From: Cyanophora paradoxa CCMP329
Taxonomy: Eukaryota; Plantae; Glaucophyta
DNA length: 64,000 bases
Direction of reading: 5' to 3'
Assembly: GCA_004431415.1 (NCBI GenBank)
Contig: QPMI01000036.1
Span: forward strand, 434,001 to 498,000
In this document: piece by piece, positions 1-64,000 of the stretch
How the letters are laid out: each line of letters starts with the position of its first letter
How positions within the stretch are numbered: the stretch's first letter is position 1
The notes under the pieces: model-generated
Databases searched by the model: none
What the model was told of the DNA's origin: nothing
What the model saw: the letters and a program-made list of their open reading frames with translations, nothing else
Made by a program: the position numbers and the translations under genes

Positions 1-462
1 GGGACCGCAAGGGAGCTCTCGGCCCTCGCCGGGCGAGCGGGGCGGCGGCGAGGGACCAGGTTACCGACGCGCACCTCGTCAAGGGCGGCCTCTGCCAGCT
101 CCTCCGCCGTGCGCTGAATGCGCGCTGAGCTATTCTCCATGTCTTCTCAACAGAAGAGGCTTGACGGAGCGCCCCGCTCCCGCATCACGCGGCTGCAACG
201 CCACCAACGCCGGGACGCGGCGCGGCTGCAGTTCGAAGCCCAGGAAGCCAACAGAAGGATACTTTAGATTCCCGGCTCGCTCGCGGCAGTTAGCTATGCC
301 GAGGTTGCGAAGAGACCGGTGCCCGGCCAAATTCGTCGGGGAGATCCAGGGGTGCAAGCAGCTTTTAGCGTTGATCTTCTGCTCAATAAACTTGGACTCG
401 CTTGGTCATGCGGCCGCTGGAAACGAAAGCCGCTTTTCTGGGGTACAGCTGTTCGTCCCGTG

Positions 463-2248
463 ATGCTGGCGCTGGCGTTCTCAAAGCGGCCGAGCGCACG
501 CGCGCTCGCGGCCCTTGTGCCAAGGCGGTACGCCTCGGTGGACTGGAAGGTGCCCGCCGCCGACCTTCTTATGCCGCCGAGCCCCGAGCGGTCTTCCTGC
601 AGACCGCCGGCAACCGGCCGCTCCGCGAGGTCGATCCCGATGTGTTCGACATCATAGAAAAGGAGAAGAACCGCCAGTGGAAGGGCCTTGAGCTGATCGC
701 TTCTGAGGTCCGAGGGCTCGCAAGGCCCGCGCGCGCCGCCGCGGGCTGAATCGCTGCAGAACTTCACCTCCCGTGCGGTGCTCGAGGCTCTGGGGTCATG
801 CATGACGAACAAGTACTCTGAGGGCCTGCCCGGCGCCAGGCACGCAATGCCAATCAAGCGGCCCGCCGCGCGCAATGACGCGAGGCGGCCGCAGGTACTA
901 CGGCGGCAACGAGTTCATCGACCAGAACGAGCGGCTGTGCCAGAAGCGCGCTCTGGAGGCCTTCCGCCTCGACCCCGAGCTCTGGGGCGTGAACGTGCAG
1001 ACCCTCTCGGGTGCGCCGCGCCGCCGCCCGCGCCCGCCCGCTCCGACGCCGGCACCCGGGCAGGCACGCCGGCGAACTTCGCCGTGTACACTGGCGTCCT
1101 CAAGCCGCACGACCGCATCATGGCGCTCGACCTCCCCCACGGCGGGCAGTGCGCCCCGCCCCCGCCCCCGCCCCGCCCCGCCCGCCCGCCGACGACAACG
1201 GACCGCAGCCTCTCGCACGGGTACATGACGGACAAGAAGCGCGTCTCGGCCACCTCCATCTTCTTCGAGTCGATGCCGTACCGCCTGAACCCCGTGCGCG
1301 CCGTACCCCCGGCGCCCTCGCCCCCCACGGCCCGCCGACGGGGCGCGTCAGGCGACGGGCATCATCGACTACGACCGCCTGGAGGAGAACGCGGCGCTCT
1401 TCCGGCCCAAGCTCATCGTCGCCGGCGCCTCGGCCTACCCCCGCAACTACGACTACCCCCGCATGCGCAAGGTCGCGGACAACAGCGGGGCGTACCTCAT
1501 GGCCGACATGGCCCACATCAGCGGCCTCGTGCGCCCCTCCGCCCCGCCCCGCCGCGCGGGCCGCCGCCGACGCGGGCGGGCGGGCGGGGCGGCAGGTGGC
1601 GGCTGGCCTGGTGCCCTCGCCGTTCGACCACTCGGACATCGTCACGACGACGACGCACAAGACGCTGCGGGGCCCCCGCGGCGGCATGATCTTCTTCCGC
1701 AAGGGCACTCGCTCCAAGGACGCCAAGGGCAACGGTCCGCGCGCCGCCCGCCCGCCCCGCCGGCGCGCCGGAACGCGGACCGAAGCGCGTGCGTGCGGTG
1801 GCAGTGACGATGTACGACCTGGAGGATAAGATCAACTCGGCGGTCTTCCCGGGGCTGCAGGGCGGCCCGCACAACCACACCATCGCGGCCCTCTCCGTCG
1901 CGCTCCTCGAGGCCAACTCGGAGCCCTTCCGGGCCTACCAGAGGCAGGTCAAGGCCAACGCGCAGCGCATGGCCGCGGCTCTCATGTCCAAGGGGTACAC
2001 CCTCGTCTCCGGCGGCACCGACAACCACCTCGTCCTCCTCGACCTCCGGCCCAAGGCCCGCCGCGCCGGGCCCGCTCGCCCCTCTTAATCGGTGCGGCTC
2101 ATGCCGGGCGGCGCAGGGGACGGACGGGGCGCGGGTGGAGCGCGTGCTTGAGCTGTGCCACATCACGGCGAACAAGAACTCGGTGCCCGGGGACAAGTCC
2201 ATAGTCGCGACACTTTTTCTGCAGTGGAGCGCCAGGACAAGTCCATAG
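463..2248 (+). pseudogene. SHMT: Serine hydroxymethyltransferase, mitochondrial-type, 3'-truncated
   Basis: Spliced exons give the presequence [25 protein letters not shown], then [41 protein letters not shown], the PLP motif [21 protein letters not shown] and ANKNSVPGDKS. The expected downstream GIRxGTPA and C-terminal helices are absent; the frame stops at TAG 2246-2248. Confidence 0.9.
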
Positions 2249-3266
2249 TCTCTTCCCGCAAGGTACTCGAGCTGCAACTCTAGCTGCCGCATACGGGCAC
2301 TGCAGCAGCAGTCCTAGCTGTCTTCGCCACCGCGGCGCTCGCTGAGATTGTTCGCTTCCGTCCGCGCAGCTCGCGCTGGCCATCAAAGGCTGCGCGGATC
2401 GCGAGCCAGTCGTACGTAGCGCCTATGCCGCTCGCTAACGACGGCTGCTCACGCGATCGCGCAGGGAATGAAGGCTGCTCTTGTATCCGTAGCGGAGGCG
2501 CTGGAAAAGGTCTGCTCCACCTCCCCGCGGGATGCGGATGTCATTTAACAAAGGCTCTCGCGCTTGCAGCTGGAGAAGGACAGGACAGTGGCGTCGGATC
2601 GCATCTACGCGCATTTGGTGCAGAAGGGCAAAGTATACGAGACGGCGCAGAAGAACTTAAAGGATGCGCTGAAGGCAAGGGAGGCCGCGAAGAAAAAGGT
2701 CGGTCGCCCGCCGGCGCGCCGCGCGCACGCGCTGCCGCGCTGAGCTTCACGCAAGATGCTTGCGAAAAAGCACGCGCTGGACAAGATGAATAAGAGCGTT
2801 CAGACAGAAAAGGTGCGGCCGAGCGGCTGAGCGCGGCGCCTAGCTCGACGCCGACGGCCGCCGCGTGCAGCTGGGCAAGGCGCAGCGGGCGTACGACGAC
2901 GCGCTGCGGGAGGCGGCGCAGGCGGACGCGGCCCTCAAGGACACGCTGGAGGGCTTCGAGCGGAGGCGGATCCAGGACGTGCGGGGCGGCTTCATGGAGC
3001 TCGGTCCGGCCCGGGCCCCGCCCGCCCGGGGGGGGGGGGGGGGGGGGGGGTTCCCGCGCGGCCTCTGAGCGGGGGCGCCGCAGCGCACGCGGAGATGCTC
3101 TTCCACGCCGACGCCGTGCAGCACCTCACGCGGGCTTTCGCGCGGCTAAAGGGTCCGCCCAGCGCGCGCCGCCCCCACCCGAGCGCGAGCGACGCGCGCC
3201 GTCTCAGATGTCGGGGAGGACGTGGAGGTGACCGAGCTGCTGGACCGCTGGAAGGAAGCCGCATGA
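2225..3266 (+). pseudogene. FAM92/CIBAR-like BAR-domain protein, 5'-truncated
   Basis: Spliced exons read GMKAALVSVAEALEK...LKDTLEGFERRRIQDVRGGFMELAHAEMLFHADAVQHLTRAFARLKDVGEDVE, resembling the FAM92 C-terminal BAR helix (LEETI.NF..QK.KDIK.IF..F..IEMLFHGKALE). No start exon is visible because SHMT sequence lies directly upstream. Confidence 0.7.
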
Positions 3267-3614
3267 GGCGTGCGACGATCTCTTCCCGAAGCCGCCCTCT
3301 CCCAACCCACGTCGTGCCCGGGCCGGCCCCGGCTGCAGACCCTCCGGATCCCACCCCATGCCCCGCCCCCACGCGCACCCCGGCCCATACTCCGCCCCCT
3401 TGTGCTTTTCAGCGCCAATCATGCCATCATTTCAGCGCCTCTTGAATGGTCTGTAAAAGGGCCGCGACGGGCCGCCAGCGCCGGCGCCCGCTTGGCCGCT
3501 GGCAGCGCTGGCTGCGCTGCCGGTCGGGGGGTACACTCGTTCGGAAGCCATCATTTCAGCTCGGTTCTCCTGCAGCTACGTACCGGTACCGCAGTGCCCC
3601 GTGTGTAGCCGACA

Positions 3615-4943
3615 ATGCCGGTCCAGACACTGCAGTCTGCCGAGGCGCTGAAGCAGCTCCAGCGAGATGAACCTGGCGTGGTGCTGTTGCTCTACTTCCG
3701 CGCGGACTGGTGCCAGTACGTCGCATGCACCTCTTTGCCATCTTGAGATGCACGTTGACGCCTCCGTGCGAAGGCCGTGCGGCCAAATGGACGTTGTCGT
3801 CGAGAGCTTGGAAGACAAGCACAAGCCCGCGCTGAAAGCGCTCAAGGTACGGCGTCGCTGCCGTCGCCATGCACGCGCTCCAGCGTGGGACTGAGCGCCG
3901 CGCTGCAGGTCGAAGCGGAGGAGGTGCGAAGACGGTCGCTTGACGACGTACGCGCGCTGACCGACTGCTGCAGCTCTCCGACGTATCAGAGGCCTACTCG
4001 GTGGCGAGCGTCCCGACGTTCGTCCTCGTTCGCGTGCGTTACGCGCAGCGGAAATTCCCCGCTAGGCCCGACGTGCCAGCAGGGCTCGCGGACGCTGGAC
4101 ACCTTCGTCGGCGCAGACGCTCCCGAGCTCGCAAAGCGCGTTGCAGCCGCGCTCGGGTCGAGCGGCCCAGCGGTCCCGCCGCCTGCGCCAAAGGAGGATC
4201 TCAACACGCGCCTCGGCAAGCTCGTCACTTCCGCTCCAATCATGCTGGTCAGTTTGCTGTGTGCGTTCGCTGCTTTTTGCGCGCCTCACCGCCCCGCCCA
4301 GTTTATGAAGGGAAGCCCAGAGCAACCAGTCTGCGGTCAGCGCCCCGCGTCCCGCTGCGCCGAAGCGCGCTCACTGCCCGCAGGCTTTTCGAGGCAAATA
4401 GTACAGGTTCTCGAGCACGCCGGCGCGGCCCCCGGGACCTACGGTGCGCAATACGCGGGGCCTCGCCCCCGGCAAACCCGCAACATTTCCGCGCTGCCCC
4501 CGCTGCCCTCCTGACTCTCTGCCGCTCTTCTTCTGGCAGGGTCTTTCAACATCCTCGCCGACGAGGAGGTACGCGGGCTCGCTTTGTTCGCGCACTGCCC
4601 GCGGCCTCTCGGGCTCGCAGCCGACGCTGACGTCCGCGCCGCGCCGCAGGTCCGGCAAGGCCTCAAGGAGTGCGCTTTGCGGGGGGGCGGCGCCGCGCGC
4701 CCCGCCGGGCCTGATCCCCACGCAGGTTCTCGAAGTGGCCGACGTTCCCTCAGCTGTACATCAGCGGGCAGCTCGTCGGGGGCCTCGACATCGCGTGCGC
4801 CCTTGCGCGGCCGAGCGCCGCGTTCCGGTCCTGCCCGGGACGACCCGCGCGGGGGGCGGCGGCGCAGGAAGGAGATGTTCGAGACGGGCGACCTGCAGTC
4901 CATGATCGCGGAGGCCAAGGCCGGGGCCACCGCGAGCGCGTAG
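3615..4943 (+). CDS. GLRX3: Monothiol glutaredoxin with N-terminal thioredoxin domain (Grx3/PICOT/GRXS17 type)
   Basis: Trx domain (FRADWCQPC, VEAEE, SVPTF), then [35 protein letters not shown] and LVGGLDI; many small exons. Confidence 0.92.
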
Positions 4944-5161
4944 CCGTCCCGCCACTCTCGCCCCGGCCCCCGCGTACGTGCGCGCGCGCAGCGCCCCCTC
5001 GCCGCATCTCACCGCCCGCAGGGGTCGGAGCCCGCTCCCAATCCTTCAGTGCTGCGCGCGCGCGCGAAAGATCGCGCTGCCGCGCGGCGCTCCGGAGCGA
5101 CCGCTGCGGCGCTGCGGCGCCACCTCTCCAGAGCGCCTGGCCCGGACTGGGCGTTGGGGCT

Positions 5162-5331
5162 GCTCAATTTCCGAGGGCTCGGGGTACACGCATTTTCACC
5201 CGAGAAGGCGCCGCTACGAGCACAGAGAAACGGAGTCTTGAAGATCGATTGGGGATTGGCTCAATTTCCGAGGGCTCGGGGTACACGCATTTTCACCCGA
5301 GAAGGCGCCGCTACGAGCACAGAGAAACGGA
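5162..5331. repeat. Two identical 73-bp direct repeats (5162-5234 and 5259-5331)
   Basis: gctcaatttccgagggctcggggtacacgcattttcacccgagaaggcgccgctacgagcacagagaaacgga occurs twice with a 97-bp period. Confidence 0.95.
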
Positions 5332-5927
5332 TTCCCAAGCGTCCTGCGCACGCTCTTATCCGCACCCCGCGGCTTGCGTCATCCTGGTTAGGCTAGCGGA
5401 CCCTCAGGAGGCCCTCGCAGCCGCATCTGAACAGAAGCAAGCGCGCTTCTTGCGCTCGGCAGCCTTGCTACCTACGCCCTTCGCCCCAGCAACGTGATCT
5501 GCGCGTGAGTTTTAGCTCTGTGGATGAGCCGGCAAGCCAGGTGAAGCGAACAGCGTTACCGGGCGACCAGTTAGCTCCGAATACGCGACACAGCTCTAGC
5601 AGGTGCGCCCCCGGTGCGTGGCTGACCCTTTAAACACTAAACTAGGATCGGGCTTTCGTACGGGGCGCGCTGCGCCGCTTCCTCCTGCGCTGCAGCGAGT
5701 GTTCACTATCATGCGATTCGGCTGGTGTGCCTGCGGGGAGGGCGATCGTGCGGAGCAGCCGCTAATGGGGCGACTTGATATCTTCCTTCTTTCTCGATCG
5801 GAAATCTGGGCAGAGCGCGTCTCTCCCTTAGTTGGTGGCACTGAGAGGGCATCTCAACTGGACGCCAATCGTCGTTCTTATGCGTCCTCTTCTGACCGCA
5901 GGTTTCTTGCCCGCAGAGTGTCCCAGG

Positions 5928-8364
5928 ATGTATGAAGCACTGTCTGGAGGGGATGGCGGTTTCCTGGGAAGGAATCCTCACGCTCAGCACGGGTTTTCGC
6001 TGGACGCCGCCTTCTCCTCTCTAGATCAGGTGCCGCCGATTCCGACCCTTGGTGCCCTCTGCCCTTCCGCCTCTTACGCTTACCGTCAGTCCCGCTCGGC
6101 CATTGCGGCCGCTGCCGCGGCCGCCGCCGCTGCGGCCTCGGCCGCGAACGCGGGAGGAGCGGCCGGCCTCCTCGGCACCGGCTCGGCGTCATTCTCCTCC
6201 GCGAACATGCTCCCGGCGACGCCTCCTTCGAAGAATTGCTGTGCGAAGTGCGGTAGCCCCGGTCATCTGGCCAAGTCCTGCCGGTGCCCCCTCTCGAACT
6301 CGCGATTTCCAAGGCCGGGACTCGGCTCCTGCTGACGCCGCGGCCTGGCAGCCTCCCCAATTTTGCTCGTTTCTGCTACAAGTGTGGAGATCCCTTTCAT
6401 CTGGCCAGCCAGTGCGCCCTCGGAAGGCGGTCCGTGCCCCTGCCCCCTCGGAGCTCGCATGGGCGCCATCGCCCTGGGCCGCGAAAATCTGACGCGTACG
6501 GTGCCCGCCGACCGCAGGTGTTTCGTGTGCGGCGACACGAGCCATCAGGCGAACCTGCACGGCCTCTTCTGCACCCGGTGCAAGAGCCACTGCCACTTCG
6601 TCGCGCAGTGCCGCATGCCCGAGAGTTTCTCCGGGGGCCGATGTGCGCGCGAAAGCTGCTTGCAGCTGCCCCTCCTTGAGGCCGCGCCTGAAACGCGGCC
6701 GCGCAGACTGCTTCCGCTGCGGGGACCCCGGCCACCTCGTCAGCCACTGTACGGCGAACCTGTCGACGGGCAACGCGCAGCTTGGTAACCGCGAGCGGCG
6801 GCACTCGCTGGGGCCCGTGCTACCCTCGGGGCCCGGCGGCGGCCTGCCGTCGACGGCGGCGGCGGCGGCAGCAGCAGCAGCAGCAGCAGCGGGGGGCTCG
6901 ATGAACGGCGGGCAGCTGATGCGGATGGCCGGCGGCTCTCTGCACGCGGGCGCCGGACAGGGCGGCGTCCTCCACGGGGCGGGCTCCCTGCTGTCGGCGG
7001 CGAACGGGTCGCTCCACGGCCCTGGCTCCAGCCACGGTGCCTCCCTTCACGGCTCCATGCACGGCTCCGTGCACGGCTCGCTTCACGGGGGTTCGGTGCA
7101 CGGGATGAGCCCCGGCGGCTCCCAGCACGGGCCCGGCGGCTCGGGCCCCAGCTCGCTGGCTGCCCTGGCGGCGGCCGGCCTGCTCCCGATGGAGCACGGG
7201 CAGAGCCTCTCGCCGCGGGAGCTGCTGGCGCTGGACAGCCAGCTGCGGGAGCAGGCGGTGGCGGCGCGGCTCCAGCAGCACGTGGCGCAGCTCGTGGCGC
7301 GCGGCGCGAGCGAGGACAGCGAGTCGCTGATGATGCGCGCCGAGGCCCTGTACCGGGAGCTGGCGGGGGACCCGGAGGACGCCCTCCGGCGGCTCTCCCT
7401 GCAACTCCAGCAGTTCCAGATGCGATCCGCCGCCGCCGCCGCCGCCTCCGCCGCGGCCGGCTCGAGCTCGCACGGGCATCAGTCGCAGTCGCAGCAGCAG
7501 CAGCAGCAGCAGCAGCAGGCCGGTTATGCCCAGCACCACGGCCTGGGACACGACGAGGAGCCGGAGTCGCCGGGCGTGCGGAGCTCGCGGGCCGACTCGG
7601 CCGGCAGCGACTCGGCGCCGCACCACGCGCAGCACTCGCACCCGCACTCGGGCGTCTTCTCCGCCTCCTCCCTCTCCGCCTCGCCCGGCTCGCCCTCGGG
7701 GGCCCACCGCGAGGGCCCGCACGGCGCCGAGCAGCCGCCCTCGCACCGCCTGCCCCCGCAGGCCCTCCCCCGCGTCCGCTCGGGCGCCCGGGCCGGCACG
7801 CCGGAGCAGCAGCAGGCGGCGGCGGCTGCGGCGCAGCAGCAGGCGGAGATGATGCTCGAGATCTGCTCGCGGCAGGGCTACTTCGCCCACCCGCTGACCC
7901 TGGATCTCCGCACCTCGAGCCCCGGCGCCGAGGCGGAGCACAGCAAGGCGGCTGCTGCGTCGTCTGCGGCTTCAGCGTCGGCCGCGTCGGCGGCGGCCGG
8001 GGCCGGCAGCAGCGTGCGGGCGGGCGCGGGGCGGCTCTCGGTCGGCGTCATGGCCGCCTCGAGCGCCGACTCGTCCCCCGCCGGCACTGCCTCGCGATCG
8101 GCGAGCAGCAACGGGAACAGCCCCTCGGGCTCGCTGCGGGGCGGCACCGCCTACGAAGGCGCCCGCCGCCCCATCTGCGGGCCCTGCCGCCGGAGCCTCG
8201 GCGACATCGCGCTCGACGGTCCGCCCCGGACCCCCTCCTCCTTTCTTTCCTTTCGCCCTGTTTTTTCGTCCGCTGACGGCGGGCGGCGGGGCGCAGCGCT
8301 GACCGCCAAGGCGGCCGACGACCCGTCCGTGTGCGGGATCTGCCGGCGGCACGTCACGGCGTAA
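5928..8364 (+). CDS. Multi-CCHC zinc-knuckle protein with a long low-complexity region
   Basis: Knuckles CAKCGSPGHLAKSC, CYKCGDPFHLASQC, CFVCGDTSHQANLH, CTRCKSHCHFVAQC and CFRCGDPGHLVSHC; poly-A and poly-Q tracts, GSxHG repeats, and C-terminal CxxC...CxxC. A probable 5'-UTR intron runs from about 5603. Confidence 0.8.
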
Positions 8365-9421
8365 CTCGCACCGCCTTCGAGTGCCCCTCGGGGCCTCCAG
8401 GGCGTGATCATGATTCTCTATCTCCGATGTCCATATACCTTTCATGAGTTCTCTACGAAATGTAGTTGCTCTTCTTGCGTGCAGATTTTCATCGCGTTTG
8501 GCGTATGGTAGGACCAGCTAGCAGGTGGTTTCGTGTTACATTTCATGGAAGTTAAGTCGGCGGCGTCGTCGCCAACCGTTTTGTTTTAGCCCGCAGGGCT
8601 GTGTAGAGCTATAGCTAAGAGCACCTGTCACCCTTGTAGATATGCAATTGCAAGCTCTTAGAACGGAGACTGCCCAGTACCTGCAGATCGAACAGACAAA
8701 GAGCAGTTCGTTTGGGGTTCGTTGTGCATAGTTTGAGAGCTCGAGTAGTCTGATACCCCAGGTAGGCTCAAATTCAATTCCGCGCAGTCGACGTATTCAA
8801 TGTGTCCAAGTGTCCTTACATATCTTGTCAGTCTTTTTCAGTTTTTAGTCCCTGAGCTGGACGAGGAGGATCCAGTCGTTATCTCTATTCTATTGCCGTG
8901 ATGCCGACTACGTATACCGCTTCTTGATCAGGGGGGGCCTCCTAACTTAGCTATCTTTCGAAATCCTACAGTAGAGTATCTAGTTGATGCTTCCTTGCAG
9001 ACTTTCTTTTGCGTGCTTGCTCAGGCTGTCGCATATGCATGCGCAGCCCGGCGGCCAGCAGTACAAAAAGTATGACTTGTGGGTCCAATTATTTCGTCCT
9101 CGATTTATATGGCTGAGTGAGATTTCGGCAGCTACAGTGTGAATATTGTGAAATGAAGTGTAGTTCGCAGCCAATTGCAAATTCAAAGCGAACGTGCGGG
9201 CGTGTGGGCGGGACGTCGACAGGGAGACTTGGCCATGGGGCACGGGGTTGGTGGTCTTGCAATTGCATTAGTGTTCGTTGAGAAGAGAGCGTGCTACGGG
9301 CCGGGACGAGGCGGGGGGGAAACAAGGGGCACGGGGCGAGGGGGCGAGGGGCGAGGGGCGGGGCGGGGCGGGAAGGGTCGCGGAGGGGGAGAAGGAGGGG
9401 CGGCTGGGCGGAGGGGGCGCC

Positions 9422-12400
9422 TCACTTGGCGAGGGAAAGAATGCCCCCCGAGGAGGACTCGGCGCCGAGGGCCGTGAAGCCAGTGATGGGGCACACGCTC
9501 CCCTTGTGCTCCGGCAGCGCCGCCGCCGCCGTGTAGGGGCACCGCACGCTCGGCTGGCCCTTCGCGATGGGCACAAGGGAGACGCAGCAGATCTGGAACG
9601 ACTGCCGGTCGTCGTACCTGCCGGCGGCGGGCGGGCGGGCGTGAGAACGGGGCGGCGGGGCGGAGGAGAGGCGCGGGGCGGGACGGCGGGCGGACCGGAG
9701 CTGCTCGGCGTTGTTGGGGGTGGCGTCGCAGAGCTGGAGCATCTTGCGGGCCTGGGCAGCGACCTCGGGCTTGGGGTTAAGCTCCAGGAGGCGCTTGCAG
9801 AAGGAGGCGGCGGTGAGGAAGTTCTTGATCTTGTACGCCGCGTTCATCGCCGAGCGCAGCGCCAGCTGCAGGTGCATCGGCTGCGCGGCGGGGGGAGGCG
9901 TCAGCGAGGAGAAGAGAGGGAGGGAGAGAGGGGGCGGCGCGCCTGGAGGTTGCAGTGGGTGAAGTAGGCGGCGAGCTCGCAGGCGCGGACGGCGTTCTCG
10001 GCGCTCGCCTTGCGCTGCGCCTCGATGCGCATCGCGAGGAGGTACTCGCGGCAGATCCCGACCAGCTCCTTGATCTCGTTCGCGTCGTCGCGCGAGTCCA
10101 CGGTCACGAGCGGCAGCGCCGTCACGATGTACTGGAAGAGCGCCGACGCCTCGCTGAACTTGCCCTCCGTGACCGCCTTGTACGCCAGCCGGAGCCGCTC
10201 GACGAGCGGGGGCAGCGAGAGCGCGACGGCGGGGCTCCCGACGGGGCCGCCCCCGCCCCGCGTCGGCGGGTGCTCCGGCATGTTCCGCAGGATCGGGAAG
10301 CGGACGGCGGGGGCCGAGGGCGTCCCGGCGAAGCCGCCGTGCGCGCCCAGGTAGATCGCCATGAAGTGCTGCTTGAAGGGGGCGAAGTTGACGACGCCGA
10401 GCTGCGAGTGAAGCAGCTGCATCGCGCTCTCGAACGAGCCGGCCGCGCAGTGCTCGGCGGCGAGCTGGCTGTGCTGCTGCCAGTACTGCGAGGCCGAGAC
10501 GCCGGCCGTCGGGGGCACGTAGTACTCCTTGCCGGCGCCGCCGGCCTTGGCGCCCGAGCCCGAGGGGCCGGCGGGGACGTCGGGGATGACGAGGTCCTCC
10601 TCCATGTCCCAGCCGCCGCCGCCCGAGTCGCCCACGCTCGCCTTGATCGCAGCCATGATGTCTGCGCCCGAGTCAGAGCCGGCGGGCGGGCCGCGAGCTG
10701 TGCGCAGGGCGCAGCGCGGGGCCGCGCACCCTCGCCCTCGACCTCGGGGAGCTTGACGTCGTCGCCCCAGCCGGCGCCGCCGCCCGAGCCCGACGGCTCG
10801 CCGTCCAGGTCGCCGTAGTCGGCGCCGGCGCCCTCGCCGCCGGCCGCCGCGAGGCGCTGCGAGGCCAGGAAGGCCTTCTCGTCGCCGGCGCTGCCGCCCT
10901 CGAACATCCCCTTGCGGAAGACGATCGTGGGCCAGTTGCCCTCCCGGATGATCGGCACGGGCGGCTGCAGCAGGCGGGCGCCCTCTGGGTTCAGCGCCGG
11001 CAGCGCCTGGCCCTTCTCCAGAAGGTGCGCGCCCAGCGCCTCCGCCTCAGCCTGCAGACCGTGCGTCGCCGCGCAGGCGAACGCCAGGCCCACTGCGCGA
11101 TCGCGCCTCTTCAGAAAGAGGGAAAGAAACGGATAGAAAAGAGGGCGCACGCTGGCCGGCCTGCTCGAGGACGGCGAGGCGCTCGGCGACGTCGCCGATG
11201 TAGAGGGCGTTCTGGAAGCGGCCCATGACGTCGCCGCGCATCTCCGCGATCTTGAGCATCTTGCGCAGCTTGTCGACGTTGCCGGTGATGAGGTACAGGA
11301 ACGAGAGGCGCTCGAAGTTCTTGGTGCGCTGGTAGCACATCTCGACGACGCCGAAGTTGCCCTGGCGCAGCGCCTCGACGCCGAGGCGGTGCCAGCACTC
11401 CTTCTCGTCCAGCGCCGTCGCCGACGCCATGGCGATCTCGAGGTTGCCGCACTCGAGCGCGAGCCCGAAGCGCGTGCGCTCGTCCTTGACGAAGTGGAGG
11501 GCGACCTCGGGGAAGCCCTTCTGCTGGAGGTACGCGATGATGGACTGCCCGCAGAGGCGCGAGTCGCGGATGAGGCGGACGACGTCGTCGTACTTGCGCT
11601 GCAGGAGCGCCAGCTTGAAGAGGAACTCGGCGCACTCGATGGAGAGCGTCCGGCACTTGCCCTCGCGGTCCAGACAGTGCACCGTGCTGCCGCGCACGCG
11701 CGAGACGTACACCGGCACCTCCAGCGTGCGAATGATCCCGTTGTCCCCGTTCGGCAGGCAGTACTTGATGTGGTTGAGCGTCGTGTAGATGAAGACGCCG
11801 TTCTCGTCCCACGCCCCGCTCTTCACGCGGATCTGCGCCCCGCGCGCTCAGCCGCCGGCGGGCGGCCCCGGTGCGGGCGGCGCGCACGGTCTCGTGGACG
11901 GTGCAGAGGTGCTCCAGCTTGCGGTTCGCGATGATGATCGCTGCGCGGCCGAGTCGGCGAGGTGCGGAAAGAAGGGACGGAAAGGAAAGGTGGCCCGCAC
12001 CGTGCTTGCCGAGGAGGGCGACGAAGGACATGTCGGGGGACCAGACGACGTACTTGATGGCCGGCGTGCCGAGCTCGCCGATCGCCTTGCGCTGCTGGAT
12101 GTCGAAGAGCGTCATCTTCTCCTCGGAGCGGAGCAGCAGGGCGCCGGTGCCAGCGTAGAAGAGCATGTCGGTCGTGACGTGCGGCGGCGAGAGCTTCTTC
12201 GTCACCTCGTTCTTCAGGTCCTTGATGAGGATCTGGTGGTGCTTGTCCAGCACAGCGAAGCGGTTGCGCGCCACGAAAACCGCCGAGTTGCCGCTCCCGC
12301 GCTTGGCGTCCATGCCGTCCGCCCCGCGCCCGTCCTTGGGAATCACGTAGAGCTCGTACGTGCCGCCGTCGGCGTCCGTGCAGACGAGCGCGGCGTTCTC

Positions 12401-13846
12401 CGCCGGGTTGTACGCGAGCGAGCGCAGGATGCCGCTGCCGCTGTTCTGAGTCCCCGGCCTCCGAAGGTTCAGTAGCGGCATGTCCTTCGACGTGTTCGTG
12501 TCGAACGCCCGCAGGAAGCGGTCTGCGGCGCGGCCGGCTCAGAGAGCGAGCGCCCGAAAGAGAGAGAGAGAAAGGGAGCCGGACCCTTGACGTAGTAGGT
12601 CTGGTGGCCGTGGACGCAGTAGGCGGGGCGCTCGCGCTCGAGCTTGAAGACGATCATGCCGCTGTCGTGCCCGGCCGCCAGCAGGTTCTGCTCGGGGTGC
12701 GCCGAGAGGATCCAGAAGCGGTCGTGCTCCCGCCGGAAGGTCTGCGCCCCCGAGCGCTTCGACATGTCCCACACTGCCGCCGCCGCCGGTCAGAGAAGAT
12801 GGGGGCGAGGGCCGGAGAGGGGCGGGGCGGCGCACCGCGGATGGACTTGTCCTCGGAGTTGGAGATGATGAGCTCCTGGCGGGGGTGGAAGAGCACGCAG
12901 GAGACGTTGTTCACGTGCCCGCGCAGCGTGTCCACCTCCCACGCCTTCGTCTCTGCGGTGCGCGTGAGCGGCGCGGCCGCCGGCGCATACCGTCGTTTAG
13001 CAAGAGATCCTCGACGCGGGGCGCACCATTCATGCGCCACAACTTGACCTGACGATCATCGGCGCCGGAGACGATGAGCGGCAGGGTGGGGTGGAAGGAC
13101 GCCCAGTTGACGCCGCGGTCGTGGCCCTCCAGCACGTACTTCACGATGGCATCGCTGCCACCGAACAGGTCGGTGTTCACGGGCGGGATGCGGATCGAGT
13201 CCTCGGACGCCGAGACGGTCTTCTTGCGGAGACCTTCGCGCGCGAGGGCTTCAGAACGCGCGGCGCGTCGAAGCGAGAGGAGCAGAGGCAGTGCACACCG
13301 CCAATGTCCCAGACACGGACGGTTTGATCGAGGGAGGCGGAGACGACGAGGTCGTCCTTGGGATGGAACGCGGCGCACATCACGTAGTGGTTGTGGCCGG
13401 TTAGTACCGCGATGCATGTGCGGGACTGCCAGTTCCAGATGCGAATGGTCTGGTCGTCCGACGCGCTGACGATCCACGGATACTCGTGGTGGAACTGCAC
13501 CGTTCGAATGTAGTCCAGGTGGCCCAGCAGCGTGAAAAGGCACCGACGAAGCTTGTAGTTCCACACCTTGATCTTGTAGTCGTCACCGCCCGAGACGAAG
13601 AGCGGCTGGCTCTTGTGGAAGTGGACACCGCGAACAGGGCCTGCATGGGCGCGTCGGCGGCGGCGCGGGCGGGCGGGCTGGGGCGGCCGGACCATCGTGC
13701 TCATCAAAGCGGTCCAGCAGGGTCCCCATCCGGTAGTCCCACAGCTGGATGATGCCATTGTGGAGCGAGGCGAGGATCCATGGCCGCCGAGGGTGGAAGG
13801 CCAGGCCCTTCACGCGGTTGCTCTTGGTCTCGAATTTCGTCAACAT
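9422..13846 (-). CDS. COPA: Coatomer subunit alpha
   Basis: Begins [31 protein letters not shown]; WD40 repeats, [34 protein letters not shown] and a C-terminal CPY...CP. Confidence 0.98.
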
Positions 13847-14209
13847 CGCGCTACGCTCCGGGCAGGCTGCTTATCGATGCGCTCACGCTCGCCCGGCCGA
13901 GGGCTTCTTCCCCTACGACTGCTGGGTGCGAACGCACAGCCTGAACCGCCTCCTCGCGGAAGGAGAGCCTTAGCTAGCGAACGCCGGCTCCAAAGCTGAG
14001 CGACGAATCCGAGTGCCCCCCTCGCAGTTCTCCCCCCCCCCCGGAATTCAGGAAACTGTCAGGTGACGCTCACGTTCACGTCCTGGCTCCCGGCCATTAC
14101 TTAGTATCAGAAGTCTTGTCCTGAAAGCGCTTCCGTGCTCGGTCCCGTCGTGAAGCTGAAGCGCGCTGCTCCCAAAGCACGTTCAGCGTCTCCGGACTTC
14201 ACAGCACCG

Positions 14210-15972
14210 ATGCAGCTTGAGCGGAGCCTGAAGCGGGCGAGGCCGGACGAGTGGGAGCTCGAGGAGCCGGAGGGCCAGCACTGCGGGCTCTGGTCCATCC
14301 CGGACGAGCTGCAGGAGCGCATTCTCGCCGAGCTCGGCCCCGCGGAGGCGTGGCGGACTGCGCGGCGGACGTGCCGGCAGCTGCGGGCGCTGGTGGACGG
14401 CATCGAGTGGAAGGTGCTCGAGGCGAAGGGGAGCAGGCCGGAGGTGTTCGGCTCGCTCGCGGCGGCCGTGTGGGGCGGGCGCCTGCGGCTGAAGGAGGCC
14501 GCCGCCGTGAGGCTGGACGTGGTCTACGGGTTCCTGCGGGACAAGCCCGCCCACAGCTCCGCCAGCTGGCTGCGGTTCATGGCCCCGCAGCTGCACTGGA
14601 ACTTTCTCGGAGACGCCGCGTTCGGCGCGCTGCGGGCGTGCTCGGCGGCGGCGGGAGGCGCCGGCCTGGGGGAGGCGAGCGTGCGCCTCAGGAGGTGGCG
14701 CGGCTTCTGCGAGAACAGGCGGTACCAGGACACCAGCGCGATGACCGAGCACATCGTCGGGGTGCTGGACGCGCTGCAGCCGCCGGCCACGGCTATGGAG
14801 ACGGACGCGGGCCCGGCTGCGGCCGCCAGCTGCAGCCGCGTCCGCGGCGTCAGCATCGCCTGCGACGAGGACCGTGGCGGCTGGGGCCTCGACGTGGACC
14901 CCGGCTCGGTCCGGCGGGCCCTCTCGCCGTTCTCGGGCCTGCAGTCCCTGGCCCTGCCGCACGTGCTCCAGGACAGCGCGCTCCCGGCGCTCGCGGCGGC
15001 GGTCGTCGAGGCGTGCCCCTCGCTCCGCAGCCTGCTGCTCCCCATCCCGGGCAACGAGGCCCCCCGTATTCTCGAGCAGCTCGCGCGCTTAGAGCACCTC
15101 GAGGAGCTGCGGGCGTGGAGCCTCCCCTCGCGCTCGCGCCGCTCCCGCCCGCTCTCGCTGGACTGCGACGGTGCCTTCGTCGCGTTCCTGGAGAGCCCCG
15201 CCGGGCGCAACCTGCGCGTCCTCGGCGACCGGTGCGGCCCCGCCCGCCTGCGCCGCGCGGCGCCCCCGGCCACGCTCACCTGCCGGCAGGACGGTCCCGG
15301 AGGGCGAGGAGGGCGCCGGCGCGGGCGGGGCCTGCCCCGTCGTCCTCGGCACCGACGTGCTGGAGGCGCTCCCGCGCCTCCCGCGCCTGGAGCGGCTGGA
15401 CTTTGCCGGCGGGGTCGACCTGCGCATCCACGCCGGCCGGGACACCGAGCCGGCGCGGCGCTCGCTGCCGGCGCGGGCCGTGGCGCGCCTCGGCGACTGC
15501 CCGGCGCTCGCCGAGCTCGCCGTCTGCGTCGGCGTGGGCGTCGCGTCGGCCCCGGCGGCCATGCGCGGCCTGGCGGAGGCCCTCGAGAACTCCACCAGCC
15601 TGCGCCACCTCGACCTGTACCTCGGTGAGGCCGCCTGCGATCCCGCTCCGGCGCCGGTGCAGCTGACGCCCGGGCGCCTGCGCGGGCAGCGGTGCACGAG
15701 GACTTCCCGCAGGGGTACGGCGGGGCGCTGGGCCGCCTGCTGGCCGCCGCCGCGCCCCTCCTCCGCTCCTTCCACGCCGAGGGCGGGGCCGGCGAGCCGG
15801 ACGAGGCGCTGGCGGGGGCGCTGGGGCGGCCGGCCCGCTGGGCGCCGAGCTCGCGGAGGCGTACGCGTGGGGCGGCGGGGAGCGCCCGCAGTGGCGCCGC
15901 GCCGGGAGCCGCGCCCTCTACGCGGACGTGGACCCCCTCGTCGGCTTCGACTTCGACCTCGACCTCGAGTGA
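14210..15972 (+). CDS. F-box/LRR-like protein
   Basis: F-box motif LWSIPDELQERILAELGPAEAWRTARRTCRQLRALV, plus LRR-like LRSLLL, LEHLEEL, LERLDF and LRHLDL. Apparent indel near 15830. Confidence 0.75.
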
Positions 15973-16385
15973 GTGTGGCCGCGTACCCGCCCCGCCTGCC
16001 CACATCGTCTTCGTTCTCTGGATCTGGTGCGCGCCCGGTCCCCCGCCCGCCCGCCCGCCCCGCCCCCTGCCGTGCGGGGCTTGACTCGCCTTCGAGCTCC
16101 CTTAGCGCTCGAGCCGCCCCGTCGCGATCGTCGCCGCGCTCGCTGCGCATGCATGCTCGACCGCAACTCGCCCGCAACGTTAACGTTAACTGCCGCAACG
16201 CGCTTAGCTCCCCGGGTCCCTCCCGCTAGGTCCGCACGCTAACTCAAACCGAACTGGAAGCAAGAAACGTTTCCAAGTTTTTTTTGAGTTGAAGGGTATC
16301 AAGTTTCGCATGTATCATAGTATTTGCAAAAATAAAAAAAGCTATCATACCGCTGCAAAGTGATTGCCAGACGTCGACGCTATAG

Positions 16386-18447
16386 CTACGGCGCCGCCTC
16401 CGCAGCTGCAGCATGAGCGGGGTCGTTGGCCGTGGGCCGGTGCGGCTGCGCGCCGGCGGCGGCGGCGGCGCGGCGGGCCCGGAGGAAGGCGCGGAAGAGC
16501 TTCGGGGTGGACCCGACGCACGCAGCGAAGCGGTCGTCGGACGCGCGGGCGAGGTCCGCGGGCGCCAGCCCCTCCGCCCGCCCCTCCGCCTCCGCGAAGT
16601 CAAGCCTGCGAGGGCCGCATACATAAGCGAGCCGTAAGAAAGAGAGAAAGCAGGGAAGGGCGGCGGCGCGCCGGGCCTCGAGGGCGCCGAGGTCGCGGCG
16701 GAAGAGGGCGGGGCAGCGCGCCGCCTCCTCCAGAGAGAGCCCGAGGCGGCCCTCCAAAAACCTGGGGGCGGATTCAGAGGGGGAGATAGAGGGGGGGGTA
16801 GAGGGGGCGCGCCGGAGGCGGGGCGCGATCTCGTCCTCGGGGTGCATCGCAAGCACGCCGGGCGCCCTCCGCAGCAGCCGCGCCTGAGGCGGGGGCGGGG
16901 CTCAGGTGAACTTGCGGGGGGGTAGAGGGAAGCGGGGGGCTGACCACGCCGCGGGCGTCCAGGCCGGCCTGCCGCGCGGCGGCGTGAGGGGCGGGAAGGC
17001 CGGGGCGGGGCCGGGCGGGGCGGATCTATAAATAGCGACAAAATGCTCTTTGCTTTGGCGGGGCGGAGAGGGCCGAAAGCGGACCCGCTGGAGGGCGGCG
17101 GCGGCGGAGTGCCAGAGGAGGAGCGGGGCGGCGAAGGCGGCCGGGTCCCGCCTGCACATAACCCCGATCTGCCGCGCGGCTCGCGATCGGCCGGGCGCCT
17201 GCTTCATCGGGCGGGGCGGGGCGGGGCGGGCCTGGGGGCGGGAGATCCCCCAGCCGAGGAGGAAGAACAGCTTGGGGGAGAGGTCGTTCTCGTAGCTGCT
17301 CGGCGGGCGCGCGGCGTAAGAGGGGCGGAAAGCCAAGGGCGGCGGGGCGGCCGAGCCTGGCGCGGAGGAGGGCCCGGCAGCGCGTCACGATGCGACCCCG
17401 CGCCTCGACGGGTACCTGAATCGGACTCGGCGGGGGTACGGGCAGGGCGGGGGAGGCGGGGAGGGGTACCGAGGTCTCCTCGAGGAACGCAACGAGGTCG
17501 TTGAAGGAGGAGGAGAAGGCCTGCGGGGCGACCTCGACCGGGGGTACGCGAAAAAGCCGAACAGCTGAAGCCGGGGGGGTACCGCGAAGAGGAGGTCGGG
17601 GTCCTCGCGGAAGAGGCGGCGGGCGGCGGGGGAGCCGACGGCGAGGCCGAGGCGCGCGTAGGCCTCGCCGGCGATCGCCATGTCGTCCTCGTCGGCGAAG
17701 AGCCGCCGCGGGTTGCGCCTCACCTCCGCTAGCACGTCCCCGCGACGCACGCCGGCCTCCTCCCAGAGCGCCGTGCGCCGCCGCAGCACCGCCGGGCTGT
17801 GCCGCAGCAGCTCCGGCTCCAGGCTCAGCGTCAGGAACGCCTCCTGTGCGCGGTGCGGAGATCAGGAGGGGGGCCGGGGGCGGTCCGAGGCGGCGGCGGG
17901 GCGGGGCGCGCCCTGGGGTCCATCTGAATGTCCTCAGTGAGGAAGGCCATGACGGGGCGGAGGACGGTGTCGACGCTCAGGCCGACGAGCAGCGGCGCGT
18001 TGACGTACGCCTCCCCGATCTCCAGCGGGTGCAGGCCCTGCCCCAGCAGGAACTCGAACGTCGGCTGTACGCAGCGCTCGACGTCCAGAAACTTCACCCG
18101 CGGCCGCTTCTCGAGCACCTGCGCCGGCGCCCCGCTCGCACGCCGCGCCGCATGCGAGGCGCGGGCCCGCGCGGGGCGCCGCTACCTTCACGATGTGCGA
18201 GTCCGGGACGCCCTGCGAGCCGCGCGTGAGCCGCGCAAACGGAGGCGGCGGACGCTCCGCGGCGCACGACGCTGGAGAGGAAGAAGACGGCGTTGCTGTC
18301 CGCGTCCGGGTCGTAGATTTGCGAGCGCTCCCAAATCCGCCTCGGCCGCCGCATCCAGATCTGACACCTTGCGCTCTCGCGCGGCCGCACCAGCGACCTC
18401 GGCCTTGGAACGGCCGGCGCCGGCGCCAGAAACGCGCAGCCGAACAT
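16386..18447 (-). CDS. mTERF-family protein with an organellar (probably plastid) transit peptide
   Basis: N-terminus MFGCAFLAPAPAVPRP; mTERF-like repeats RPRVKFLDVERCVQPTFEFLLGQG, APLLVGLSVDTVLRPVMAFL, SYENDLSPKLFFLLGWG and SDDRFAACVGST. Confidence 0.8.
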
Positions 18448-18848
18448 CGCCGGCGCGCGGCTCCCACGTCCTCCTCCAATCGGCCGGCGGACGGCGCGAG
18501 TGGGGCCGTGCGGGTGCAAGCTAACCGCTGACGTCGGACGTCTCCTTTTGTGATCCTTGCACACGGCTTTGCTGTAAAAGCGCTCTCAAACCCGAGATGG
18601 TTGCTGGCTGGCTGATCGTGGTTTCGTGTACTCCCCTGCTCACGGCTCGAAGTCGGCTTCAACGCTGCACTCGCGCCTCTAGGGGCACTCTCTGCTGCTT
18701 CTGACTGTCATTCGAGCGCTTGGCACTGGTGTTCAGGCTAGATCCACCTCGGGTCGAAGGCCGCGAGGCAACCGCGAAAGTTAGCTAGTGGCGGCAGCAT
18801 GGCGTAGGAGCGCGTTTGGCAGCCTCAGCTAGCATCTAGAAGCTCGGC

Positions 18849-20496
18849 ATGAGGGACGCGTTCTGCGCGGAGGTGCTCCGCCGCGCGGAGCCGCACCTGC
18901 CCTACCGGCCCGAGCTCCCGCAGCCGCGACGGGCGAGGAAGCCGCAACTGCTCGTCCCGGGTCTGCAGGACGTCATTGCCATCCAGCAGACTTTCCGCGA
19001 GCCGCCGCCCAACTCGCTGTTCCGAGCCCAGGCGATGACGCAGCAGGAGGCCATCCGGTGCCCCTTGCCATTCGCTCTATATCCTCGCTGAGCTGCAGGC
19101 TGAGCCGAACGGGGCCCGGCCGCGGGCGCAGGGTCTACCGGGACCGGGGCGAGCCCGTGCCGTCGCTCATCACGCACACCCTCTCCGACGTGCAGTTCAG
19201 CCTGCCGGAGCCGCCCTCCCCGCGCCGCTTCCGCCCCCCGCCCGTCCGCAAGATCCCGCCCCTCCGGGCGTCCCGCCCCGCCCCCGGGGCCTCTGCGGAG
19301 GGGCCCTCCTCCGCCCCCGCCCGCTTCCGAGAGCCGACGTGCGCGCCCCCGGACCCCCGGGCCCAGCCGCGCCCGACGCCCGACCCGCGCGCAGGACCTC
19401 GTGGGAGCGGCGGGAGCAGGCGGCGAATGCCGCGCGCCTGCGGCGGAGGGAGCTGCTGTACGGCCCGGGCGCCGCGTACCCCCCCTCGCCGCGGGCCCCG
19501 GCCCCGGCCCCGCCGGCGAGGCCGTCCGCCTCGACCCTGGAGCATGCCAGCCCGCGGGGTCCCTCCCCGCGGAGCGCGGGGGGCGACTCGCCGGGCCCCG
19601 CGAGCGACTACTTCGACGAGCCGGAACCGCCGGTACCCCCACTCGCCCCCCCCCCCTCTCCCCTCGTCCTCACATCCGGAGCCCAGCCGCACGCTGCCGG
19701 CCCGCCCAGGGCCTTTGACGAGAGCATGGTGGTGCGGACGCTGGCGGCGGCGCTGGCGGCGAGCGACGACGCCGCCTTCCTCGCCGCGTACGACGACCTC
19801 GTACCCGCCGACATGCTCCCCGAGTGCGAACGAAGCTTAGTTCTTAAGGAAGCGTAGGAGGCTTTAGGAAGCTTAGCGGGGCGGGCGGGCCGGCGGGGCG
19901 CAGGGAGGTGGAGCGGCTGAAGGAGCGGGCGCGGCTCCTCGCGGGGGAGAACCGCGACGAGGCCGTCCTCCGCAAGCTGAGGGCCTCCGCCCCCCAGCCC
20001 GGGGCGTCCGGGTCCCCTCCCGCCGCCCAGACGAAGAAGAAGAAACATGCTGCGGCGGCGGGGGCCGTGGCGGAAGCCAGGGCGGCCGGCTCGAGGCGGT
20101 CATCCCCCAAAGAGCGCCAGCAGCGGCCGAGGGCGGGGCCGGGGCCGCCGGGCCCGGGCCCCGCCGGCCGCCGCCGGTCCCTAGCCATCGCTTTGGACGC
20201 CGAGCCGCCGCGCAGCAGGCGCGGCTCGGCGGTCGAGTGGCCGTTCTTCCGCCGCGCCTCCCTCGGTGCGAGCGCCGGCGCCGGCGCCGGCGCCCGCCCG
20301 TTATTCACGAGCGCGGCGCAGTGGTTGGGCTGGCGCGGGCAGGGCGAGCGCGAGCGTGCCTGTACCCCTGCGTGCGCCGGGGGGGCCGGCCGCGGGCGAG
20401 CCGCCCTCGCGCCGCGGGAGCGCCCTGGCGCCCGGCCCCCTCCACGCGCACCCGGGCCGCCCCAGCGCCGCCGCCGTCCCCACCCTCGACGCCTAG
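18849..20496 (+). CDS. Hypothetical Pro/Arg-rich protein
   Basis: ATG divergent from mTERF; coding-like exons (MRDAFCAEVLRRAEPHL, LAASDDAAFLAAYDDL, ERLKERARLLAGENRDEAVLRK). The 3' end is uncertain. Confidence 0.5.
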
Positions 20497-20586
20497 CTAG
20501 CTAGCGCTCCGCAGCCTTCTCCTTGTAATAGTATCCGGTTCGAAACAACAACAGCAGAGCTACTCAACTCCTGAGCCCCCTAGGCC

Positions 20587-23302
20587 TCAGACGGGCTTCA
20601 TGGGGCGCACGGACATGAAGTGCTTCAGGATCTCCGGCGTCACCTTCTTCCGCTCCTCCTGCGGGGTACAGGAGTTCAGGGGGGGTACTCCGAGGCGGCC
20701 GGGGGTACAGCAAAGAAGAAGGGCGCGCCTGGTGCCTGGCGACGAGCTCCTGGATCACCTCTATGAGGACCTTCTTCACCTCGCCCGTCAGCATGCGCCC
20801 CGCCTTGTACTCCTGTACCCCCGGCCGGTCAGAAGGGGGGCGGGGGGGTGGAATGGCCCCGGGGTACGCGCGTCGTGGATGTGCTGGAGCTTCTCGTCGT
20901 CCTCGAGGAAGAACGTGAGGTACTTGTAGGGCACCTGGGCGAGGGAGGGAGGGGGCGGACGGGTGAGGCGGGAGGACGGACGCCTGCGCGGTCTAAGGGG
21001 GTCGCCGCGCACGTCGACGTCGATGTTGGCGCCGTTGGCGCGGTGCTCCTCGACCGTCGCGCCGCCCCCGCTGAAGGCGTACTTGTTGATCTGCCCGATC
21101 GCCCGCTTAGGAGCAAGCACGCGCGGCGCCAGTGACTACGAGTGCGAAATCGAATCTTGTCTAGGATGTTTATTACGGCGGCATGCGCGGCCGCTCGCTC
21201 GCTCGATTAGGCAAGAGGCGAGGGGGGCCCCGGCCCGGCCCGGCCCCTCCAAGGCGCCCGGGCGGGCGGGCGGGGGGGCGGGCGGGCGCGCCTTTTCCTT
21301 GATCTGCTTGGGGGTGTCGGTGAGGAAGATGGCCGTCGAGGTGTCCGACGCCGACATCTTCGTGTTCTCGCCCTGCGCCCCGCCAGAGTTAGGCCCGCCT
21401 CGTCCACAATCTATTCTGCCCCGCTTCAGGCGCGGCTGCTGCGGAGGACGCTTCGCGGCGCAATGGAGCGCGCCGCCAGAGTTAGGATCGCCTCGTCCAC
21501 AATCTATTCTCTTCATCTAATCTTCCCTTTCGCTTCCTCTAATCTCTTCGCTTCAGTTAAAGTTCGTCCGGCCCCCCGTCCGCGAGACGCGCGCGCCTGG
21601 AGGGCGGGGAAGAACTTGGAGTGGAGGAGGGCGGGCTTGGGGCCCCCCACGCGGTGCGCGACGTCCCGCGTCACGCGGAAGTAGGGGTCCTGGTCGATGG
21701 CGCACGGGATCAGGCAGAGCACGTCCTGCAGGGGGGGGAGAACCCGGGTCAGATGGGTCAGACGGAGGGGGGGGGGGGGGGGGGCGGGGCGGGGCGGGGG
21801 GGGCGGGGGGAAGCGCCTTGCGGTCGCCGAAGATGTGGGGGAACGAGGTCGCGAACGAGGGCGCCGCCTGCACCGCCGGGAACGCGTACTGTACCCCCCG
21901 TTCTCAGCGGGGCGGGGGGTACCGGGGCGCAGGAGGTGGGGCGGGGCGCGCCTTGCCGATGGGATCCTCAGGGACGAATCCGAACGCGCCGCGGATCTGA
22001 ACGAAGGGTTCTGGCGGGGGGTACGGGGCGGGAGGCGCGGAAGGCGCGGGGGTACCTGGTTGTATGTGACGGACTTCTGGATCCTGACAATGTTGCGGTA
22101 CATGTGCCTGCGTACCCCTGAAGTCAGGGGTGCGCTAGAAACGAGGCGGGAGGGGGGGGGGAGGGGAGGGGGTACGGCGCGCCCGACGTAGTCGAGGTCG
22201 GAGAAGATGAACGTGCGGTCGGGGTTGAATCCGCACGCGATGATGTCCTTCGCGTTCTCGTGCGTCAGGCGGTACGCCTCCTCGAGCGGGATGTCCCTCC
22301 AGATGAACTGCGGGGGGGAATGAGCGAGGGCGGAATGCGGAGACGGGGGGGTGCCGCGCGCCTTCTCGTCGTCGGTCATCTGGATGACGAGGGGTACGTC
22401 GAAGACCTCCTGCAGCCACCTGCGCGGGCCTTAGCGAAGCGGGCGCGGGCGGGGCTGGGCGGGGCGGCGGGCGCGGGGCGCGCTGGGTGATCTGGAAGGG
22501 GATGAGGTGCCCCAGGTGCATGCTCTCGGACGAGGGGCCGCGCCCCGTGTAGAGGTAGAAGGGCTTGCCCTTCTCCTTCGCGTCCAGAATCGTCTCCAGG
22601 TCCCTGCGGCGGGGTCTCAGGCCCGCGCGGGGCCCGCGGGGCGCCGGCAGCTAGGCCCGCCTGTGCGAGAAGAAGAAGCCTGCGGGGGCGGGGGCGTCGG
22701 CGCGGGGCAGGGGCGGGGAGCGCGGCGGGCGGGCGCGGCGCACCGCGGCGGATGAAGCGGTGCAGCTTGCGGTCGCCGATGGCCTTCTGGAGGCGAGCCA
22801 GCAGCTCCGGCGTGATCGGGGTGCTCCCGAACTTCTGGATGAGCTTGTTGTAGTCCACCTTGCCTGCCCCGCCGCCGCCGCGTGAGCGCACGAGGCCGAG
22901 CGCGCGCGCCGGCGCCTCCGGCGGGCGCCCGCACCCTGCACGGTCCACGGGTCGACAACCGTCTCCTCGCCGCCGTCGGCGGCGGGCGCGGCGGCGGGCG
23001 CGGCAGCCGGCGCGGCGGAGCTCTGCGCAGTCCAGGCGTGAGCGAGCGAGCGAGCGGCGGCGCCAAGGAGCGCCGTTGGAGGAGCGCTGTGGGACCTTGT
23101 CGGCGAGCTCGGCGCGCAGGGCCTTCATGAGCGCTACGGCCTGCTCGACCTCGGCCTTGCTGGCGCCGGCGGCCTTGATGGCACGAACGTGCTCCGCCTG
23201 CGCATCGGCCTTCCGCTTGAGCTCCTCGAGTTCCGCCTCTGCACACGAATCAGCCGAGCCTGCAGATCATTCGGCTCGCGCGGCGGCCGCACCGGTCGCC
23301 AT
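20587..23302 (-). CDS. WARS1: Cytosolic tryptophanyl-tRNA synthetase with an N-terminal WHEP domain
   Basis: [28 protein letters not shown] (HIGH), [27 protein letters not shown] and INKYAFSGG. Confidence 0.97.
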
Positions 23303-23386
23303 TTCGACGAAGTTGTCGTCGAAGAACGCGTACCCTGGCGCCCGGGGTACGAGACCAAAGCTGCGTTCAAAGTCCGGAACGGCGCC

Positions 23387-26300
23387 ATGAGCCTCTCGTC
23401 GGACGGCGAGCGGGGCGACACGGTTCTGCTCGTCCGGTTGCGCAGCAAGGACCCGCTGGATCGCGTGCAGGCCATATCTGAACTCGAAAATTACTCGGCG
23501 GCGGACCTGGACGAGCTCTTTCTGCCGGCGCTCACAGCGGCATGCAACGACCCTGCACCGCGCGTGGCTGCGGGGTCTCTCGGCATCCTCGCGAGGTGCC
23601 TGGAGCCCTCGCGGCACCTTCGAGACATTATCACAGCTGCATCAGGTTAGCTATGCCGCGCCGCAGTCATGCCATCGAGCACTGACGCGCGCTGTGCTGC
23701 AGAGCGCTGCGGCGACGCTAAGGAGGCGGTGCGGACGGCCGCTCTCCAGGTCATGAACAAGGCAGCCGCGATCGATGCGGACGCGGCGGCCGATGCTATG
23801 CGAAGCTGCGCGGCTTCGAAGAACCCGAAGAGCAGGGAAGCGGTCCGCAACCGCCCGCCAGCCGCGCCCCCGGGCGGCCGTTGAGCGCCTTCCGGGCAGT
23901 ACCTGCTGTGGACGCAGAAGCTGCTCGCGCGGGACGGCGGCATCGCTCTGGCAGTGCTGCGGGACGTCTGCAAGACCGTCGTCGGGCTCCTGGAGGATCC
24001 GTCGGGCGGGTGCGCCCTCCTCGCGCGCGGTTCCGAGCGCCCCGCGCTGACGCGTCGGCCAGCGTCCGGGACTCTGCTCTGCTCACGCTGGACGGTTCGT
24101 CGCCGCCCTTCACCCGATCTCTGCGCACAGCCGTGCCTGACGCGCTCCCCGCAGGCTTGTACAGGTTCGCCGGGAGGCCCCCGGTCCCTGCCGCGCCGCC
24201 CGCCGCTAAGGGGCCGCAGGCGCATGGGAAACGCCGTGGTAGACGAGATCGAGCGCCGCGGGGTCCGGAGCGGGATCAAAGAGACCGCGCTCGCCCGCAT
24301 CCGCACGCTGCCAAAGCCGGCCATCGAGGCCGCGCGCCCGGCCGCCGCCCCGAGGGATGCACCCGCCCCGTCCCCTTCAGGCGGGACGCTGCGCGCGGTG
24401 CCGCCGGCGGCGGCGGGGGCCGGCGAGGCGCCGCAGACGCCGACGGCGAGGAAGCTCGACATGGGGTCGGCGCCCGCAAAGGCTCCGGCGCGGGAGGCGC
24501 CGGCGCCGGCGGCGGAGGAGGAAGGGGACCTCCGCCCGCCGGCGGCGCCCGTGCCCGTCCACTCGGAGCGGGAGCTGATGCGCGAGGCGGAGACCATCGC
24601 GGGGGCCCTCGCGACGACCGCGGGCGACTGGGCGCTCCGCCTCGCCGCCCTCCGCCGCCTGGAGGGCATCGCGGCGGGGGGCGCCACCGCGCTCCCCGCC
24701 TTCTCCACCGCCCTGAAGATGCTGCGGGAGCCACTCGCCATCCAGGCGCGCGCGCGCCCGGTCAACCTGCCCGCCCCCCTCCGGCGCCTCACTCGCCCGC
24801 CCGCCTCACTCAGATCGGGGACCTGCGCTCGGCTGTGGTCAAGGAGGCCTGCCAGTGTGTCGGGAGCCTCGCCCGCGCCCTCGGGCCACAGGTGGGGCCC
24901 CAGCGAGCCCGCCCTCGCCCCCGCCGCCTCTGCCGCGCCTCACGGGCGGGCGGGCAGATGGAGCCCCACGCGGAGCCGCTCGCCCTCGCCGTCCTGAAGC
25001 TCTCCGCCGCCTCAGTGCAGGCCCGCAAGCCCGCCCGCCCGCCCGCCCCCACGCCGCTAACTCCAGACGGGCCCAGGTGATGGCGGACTTCGGGGCCTGG
25101 GCCCTCCGCGTGCTCCTCTCCCACGTCCCCTCCGCCCGCGTCCGCCCCGCCCCGCCCCTTAGCTTTCCTCGGCTTAGCTTCGCCTTGCTTCGGTCGCAGC
25201 TGATGCAGCGGGCGCTGGACGGGATGGCCTCGGGGCGGGCCCCGCAGCTCCGCGCCGCCTGCGCGGGGGCCCTCGTCGCGGCGCTGGGCCGCTGGCCCCC
25301 CGCCGCCCTCGAGCGGGCCGCGGAGGGCGTCGAGGGGCCCTCCCCGCCGCCCTCGCCGACGCGGCGCCCGACGTCCGCGCCGCCGCCCGCCGCGCCTTCC
25401 GCGCCTTCTCCGCCGTCGCCCCGCAGCGCGCCGCACGGTACCCCCGCCCTCCTCCTTCCCCCCTAGCCGCCCCCCCCCCCCCCGTCCCCGTCCGAGACGC
25501 GGGGTACAGGCTCCTCTCGAAGCTGGACGCAGCGACGCAGCGCGCCCTGCACGAGGAGGCGGCGCGCGCGGGGCGCCCCGCCGCACCCCGCCCCAGGCCC
25601 CCGCCGCCCCCTCCCAAGCCCAAGCCCCGCCCCGCCCTCGCCCCGCCCCATCCCGCGAGGCCGGCCGCCGGCCCCAGCCCCGCCCGCTGCCGTGGATGCC
25701 GAGTTCGCCCCGCCGCCCCGCCGCCCGTCCAGGGCCGCCCCTCCCTCTCCTCCGGCGCCCAGCGCGTCCAGGTGCCCTCCGGCGCCCCGCCCGCCCCGGC
25801 GCCCTCGCCCTCCCAGCGGCCGGCCTCGGCCCGCGGCCCAGCATCTCGCGGGGCGAGCTGGAGCCCGGCCCGGCGATGGGCCGGCCCTCGCTCGTGCGCC
25901 GCGAGCTCGTCGAGGACGCGCTGGAGGAGGCGACGCCGCGAGCGCCGCGCTCCTCCCTCGCCGGCGGCGCCCGCCGCATCCTCGCCGACGACACCCCGTC
26001 CTCCGCTAGTGCGGCCCCCACTTCCCCTCCTCTCCTTTCCTCTAAGTCTTCGGCCTTCGTTCGCCCCCGCCGCAGACTCCGCATTGAAGCGCGCGGCGGC
26101 GGCAGCGGTGGCGCCGTCCCCGTGGGCCCTCCCCGCCCGCCGGGCGGCCGAGCCGTCGTCCGCGCGGTCCATGGGCCCCCCGCGGCCGTCGCGCCCCGCG
26201 CCGGGCGCGCCGCGCAGCAGCAGCCGGACGGTCCCGGCACGGCGCGCGGCGCCGGCTCCGGCCGCGTCTCGCCGGCGCCGGGGGCCGGCGGGTACAGCAG

Positions 26301-29016
26301 CGCGGCGGCGGCGCGGCGGGGGCGCCCGCAGCGCCCGCGGCGCCGCCGCCCTCCAACAGCAGCAACGTGCGTGGCTCCTTCGAGGAGAACGTCGATCCGC
26401 AGGCCCCGCCGCCGCGCCCCAAGCCGGGCGGCGCCGCCCCGGCCCCGGGTCCCTCTTCTGGGACCCTCGAGGAGGCCCTCAAGAAGGCCGCCAGCGCCTC
26501 CTGGTGGCAGCGCGAGGAAGCCTTCACCTCGCTGCAGGTCCGCCCTCTGCCATCCGGCCCAGCCGGCTCCGCCCCTCCCCGCCCTCCTCACCGCCCCTCA
26601 GGCCCTCTACGCCTCGCGGGCCTCGGCGGACGTCGTGCCCGCCTTCGAGCGCGTCCTCGCGCTGCACGTGCACGCCGTCCAGAACGAGGCCCACGGGCGC
26701 GTCCTCCTCGCCGCCCTCCGCTCCGCTGAGGGTCTCGCCCGCCACTTCCGCGCCTCCCTCGCCCCCGCCCTCGACCGCCTCCTGCCCCGCCTCTTCGCCC
26801 GCCTCGCGAGCCCGACGCCGGCGGCCCCCGCCCACGCCCTCCGCCCCGCCGCCGACGCCCTCCTCGCCCAGCTCCGCGAGGCGAGGGCCCCGCCTGCCCC
26901 GCCGCGCCCCGCCTTGCCCGCCTCTGACTCCGCCGCCCCGATCGCAGTCGTACGGGGTCGAGCAGCTCGTGGCGCCACTGCTTCGGCTCGCGGCGAGCAG
27001 CGCGGCGCCCCGCGCCCGCGCCGCCGCGCTTGACTTCGCGGCCGTGCTCCTCGGCGGCCCCGGGGAGCTGCCGCCCCGGACCCCCGCCTCCCCGCCGACC
27101 GTCCGCCCCGCCCGCCCCGCCCTGAGCCGAGCTGCGCTCTGCGTCCGGCCTGACGCGCCCGCTCGGCGACGCAGCGGCGGTGGCGTGGCTGGAGCGGCTG
27201 TCGGCGCTGGCGTCGGACCGGGCGGAGGAGGTGCGGCGCGGGGCCTGCGCCGCTCTCGTCGCCCTGCACGCCTCCGCCGCCCCGCGCTTCGTGGGCGCCG
27301 CCCTTGCCCTCCCGCCGAGCCCCGCGCCGCCCTCCGCAAGGTCCCCGCTCGCCTGCTCCCCCTCTCCCTCCGACTCCGCTGAACGACCCGGCCGCAGGTG
27401 CTGGCCCCCGTCCTCCCCAGCTCGACGACGAGATGAGCTGTACGGCCCGGGGCGCCCCGCCCCGCCCTGCGACGCCGCCCCGGGCCCGCCTCGCCCCGTG
27501 CGCCCGCGCCCGCACCCTCCCCTCTCTTCGCCCGGCGCACAGCGAGCCGCGGGCGCAGGGCGCCGGCGCGCCCCCCGAGGAGCGCGTGGGCGAGCAGGCG
27601 AGCCCGGACCTGTCGCCCGTGCAGCCCTCGCCGCCGCCGCCCCAGCACTTCTCCCCGGCGCCGCCTCCGCCTCCTCCCGCGGTGCGTCATTTTTGAAGAA
27701 GGAGCGCGGCGCGCGGCCCGCCGACGCCCGCGCCCGTCCAGGCTACTCGCCCCCCGCCACGGCCGCGGCGCGCGTTGGGTCCGCCACGGCCGCCGAGCTG
27801 GTGGCGGCCGTCCTGACCCCGCCCCGCGAGCCCGACTCGCCGCTGTACCCCTCCCCCGGCCCCGCCTCCGCCGGCCGCGGCAGCGCGAGCTCCCGCAAGC
27901 GCGCCATGTACGACCTCCTCCGGGTACCCCCCTTCCCTTCTTCCCCCCCCCCTCCCCCGCGCCGGCGCTCAGCGCTCGCAGCTGGTGGAGCTCTGCGAGG
28001 GGGGCGCCGAGGAGGGGGCCTGGCGGTGCCAGGTGCGTGGGACGTCGTCTCAAAGACTTGCCCCACTACTTTAGAGACAACTTTAGAACCTTCGAGTCAG
28101 GCTCTTCGCCTTCGGTCCGGGCTCTCTGACCCCCCCGCTTCGTTCGCAGGTGGAGGGCGTCCTCGCGGCCGTCGCGGCGGCGCTGGGCTCGCACGACGGG
28201 GACCTCCGCCAGCTGGGCGCCTCCGTCCTCTCCCGCGTCCTCGCCGCCCTCGACGACCCCGCCCTCGCCCCGCTCGCCCCCCGCTTCATCGCCGCCCTCC
28301 TCGACGTGCGCCCCCTCCCTGTGCCCCTTTCTTCTCATAGAACGCATTCTCTCATAAAAGACTGAAGGCCCCCCCTCTCAAAAGTCCTTTCTTAAAGACT
28401 GGAAGTCTCAAGCTTCATAGAATTATTTACGTAGAGCTCTCTGCCTTCTGCGCCTTTGGCTTAGCCTTCTGCTTGCTTGGACGCCGCCGCCGCCCGCCCG
28501 CCCGCCTGACCCCCGGGCCCCGCAGGCGTACGCGGGGGCGGCGGGGGCGGGGGACCGGGACGCCGTGGCGGCGCTGGACGGCGGCGTCGCCCTCGTCCTG
28601 CCCCGCCTCCGCCTCCGCAGCTGCGCCGAGGCCCTCGCCGCCGCCCTCGGGACGAGCGCGCCGCCGCCGCCGGCGAGGCGGCGCACGGCGCCCTGCGGCA
28701 GGAGCACGCCGCGCGCCTCCTCGCGCGGGTCGTGGCGAGGGAGGCCGAGGCCGGCGCCGCGGCGGCCTCCCGCGTCGAGCCGTTCGTGGGGCTCCTGATG
28801 GGCGCCCTCGTGCGGGCCTTCGGGAGCGCGGCGGCGGACGTGCGCAAGGCGACCGTCTTCGCCCTCGTCGAGCTCTGGCTCGCCCTGGGGGACGACTTCA
28901 CGCAGGAGCTGACGGCGCACCTCACCAACGCCCAGCTCAAGCTCGTCACCATCTACTGGACCCGCGCCTGCAAGGCCCGCGGCCTCCCCGTCCCGGAGGC
29001 CCCCGCGCCATCTTGA
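23387..29016 (+). CDS. CLASP: CLIP-associated protein (TOG/HEAT repeats)
   Basis: GDAKEAVR, DWALRLAALRRLEG, GDLRSAVVKEAC and the CLASP C-terminus AFGSAAADVRKATVFALVELWLALG...LTNAQLKLVTIY. Several single-base indels in G/C runs. Confidence 0.88.
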
Positions 29017-31939
29017 GCCTGATGTGCACCTGCGGCCATGGACCTAGTGCTGAAAACTGTGCTAAAAACTGGGATACGAAAAAGAGGGGTCCAGGAAGCA
29101 GCTTGGGGGCTCTCACCAGCGTGGGATCATCGGATCCTCTGAGAATCCTCGAGCTCGGAGCGTCGGGAAAGCCTCTAGATCTGGCCCGGGGGGCCTGCAG
29201 CTGATCATCGGATCATGATTATGCATATACATGGATCGATATCAGGTGCACAGTGCCGGTACTGCCAGGCTACGATATTCGATGATTTGAGAAATGCTTG
29301 AAGGGGCCCCCAGGCCCGGGGGGGGGAGGGGCCCGGGGGGGGGGGGGGGGGGGGGGGGGGGGATGAGAATAGAATTCTTTGGGGCTAGCACTTGAATCTC
29401 AGAGTCTAACTTTCAAATTCAGTATATACACGTGACTTTCACTGAGTCAAGCCTTCACTGAGTCAAGCCTCAACAAGCGAGTCCCTGCGGAGCAGGAGTG
29501 GCCTTGGGTCTTTGGGCTTCAAGGCGTGAGGGTGGCAGCTCTTTGTTTTTAAATTGGGGCCCGCAACCGCGCGCGGTTACGGGGGAGGGGGGAGGAGAAA
29601 CAGGGGGTCCACTCGGCAAGGGTACCCACTCAAGTGAGAGGGTACAGAATTGTGCTGCAAGGGTACAGATATCAATGCGGGGCCCAATCGGCCGCAGTTG
29701 TACCGAGTACAGGCCCCGAGAGGCCCATTGGTCGTTTCAGCCGAATGAAAACGACTTTCGGGCAAGTTTCGAATTTCGGCGCTCTCGCTTGCAATTGTAC
29801 ATCGGTCCTCTCTGTAGGCGCCCTTGTCCTGAGGGGGGTTATAGTAGCTCTGCTCTGCTTCGGCTCTCTAGGCAGGTGTAGGCAGTGTTTCTAGGCAGGT
29901 ATAGGCCCCTTTCTCCAGTACAATAGCTCCACCCGGTCCGATGTCCGAAAGGCTTGTTCCCGTAGGCTCATATGCATCTCTCGACTTGACACAGATGGAC
30001 ACTGCAGTCATATCCCTAGCCATTTGTCTCGGTGTGTGCAAATTCATTTGTAGTCGAATTTCGGCGCTTTTTTAAAACTTTGGAGGTGGTTAATAATTAT
30101 CTATGAATCATTCGAATGTAATTCGCAGTGATAAGGCTCTGTCTAATTTGTTTATTTTGTTTATTTTGATAATCTTTAAACTAACGCATCAAGTATATTC
30201 AAAACCCACCTCGTGGCACACAACGACCAGTGATGTTATCATGATAATGATGTCCTATCATGATAATGATATGATGCATGATATCATCATGATACGGACC
30301 CCCCTGTCATCATGGCTATCATGATGATGATAGACCCCCCCTAGACCCCCCCAAACCGCGAGTTTCTCATGCTCCAAACACCTCAGCAGAGTTCAATAAG
30401 TAATCGAGAGAGCGAGTAACATGATCTTTAGCAGAAAGCGCACCGAAATAGCGATGTTCTTGCCATCACAGCGCCTCCACCGGTACCCCCATCCGGCCCA
30501 TGGCCATCACAGCGCTAGCGCCAGATGTAGAGAATGTGTCTGAATAGGATTATAGTGCAGCTCTATGCTTCCGAAGTTCTTCTGTCGATTTTCGTGTCAA
30601 AACGACCATCTTTGCCGCAACTTTCACTGTTTCACAGCGCCGAGAACTTTGTATGGTGATAATGATATGATATGATATGATGATATGATGATATGATATG
30701 GTAGATGGCATCCTTGGACGGTTGACGATGCTCCGGCACCGCCCTGTAGCCCGACGAAGGCGCGGTCTCTGCTGACGAGGCGGAGCGGGTCAAGGGCCGC
30801 GGGCGGCGCGGGCGGGCGTTCTTAACGAGGGACCACTCTTTTTAGACCCTCACTAGTTGTTCCAGACGCTGCTGGCTCGAAAAAGGGTTCACGGGGCGGC
30901 CCGGGACGGGAACCGACCCCGAGTGGCCCGAAATCGCCCGGCCAGGCGCTCAAAGTGCTGGGGTGGGCTCTCCGATACTACTACTGCGAGCACAGCGCCC
31001 CCGGCGCTCACGCCGGCTTCCGGCCGCGGCTGGTCAACAAAGATTTGGGGTACACCGCGCTTCGTTCTCCAAGTCGCGGATTTCTGAGGGGCTTGGCGTG
31101 CAGTGAATGTGATTTGCGCTTTCTATTTTTTTCCGGGAAAATGCTTTTCTGTGCTTTTCGACGTGCTGTTACTGTCCATTAGGGGCCTCTCATAGGAACA
31201 CGGGCCGGACCATCGTGCTCCCCAGGGTCTAAAATGGGGTTGTAGGTGTCTTCAAATATACGAATTTCGCTTTCTAAAATTTTGTGACAAGTGACCAACA
31301 GACCTAATTATAAGGGCCTCTCCTTTCCCCAAGGCCGATTGCAAGCCTCAAGTTAACGTTAATTGCAAGGGGGGGTCAGCTGCTCAAACCCCCTTTGCTA
31401 CCCGGCCGGGCCCGTCGGATTGCAACTGTCGAGTCTGTCCGCGGCCGGATCCTTTTGTCCAAGTCGGCTAGTTCGCAACATGGACTTTTTCCCGTCGTCG
31501 AAACTTTGAAATGTTTTTGAAGTACCCGCGGCCGGCCAAGGCCCAATGGCCAAGGCGGCCCCGGCCGGCGGCCGGCGCCGCAGCGCAGCTCCTCAGGGCC
31601 TAGCCGCGCATTCTCAGTTCGTGGCATGCAATCGAGCCTGCGCGCGCGGCGGCAAACCGGCGAGCTCGAGGCTTATAGCTAGCGCTAGCTAGCGGCGAGC
31701 AGGCGAGTGGCGAGCGAGCGGCCGCGGGCGGCCGCCGGGCCGCTCCCGCCTCCCGCGTCCCGACCCGCCTCCCGCAGCTCCTAGGCCTGCGCTGTCGCGA
31801 AGGCCGCGCCATCACGGATCACGGAACCGCGCTGCTGCGGATCACGGGGCGGTGCGAAGCGCGCGCGGCGTGCGGCGGGGCTCTCCGGGCGCGGCAGAGA
31901 CGAGACAGACAGCGGCGCAGCTGCTTCGGGCGGCTGCGC

Positions 31940-32370
31940 GGGTCGCTGGGCGAGGCGGAGGCGGGGCGGGCCGGGCAGCGGCGCGCGGCGCTCGCCGGAA
32001 GGGGCGGAGGCGCGCGCGGCGGGCGGCTGCGCGGCTCGGCGGGCGGAGCGGAGGCGCGGCGGGCAGCTGCGCAGCTCGGCGGGCAGGGCGGATCCGGAGG
32101 CGCAGCGGGCGGCGGCGCGGCTTGCTGGGCGGGGCGGAGGCGCGGCGCGCGGCGGCGCGGCTCGCCGGATCGTCGGACGGGGCGGAGGCGCGGCGGGCGG
32201 TGGCGCGGCTCGTCGGGCGGTGGCGCGCCTCGCCGGGCAGGCTGGGGGCGCAGCGGGCGGCGGCGCAGCTCGCCAGGCGAGGCGGGAGGCGCGGCGGGCG
32301 GCGGCGGCCTCCGAGGGCCTCGCGGGGCGAAGGCTCGGCGGGCGGCGGCGCGGCTCGCGGGGCGGAGGCA
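31940..32370. repeat. Degenerate GC-rich minisatellite
   Basis: Recurrent ggcggaggcgcggcg(c/g)gcggnggcgcggctcg units at about 32005, 32131, 32179 and 32340. Confidence 0.6.
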
Positions 32371-32786
32371 CTAGCGCCGGAGGTGCGAGCTGTTCGAAGT
32401 CGAGTCTAGATCCCGCGGCCCATGGCCAGGCCTACGCATAGCGAGCGCTAGTTGCAGGACGAACAGATAGCTTTAAATGGACACTGTTCAATTAGACCCC
32501 ACCTTGTCGAAGACCTAGTAGTACTAGTACAAGTGCGCATGTAGTCTAGTATTACGTAGGGGCAGGGAAGGCGATGTGTTTACATGTACGTATACATGCT
32601 TGAGCTCATATGCATGACAGCCGCGGCCCCGGCGATCAATTGCAAGAGGCCTCCGTTTCCACCGGCACCCGCCCCCGCAGCACTCACAGTACTGCAAAAT
32701 GGGCAACTTTGGCAAATTTTAAGCCCCATTGATGTAACAGGATTGAAGCCGGCCTGTAGTTGGGAGAGAATTCCAGAACACTATCG

Positions 32787-34790
32787 CTACGAATCACTAC
32801 TGCTGTCGCTGTCGACGTCATTGTCAATGTCATCATAGGAATTATCACTTCCGCTATCAGTGCTCAACTCGCAGTCCCGAGCCCAGTGGCCAAGCTCCCC
32901 GCATCGGAAGCACTGCCCGCCACTGCTGCTGCTCTGAGGCCACTGCTGCAACCGGCTCCTTTTCGACTTCGAATTAACGATCGTGCCACCGCCACTGCGG
33001 CGGCGGCTGTGGCAGTGTACAAACTGAGCTGTGGCCGACTCTTTCCCATCAATCTGCATTCCATTTGCATCGGGCATCGTGAACGACGACAGCTCAGCAA
33101 AAAACTATGCACCTGTCCTGCCACTGTCTGTGTTGGTGACGAGTGCAGTGTCCGTCGAGTGCTCTGCTCTCCTGCTGGGCGTGATGCAGTCCGGGGCGCC
33201 GAAGGGGAGAGCTGTTGGAGCCTGGGCTCGGGAAAGCTCTTCTCCTTGCACGCAGGCACACCCGCCGTGAAGCGCGGCTGCTCGCGCAGTCCAGCAGAGC
33301 TACTGGCCTGACGTGCAGCACAGCTGCTTGCGAAGTGTCCAACCTGCTGACAATAGTGGCACCTGCAAGGTGTTCTGTGACGTCGACTTCAAGGGCGGTG
33401 ACTAGAAAAGCTGCACCGGTTCAGGTCCGCAGTGGACAATGAGTTTCGAACTATGCGTTTGGCAGTAACCTGCGCGCGCGGGCGTTGAACGCAATGCAGC
33501 ATTCGAAGGGCGGCCACTTGCAGGCAAGCCTTGAAGGTACCAGACCTCGGGTGGCTCAGTGACGAGCTCAGGCTGGCACCACGGACCCCCCCGCACCTTC
33601 TGCCATCCGTGCTGCGCATACATGTATACATGTACATCTTCAAGCAGGAGAAGCGTCGCGATCGCCAGCACCTCGAGCATGAGAGCAATCGTCAGGTCCA
33701 TCTCGCGCCGCTCGGTCCCGACGCTGATGTCGACAACCCGAACGACGGCGTGCTGCCGGGTCCAGGCTGCGGCCTCCCCGCGTCTGTGCGCCTCAATGCG
33801 GGCACTCACGTCCCGCGAGAAGCCAACGTAGAAGCAGCCATCCTGTAGCTCCAGCACGTACACATGGCCCTGGCCTTCCGGCGGCCGCGGGGTGCGACGC
33901 TCAACGGGCAGCTGCGGTGCAGTGGACGTAGACGACGTGGAAACAAGCCTAGGGGCATCCTTGGCTCGCTGCAGCCCCACAGTCCCGGAAGGCGATAGAT
34001 GAGATGATGATGACTTCGGGGATGATAGTTGCGTCGGCGTTGGGGCTGCAGATGTTGCGGTAATGGTTCCCGGAGGTAGTCGAGAGCTGGTGGCGTTTGC
34101 GGTAGTGGTTCCCGGAGGTAGTCGAAAGCTGGCAGCGTCTGCGGCGTGGCACAGGGCTGCTTCGAAGTCTGGATCCGTCTCAAATCCGAATTCGTCAACG
34201 GATCCTCGCAGCGGTCGCGGGGCGCGACGCTCGACGGGCAGCTGCGGAGCAGTGGACGTAGACGACGTGGAAACAAGCCTAGGGGCATCCGTGGCTCGCC
34301 GCAGCCCCACAGTCCCGGAAGGCGATAGATGAGATGATGATGACTTCGGGGTTGATAGTTGCGTCGGCGTTGGGGCTGCACATGTTGCGGTAGTGGTTCC
34401 CGGAGGTAGTCGAGAGCTGGCAGCGTCTGCCGCGTGGCACAGGGCTGCTTCGAAGTCTGGATCCGTCTCAAATCCGAATTCGTCAACGGATCCTCGCAGC
34501 GGCCGCGGGGCGCGACGCTCAACGGGAAGCTGCGATGCAGTGGACGAAGACGACGTGGAAACAAGCCTAGGGGCATCCGTGGCTCGCTGCAGCCCCACAG
34601 TCCCGGAAGGCGATAGATGAGATGATGATGACTTCGGGGTTGATAGTTGCGTCGGCGTTGGGGCTGCACATGTTGCGGTAGTGGTTCCCGGAGGTAGTCG
34701 AGAGCTGGCAGCGTCTGCCGCGTGGCACAGGGCTGCTTCGAAGTCTGGATCCGTCTCAAATCCGAATTCGTCGACAGGCGAAGGAGGCAT
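32787..34790 (-). CDS. GIY-YIG endonuclease with two CCHC zinc knuckles, three 96-aa N-terminal repeats and an acidic tail (~584 aa)
   Basis: HVYVLELQDGCFYVGFSRDVSARIEAH...AAWT...EMDLTIALMLE|HGWQKVRGGPWC, then CHYCQQVGHFASSC and CFRCGELGHWARDC. GT-AG introns at 33612-33671, 33470-33545, 33363-33416 and 33054-33112 give a continuous frame. Confidence 0.85.
33880..34775 (-). repeat. Three tandem ~288-bp coding repeats
   Basis: Units start at 34775, 34487 and 34199 (period 288) and are near-identical; the third unit has a 42-nt internal duplication. Confidence 0.95.
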
Positions 34791-35386
34791 ACTATTATGA
34801 TGAGGCCTAGCCTAGTAGGGCTGCAGCCTGCAGCAGAGATTTAGACTCTGAGATGGGCAGACTGATGGGCAGCTGCAGGCGCGCGCGCATGCATATGAGC
34901 ATGCATATGCATGCGCATGCCGCAGTGGCGGCGTGTGTGCCGCAGTGCAGATTTTCGGTGCCAGGGTACGCATGCATATGAGGCCTCACGGCCTGTAGGA
35001 GAGTTGCGCATGCATATGCATATTCGAACGATCATCATGGCATGATCGGATCATGATCAGGCCCAACTTGTCAAGCTTGCCCCTGCATGCGCAGCGACCC
35101 TCGGGGTATGTGTGCATGCCGCATAATGACATATATAGATAGAGTCAGGAAAAAAACCGGATTGAAAGAAAGGTGCAACATGATGAGAGGCCAGAGGAGA
35201 GACGAGGCGATGATCATAATCATGGATAGAATTCAAAGCGGAGACAGGAGATGGGGCGGGGGAGATGGGGCGGGGGAGGAGGCGCTGGACGCAGGGGGCC
35301 AACCGGGATGAAAGAATGGGGAGGATCGGGCGTAGAAGGGAGAACGAAGGCGAGAGGGCCGGTGCGGGCGAGAGGCCAAGGCAGCC

Positions 35387-36342
35387 TCAGAGGGCGTCCG
35401 GGTCGTAGGCAAGCCCCACTGCGCGCCGCGTCTCAGGGAGGGCGGACCGGAGCTCCCAAGGCGGGCGGGCGGGCGGAGGGAAGAAGAAGAACGGGGCCAC
35501 AGCACCGTTCGTGAGGAAGTCGAGGCGGTCGCGCCGCATGCAGGCGAGCCAGACGTGCATGGGCACCATCACCTCGTGGCGGGGGTAGGGTCAGACTTGA
35601 CGGCAAGGCAGTCCGGCAGGCGGGCCGGCGGGGCGCTGCCTGGCCTAGCCTGGCCACGCCTAGCCGAGCCCAGGCTAGGCTCCACCGCTCTCCACGCCCA
35701 AGCGCTCAGGCTATCTATAAATCTATCTATCCGTCCATCCGTCCGCCTTACTCACCTTGTGGCGGGCCTCCTCGGGCCGCTCCTGCGCCTTCTTCGCCTC
35801 CACCACGCGCTGCGCCGCCCGCACCAGCTCCGCCACGAACAGCTTCCCCGCTGCCGAGCAGACGGAGATCTTGAGACACGGGCGGCGGGCAGGGCGGGGC
35901 GGGGCCGAGCAGCATAGATAGACAGCGGACCGCGGGCGAGTAGCTCGCAGGCCCTGTCGTGCGCCCGGGGCTCCTGCCCCTTCTCCTCGTCCTCCTCGAG
36001 GGCCGCGTCGGGCGCCACCTGCGCCACCGCCGCCGCCACCGACGCCCGCTCCGCGTCCGACACAGCGGCCCCGGCCCGCCCAGGATCAGAGGTCGGGCGG
36101 CCGGGCGGGCGGCGGGCGGCTGCGCACCCGTGAGCGTGAGCTTCCGCGCCAGAGCGCCGGTCTCCGTGGCCGGCTTGCTTTGGGCTGCGAGCCAAGGCTC
36201 GCCCAGGGTAAGAACGAAAGGGCGGGGGGGCGGACGCGCCTGGGGAGGCCCACTGGGCGCGGGCGGCGGGAAAGGCGAGGTGCGAGCAGAGGCCGTGCAC
36301 GCGCTGCCGCACGCCGCACGAGCGCTGCAGCACCTCGAACGC
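35387..36342 (-). pseudogene. Duplicated 3' fragment of YEATS2
   Basis: 35099-36342 parallels 40065-41269, including introns, [19 protein letters not shown] and [19 protein letters not shown]. Confidence 0.9.
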
Positions 36343-37500
36343 AGTGTTAGTTCTGGCGCCCGCTTACTCGTGGGCAGGCAGCCGCTCCGATAACTTGTTG
36401 ATCGCGCTGGCGAGTTGCTGATTGAAGCGCACACATGGCGCCAGTCAGTGACGACGAGAAGAGAAAACGCTTGCACTCACCTCTAGAGCCGCCACCAGCC
36501 GCTACGCACCAGACCACATGCACGTTCGCAACGGCGTTAAGAAAGCACATCCAACCTTTGAGAGCAGAAACACGCACTGCATTTTTGAGGTCTTGTTTCT
36601 GCGGCATGAAGAAAACGCACAGGAAAGGTGAGCGCGCAAGCGCGAGGTTGAGGACCGATTGTGCAAGCGCAGGTTTGAGGATAGATTGTGCAAGTGCGGC
36701 TTTGGTCGGGGGCTGGTCACCTTCCGCTCCGCTCCGAGAAACAGGATTAAGGCCCTCCCAAATGCCTGCGCTCAAGCGCGCGGGCTCGAAGACAAACGTT
36801 GAATTGACGGCAATATTGATGCCATGAAGCAACTCTGTGCTGTTCACGAGTGACTGCCCAGCCGGTTACGCGGCGATTTGGCCAAAAGCAACGCGCAGCA
36901 AGGGCGCGAACCTCAAGCTGCGGCTGCGGGGGACTGATAGTCATCGCTTGAGCTGACTCGTCGTGCCGATCCTAGCTCTGTTTGAGCGAACAAGACCCGA
37001 GATGGGGCGGGCGCACGCGCGCCGGCAGCGTGAACACCATTTAGAGCGTGTGCAGAAAATTCAGTCGACTCGGCGATGAGCGGACTCGGCGATGAGCGGC
37101 TCGCGTCCCGGACTCGTGCGCGGATGTGTGTATCCCACTCAGGACCCACTGCAGGCCAGGGGTATAGTCATCAAGGAGCCACACAGATTACGCTGCGCCT
37201 GCGCAGCTTCAGCTGGCCTCAAACGCGTTGTGCAGATGGCTCTAGCTCTCGTGCTAGCTCTCGTGCATCTGCGCGCAGCACGCTAAGGTTCTAAGGGCTC
37301 GCGATCCGTCGTACGTGCGCGTGCGCGCGCGTGCCCGTGTGCGCAGCTCAGCGGTCGCAGCTGGCCACGTTTCGATCCGCGTGGCTCTGCTCCAGATCGG
37401 ATTCGAAAATCAGACCAGATCTAGATCTGAAGGAGACGCTTTTCCTCCAGTCCGACGCGCTCAGCGCGCGTTGCAACGGCGTTGCGGTCGCAGCGGCTCT
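36343..37500. other. Foreign junction segment, probably a captured intron-containing gene 5' fragment
   Basis: Unrelated to the flanking genes; minus-strand donors GTGAGT and GTAAGC, branch site CTAAC, possible exons KQDLKNA/RLVAALE/QLASAINKLSERLPAH; short tandem repeats at ~36636-36698 and 37067-37099. Confidence 0.4.
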
Positions 37501-39428
37501 CGCCCGCGCCGCCGCGCTGAACTTTGCGGCCGTGCTCCTCCCGCGGCCCCGGAGAGCTGCCGCCCCCGGACCCCCGCCTCCCCGCTGACCGTTCGCCCGG
37601 CCCCGCCCTGAGCCGAGCTGCGCCCTGCGTCCGGCCTGACGCGCTCGTCGGTGCCGCAGCGGCGGTGGCGTGGCTGGCCATGGAGCGGCTGGAGGCGCTG
37701 GCTTCGGACCGGGCGGAGGAGGTGCGGCGCGGGGCCTGCGCCGCCCTCGTCGCCCTGCACGCCTCCGCCGCCCCGCGCTTCGTGGGCGCCGCCCTCGCCC
37801 TCCCCGCCGAGCCCCGCGCCGCCCTCCGCAAGGTCCCCGCCCGCCCGCACCATCCTCTCCCTCCGACTCCGCCGAACGACCCGGCCGCAGGTGCTGGCCC
37901 CCGTCCTCCCCCAGCTCGACGACGAGATGGAGCTGTACGGCCCCGGGCGCCCCGCCCCGCCCCGCGACGCCGCCCCGGGCCCCGCCTCGCCCCCGTGCGC
38001 GCCCGCCCCCTCCCCTCTCTTCGCTTGGCGCATGGCGAGCCGCGGGTGCAGGGCGCCGGCGCGCCCGCGAGGAGCGCGTGGGGAGAGCAGGCGAGCCCGG
38101 ACCTGTCGCCCGTGCAGCCCTCGCCGCCGCCGCCCCAGCACTTCTCCCCGGCGCCGCCTCCGCCTCCTCCCGCGGTGCGTCATTCTTGATCAAGGCCCTC
38201 GGCGCGCGGCCCCGCCGACGCCCGCCCCGGCCAGGCTACTCGCCCCCGCCACGGCCGCGGCGCGCGCCGGGTCCGCCACGGCCGCCGAGCTGGTGGCGGC
38301 CGTCCTGACCCCGCCCCGCGAGCCCGACTCGCCGCTGTACCCCTCCCCCGGCCCCGCCTCCGCCGGCCGCGGCAGCGCGAGCTCCCGCAAGCGCGCCATG
38401 TACGACCTCCTCCGGGTACCCCCCTTCCCTTCTTCCACCCCCCTCCCCCGCGCCCGCGCTCAGCGCTCGCAGCTGGTGGAGCTCTGCGAGGGGGGCGCCG
38501 AGGAGGGGGCCTGGCGGTGCCAGGTGCGTGGGACCTCGTCTCACGGACTTCTTCCACTACTTTAGAGACAACTTTAGAACCTTAGAGCCAGGCCCTCTGA
38601 CACTCTGGTGACTTCGTTCGCAGGTGGAGGGCGTCCTCGCGGCCGTCGCGGCGGCGCTGGGCTCGCACGACGGGGACCTCCGCCAGCTGGGCGCCTCCGT
38701 CCTCTCCCGCGTCCTCGCCGCCCTCGACGACCCCGCCCTCGCCCCGCTCGCCCCCCGCTTCATCGCCGCCCTCCTCGACGTGCGCCCCCCCCCCCCCCCC
38801 CCCCTTCCCTGCTCTCAAGCTTCATAGAATTATTTCCTTACAGTTTTCTGCCTTCTGCGCCTTTGGCTTAGCCTTCTGCTTGCTTGGACGCCGCCGCCGC
38901 CCGCCCGCCCGCCCGCCTGATCTCCGGGCCCCGCAGGCGTACGCGGGGGCGGCGGGGGCGGGGGACCGGGACGCTGTGGCGGCGCTGGATGGCGGCGTCG
39001 CCCTCGTCCTGCCCCGCCTCCGCCTCCGCAGCTGCGCCGAGGCCCTCGCCGCCGCCCTCGGGGACGAGCGCGCCGCCGCCGCCGGCGAGGCGGCGCACGG
39101 CGCCCTGCGCCAGGAGCACGCCGCGCGGCTCCTCGCGCGGGTCGTGGCGAGGGAGGCCGAGGCCGGCGCGGCGGCGGCGGCGCGCGTCGAGCCCTTCGTG
39201 GGGCTCCTGATGGGCGCCCTCGTGCGGGCCTTCGGGAGCGCGGCGGCGGACGTGCGCAAGGCGACCGTCTTCGCCCTCGTCGAGCTCTGGCTCGCCCTGG
39301 GGGACGACTTCACGCAGGAGCTGACGGCGCACCTCACCAACGCCCAGCTCAAGCTCGTCACCATCTACTGGACCCGCGCCTGCAAGGCCCGCGGCCTCCC
39401 CGTCCCGGAGGCCCCCGCCCCCTCCTGA
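37501..39428 (+). pseudogene. Duplicated 3' fragment of CLASP
   Basis: Parallels 27013-29016 exon by exon; homology continues into the 3' flank to about 39680. Confidence 0.92.
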
Positions 39429-40359
39429 GCCGGCCGGCGGATGGTCGAGATGTGCTGGCCCGCGTCCATGGGCCTAGTGCTGAAGACTGTGCTAAGAAGT
39501 GGGGTAAGGAAAAGAGGGGCCCCGGGGTCCGGGAAGCAGCTTCGGGGCTCTCGCCCGCAGGAAATCCTCGGGGAATCCTCGAGCTCGGAGCGTCGGGGAA
39601 GCCTCCCGGCCTGCCGCTGATCATCATGATCGGATCATGATCATGATACATGGATCACGTGCACAGCCTGGCAGTACTATAGCTATTGCTACGGCCCGGC
39701 GGTATTTGAGATACTATCCGATGATCGGCCTTGCCAACTTGGCAAGTTGACTCACAGTGACAGTGAGGGAACTTTGACTCAGTGAAGCTTGAAGAAAGCC
39801 TTAAAAGGCGATTCGGTTGGCCGCGGCTGCTCAGCGGCTACTAGGCTAGCGCTAGCTATGAAGCCGCTGAGCAGGTCACCGGGTGCCACGCCGTGTGACT
39901 CAGTGACGGTGCACATGATCCGATGATCCGGACGGTGGCAGGACCGCCGGGCCGCCCCGCTCCCGGCCGGACTTGGGAGGCCCTGAGGCCCCACCCGGGC
40001 CGGGGAGCCGGGCCACTAGACCCTGATCAAGAGAACTAGACTCAGTCTGGCCATGGCAGTGGCACTCGGTGTATGTGTGCATGCCGCAAAATGAAATGTA
40101 TAGAAAGCGTTCAGAGGAAAACTGGAGTGAAAGAAAGGGACGAACATGATGAGAGGCCAGGGGAGAGAAGGGGCGATGATGATAATGAGGAGAAGCAGAG
40201 CCTCGGAGGCGGGAGATGGGCGGGGGGGGGGGGGGGGGGGGGGGGGGGGGCTGGACGTAGGGGGCCAACCAGGACAGAAACATGGGGGAGGAATGGGCGT
40301 GGAAGGGAGAACGGAGGCCAGAGGGCCGGGGCGGGCGAGAGGCCAAGGCAGCTGCAGCC

Positions 40360-43300
40360 TCAGAGGGCGTCCGGGTCGGACGCCAGCCCCACTACGCCCC
40401 GCGTCAGAGGGGTCCGAAGGGCCCGAGGCGGGCGGAGGGAAGAGGAAGAGGGGGGCCACCGCACCGTTCGTGAGGAAGTCGAGGCGGTCGCGCTGCATGC
40501 AGGCGAGCCAGACGTGCATGGGCACCATCACCTTGCGGCGGGGGGCGGAGTCAGACTTCACGGCAAGGCAGGCCGGCAGGCGGGCGGGGGGCAGCCTGGC
40601 CAAGCAAAGCCTAGCCGAGCCTAGCCTAGGCTGGGCTCCACCGCTATCTATAAATCTATCTATCCGTCCATCCGTCCGCCTTTCTCACCTTGTGGCGGGC
40701 CTCCTCGGGCCGCTCCTGCGCCTTCTTCGCCTCCACCACGCGCTGCGCCGCCCGCACCAGCTCCGCCACGAAGAGCTTCCCCGCTGCCGAGCAGACAGAG
40801 AGCTTGAGACGCGGGGGGCGAGCGGGGCCGAGCAACATAGATAGCGGACCGCGGGCGAGGAGATCACAGGCCCTGTCGTGCGCCCGGGGCTCCTGTCCCT
40901 CCTCCTCCCCGTCCTCCTCGAGGGTGGCGTCGGGCGCCACCTGCGCCACCGCCGCCGCCACCGACGCCCGCTCCGCGTCCGACACTGCGGCCCCGGCCCG
41001 CCCAGGATCAGAGCTCGGGCGTCCGGGCGGGCGGCGGGCGGCGGGCGGCGGCACCCGTGAGCGTGAGCTTCCGCGCCAGAGCGCCGGTCTCCGTGGCCGG
41101 CTTGCTTTGGGCTGCGAGCCAAGGCTCGCCCAGGGCAAGAAGGAAAGGGCGGGGGGGCGGACGCGCCTGGGGTGGCCCACTGGGCGCGGGCGGCGGGGAA
41201 GGCGAGGTGCGAGCAGAGGCCGTGCACGCGCTGCCGCACGCCGCACGAGCGCTGCAGCACCTCGAACGCCTCGCCGGCCTTCCGGTGCGGCGAGCCGCAG
41301 TACCTGCCGCCGCGGCGCCACTGTGAGCGACCTAGCGCGCCGCACAGACACGCGCTCGCTCGCTGGCTCCGGCCCTATCACGTGCACGCACTTGCAGAAG
41401 AGCGCGGGCTTTGGAATGAGCCGCGGCCGGTTCTCGCCCTGCCGCCCGCGGCTTCAGCGAGACTGCGACCGGCGGCGCGGGGCGGCGGGCGGCGCGCACC
41501 GGGGGCCGCCTGGGCGTGTTCGGGCCCTCCCCCTCGTCGTCCGACTCTGCGCGGGCGGGCGGTCAGCTTCCCGCGGTCGAATAAAAGAGCCGAGGGCAAG
41601 CAAGCTGAGCGCGCCGCGCATGAGGTCCCGCGGGGGCGGCATGTAGGGCGTCAGGCGGAGCTCCCGCAGACACGCGGCGACGCGCCCGGGGCCCATGCTC
41701 GTCTTGCCCGCCGAGGATAGCGCCCGCTGCAGGAGCTTCGCCCTCCGCCACTGCCGAGCCGGCCGCGCCGGGCGCCGCGTTCAGTGCGGCCGGCGGCGGC
41801 GCGAGCCACGGGGGTACGGGCGCGGGCGGGCGCGCCTCGGAGGCCTTTCTCCGCCCTATGTTCCAGGAGAAGAAGACGGGTACCGAGCCGGCGCAGGCGT
41901 ACGGTACCCCCGCACGCCTCGCCTCGTCTGCCGGCTGGCCGCGTCGGCCCGAGCAGAGCGGGGGTGCGGGGCGCGCGCGGGCGGACCCTCGGCGATGATG
42001 GGGAACTGCATGGCGTTCTGGTAGACGACCTTCTCGGCCTCGGGAAGCTGCGCGGGCTCGACGCGCGGCCGGGGGTACCCGGGCCGCGTCACCAGGCGCT
42101 CCCGCACGATCGAGATCTGCCGGCGGGACGGGATTTCGGGATGCGCGAAAGGCAATGGAGGAAGGCAGCGGCGTCCCCTCTAGCTAGCTAGCCAGATCGC
42201 CAGCCAGCCGTCCCCGACAGAGCGCGCGCGGCGCGCGCGCGCGCGCGCGCTGAGAGGCGGACGCTGCTGACCTGCTCGATCTCCACCTGCATCGTGCTCT
42301 GGCCCCCGAACTCCTCCTTCCCCGTGTACAGCTGGTCCAGCTGCGCGCGCAGGAGGCGCTCGGCCCGCCAGCTCGAGGGCGGCGGGCCCCGCGGCGTCGT
42401 TGCCCCGGCACCCACCTTCAGGTCGTGCTCGATGTCGACGGGCCGCTGCTTCGGGTTCTGCGAGGGCGCGGCGCGTATGCGCGCCCCCGGGTCAGACAGT
42501 CCAGGGGCTCAGACTGAGGGGGGGCGGGCGGGCGCCCGGACGGGCCGGCGGACCTTGAACGTGACGCGCACTTTCATGGGGAACTCGCCCCAGCCCCTGC
42601 GCACCACCTGGAAGGGCGGCGTCGTCACCTCCACCTGCTCGACCGCCGATCAGGCTCGAGCGTTCGTTCCCTCGTCCGCGCCGCGCCGCGCCGCGCCGCG
42701 CCGCGCGCGCCTCGTCGTTCGGGGCGAATGAGGCGTGGAGGAAGAAGCGGACGCTCTTGACGAAGACGGCGATGTCCGACTCCTGCATCGCCACCGAGAC
42801 CTTCCACTCGTGCGACAGGTCCGGGTCGTCCCGCGCCTCTGCGGGGCGGGGCGGGGCGGGGCGGGGGGCGGGTTCAGGCACGGCCCGGCCCTTTTGACGC
42901 CCCGATCGATGCTCGGAGGGCAGCGAAAGCTGAAGCTGAAGCACCGACGGGAATGAAGTGCGACGTGTTCTTCACGACGAGTGTGCGCCGCAGGATGGCG
43001 CGTATGATCGTTCCCGGGGCCGGGCTGCCGGGGGGCGGGCGCGGAGGCGGCGTGAGGGGCGGGCGGCCGGGGCGGGGGAGAATGCGGGGCGGCGCACAGG
43101 GTGCCGGTGCGCGGGCGCTTGCCGGCGAAGGCGGGGTGGGGCCCGGAGCCTTCGTCGGCCTTGCGCTTTAGTGGCTCGGGGGGCACCCGGCGAGGGCTCA
43201 TCGCGGGCGGGGCCCGCCGGATGATGCGCGCGGCAGCGACGTTCGACACCGGCGGCCTCCGGTCGCCCTGCGCGGCGGGCGGCGCGCGCGTGTGAGGAAC

Positions 43301-44052
43301 CCGTCGGTCGGTCGGCGCGACCGCGCGCTCGCTCGCTGGAGACCCCGAGCCGCACCGGCGCGACCGTGCAGGTGCGCGCGGCCTCCTCGGACGATGAGAA
43401 GACGAGGCGGTGGAGGATGCGGCAGTGGTTCACGAAGCCCAGTATGTTCTGGAACTTGTCGCGCTTGCACACGGGGCACACCAGCCTGTGCGCTTGGTCA
43501 GAAGGTAGCCCGGTAGCATGTGGCAGGCTCGCACCGCGGAAGCCTGGCCTCCGCGTGCGCCCTGCCCGACGAAACCGGCGAAAACGCATCCGCGCGACCC
43601 CGCTCCCGTGCCCGGCTGGCGCTTGGGCTGAGCGTAGACCGCATCCTTACGGGGGACTCGACGCCGGCGGCCCTGAACGTCCGAGGAGACCCCCTCGGCT
43701 CCTCGTCGCTGTCCGAAGAGGACGCATGCGAGTTCATGACCAGCGCAACCTGCGCCTCGGGCACCGACAGCTGCTGTATCACGCTGGCACGGAACTCCTC
43801 GGCTGGAGCCGCTCTTAGCTAGGGTAGCGCAGCGAGACAACAGTGGGGCGCACCGTCAAGCCAGCGGTTCGAGATGAGCCCAAGCAAGCGCTCCGCTCTT
43901 TCGATCCTCGCGTCGACCTCCTGGAGCTCATGCCGCTTGTGCTCGATCTCTTTGTCCATCTGCCGTGCGATAGCTGCTCGCACGGCCTCCACGTTCATCG
44001 GCCTCGCCGGCGCGGCGGGGGCAGGATCAGGTGCAGCCGGCGCCACCTCCAT
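40360..44052 (-). CDS. YEATS2: YEATS2-like protein (ATAC subunit) with an Ahc1-like C2H2 finger
   Basis: N-terminal coil [23 protein letters not shown]; zinc finger [23 protein letters not shown]; YEATS domain HEWKV...[22 protein letters not shown]; C-terminal LDFLTN. Confidence 0.85.
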
Positions 44053-44162
44053 CTCACACCTCCGTCAAGATGAGGAAAAGCAATTCGGGGTGGAAAGAAG
44101 GCCGCGCTGGGGCTGCTTTGCGAACTAAATCCCTTGAGCTGCTCCAATCCCAGAAGAAACCC

Positions 44163-45035
44163 TTCGAATTCAGCCTGCGCTTGCAGAGCCTCGCTCGCAG
44201 AGCCGTCGCCTGGTCGGCTGCTGCTGGTCGGCTGCGCCGAAAGGAGTGGGTACCCCCAGGGCCTCATTGAACAACGAATTCTAAAAAATTTGATCATATA
44301 TGCATGAAATGTCCTGAAAATACAAATCAACTCGAAAGATGCACATCAATTCAGTAAAGCAATTAATGCTTCGTCCTATATAGCTATAGGTTTGCGAACT
44401 GAATCTTTAAATTGAGCTGTTCGAAGCCCTAATTCGAAAGAAAACTTTCGGTCTTTGCTTGCAGACCTTGAGCCTTGAGCTCGCTTGCAGAGCCGTCGCC
44501 GGCGCCTGACTGCGCATGCTTCGGGTCCGACGGTCCGCAGCGCCGAAAGGAGCGGGTAAAAGCTTGCATTGCTCTCTCTGTCTAATCTGTCTCTGCCTCT
44601 CTGGTTCGTTCTTTGAGCTCCGATTGACTCTCTTGTTAGCTAATGCGCATTCTTCTTATAATTAGCTGCAGTACGTATATACGTATACGTATACGTGTTC
44701 GTTTCAGGCCGATTGCGAGGACCTTTTCCAAGCCTTCAAGGAAAATTTCATTCATTTTTATAATTACTGCGACAGCTCCTTTCAGTGAACAGTAAAATTA
44801 TAATTACAGCTTCTTACAGTTTACTAAACAGCTTCTGCCTTCTTAGAGTAAACTTATTGATCTATGAGGACACGCACGTGTACTTGCGCGGGAGAGCGGT
44901 CGCCTTATATAATTATATATAATATATAATTAGCCTTAAGCTTGCAGGGGAGCCAGGCCTAGGATGCGTACGCTAACACCAGAAGAAGCCTTCGAATTCG
45001 GCCTTCGAATTCGCTTGCAGAGCCTCGCTCGCAGA
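44163..45035. repeat. Locally dispersed repeat, three degenerate copies
   Basis: ttcgaattc...gcttgcagagcc(tcgctcgcaga/gtcgcc) at about 44163, 44450-44500 and 45004; cgccgaaaggag at ~44235 and ~44542. Confidence 0.7.
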
Positions 45036-46100
45036 TCTAGATCTAGAGGCTTAATTAATTATAAATTGAGTCATTTCAGTGTTGAACTCGAAATTCGACT
45101 TGGCAACGAAGTCCAATTGCACTGCCAAAACTCCGGCAATTGCAATGATCAACTTCATGATCATGATCGACGTTATTGATACTGAGGCCTAGCCTAGTAG
45201 GTATCGATCGATGTCTCAACTTTGGCAACGTTAACTGGCAAGCGACTATACTTACTAGTATAGTACTTCTATTTATGCATGTGCATGCACATGCACATGC
45301 AATAATTCAAATTACGGCCTGACAGTCTTGCGCTGCGCACGCAGCTGTGCATGTGTGCATTCCAATTGCCAGTTGTTCATGAAGCTCAAAAGACATAAAG
45401 ATTCATTGAAGCTTAAGAGCTGTAAAGATGGCCATGCATATGGCCAGTGGTGCATGGTTGCTTGCTCTTCTAATTGTCATTGACCTAGGATAGCAGGCCG
45501 CCTTGTCCGCGGCGCTTTGTTTGATTTCGATTGCGATTACTTTTTGAGGTTGGACAAGGTTGGAATTTGATTTCGATTGCGATTACGATTTGAGGCTGGA
45601 CGTCGACGGGAAATTAAAAATCGGACCGCGCGGGCACCTGAAGGCTGTAGCCAGTGTCCCGGGGAGGCGCATTGCTCCGGCACCTGTATGCTGTAGCCAG
45701 TGTCCCTCAGAAGGCAACGCAGGGCCCAGCTGGCTGGGCGTGAGCTCGGCGGGTTGGGCCTGCGGCGGCCGCAGTGTACATCCCACACTAGCAGCCCAAA
45801 CTTGCGACTTTAGTACGTGTCCACATGCCAGGATAGCAGCCAGAATAACCGACCATGCATCAGTGACTGAGATCAGCAAAAGTTTCCCAGGGAAATGGCA
45901 GGTCTGAGACCCGTGCCAGGCCAGCGTCAGCGGCAACGCCGAAAGCGCGATGTGCCGGCGGCGTGCAGCGATGCAAGAACTGTATGACGATGTTGTACAA
46001 TAAGATTATGCTGGACAGAAAAGTTTGGCGAGGACATAGTCCCGCGATGCGAGCGGACAGAGTCGCGTCATCCGCCTCGCGGGCGGGTGCGAACGGCGCT

Positions 46101-46414
46101 CTACTTCGGGGACTTCTTGTTCTGGTTCAGGATCAGATCTGCAACGAGAATCGCCGTCAGCGACCGGCCGTGCGAGGAATGAGGGCGTGACGCACCAACG
46201 AGGCCAGTGCCGCAGAAGCCGAGGAACGACACGGCGACGCTGCGGCGCGCAAAATGAGCACAGGGCACGCGGAGGAGGGGCGGAGCAGGCTGGCGTGCCC
46301 CGCGACGTAGAGCTTGCCGAACAGGGCGCCGCTCTTGTTGTGGGTGAACTCGGCGCTCTCCTGGAAGAACTTTTGGCCCGCTGCGACGGTGGTGGCGACC
46401 TTGAGGCCCGACAT
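46101..46414 (-). CDS. Cytochrome c oxidase subunit VIIa-like microprotein (65 aa)
   Basis: Two introns (the first GC-AG) give MSGLKVATTVAAGQKFFQESAEFTHNKSGALFGKLYVAGVAVSFLGFCGTGLVDLILNQNKKSPK: QKxFQ motif, one TM helix and a basic end. Confidence 0.7.
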
Positions 46415-46669
46415 CGTGGTTCAGCGAGCAGAGCGGCTTGCAAGCTAAGTGGTTTACCCCCCGCGGTCTTGTCCCCCCCAGTCTCGCCGCCTCCCGGCCT
46501 CCTGCAGCCTCCTTCAGCCTCGTGCGCCATCCAGCCGTGTAGCTAGACGTGCTACACGCGCGGGCATTCCTGCAGAGGGGACGAGCGTGAGTGCGTACGC
46601 TGTTGAAGGCGCCTCTAAGTGCGCGACGGTCGAGCGGCCGCTCCGTAGCATCGGCGCTGCGCCCTAGAG

Positions 46670-48471
46670 ATGGCGGCGCGCATAGGGGCGCCGGCCGCTC
46701 GTATCGGCGCTCCGACACCGGCGTCGAGCTCCACGACGCCAGCAACGCAGGCGATCCGGAACCCGCTGGGTGCGCCGCTCACCTCTGCTCGTGACTGAGC
46801 TCCCTGAGCTGCGCCTTCAGAGCGAGAGGCATCCGCAAAGCCCCCTCCAGCGCCGATCAGCGCCCCAGCTTCGTCTTTGCCCGGGCCTAGTCGAGCGGCG
46901 CCGGCCCCAGTAGCTACGCAAGGTGGATCTCAAGTATCGGATTCGAGTTCGGGAGCGGTGCGCGTCGCCGCACGTGCTACTTCTGGGGAGGGGTCGTGAT
47001 GCTTACATGAAACAGAGAGAAAGCCTTGATGGGCAGGCGAGAAAGCGCGCGGCGGCGTCTTCAGACAAACCCTCGAGCAGCTCAACTTCTAAGAAAGTCC
47101 GCGGAAACAAGGACGAGAAGGAAGCCGCTGTTGTTGATCAGTCGGAGGGAGGGTTCGCCTTGCCGCCATATTCTTGATATATTTTGTTGACGTGTTCGCA
47201 GGAACGGCGATCAGGAATCAGTGGTGTGACGCTCTCTGTCGTCGTAAGCGATGTCGTCTGACTCGAGCTCAGATCCGCATGCGAGACATCATCCGAGATG
47301 CGAAGTCCCAAATCACTGCATCGAAAGCATCGAGATCCCGCGCAGTCAAGGTGGGTGCAGTACCATACGACATCCCTCTTACTCTAAGCCCCTCCGCAGG
47401 AACAGGAGGAACCCAAATCCCCAAAGAGTCCTTCCGAGGGTCCTCGTCAGAATGCGGATGACGGAGAGGCATCGGAGAAAGCAAAGTTTGCCAATCTTAG
47501 CCTCTTGTTGAACCTTGACCTGATTTTACCTGTCAGCTCTTCTGAACAGCACGCCGGTCATGGCAGGGAGGATTCTCGAGGCAAGTTTGCTCCACAAGTG
47601 CAGGTCATCAATGGCAGAATTGTCGTGAACGAAGAGAGTCTAGTCGTTGATGCTTCTGAGGATGCCGACACCTCGAAATTCGAGGAAGTACATGAGACAA
47701 ATTCTTATGTAAATGCAATGTCGTTCCGCAAGACTGTGACTCCAACGGATCGTTGGGGTGTTGCAGACACTGCACTGTTTTTCAAGGTCTGTAAATGCTG
47801 CATTGTCTTCTCAGCCTGCGATTGACTCCCTGCAGGCTCTGCGGCTCTTTGGTTCAGATTTCTCTATGATAGAGAAGGTGTTTCCCAACAGGACAAGGAG
47901 GCAGATTCGTAACAAGTTCAAGAAAGAAGAAAGAGAACATAAGGATGACATCAACGACATTCTCAACAACAAGCGACCACTTGGTGAGCACCTGCTCTCC
48001 ACGCATCCACACAGCAGCGGGCAATTCCTTATACTGTGTCACAGATGCAGCCACTGCAAAGATTCTCCTGGCAGAGCTGCGTGCAAAGTGCCCAAAGACA
48101 CCCACAGGTATTCCGTCGTCTGGGCCCTCGGAGGATGGCCGCCCAGCTGTGATTGCACCACCTTCACGAGTTCTTCCCAGGAAGGAGTCGGCAGCGAGCA
48201 AGCCACCAGCACCAGTGACGACGGCAGCAACCAGTCAAGATAGATCAGAAAGTTCAAGTTCTGCACAATTTGCTCCTCCTAGCAATGCTTTAGAGCCAGC
48301 ACCCTCCGCCAAGATAGACCAGCCTGTGGCCGAGGAGCATGCCGAGGAGGAGATGACCGTTCAGGTGCTTCAGCGATGACAGTGGTCTCTTGCACCTGTG
48401 CTTATTTTCGCTTGCAGGGTCTCATGAACTACGATGATTACGATGATGCAGACTACGACGACGCATGGTAG
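46670..48471 (+). CDS. BDP1: TFIIIB B'' subunit (SANT/Myb domain)
   Basis: APQVQVINGRIVVNEESL and RWGVADTALFFKALRLFGSDFSMIEKVFPNRTRRQIRNKFKKEE. Confidence 0.92.
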
Positions 48472-48644
48472 AGAGCTCTTTCACTTTGCGTCCAGTGTAC
48501 TTGCTGCTCTAGTAGTTGCCCTTCAAGACGATGAAGGCGATTCATACCAGTATATTCATTGCTCTTTGCACGGTTTGGAATTGAAATTGAGCGGAACCCT
48601 GACAAACAGAGGGATCCGCCCCTTCCCTATCGAAAGATGGGAAA

Positions 48645-51600
48645 CTATACACCAAGTCTCCTGACGGTCATGGTCTTCACGTTGCTCCTGCCGGAGCACC
48701 TGATTGTGTTTTCCAATGCCATCGCGTCCAGCGCCTGGAGAAGCTCCTTCTCCTTGAGCGGCTGCAAAGAGGGCCATGAGAAGCGTGCAAGATTCGTACT
48801 GCTGGGAGGTAGGAACCTCAGAAGACGCATTCTTGATCGTATCAAAGATTGTCATGAAGTCGACAGCAGCATCCTTGTCAGCAAAGAAGTCATGGACCGC
48901 CTGCTTGAGCTGCTCCAATTTCTGGCGATCCTGCAGTGTCACTCCAGTGGCCAGCGCATTCATGTCCACCTGCATACACTTAGAGACATGACAGATGATG
49001 AAAGATGAAAAGAGATGCACCAGTCCGGTGTTGGGATTGATGGCCGCACGTTGGGTGCTTTCCCGCATGAGGCTGCAAGCACATGCTCAGTACACATGAT
49101 TGCTTCCGTGTCTGGACAAGCACCCACCGCAGGGCCTCATCGACATCGCAGTCCTCAACATACTCGCTATACCGAATCCGAGCATGGGCTTCGGCAATGC
49201 GGATTGTTGATTCGAGCTGACGAGGGGTGGCTGAAATGACATGCTTGCTGTTGCCCAACTGGCGGAGCTCTGTGACACATGATCAGACAGAAACCAACCT
49301 CCGAAAAAAATCAGCGTACGACGGTAGCCTTCCACAAGCTTTGCTGCAGCAGAGTCTGTGATCTGCGGGTTGATCCTGTGCCGCGCAAACGCCACATAAC
49401 GCTTGAGCTTCTCGATCGCGATGAGGCCATCAAGGCTCTTCTTGTCACGGTAATCCTTGTTGCTGAACATCGAGACGATGTGCCGGGCAAGCATTGCATC
49501 CTCCTGATCATTCACCTTGTCGATGAGAAGGTAGATGAGATCAAAACTGATAAAAAGCGATGAGCACGATGTGTTGCGCCAGATTGCAGGGGATGTGCAC
49601 CGAGAGAGCAGAGTCGGAGGGAGGTCGATGTTCTCAAGAACACTCTTTTGCACATTGTATCTGGACTCCACAGGATTGGCAGCAGCGAGAACCGAAGTCC
49701 TGTTCGAGAATAAGATGAATTTGCAAAGACACTGCCAACAATAAGTGTACCGTGCATTCAGTGAGCAGATGATGCCAGCCTTGGCGACAGACACAGTTTG
49801 CTGTTCCATGGCCTCATGGAGCACAGAACGAGCATTATCACTCATCTTGTCGAACTCATCAATGCAACAGACGCCCCGATCCGAAAGCACGAGCGCGCCA
49901 CTGAGCACATGAACCCCATCAGTACAAATAAGAAGAAGTACGGACAAGCGGACCACACCTCTCGAGCACAAGCTCACGGGAGTCCGGGTCACGTGTTACA
50001 TAGGCAGTCAAACCAACTGCTGAGCTGCCCTTTCCAGAGGTGTACACTCCACGGGGTGCAATCTTGTGGACGAAGGAGAGCAGCTGGGACTTGCTGACAC
50101 CAGGGTCACCAACGAGCAGGATGTTGATCTCTCCACTGCGAAACAATTAACCCTAGAAGGTGGCAGGAAAAACTCTTGACATGCATACCGATACTTTCCC
50201 ATAAATCTTGGGAGGGCCTTCGATGTGCCTCCGAACAGCTGGCACAGAATGCCTTTCTTGACATCATCCATCTTGTAGATGCTAGGGGCTGAATGAAATA
50301 TTCAGCTCTCAATGTTAGAGGGCGAGGTTTGCCGAGCGCACCAAGGGATCGAGTAAGAAGATTGTAAATGTCAGGATTGCTCGCAATCTCTCGCAGTTCC
50401 CTCTCCTCCCTCTCGGAGAAACCACCAGTTTCGTCGTGCTCATCAGCACTGCAAGGCAGGATTAGTGGATATTCCTCCAAAGCATTGTACCCAGTACAAG
50501 AACGCACGCCAGGATGTCACCGGGTGCAGGCTCTTGGCTCTCGCCACTGTCCAGCTTCTTCTTATCCACCTTTTGGAAGTGCACGACATCGATGTCTGCA
50601 AGAATGACCATTTATAAATTGTCATGAGCCCATCACCATTGCAGGGAACGACTCACATGTTTTGTAGATGGAATTCAGGGTCCGCTGGTTGGGCTTGGTG
50701 CGCACAGGAACAGCTCGGTAGATACCAGTGACCTGAATGCGATCGCCTGGCCTTGCGTTGTCCACTAGCTCATCAAAGGCACAAAGATTCACAGTCATTG
50801 GTGTCTCGCCCTCAGGAATGGATTCTGCATCATTATTAGCGAGTTCTAAATTAGCATATTCACCATGAATGTTACCTGGAGTCTCCTGAAGCTTCACAAT
50901 CTGCTTGTCCGCGAACTCGCAGCGGTTGTGCACAAGCTGCGCAAGTGTCCATCAAGAATGCGGCGACCTGCATAGCGCGTCTATAAAAACCCAATCACCT
51001 GATATGCAAACTTCGAGTTGCACTGTGCGTTCTTGCAAGCATACGGTTCTTCTATCCGACCACGGTCCAACATTTCCACTGTGCTGTCTTTGCACACACC
51101 ACACGTGAAGAATGCTGGGAAGGGCAGCCTTAGACGCGGATTGGCTTGAGAAAAAAAGGGCATCAATGCAGACCGGTCTTGATGTCAGGGATGATGGAAC
51201 TAACGCGAGTGACCATGCCACGAATAGCCACGAGTGTGTCGATTTCTGCAAAGGTTGGTTTAGCAAAAACAGACGAAGCTACGCAAACATATTACGAACC
51301 AGTCGGATTCAGGTCACGCATGTGTCGTACACGTCTCAGGTTGTAGGGGCGTGCACGGATGAGCTGCAGTAAGAGGGACGAGTCAGAAGTGCGACTCTCA
51401 AGAGGATCAGAGCAACGGAAAGACCTGAGAGTCGTCTTTGATGACCTTCTTTTCCGCATCAGACTCTATGTTTTCAAAATAGTCGACGTACGCTTTAGAG
51501 AGAACAAGATCCATCAAAGGAATGATTTCTTGAGGATAGGCGATCAGATCAGTGTACAGCTGCTTGTCGAAGTCATAGATCTGCTTGCAGTCGATGTTCA

Positions 51601-52181
51601 CACCGAAGATGTTGGTCTCGCGCATCTGTCCCGGGTCAGCGAGATCCGCGAGGGCACTGCGGGCAAGGACGCACGTTCTGCAGGAGGCGCGCCAAGGCTG
51701 GCTCGTCGCTGTCGCTGTCTGCTGCTGTCTTGAAGAAATCGCTTACGAGGAACTCGCGGAATTTTTCCATGCACTCCTCCGTCTTGACTTGCGTGCCCCA
51801 GATCAGCCGGAACTCCTGCCCGAGACCGGATCCCTGTCGCCGGAGCGGATGAGAAAGGGGTCGCGGGCGCGTAGGACATCGCGGGCCCGAGAGCGCAGAC
51901 GCACGTTCTCGCCCGCGCCCCCAGCTGGCCTTGACCGACGCACGTCCCCGCGCGAGGGTCTGCACAAGCGCGCGCTTTAGAGCTATCAAGAATCCGTGCA
52001 TCTTTGAAAGCTCGCACGTGGAGGCCGCGCTCGACGGCTGCGGCGGAGTGAACGCGCCGTGGACATCCTGCGATATCCCCGGCGTTCGGCTCGGGGATCG
52101 AGCATCACCGGTCTCGCGACGAGTCTGCGATGGCAGCTCGCGGTCGTCGGTATTGTACGTGTTCATATTTGGGTTGTTCAT
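48645..52181 (-). CDS. MCM4: DNA replication licensing factor MCM4
   Basis: [60 protein letters not shown] and ATPRQLES. Confidence 0.96.
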
Positions 52182-52322
52182 CGCGCAGCCCCGCGCGAAC
52201 TGCGAGCGCGGATCAGCGGCGCGGCCTGCAGGGACCGAGCTGGCGACGCTCGCCTTCTACGGAACGTCTCTGCACGAGCCTCACTGGCGAGCCTCACTGC
52301 CCTGCCCTGCCTTGCTTGCGGC

Positions 52323-52334
52323 TTTGGCGCCAAA
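52323..52334. promoter_or_regulatory. Palindromic E2F/DP site TTTGGCGCCAAA
   Basis: Matches TTTSSCGC on both strands, midway between the divergent MCM4 and Borealin starts. Confidence 0.75.
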
Positions 52335-52520
52335 TTGGGGGGGGGGGGCAATTCGCAGAGGGGTACTGGTCGTGGACGCTTAACGGTAAAGAAACGCCGG
52401 CGCCCACAACTAGCGCACTCAGCGGTGCGCCGCATGAAGCGCTACTAAACTAGCTCGTCTGAGCACCCCTGACTCGCATCAACTGACAGGCTCGAACGAT
52501 TCGCTGGCAGATCGGCAGCT

Positions 52521-53886
52521 ATGCGCACGCGAAGGAAGCGGGCCGGCGGGGAGAACTGCAGCGACTCCCTCGCGTCCGTTCTAGAGTCGGAAGCGGCCCC
52601 TGAGCAGCCCTCAGAAGACAAGGTTGCTGCCGGTATGCGCATCCGGCCACCTCGTTCATGGTCCCTCCCTGAGCCGCCGCCCGGCGCAGTGCTCGATCAG
52701 ATTGACCTCGAGAGTACGCTTCCATCCCGCTTCACTGTGATCCTTCGTCCCCCGCTGCGCCCCCTCCTGAACTGCGGCCGCGTCTGCAGTCGAGTCACGC
52801 TCGAAGAAGATTATCTCCTTCGCCAACGATGTGGCAGCCGAGATCCAGAACGCATTCCACGTGCAGCTCATGAAGCTGCCAAAGAAGATTCGCAGCATGC
52901 CCGTGAAGCACTTCTGCTCGGACTACAAGGGGGAGATGGAGCGAGTGATCTTTTGCGACGTAAACAGCATCGTACAGGACACCATTTCGCGCACACCAGC
53001 CGCGGCGCGTTTCACCGCTTCAAAGTGAGCTGACAGCGTTCGCTTTCGTTGCTCGCTTTAACAATGCGGCAGGGTCTCGGCTACACCGCAGGCTGGCCAA
53101 GGTGCGCGAGGCGTGAATTTATAGTGCAAATTTCATTTCTGACCCATGCGCGCAGAGCCCAGCACCCCGTCGCGTGTGTTCGATCGGGTCGCAACAATGC
53201 GCGGCCCCGACTGACCTGTTTTCAGGTTCCGATGCGAAGCGCGCCTCCGCCCGTAAGCGCCGGCCGTACGCGTCACCGAAGGTTTGTTCTGCCGCTTCAA
53301 TACGTTCCTGTGCGCGGCGGGGATGTTTCCGGTTGAGGTTTCATGCCAGGACGTGGGGACGGATAAGGAAAACTTCGCTTCCATTCCTGAGGACGAGTGC
53401 TTGGGCCAGTCCGAGAAGGTATGCACTTGTTTCTTATCTATATGATCCCCCTGTGCGCTGATCTCACCCCTGCAAAAATCAGCGCCTGAAAGCAGCTGGA
53501 AAGCCCCTCGCAAGGCACGCTTTCACCTTGCAGGCAACAGCTAGCCCTGGCAAGGTGTGATCGAGAAATTATCGAACTATTCACGAGATTGACAACGTGT
53601 TCCAGGTGTTACGGTCTGCCATCACAGGCGCAGTGACCGTGCGTTTGTTCTTCCACTCATCAGGTTAATTCTGACCTTGCAATGTAGGCTGAGGGCAAGC
53701 CAGTGACGTTCGAGGTGCCAATTCTCTTGTTGTAAGACTAGATTTATGCTAAACAGAAGTGTGCAGGACCTGTCCAAGCCCGAGATCAAGAACCAGCTGT
53801 CTGGGGAAGCACGCAAGCAGGCGATGTTGAAGCTTCGGGAGCTTCAGGAACAACTTACATCCCTCATGAACACAGTGGCCGAGTAA
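52521..53886 (+). CDS. Borealin-like chromosomal passenger complex subunit
   Basis: LDQIDLE/VESRSK...IQNAFHVQLMKLPKKIRSMPVKHF matches the Borealin/Nbl1 N-terminal pattern (LxxLPxxxRxM); C-terminal coil LRELQEQLTSLM. Confidence 0.75.
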
Positions 53887-53906
53887 ATGCTGTATATATA
53901 TTGTGT

Positions 53907-56806
53907 TCAGCTGGAATCAAACAAAATAGCTCTATTGCTGAGAGTGTGCTCGACAAGACGGTCAGCCCCATGCTCAAAGTAGTCAGCTCGTGACAGGCAC
54001 GCCTTCTGATAGGATGGGGAACTTGCAAATCTGTGGATGCAGACATTTATCTCTGCGTACACAGAACCGGCTGGTTGCTTACCTCGCAGCTCCACGCCAT
54101 GTGTCACGTAGAGGGTCCTCTGCAATAATGATGTTTGGAGGACACTGGAATGGCCTGATTGAAAGAACATCATTGACGATTCGTGTCTTGATGTCGGGGA
54201 GAAGAGCACAGCCGCCACAAACGTAGATATTCTCTGCTAGGATTCTCTGTTTTTCGTTGCTGAACTCCTTCAGGACAAGTCCAATGCACTCGGTTACGCC
54301 TGCTTGCTCGACACCAATTATGCCGGGCTGGAACAAAACCTCGGGTGCTCGGAAGCGCTCAATGTCGACGGCAATCTGAATATAGAAGTCAGCCCCCCCA
54401 AGAAAGGGAGGGACAAAATACACATGGAATACCCGGAAGTCATTGGGTATTGCCTTTATTTCGACTTTGCCCTGACCACTGGGTGCAGCTCCAGCACCAG
54501 CCTGCTGTCCTGAGAACTGTGGATCATGCTGGGTAAGCTTGCTCTCGACATCCCGCAGCATCTGATCAAGGTCCCCTTCATCAGAATCTGAGTCCTCCCC
54601 TGCCTGCGAATTGGCGGGTCAACGTCTGACGCATATGCTCTTCGTGTTCTGCTCACCATTGTCCTGTACACCATCCAACCATCACCATCATCTCCAAACT
54701 CATCATCACCTTCGCCTACTGCCTTTGCCACTGCTTCCCTGCGACTGCGAGCTGCAGCTCCCTTGCGCTCCGCCCTATCCTTGCGACGCTTGTCTTTTTC
54801 GGCCTTTCGCATGAGAATTGTCTGCTGGGAGCTGAGCAGAGAGCTCCTTGATATGCAAAGAATACAGGAATACCTGGCGTTGAGAATGGAGCTCCTGCAG
54901 CCACAGCGTGGGGTTCTGTTGACGAAGCTGCTCGGACTCCTGCAATCCCAGATTATATAGGCCATCATGCTGGAAGTAGGGTATCTTTTGACCTGCAACT
55001 CCTTTTCCTGCTGCATTTTCTCCTCCATCTTCCGCTGTCGTACTCGCTCACGGCCATCTTCAGAGTTCTTTAATAGCCTCTGTTTCCTCTTCTCTCGCTT
55101 TTGCTCCACGGAGAGCTCTGAATCCGGAACTGAGAGTAGAGGAAATCGGACCTCATCTGGCAGCTGCGGGTCTCACGTGATAAGACAAACTTGGAGAACT
55201 GTGATTTGTTCTGAACACACCTTGGGCTCAGAAGCCTGGACTGGTTCATCGGGAATGCCCTTTTCTTTATTCTGGGCCCTCACAATCCATGTGCGCAGCT
55301 CCTGGATGCGCTTAAAAAGCTTCGCTTCTGTCTTGAGTTCGAGCTCTTGTAACTGAGCCATGAATGAATCTTTGTCGGTGTCCTTCAACCCCAGCAACTG
55401 TTCGTATGTTGAAAGCTCCTCTGACACCTGTTGCATCTAGAAGGGAACCACAAGTCAGATGCATATCAGACACAAGCAATCAAGCATCCAAACCTTCTCC
55501 TTCCTCCGCTTTTCTTGAAGATCCTTCAAACGCTGACCAGCTTCTTTCTTGCGCTGCTGGACCTTCTGCTTATCCTCCTCCGTCTGCTCAGTTTCCTCCT
55601 GCGTGAGGCATCTTCAGCTAGGACATGAGGACAGCCCACAAGTTGCATGCTCGCACAGGGGCGGCAACGAAAGGGAGTTGAAATGCTTTAGCGAGGCTTT
55701 TGATGGTCGACTCTTCCTCACACGCCCTCAGCTGCTCATCGTAGCACCCAGCAACGAAAGAGTATTCCTCTGCAAGGACCTACGAGAATTTCAACTCGGG
55801 TTTCCGCAAATGTTCACGACAATGCTCACCTGGGCTCTTCCCCAATGCAAAGCACTGCGGTAGTGAGGATACTTCATGTTGACAAGACGAAACATCGTCT
55901 CAGTAACAGCAAGCCCTCCAGTGTCGATTCTAATAGAAACAAGATTAAATAAAGCCGAACGGTAACCCATGATCACTCCTACCGTTTGGACTTGTTGATT
56001 ACAGGAGACCCGTTGAGGACAGGAATGACATGACAAGCACTGTGGCCAAGTGAAACCACAAGGCCATCTTTCAAGCTTCTAGGTGCCGCGTAATGGTGGA
56101 AGCTGAACAGGCCGTCGATGCCGTAACATACGGAAGGGATGCCGTAGCCCTCAAAGAGAAGCTCGCTCATCACTGCAGTGGGACGGCTCAACAAACATGA
56201 AGTACGCCCCAGGCAGAGCGACGCACTTTTCCTGCAGTAGTTTGGATTGCACAGCGGCTCTGTCATCACAATGCTGTGATCAACCTTGTCGCCGACCACG
56301 CCAAGGTACTCGAACGAGGAGTCGAAGATGGCCTCCTGCAGAGACGTCAGCCGGATTGTCGGCGTTCAGGGGGGCGTGCAACCTGTGTGTCTGTGTGGTA
56401 CAGAACATTGCGGTCGAAAGCTGAGCGAGTGATCATCTTCACGACCTCCTCGTCGCGCAGGTCTGCTCCCACGAGCGCATCCTTGTCGGTCTCCTTTCGA
56501 TTCCGTGGGCGCCCAACAAGAGCGCGAAGCTCGACTACGATAAAAGTCAATAACATTCATAAGAACGCTTAGCGCGCTTCTCAGTCGAGCGCACCGCGAG
56601 GGGACTTCTCGCTAGCCCAGCCGACGCGGCACTGGTACGAGCCATTGTCGATGACGATCGGCACGTCGCTTCCGAAGCGCGCGTAGTCTTGCGATGCAGC
56701 CGGAAGCGGGGCACCTGCGCAAGCGGGCGGTCGCTTGGCGCGAGCACACACAACAGCGCAGCGCTTGCTGACCGCGGGTGACCCAGATGGGAAGAGCGTC
56801 GGCCAT
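53907..56806 (-). CDS. ARP5: Actin-related protein 5 (INO80 complex)
   Basis: PIVIDNGSYQCRVGW, MTEPLCNPNYCR, MSELLFEGYGIPSVCYGID, VNMKYP, a long charged insertion, ERFRAPEVLFQPGIIGVEQAG and DYFEHG..EH.LSN. Confidence 0.93.
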
Positions 56807-57290
56807 CGCCTCGCGCTGCACGACCCGGCACCGGCAGACGTCGCCGCGTACGGCGCGCTGCGGGGCCCGGCGCTCGCCGGCTGTTCGATCTAAAGCGCCG
56901 CCAGTCTGATCAGGGCTCCCGCGGGGCGGATCGTCGGCGGCTGTCCCGAAAGTTCAGTTGGCTTCGCAGCTGCAGCTGTATACATAGCGTGCAGCGGCGC
57001 CGGCGTGTCCGCGTATATACCTTCACTCGTCGCGCGTCGCGCGAACTGCGAGGGGTACGTATATATATACGCAAGCTGAGCCGGCCAGCCCTAATTAATT
57101 ATAAAATTCAATGCATGTATATGTATATATCCGTCAGGCCTTGCGATTGACGTCTCAGAACCCTGCAGTTCCCCCTCAGCACCGTGCCCTTCCGAGCCTG
57201 TTTGGAAACGTCGCTGATATTGATCTGGCAAAGCTCAATTGAAAAAAACTCTGCATACAGAATTGAAAAAACGAGAAATGTAAAGCGGCA

Positions 57291-60200
57291 TCAAAGCCAT
57301 GAAGCAGGGAACCCATAGCAGACAGGGGCAGCGCCAACAAGAAGCCGGAGCTTGCAGGCCTGCCGTGCACTCTGGGTGTGCATTTCTAGGTTTGTGTTCA
57401 AATTCTCCAAGCCTGAGGTTAAGCTTGTAAGGAGGGCCTCGCTGTACCGATCCAGGTCCCGATCCGTGACATCCCACAATGCTCCGATCACACCAGGGCT
57501 GCGGAGATGATTGATTCAGTTTTGCTCATAGGGCAATCAGTGGAGTATGCACCTTCCACCAAGAATGTATGAGACGGGTGCCCCTGATAAATCAAGGCAA
57601 CCAGATCGCCCGAGGGCCGCACTGCTGCATCCCATCAACAGTGCCAAAGGACCTTGTTCAAGCTGTTCAACATCCTCATTTCTAATGTACGCATCCCCAC
57701 ATCCGTGTCCACAGTACCTTCAGCATCCATTAAGCATAGCGTTTAAAAGACAAGAATGGTGGGGCTGTGCTTACAGGTAGGTGCTGTGCTTGGCCAGCGC
57801 CTCCTTCAGCTCTGATGTGGACGGAGCGCGTCCAGAGATGCCTTCCCAGCCTTTCAGGCTGCAGAAAAGTAAACGGTGAGCTTTTTTGAAGGACAACAGA
57901 CTGCAACTAATGGAGCAGACCTTGCAATCATTGAGCCCAGAGTGGCCTGAGTGTCCCCAAGATCGCCACTAGGATTGACAACGAAGAAGCCCGGGGAGGA
58001 ACATGGAGAGCATGCCATGCGATTCTCCCTTGCAACTGGGAGGAAATGGAGCGAGGGAAGCCGGCAGACGTTTTGCTGTCTGAGGAAAGGAAGATTCTCC
58101 CAGGGAATTCCATCCAGCGGTGTGGCCAAAACAAGAAGCACAGTTTCCCTGGGCATCTTTCAACACACGGGATTGACAGCCTGCTTTTCAAACGGAATCA
58201 GGGTCGTACCTTGCTTCAAGTGTGTCCTTCAATGCGGCGTCCGAAGGGGGCTCTGCCCGCTTCTTGGTTCGGGCAGACCTGGCAGAGCGACTGCTGGCCT
58301 CTGCAGGTGCCGAAGTGCTGGTTCCAGCCCTGCACAGGGCCCCTTTGATGTTTGTTGCAATCTGTTGCAAATGTGAGGCCAGGGTTCAACACAAAAGCCA
58401 CGAAAGTTAATGTACCTTCATTACCTCTGTCTCTGTGGCAGACAGGCCCAAGGCGTTCAAAGCATGAACAATCTCAGCATCACCGAGCACACCACTTCCA
58501 GCAATAAGGGCCTCCGCCAAGTGATGATCTATGGTTCCAGCAAATTTGCCAAGCACTTCCTGGGCAATCTTGCTGAGAAATTCCTTTGTGCATCCTCGGT
58601 TAGGGAGGCCAGCAAGGATGCACTAAGCCTCGGTTAGAGGAAAACAGTTATTGAGAAGAGCAACAGAAGGTGCACCTTCCACGGACCGAGGACATCACTT
58701 TCCAAAGATCCAAGGGCAGCAGAGAGCTCCAGCTCAAGAGAGTCACGGGCACTCCACCATGCAAGCTTGTCTGCTTTTGCTTCCATGGGCCCTCCTGATG
58801 TTGCCGTTCTACTCGCCTCCTTCACAATATCAAGCGTTTTGAACAGAGACGACTCCTGTTGTAGTGGAATGTTCAAAACGACAGGTGCCCGTGATGGACT
58901 GAGGCGTAGGAGGAGAAGACTCTGAGGCAAGCCAGCCCCAAGCTCTGGAGCAAGTGCAGCAACACAGATCACTGCAAACGGCGGAAGGGTGCTGCTGATC
59001 CAAGAATCCATGTTGAGCCACATCTTGTTCAGATCGAAGGCTGGCCCCTCAAAACGGAACGAGAGTGGAGAGGCATTGCAGGATTCGGCACTCTTGACTG
59101 TCAATGATGCTAGCTTCTCAACGAGCTCTTCTGTTGAACTCTTCCACTGCGCTTGTCGCTGTAACTTAGACAAGGATGCAGACACTGCTTGATGTCTCAA
59201 GGCAGGGTTCAGCGAGTGGACTGCGACTGAATCAGCATGAGACCAGGACAAATGAACATGCCCAGCTCACTTATTAGAGCAGCAGTCCATCTTGGCTGGC
59301 GACGTCCATACAGCATGGCCAGAGCATTGCACAGGTTTGAAAAGAGCTTTGTCGGACCAAGGTTTGCAACTAATCTGAGAGCCTCCAACAAGAGGCTCTC
59401 AGCTTGTGCCAGAGGGCGAGGGAGGGCTTCAGATGCGGTCTGGGTAGTGGTATCTAGAGCTGCGAAATGAGCTTTACTCATGTCAACAGAAATGAAAAAT
59501 GCGCACTGATAACAGCTGCACGATTGCGGCTTGAGGCAGCACGTGAGGGCTTTCCTGTAGTCTCTGCATGAAGTAAGTGGAAACTCTCTAACAATCGGTG
59601 GACGACCACACCTTGTGGAGCAGATAGAAACCAACCCTCACGAATGGCAGCGATGGCATCATCAGCTTCAAGGACCATCATTGCTCGGTAGTACAACACT
59701 TCGGCCTGTTAATGGTCACTTTCAGCAGCTACGTCTTGTATAAAAAACGAAGTTTGAAAGGCACCAACTGCAGGATGTCGCAGTTGCTGGAGGTGAGTTT
59801 GTCCAGCAACTTTTCCACCTCAGGCATTGATTGGTGACCAATATGCACTAGCAGCACAAGCATCAGCAATTTACATAGCAGCTGCCCGACTGCATATGTG
59901 TGTCACCTGTTCGAAGCAGGAGCTCAACAGTAAGGCTCCGCTCTTCGAAAGTCTTGTGCTCCCACTCTCCGCTGGCTTGCGTAGCAGTGGCTGCTGATTT
60001 TGCACTCTTTGCCTTGCTGCCTGAACCTGCTTTCGCCCTTCCACGCTTCAATGATGGCTCGCTGCTGTCTGGATTCGTAAGCTGTAGTAATTGATCACAA
60101 ACAGAATATTACTTGCCTCGCATCTGTGGAGGCCGAGAGGACACCAAGCGTCTTAAGACCATGAGTATATGCATCTGCTGCATCCTCGATATTGCCACAC

Positions 60201-63200
60201 AAACGGCTGACATCCCCCTTGATAAGAAAAATAAGCGCTTGTGTCCTTCTGTGCACACATGTCAACTCATCCTGTAGTCAGGTGAGGTGAGCATAACAGA
60301 TGGCAAGATAACTATCTGACCCAGAGAGCGGTCTTACCAGTTTCGGTTTGTCTCGTTGTGCCGACGCGACATCATCCCGAAGCACATGCAATTTCACTTT
60401 AGCAGCCTGAAGGAGTCCAGAGTGATCCAGTGAGCGAGCCCCCTTCAGGGCATCCAGCGTTCGAAATCCGTACTGGATCACATACTCCGCCTCCTTCCCT
60501 GCACCCCGCAAAAGTGACAGGTTGGCAAAGTCGTGAATGCTATCCAGTAGTCCCTGTGATGACGTCACAAACTTTTCGAGGTTACAACTGGTAGAAAGAT
60601 GAACGCACATTCAGCATGAACCACCATGATCTCGACCTGCCACATGCCAGCCCAGGCTGAGCAGAAGAGGCACCAATCGCTGACATCCACAGCCTAATTG
60701 ATGCTGAGAGAGCTTCGAACGATGACTCTGCCCTCATCTGCGGGAGAGTTGGAAAGAAGTCAATTGGAACGTAACCAGTGTCATCACCTGGATTCTGAAC
60801 GCCCTTGCCCGAACAAGGTTGATAAACGCCATGACACATGCATCTTGCCTAGATAGCTTTTCCTCTTTCGGGCTGCAGGCTTGGGTGGCATTGCTCAAAA
60901 TCGAAATGCTGAGGGAGCTTGGTTAAGGTGACTGAAAAAAAATTATAGATAGAAATGCCAAACCAGTCAGAAGGCTGGCCTAAATGAAGCATGCCAAGGG
61001 ATGCAGCAATCAAAGAATACGGTTTCTCTTTGATGACCTTGGCTGAAGAACACTTCTCCTGTGAGCTTGCAGCTGTGAAGTGTTCTTCTAGGTCGTGTGA
61101 TCGCCCAGAAAGCAAACTGCATCGCAAAGTCTCACACTCCACGGCCTCAACATCTGAATCTTGAATGTCAGATTGGCCCACTGGCAAATGCCCGCTTTTT
61201 GAGCCCCCTTACCAATTGCCAGTTCGGGTGAATGCTTCCTGATGTCCTGTACGATTTGGAGTGCATCAAGAGCACATTCGAATCGGAAGTTCCAGCTTGC
61301 GAAATCCGAAGCGGTCCCTGCACCCATGCTGTCGGTGAAAGTGGGAGAGATTGAAAGAAACAGAGGGCCCACATAGCAACTCTGCAGACCGCTGTGGGCA
61401 GAGAACTTTCAGAGAATCGATCCCTAGACAAGCATGTCAATTGAGTCAGTCGATTGCAGGAGCCTCAAACAGTGCCCGCACCTTGCAATAGTGAGATGGC
61501 CCCCTGAATGCAATCGAGTGCAGACTGGACGGGTAAGCGGCTTGATATTGCAGCACACAATCCTTGAAGCACTTGCGAGCTGGAAATGATATCTCGCCAT
61601 TCATCAGATAGCCGTTTCTGCAAATCTGGTCACCGAAATTTGCAAGCAATGCAGTTCTGAAATGCTCACCTGTGAAGGACGCAGCGCCAGGACCTTGTCA
61701 CAGAGCGTGCAGGCTGCTTCGGGAGAGGATGAACTGAGCACGATAGCTTTCTCCAAAAGAAAGCTGAAACAAGAAAACTAAGCAAAATTCAATGCCAAAA
61801 GAATTCGAGATAAGGGACCTTGCGTGAAGGAGAGGATGTTTTTCCTCTGGGAACTTCTTCAGTGCCTCATCCAACACAGATAGAGCAATGCTGTCAGCCG
61901 AATCTGCCCTCCTATGTGCCTGAGATTCCTGCAAACGAATGCTCTCAGTCGAATATACAGGGCTCATGCACTCAAAGCATACCATGTGAAACATCTTGGC
62001 AAGCGAAGGTTCGGATAGCGAATTGCAGGCAGCAGCGATGGTTGCAGAGAGGGAGCCAGTGTTACTGGCAAGTTGGGAAAGTCGGACATACTGGTCAAGG
62101 AGAGAGCTTGACACAGTTGAGTCGGGTGTTGCAGGTGATGCTTCAAGCACAGCAGCTTTCTTGAGGGCATCTAGTGCTTCCCCAAACCTAGACATCTTTG
62201 TCAGGCAAGTTGCAAGTAGACTGAATCTTCTCGTAAGTTGCAAGTCTGGCAACTCCGCTGTGCTTGAAAGCGTCATGAACAGACGGCAGGCATTTTGCAG
62301 AAAATCTGCAGCGCTCTCAAACATTCGCTGATTGAAAAGAGTTGCCCCAGTATTATAGTATCTGGAAAAACTGATAAGATTCGTTTAAGAAAAATTAAAG
62401 TCAAAGCACTCACGACACTGCAATATTTCGCAAAACTCCTGAGTCCTTGCTGCAGAAACGATTCCACAGGTCTTCAACCTGGTCCAGTTGGGATACGATA
62501 TGTCCACATTTCGGTCCCGATTTGTTGGACTCTGCCGAAATCTGGGTTGCTGCTGAGATGGAAGATAGTATAACTTCAATCCTTCTTTTCCCCAAGATGT
62601 CTACTGCTTCTTGGGAGTTCTTGTACTCAGGACATTTCTCCTGCAGAGAAAATATTAAATGGAAGCTTGAGAGGCCAGCAATTCATCGCACCTCAGCAAA
62701 CTTGCACGCATCAAGAAAAAGGCTACAGATGATGTCATGGTCACGAAGATTAGGCTTGCTCCGCACTTCCCTGACCACTTGAAAAAGTCCAGACAGGACA
62801 ATTTGCACAGCTTTCGAGCCTAAAACAGTCGCCAAGACGGAGCCCACACATAGTTTTAGTCTGGCCACAGTGGCTCTCGAGCTCTGGCTGTCAGAAACAC
62901 CTGCAGTGAAACTTGTCAGTGTGATGACACACAGGACAGGACATTTGCCCACCTTCATATCGCAACTGCATGCAAGTGATAACTAACATGAGCACTGATG
63001 ACGTCTGATGAGGCCCGTTCGAAACCGACAGAGATCTCAGGAAGCCGCACGATATTGTCGAAAACCCTGCCTACAAACAGGTTCACACAGGTTTGTAACG
63101 CTCGGTAGATATTATGAGAGAAGAGATTACCTTGTCAAGGGCCATACACGTCTGCTCTAACCAACAGCTCAATTTCATGACGACATCTTGCTCTTGTTCC

Positions 63201-64000
63201 CCGCCCTTTAGGAAAGATGTGCATGCTGATGCAATCTGCTGCAGGGTTTCATTGGTCGACCCCTCGTCGTATTCTGTGTGATGTCAGTGGATTTCGAAAG
63301 CAGGCGTTAAATTTGGGCACCGTGAGTCGATGACAACTTTGAAAGTGCGAGAAGGGAGCTGAAACACGATGCAGTCAAGTCGTGGAAGGGCTCATGTCTC
63401 TTCTTCCACAATTCCATCGCACAGATGTTGAGACCGAGGCAGGCACTTGCAATCTGTGCAGCATCCGCAGCCTTCATTGTTTTGGAAAAGCCTGAAGACG
63501 CGAATGCAAAATCATAATTGTGTCTGAGAGCAACAAAATAAAAAATCTTACCCTCCAGTTTAATAGACGCTTTGGTGAAAACTTTAGCTATAGCAGCTGC
63601 AGTTTTTGCTCCGCGCTCCAAGTCGACGTCCATAAGATGCGAAACCCAGCGAACGATACTTGTTGCTTTTTGAGCAATGCGGAGCATAAGTTGACCACAC
63701 TCCACTTCAACAACACACAGGGCGGCATTGTAAAAAGCTCCAGTCACGAGGTTGGCGAGCTCGGCGGGAGCTGAAATGGTGGATGCGCTTTGGTGTTGGG
63801 CGATGAAAGGAACCAGCATAGTCTCGACCTCCGCGAACGCCTCCGATGCCTGTGCAGCGCTCAGCTTTTCGATCCGTTCAAAACCATATCACAGACACGC
63901 ACCCAGCGCAGGTCTGCGCATTTGACGATGAGGTTGAAGCGTAGCTTTTGCGCCACGAATCCCGTAGCCGCGCAGTCTAGCGACTCCACCGAGGCAATGC
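57291..64000 (-). CDS. ESP1: Separase (peptidase C50), 5' end outside the window
   Basis: WWSARDSLE, IPWENLP, VCRLPSL, FFVVNPSGDL, catalytic YLYCGHG and LLMGCSS, GALWDVTDRDLDRY and AAPVCYGFP. Confidence 0.95.

What the first reader, a model, noticed from the sequence alone, without database searches (positions are those of the whole stretch)
32787..34790. Intact, intron-containing, giant-virus-type GIY-YIG/zinc-knuckle nuclease gene inside a lineage-specific insert
Seen: four GT-AG introns (60, 76, 54 and 59 nt) give an uninterrupted ~584-aa protein made of 3 repeats, a GIY-YIG domain with catalytic Y/Y/R/E positions (VYVL..FYVG..R..H..AWT..E), HGWQKVRGGPW, two CCHC knuckles and a D/S-rich tail. 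Removing the in-frame 60-nt intron restores the spacing M..(Y/H)G...VRGG. From memory of the families: GIY-YIG + VRGG + CCHC knuckles + acidic tail is an architecture common in NCLDV genomes, and differs from SLX1, ANKLE1, MSH1 or Penelope RT-EN. Inference: a virus-derived nuclease that acquired host-type introns and is either a selfish RT-free, transposase-free element or a domesticated or defence nuclease. It sits at the centre of a rearranged locus, so it may have made the break.
Basis: partly seen in the sequence, partly recalled or inferred. Interest (0 to 1): 0.85.

Follow-up and report, generated by a model that had tools for sequence, protein, structure and literature searches.

The report
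Spliced virus-type nuclease gene in alga
An alga carries one spliced, four-intron copy of a gene for a predicted DNA-cutting enzyme from a large unstudied family best known in giant viruses; it was likely captured from a virus and kept as a host gene, and nothing here shows that it jumps or that it caused the neighbouring duplication.

Summary
The gene model is right. All four introns are skipped in contigs of 4 of 4 RNA-type runs and retained in DNA contigs. The 584-aa product keeps Y311, Y321, G323, R331, H335 and E363, which are conserved across the family. A database model of this gene names the organism as Cyanophora paradoxa and lacks the catalytic half. The family (GIY-YIG + VRGG, often with CCHC knuckles) is common in giant viruses, but also occurs without knuckles in integrase-bearing Polinton-like contigs, phages, plasmids and bacterial mobile regions, and with knuckles in two unrelated eukaryotes. 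Trees cannot name the donor; they reject one clade of the three eukaryotic copies (p-AU 0.016). The gene lies at single-copy depth, with no terminal repeats or target duplication, inside a 5.8-kb spacer of multicopy repeats in an old (85-92%) tandem duplication. The proposed 'empty site' is a replacement, not a clean site. Best reading: a captured, domesticated viral nuclease, likely a nickase guided by its knuckles and most likely used against foreign DNA; activity and role are untested. The selfish-element and break-maker ideas are not supported.

The parts
33672..34790 (-). [quoted passage not shown]
   Evidence: start ATG inferred
33870..34775 (-). Three tandem in-frame repeats (96, 96 and 110 aa), Ser/Pro/Thr/Ala-rich, each starting with a short acidic motif; no family match
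33672..33866 (-). GIY-YIG core with Y311, Y321, G323, R331, H335, W343, T344, E363, M371
33612..33671 (-). Intron 1, 60 nt, in frame, inside the nuclease domain
   Evidence: skipped in 4 of 4 runs
33546..33611 (-). Exon 2: family motif H-G-x-x-x-V-R-G-G (res 374-395)
33470..33545 (-). Intron 2, 76 nt
33417..33469 (-). Exon 3, linker to knuckle 1
33363..33416 (-). Intron 3, 54 nt (5 letters fit on either side of the joint)
33113..33362 (-). Exon 4: CCHC knuckle 1 (res 414-427) and low-complexity linker
33054..33112 (-). Intron 4, 59 nt
32787..33053 (-). Exon 5 (coding part): CCHC knuckle 2 (res 544-557), Asp/Ser tail, stop
32630..32786 (-). Likely 3' untranslated region (RNA-type contigs end at 32630-32740)
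   Evidence: contigs cannot show true ends
29240..31440 (.). Non-coding multicopy repeats that make up the left part of the spacer (depth about 5 to 230 times single copy)
   Evidence: no Rfam match
27001..29237 (+). Copy 1 of the duplicated 3' part of a HEAT-repeat (CLASP-like, name recalled) gene; matches 37489-39656 at 88-92%
35086..36342 (-). Partial copy of the 3' part of the YEATS-domain gene; matches 40052-41269 at 85%
36343..37488 (.). Unique junction between the two copies; bridged by single DNA contigs at single-copy depth
39690..40050 (.). Spacer of copy 2 (the proposed empty site); no counterpart in copy 1

Best explanation
This is a single-copy, spliced nuclear gene of the glaucophyte alga Cyanophora paradoxa for a predicted GIY-YIG nuclease with two zinc knuckles, likely captured from a DNA virus of protists and kept as a host gene, most likely to cut foreign DNA. 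Shown: splicing, single-copy depth, conserved catalytic residues, family membership. Inferred: (1) the donor was a giant virus or a Polinton-like virus; (2) the introns were gained after capture, since the viral and bacterial relatives read as unbroken frames; (3) the knuckles would hold single-stranded or branched nucleic acid while the one active site nicks one strand, as established for GIY-YIG domains and CCHC knuckles separately; (4) the low-complexity N-terminal repeats were added in the host and would serve as a tether or docking arm; (5) the gene reached this spacer passively with host repeats, after or during an older tandem duplication that it did not need to cause.
For: Splicing in 4 of 4 RNA-type runs and unskipped DNA contigs. 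Depth 36.7 and 93.8 over the gene versus 33.7 and 102.3 over the unique junction. Database model named Cyanophora paradoxa matches res 343-446 exactly. Catalytic columns invariant or nearly so in alignments of viral, bacterial and window sequences. Knuckles in 127 of 172 viral-contig members, 0 of 17 prokaryote records not titled MAG and 9 of 22 MAG records. Best predicted-structure match a Yasminevirus CCHC-type protein, E 4.3e-8, 36% identity. High-scoring domain matches next to rve integrase or A32 ATPase genes; an Atlas cluster labelled Preplasmiviricota ranks second (phylum known for only 2 members). One clade of the Cyanophora, Galdieria and Chromosphaera copies is rejected, p-AU 0.016. 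Passages of 10.1101/2025.04.15.648976 and PMC12220804 report giant-virus endogenous elements and PLVs in C. paradoxa. 13 of 25 bacterial loci have a mobile or defence-type Pfam family among the neighbours scanned (no control).
Against: The donor is unresolved: no starred branch holds the query; grouping with Polinton-like rows (p 0.15), with the main knuckle group (p 0.28) and with Galdieria alone (p 0.10) are all not rejected. In the careful trees its weakly supported neighbours are an unnamed protein (P0181) and a set of bacterial rows, so a bacterial route is open. The closest sequence, P0181 (51% over 84 columns), has no name or organism. The knuckle lies 35 residues after VRGG against 29 in 390 of 417 relatives. 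The gene is expressed in ordinary cultures' runs, which fits a housekeeping role as well as defence. PADLOC gives nothing for the query and only two weak hits among 16 proteins. No activity has been measured for any member that I could find, and selection on the repeats is inconclusive (6 synonymous to 9 non-synonymous changes, P 0.27).
Confidence: 0.55

Rival explanations
1. Same captured gene, but it serves host DNA or RNA metabolism (Slx1-like clean-up of branched or single-stranded structures), not defence.
For: [quoted passage not shown] Expressed in 4 of 4 runs laid. Two close viral relatives sit beside a pyrimidine-dimer glycosylase gene (L162, L163).
Against: Patchy distribution over viruses, plasmids and bacterial mobile regions is more typical of conflict genes (inference). 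No RING finger. Fold comparisons with Slx1 are weak (Z 3.1-3.6).
Confidence: 0.22
2. An old eukaryotic or bacteria-derived gene, not a viral capture; viruses took the family from hosts or share it by separate routes.
For: Four host-type introns; eukaryotic members in Galdieria and Chromosphaera; Cyanophora + Galdieria not rejected (p 0.10); bacterial rows next to the query in careful trees (83/85).
Against: The three eukaryotic copies as one clade are rejected (p 0.016); Galdieria and Chromosphaera each pair, unstarred, with a different viral row; only 2 of 19 looked-up clusters had a named eukaryote; no isolate genome member has knuckles.
Confidence: 0.13
3. A selfish, homing-like element that inserted itself here and made the break behind the duplication.
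For: It lies in the expanded spacer of one of two tandem copies; GIY-YIG genes in PLVs are discussed as homing endonucleases (passages of PMC12220804); nearest solved fold is I-TevI (Z 5.9 and 5.3, middling).
Against: Single-copy depth; no terminal inverted repeats, and the one 6-nt direct match at the edges is at chance level; about 360 nt of the 'empty' spacer is missing from copy 1; duplicates are 85-92% alike, so the event is old; the rest of the spacer is ordinary multicopy repeat.
Confidence: 0.07

Closest known systems
Giant-virus 'GIY-YIG nuclease (with zinc finger domain)' / 'CCHC-type domain-containing' proteins (Yasminevirus A0A5K0U8Q4, Orpheovirus A0A2I2L4G4, Klosneuvirus A0A1V0SKB8, Fadolivirus A0A7D3R283)
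   Same: GIY-YIG core, W-T motif, M-x-x-(Y/H)-G-x-x-x-V-R-G-G motif, following CCHC knuckles, often acidic stretches
   Different: Four spliceosomal introns, a 300-aa triplicated N-terminal extension, longer spacing to knuckle 1 (35 against usually 29), single host gene outside any viral gene cluster
GIY-YIG genes of Polinton-like / Maverick-type elements (metagenome loci L244-L249, L251, L253, L259)
   Same: High domain scores (65-79 bits) and the shared T-I-A-L-M stretch before the family motif
   Different: They lack knuckles and lie beside integrase or packaging ATPase genes; none of these is in this window's insert
UPF0213 / bacterial Slx1-like stand-alone GIY-YIG proteins (PDB 1zg2, 1ywl)
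   Same: Closest solved sequences to the family profile over the N-terminal 55-65 positions; top Foldseek rows (E 0.014 and 0.062)
   Different: The match ends before the VRGG motif; no knuckles
Eukaryotic members already in databases: Galdieria yellowstonensis KAK4526196.1, Chromosphaera perkinsii EP01135 P000210
   Same: Same domain plus knuckles and acidic tail in a eukaryotic proteome
   Different: Not one clade with this gene; their introns and expression were not examined
Homing endonuclease I-TevI
   Same: Same fold, Z 5.9 / 5.3, rmsd about 3 A over 73-78 residues
   Different: 12-18% identity; knuckles instead of a long-site DNA-binding arm (I-TevI architecture recalled); no homing context

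Membership tests
GIY-YIG superfamily | Two Tyr motifs, Gly, Arg, His and metal-binding Glu in order | tested here: met
   Y311, Y321, G323, R331, H335, E363 align with invariant or near-invariant columns; Pfam above cut-off
GIY-YIG superfamily | GIY-YIG fold | tested here: met
   Model pLDDT 82 (with the 20 intron-coded residues in it); best matches are GIY-YIG structures, Z 5.9
GIY-YIG superfamily | Nuclease activity | not testable with these tools
   needs a bench assay
VRGG-type GIY-YIG family (giant-virus knuckle form) | W-T and M..(Y/H)G...VRGG motifs | tested here: met
VRGG-type GIY-YIG family (giant-virus knuckle form) | CCHC knuckle(s) after the motif | tested here: met
   two knuckles; spacing 35 against the usual 29
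VRGG-type GIY-YIG family (giant-virus knuckle form) | Nesting inside a giant-virus clade | tested here: inconclusive
   no starred branch; AU tests do not separate donors
Endogenous giant virus or Polinton-like element | Neighbouring viral genes (capsid, integrase, ATPase) and terminal inverted repeats | tested here: not met
   no such frames seen by eye in the spacer (these frames were not scanned against Pfam), flanks are host genes, no terminal repeats
Transposable or homing element | Several dispersed copies | tested here: not met
   single-copy depth in two DNA runs at 85% likeness; older, more diverged copies would be missed
Transposable or homing element | Target-site duplication and clean empty site | tested here: not met
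Eukaryotic SLX1 | C-terminal RING finger | tested here: not met
   only CCHC knuckles found in exons 4 and 5; feature from PMC1564403 passages
Penelope-like retroelement | Reverse transcriptase in the same element (recalled) | tested here: not met
   584-aa frame fully accounted for; no RT-length frame in the spacer
Known anti-phage defence systems (PADLOC) | Profile match | tested here: inconclusive
   no hit for the query; weak PDC-S14 hits for 2 of 16 proteins

The most novel reading that the evidence does not exclude
Unrelated eukaryotes have repeatedly domesticated the same virus-borne GIY-YIG/zinc-knuckle nuclease as an antiviral restriction enzyme; the Cyanophora gene, with four gained introns and a new triplicated docking arm, is the most fully naturalised case and would be the first handle on a very large family with no characterised member.
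Probability: 0.2. Interest if true: 0.8.

Novelty: new member of a known kind. Interest (0 to 1): 0.45.

Why it matters
The family is very large (1,936 clusters at E<=1e-30 with a profile that includes a knuckle) and I found no paper that characterises it. A spliced single-copy member in a culturable alga gives a direct way to test what it cuts and whether hosts use it against viruses. It also corrects a database model that omits the catalytic half. Viral genes in C. paradoxa are reported as mostly methylated (passages of 10.1101/2025.04.15.648976), so an expressed, intron-bearing one is a useful exception. Against high interest: gene capture from viruses by protists is well known, other eukaryotes hold the same family, and the mobile-element claim failed.

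Tried and rejected
No whole genome was held, so copy number rests on read-contig depth and no flank comparison across the genome was possible. A first protein search with the intron-containing piece found nothing; a direct viral scan gave one spurious locus. A two-row profile dropped the N-terminal half and matched only knuckles. NCBIfam and PHROGs gave only weak or unrelated rows. Rfam: 0 matches in 28500-41500. Atlas and Pfam gave nothing for the N-terminal repeat; this shows neither absence nor novelty. dN/dS among the repeats 0.63, not significant. Searches for the locus of P0181 in viral contigs found none. Run X22 (another organism) did not cover the gene at 85% likeness; this is uninformative. 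No listed holder is on record as RNA; the RNA nature of X15-X20 is inferred from the clean intron skips. The quick 96-row tree was poorly searched (a constrained tree scored 34 log units higher), so its grouping with Polinton-like rows (SH-aLRT 84 for a mixed set, 22 for the pure set) is not used as evidence. A constrained test with 17 bacterial rows was started and not finished. A 6-nt direct match at the spacer edges was rejected as chance (about one expected). Assembly artefact for the duplication was rejected because single contigs bridge the junction. No complex prediction was run. Supplements of the papers were not read and could list this gene among viral-origin genes.

Full report
Observation. 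The gene is on the minus strand, 34790..32787. Removing four GT-AG introns (33671-33612, 33545-33470, 33416-33363, 33112-33054) gives 584 aa without internal stops. The stretch 32700-34050 is held by 20 of 24 listed runs, all of one coded organism. Four runs guessed to be RNA were laid on 32450-34090: in 4 of 4 a single contig skips exactly these four stretches, with CT..AC ends on the plus strand. Two DNA-type runs carry 32497-33948 and 32461-33948 as single unskipped contigs with no differences. So the skips are splicing. Contigs from the RNA-type run X15 also cover the repeat region, fading in the 34580-34893 bin; the start codon itself is inferred.

Organism and annotation. The only hit of the exon-1 domain piece was a 124-aa EukProt protein, labelled Cyanophora paradoxa. 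Its residues 3-106 equal residues 343-446 of the spliced protein, and it then jumps to another frame at 33164. It supports introns 1-3 but lacks the two Tyr motifs, the Arg and the His, and its extra jumps are not seen in the RNA contigs. The finding therefore corrects an existing model. The window's other genes that I scanned are ordinary host genes (YEATS, Myb/BDP1-like, MCM, actin-like, separase, F-box, SHMT).

Protein family. A profile of 103 distinct domains scores the spliced protein 50.0 bits and the unspliced frame 41.9. Y311, Y321, G323, R331, H335, W343, T344, E363, M371 and the VRGG motif fall in invariant or near-invariant columns. Among distinct sequences, knuckles occur in 127 of 172 viral, 46 of 73 metagenome and 9 of 39 prokaryote rows; all nine are MAG records, none of the 17 records not titled MAG. 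These sets were chosen by motif or score, so the shares are not family-wide rates. A model of the domain (pLDDT 82, still holding the 20 intron-coded residues) matches 24 viral structures at E<=0.001: 17 named giant-virus proteins, one vibriophage protein and six unnamed. Among solved structures, UPF0213 proteins are closest by sequence and I-TevI by fold at middling Z.

Origin. By domain score the best match is P0181 (88 bits; four knuckles and an acidic stretch; unnamed, 5.6-kb contig). Next come knuckle-less marine contig proteins beside rve integrase or A32 ATPase genes, read as Polinton-like elements, then knuckle-bearing virus-like proteins. Of 19 relatives looked up, two clusters hold a named eukaryote: Galdieria yellowstonensis and Chromosphaera perkinsii. 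With 85 columns the trees are weak: the query has no starred group; it pairs with P0181 (89/76) next to five bacterial rows (83/85). AU tests reject one clade of the three eukaryotic copies (p 0.016) but not Cyanophora + Galdieria (0.10), + Polinton-like rows (0.15) or + the main knuckle group (0.28; that group was named after seeing a tree). The 50 rows were picked by hand from about 580 collected. I conclude that separate acquisitions are likely, that a viral donor is the best guess because the knuckle form is mostly viral and this alga is reported to hold both giant-virus and PLV insertions (passages of 10.1101/2025.04.15.648976; PMC12220804), and that 'giant-virus-type' describes the architecture, not a proven donor.

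Locus. Self-comparison shows a tandem duplication of (3' part of a HEAT-repeat gene + spacer + 3' part of the YEATS gene): 27001-29237 matches 37489-39656 at 88-92% and 35086-36342 matches 40052-41269 at 85%. The junction is bridged by single DNA contigs, so it is not an assembly artefact. Copy 1's spacer is about 5.8 kb, copy 2's about 0.4 kb, and about 360 nt of the latter has no counterpart in the former: a replacement whose direction cannot be told. The gene has the same depth as the unique junction (36.7 against 33.7; 93.8 against 102.3), while 29240-31440 is multicopy repeat. There are no terminal inverted repeats and no target duplication above chance. The gene's short introns are 49-63% G+C, like eight introns picked by eye from the window's low-G+C genes (33-56%) and unlike six short ones from the flanking genes (75-86%; two longer ones 58%); this hints that it gained its introns elsewhere and was moved here, but those host introns are unverified. 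The gene's own repeats are 97% alike, younger than the duplication.

Mechanism. From established knowledge (recalled), a GIY-YIG domain has one active site that nicks one strand with a Glu-bound metal, and CCHC knuckles bind single-stranded nucleic acid. The likely action is therefore knuckle-guided nicking of single-stranded or branched DNA. For the role I favour defence against foreign DNA over repair, weakly: 13 of 25 bacterial loci have a mobile or defence-type family among the 88 neighbour frames scanned (of 156 called, which include the nuclease frames; no control), and the family travels on viruses and plasmids; but PADLOC knows no such system and two viral relatives lie beside a repair glycosylase. 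Nothing here tests activity.

Literature. I read passages only, of 10.1101/2025.04.15.648976, PMC12220804, PMC12721341, PMC1564403 and PMC3671162; other papers were seen as search listings. None of the passages describes this gene or the VRGG/knuckle family as such; GIY-YIG genes of PLVs and virophages are noted with unknown or homing roles. Supplements were not read. Earlier notes of this scan report the same family in two other algal genomes and as mobile cargo in giant viruses; I did not check them.

Verdict. A real, well-supported gene and a correct reading of its anatomy; a new, strongly naturalised member of a known but unstudied family; probably a domesticated viral gene; not shown to be mobile or to have caused the rearrangement. 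Interest 0.45.

Noticed in passing
window 28645-28652: The last exon of the left (full-length) HEAT-repeat gene is one base shorter than its duplicate and changes frame; an RNA-type contig over 28526-29072 differs by one gap and no other letter, so this is probably an error in the window's assembly.
   Followed up: partly
window 29556-30183: A high-copy repeat (100-230 times single-copy depth in DNA) with very high depth in an RNA-type run; one contig joins it to a sequence that reads like an MCM coding end, so it may sit in 3' ends of other genes. No Rfam match.
   Followed up: partly
window 29507 / 31311: Both DNA runs hold a contig joining these points at single-copy depth (28 letters on the short side), hinting that 29508-31310 is nested inside another repeat.
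   Followed up: no
window 31927-32370: G+C-rich minisatellite of 20-nt subunits (about 88-nt period) just downstream of the gene; related sequence is abundant in the DNA runs.
   Followed up: no
window 36343-37488: Unique 1.1-kb filler at the duplication junction, without a recognised gene; origin unknown.
   Followed up: partly
window 1-44000 versus 44000-64000: Sharp change from about 70% to about 51% G+C between two regions that both hold ordinary host genes, with matching intron composition.
   Followed up: partly
window 6493-8361: Another frame with a weak CCHC knuckle match followed by long low-complexity sequence; no GIY-YIG domain there.
   Followed up: no
L244-L249, L251, L253, L259: A group of marine Polinton-like contigs with a conserved order integrase, small coiled protein, VRGG-type GIY-YIG; L248 has two copies.
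   Followed up: partly
L129, L154, L139: Knuckle-bearing members beside ordinary cellular genes in marine archaeal and alphaproteobacterial MAGs, so the knuckle form is not strictly viral.
   Followed up: partly
L133, L137, L142, L144, L147, L151, L158: Bacterial members with two tandem GIY-YIG-VRGG domains in one protein.
   Followed up: no
window 34710-34775 (and repeats): Each repeat opens with a short acidic, likely helical motif resembling docking motifs of DNA-repair proteins (resemblance recalled, no database match).
   Followed up: partly
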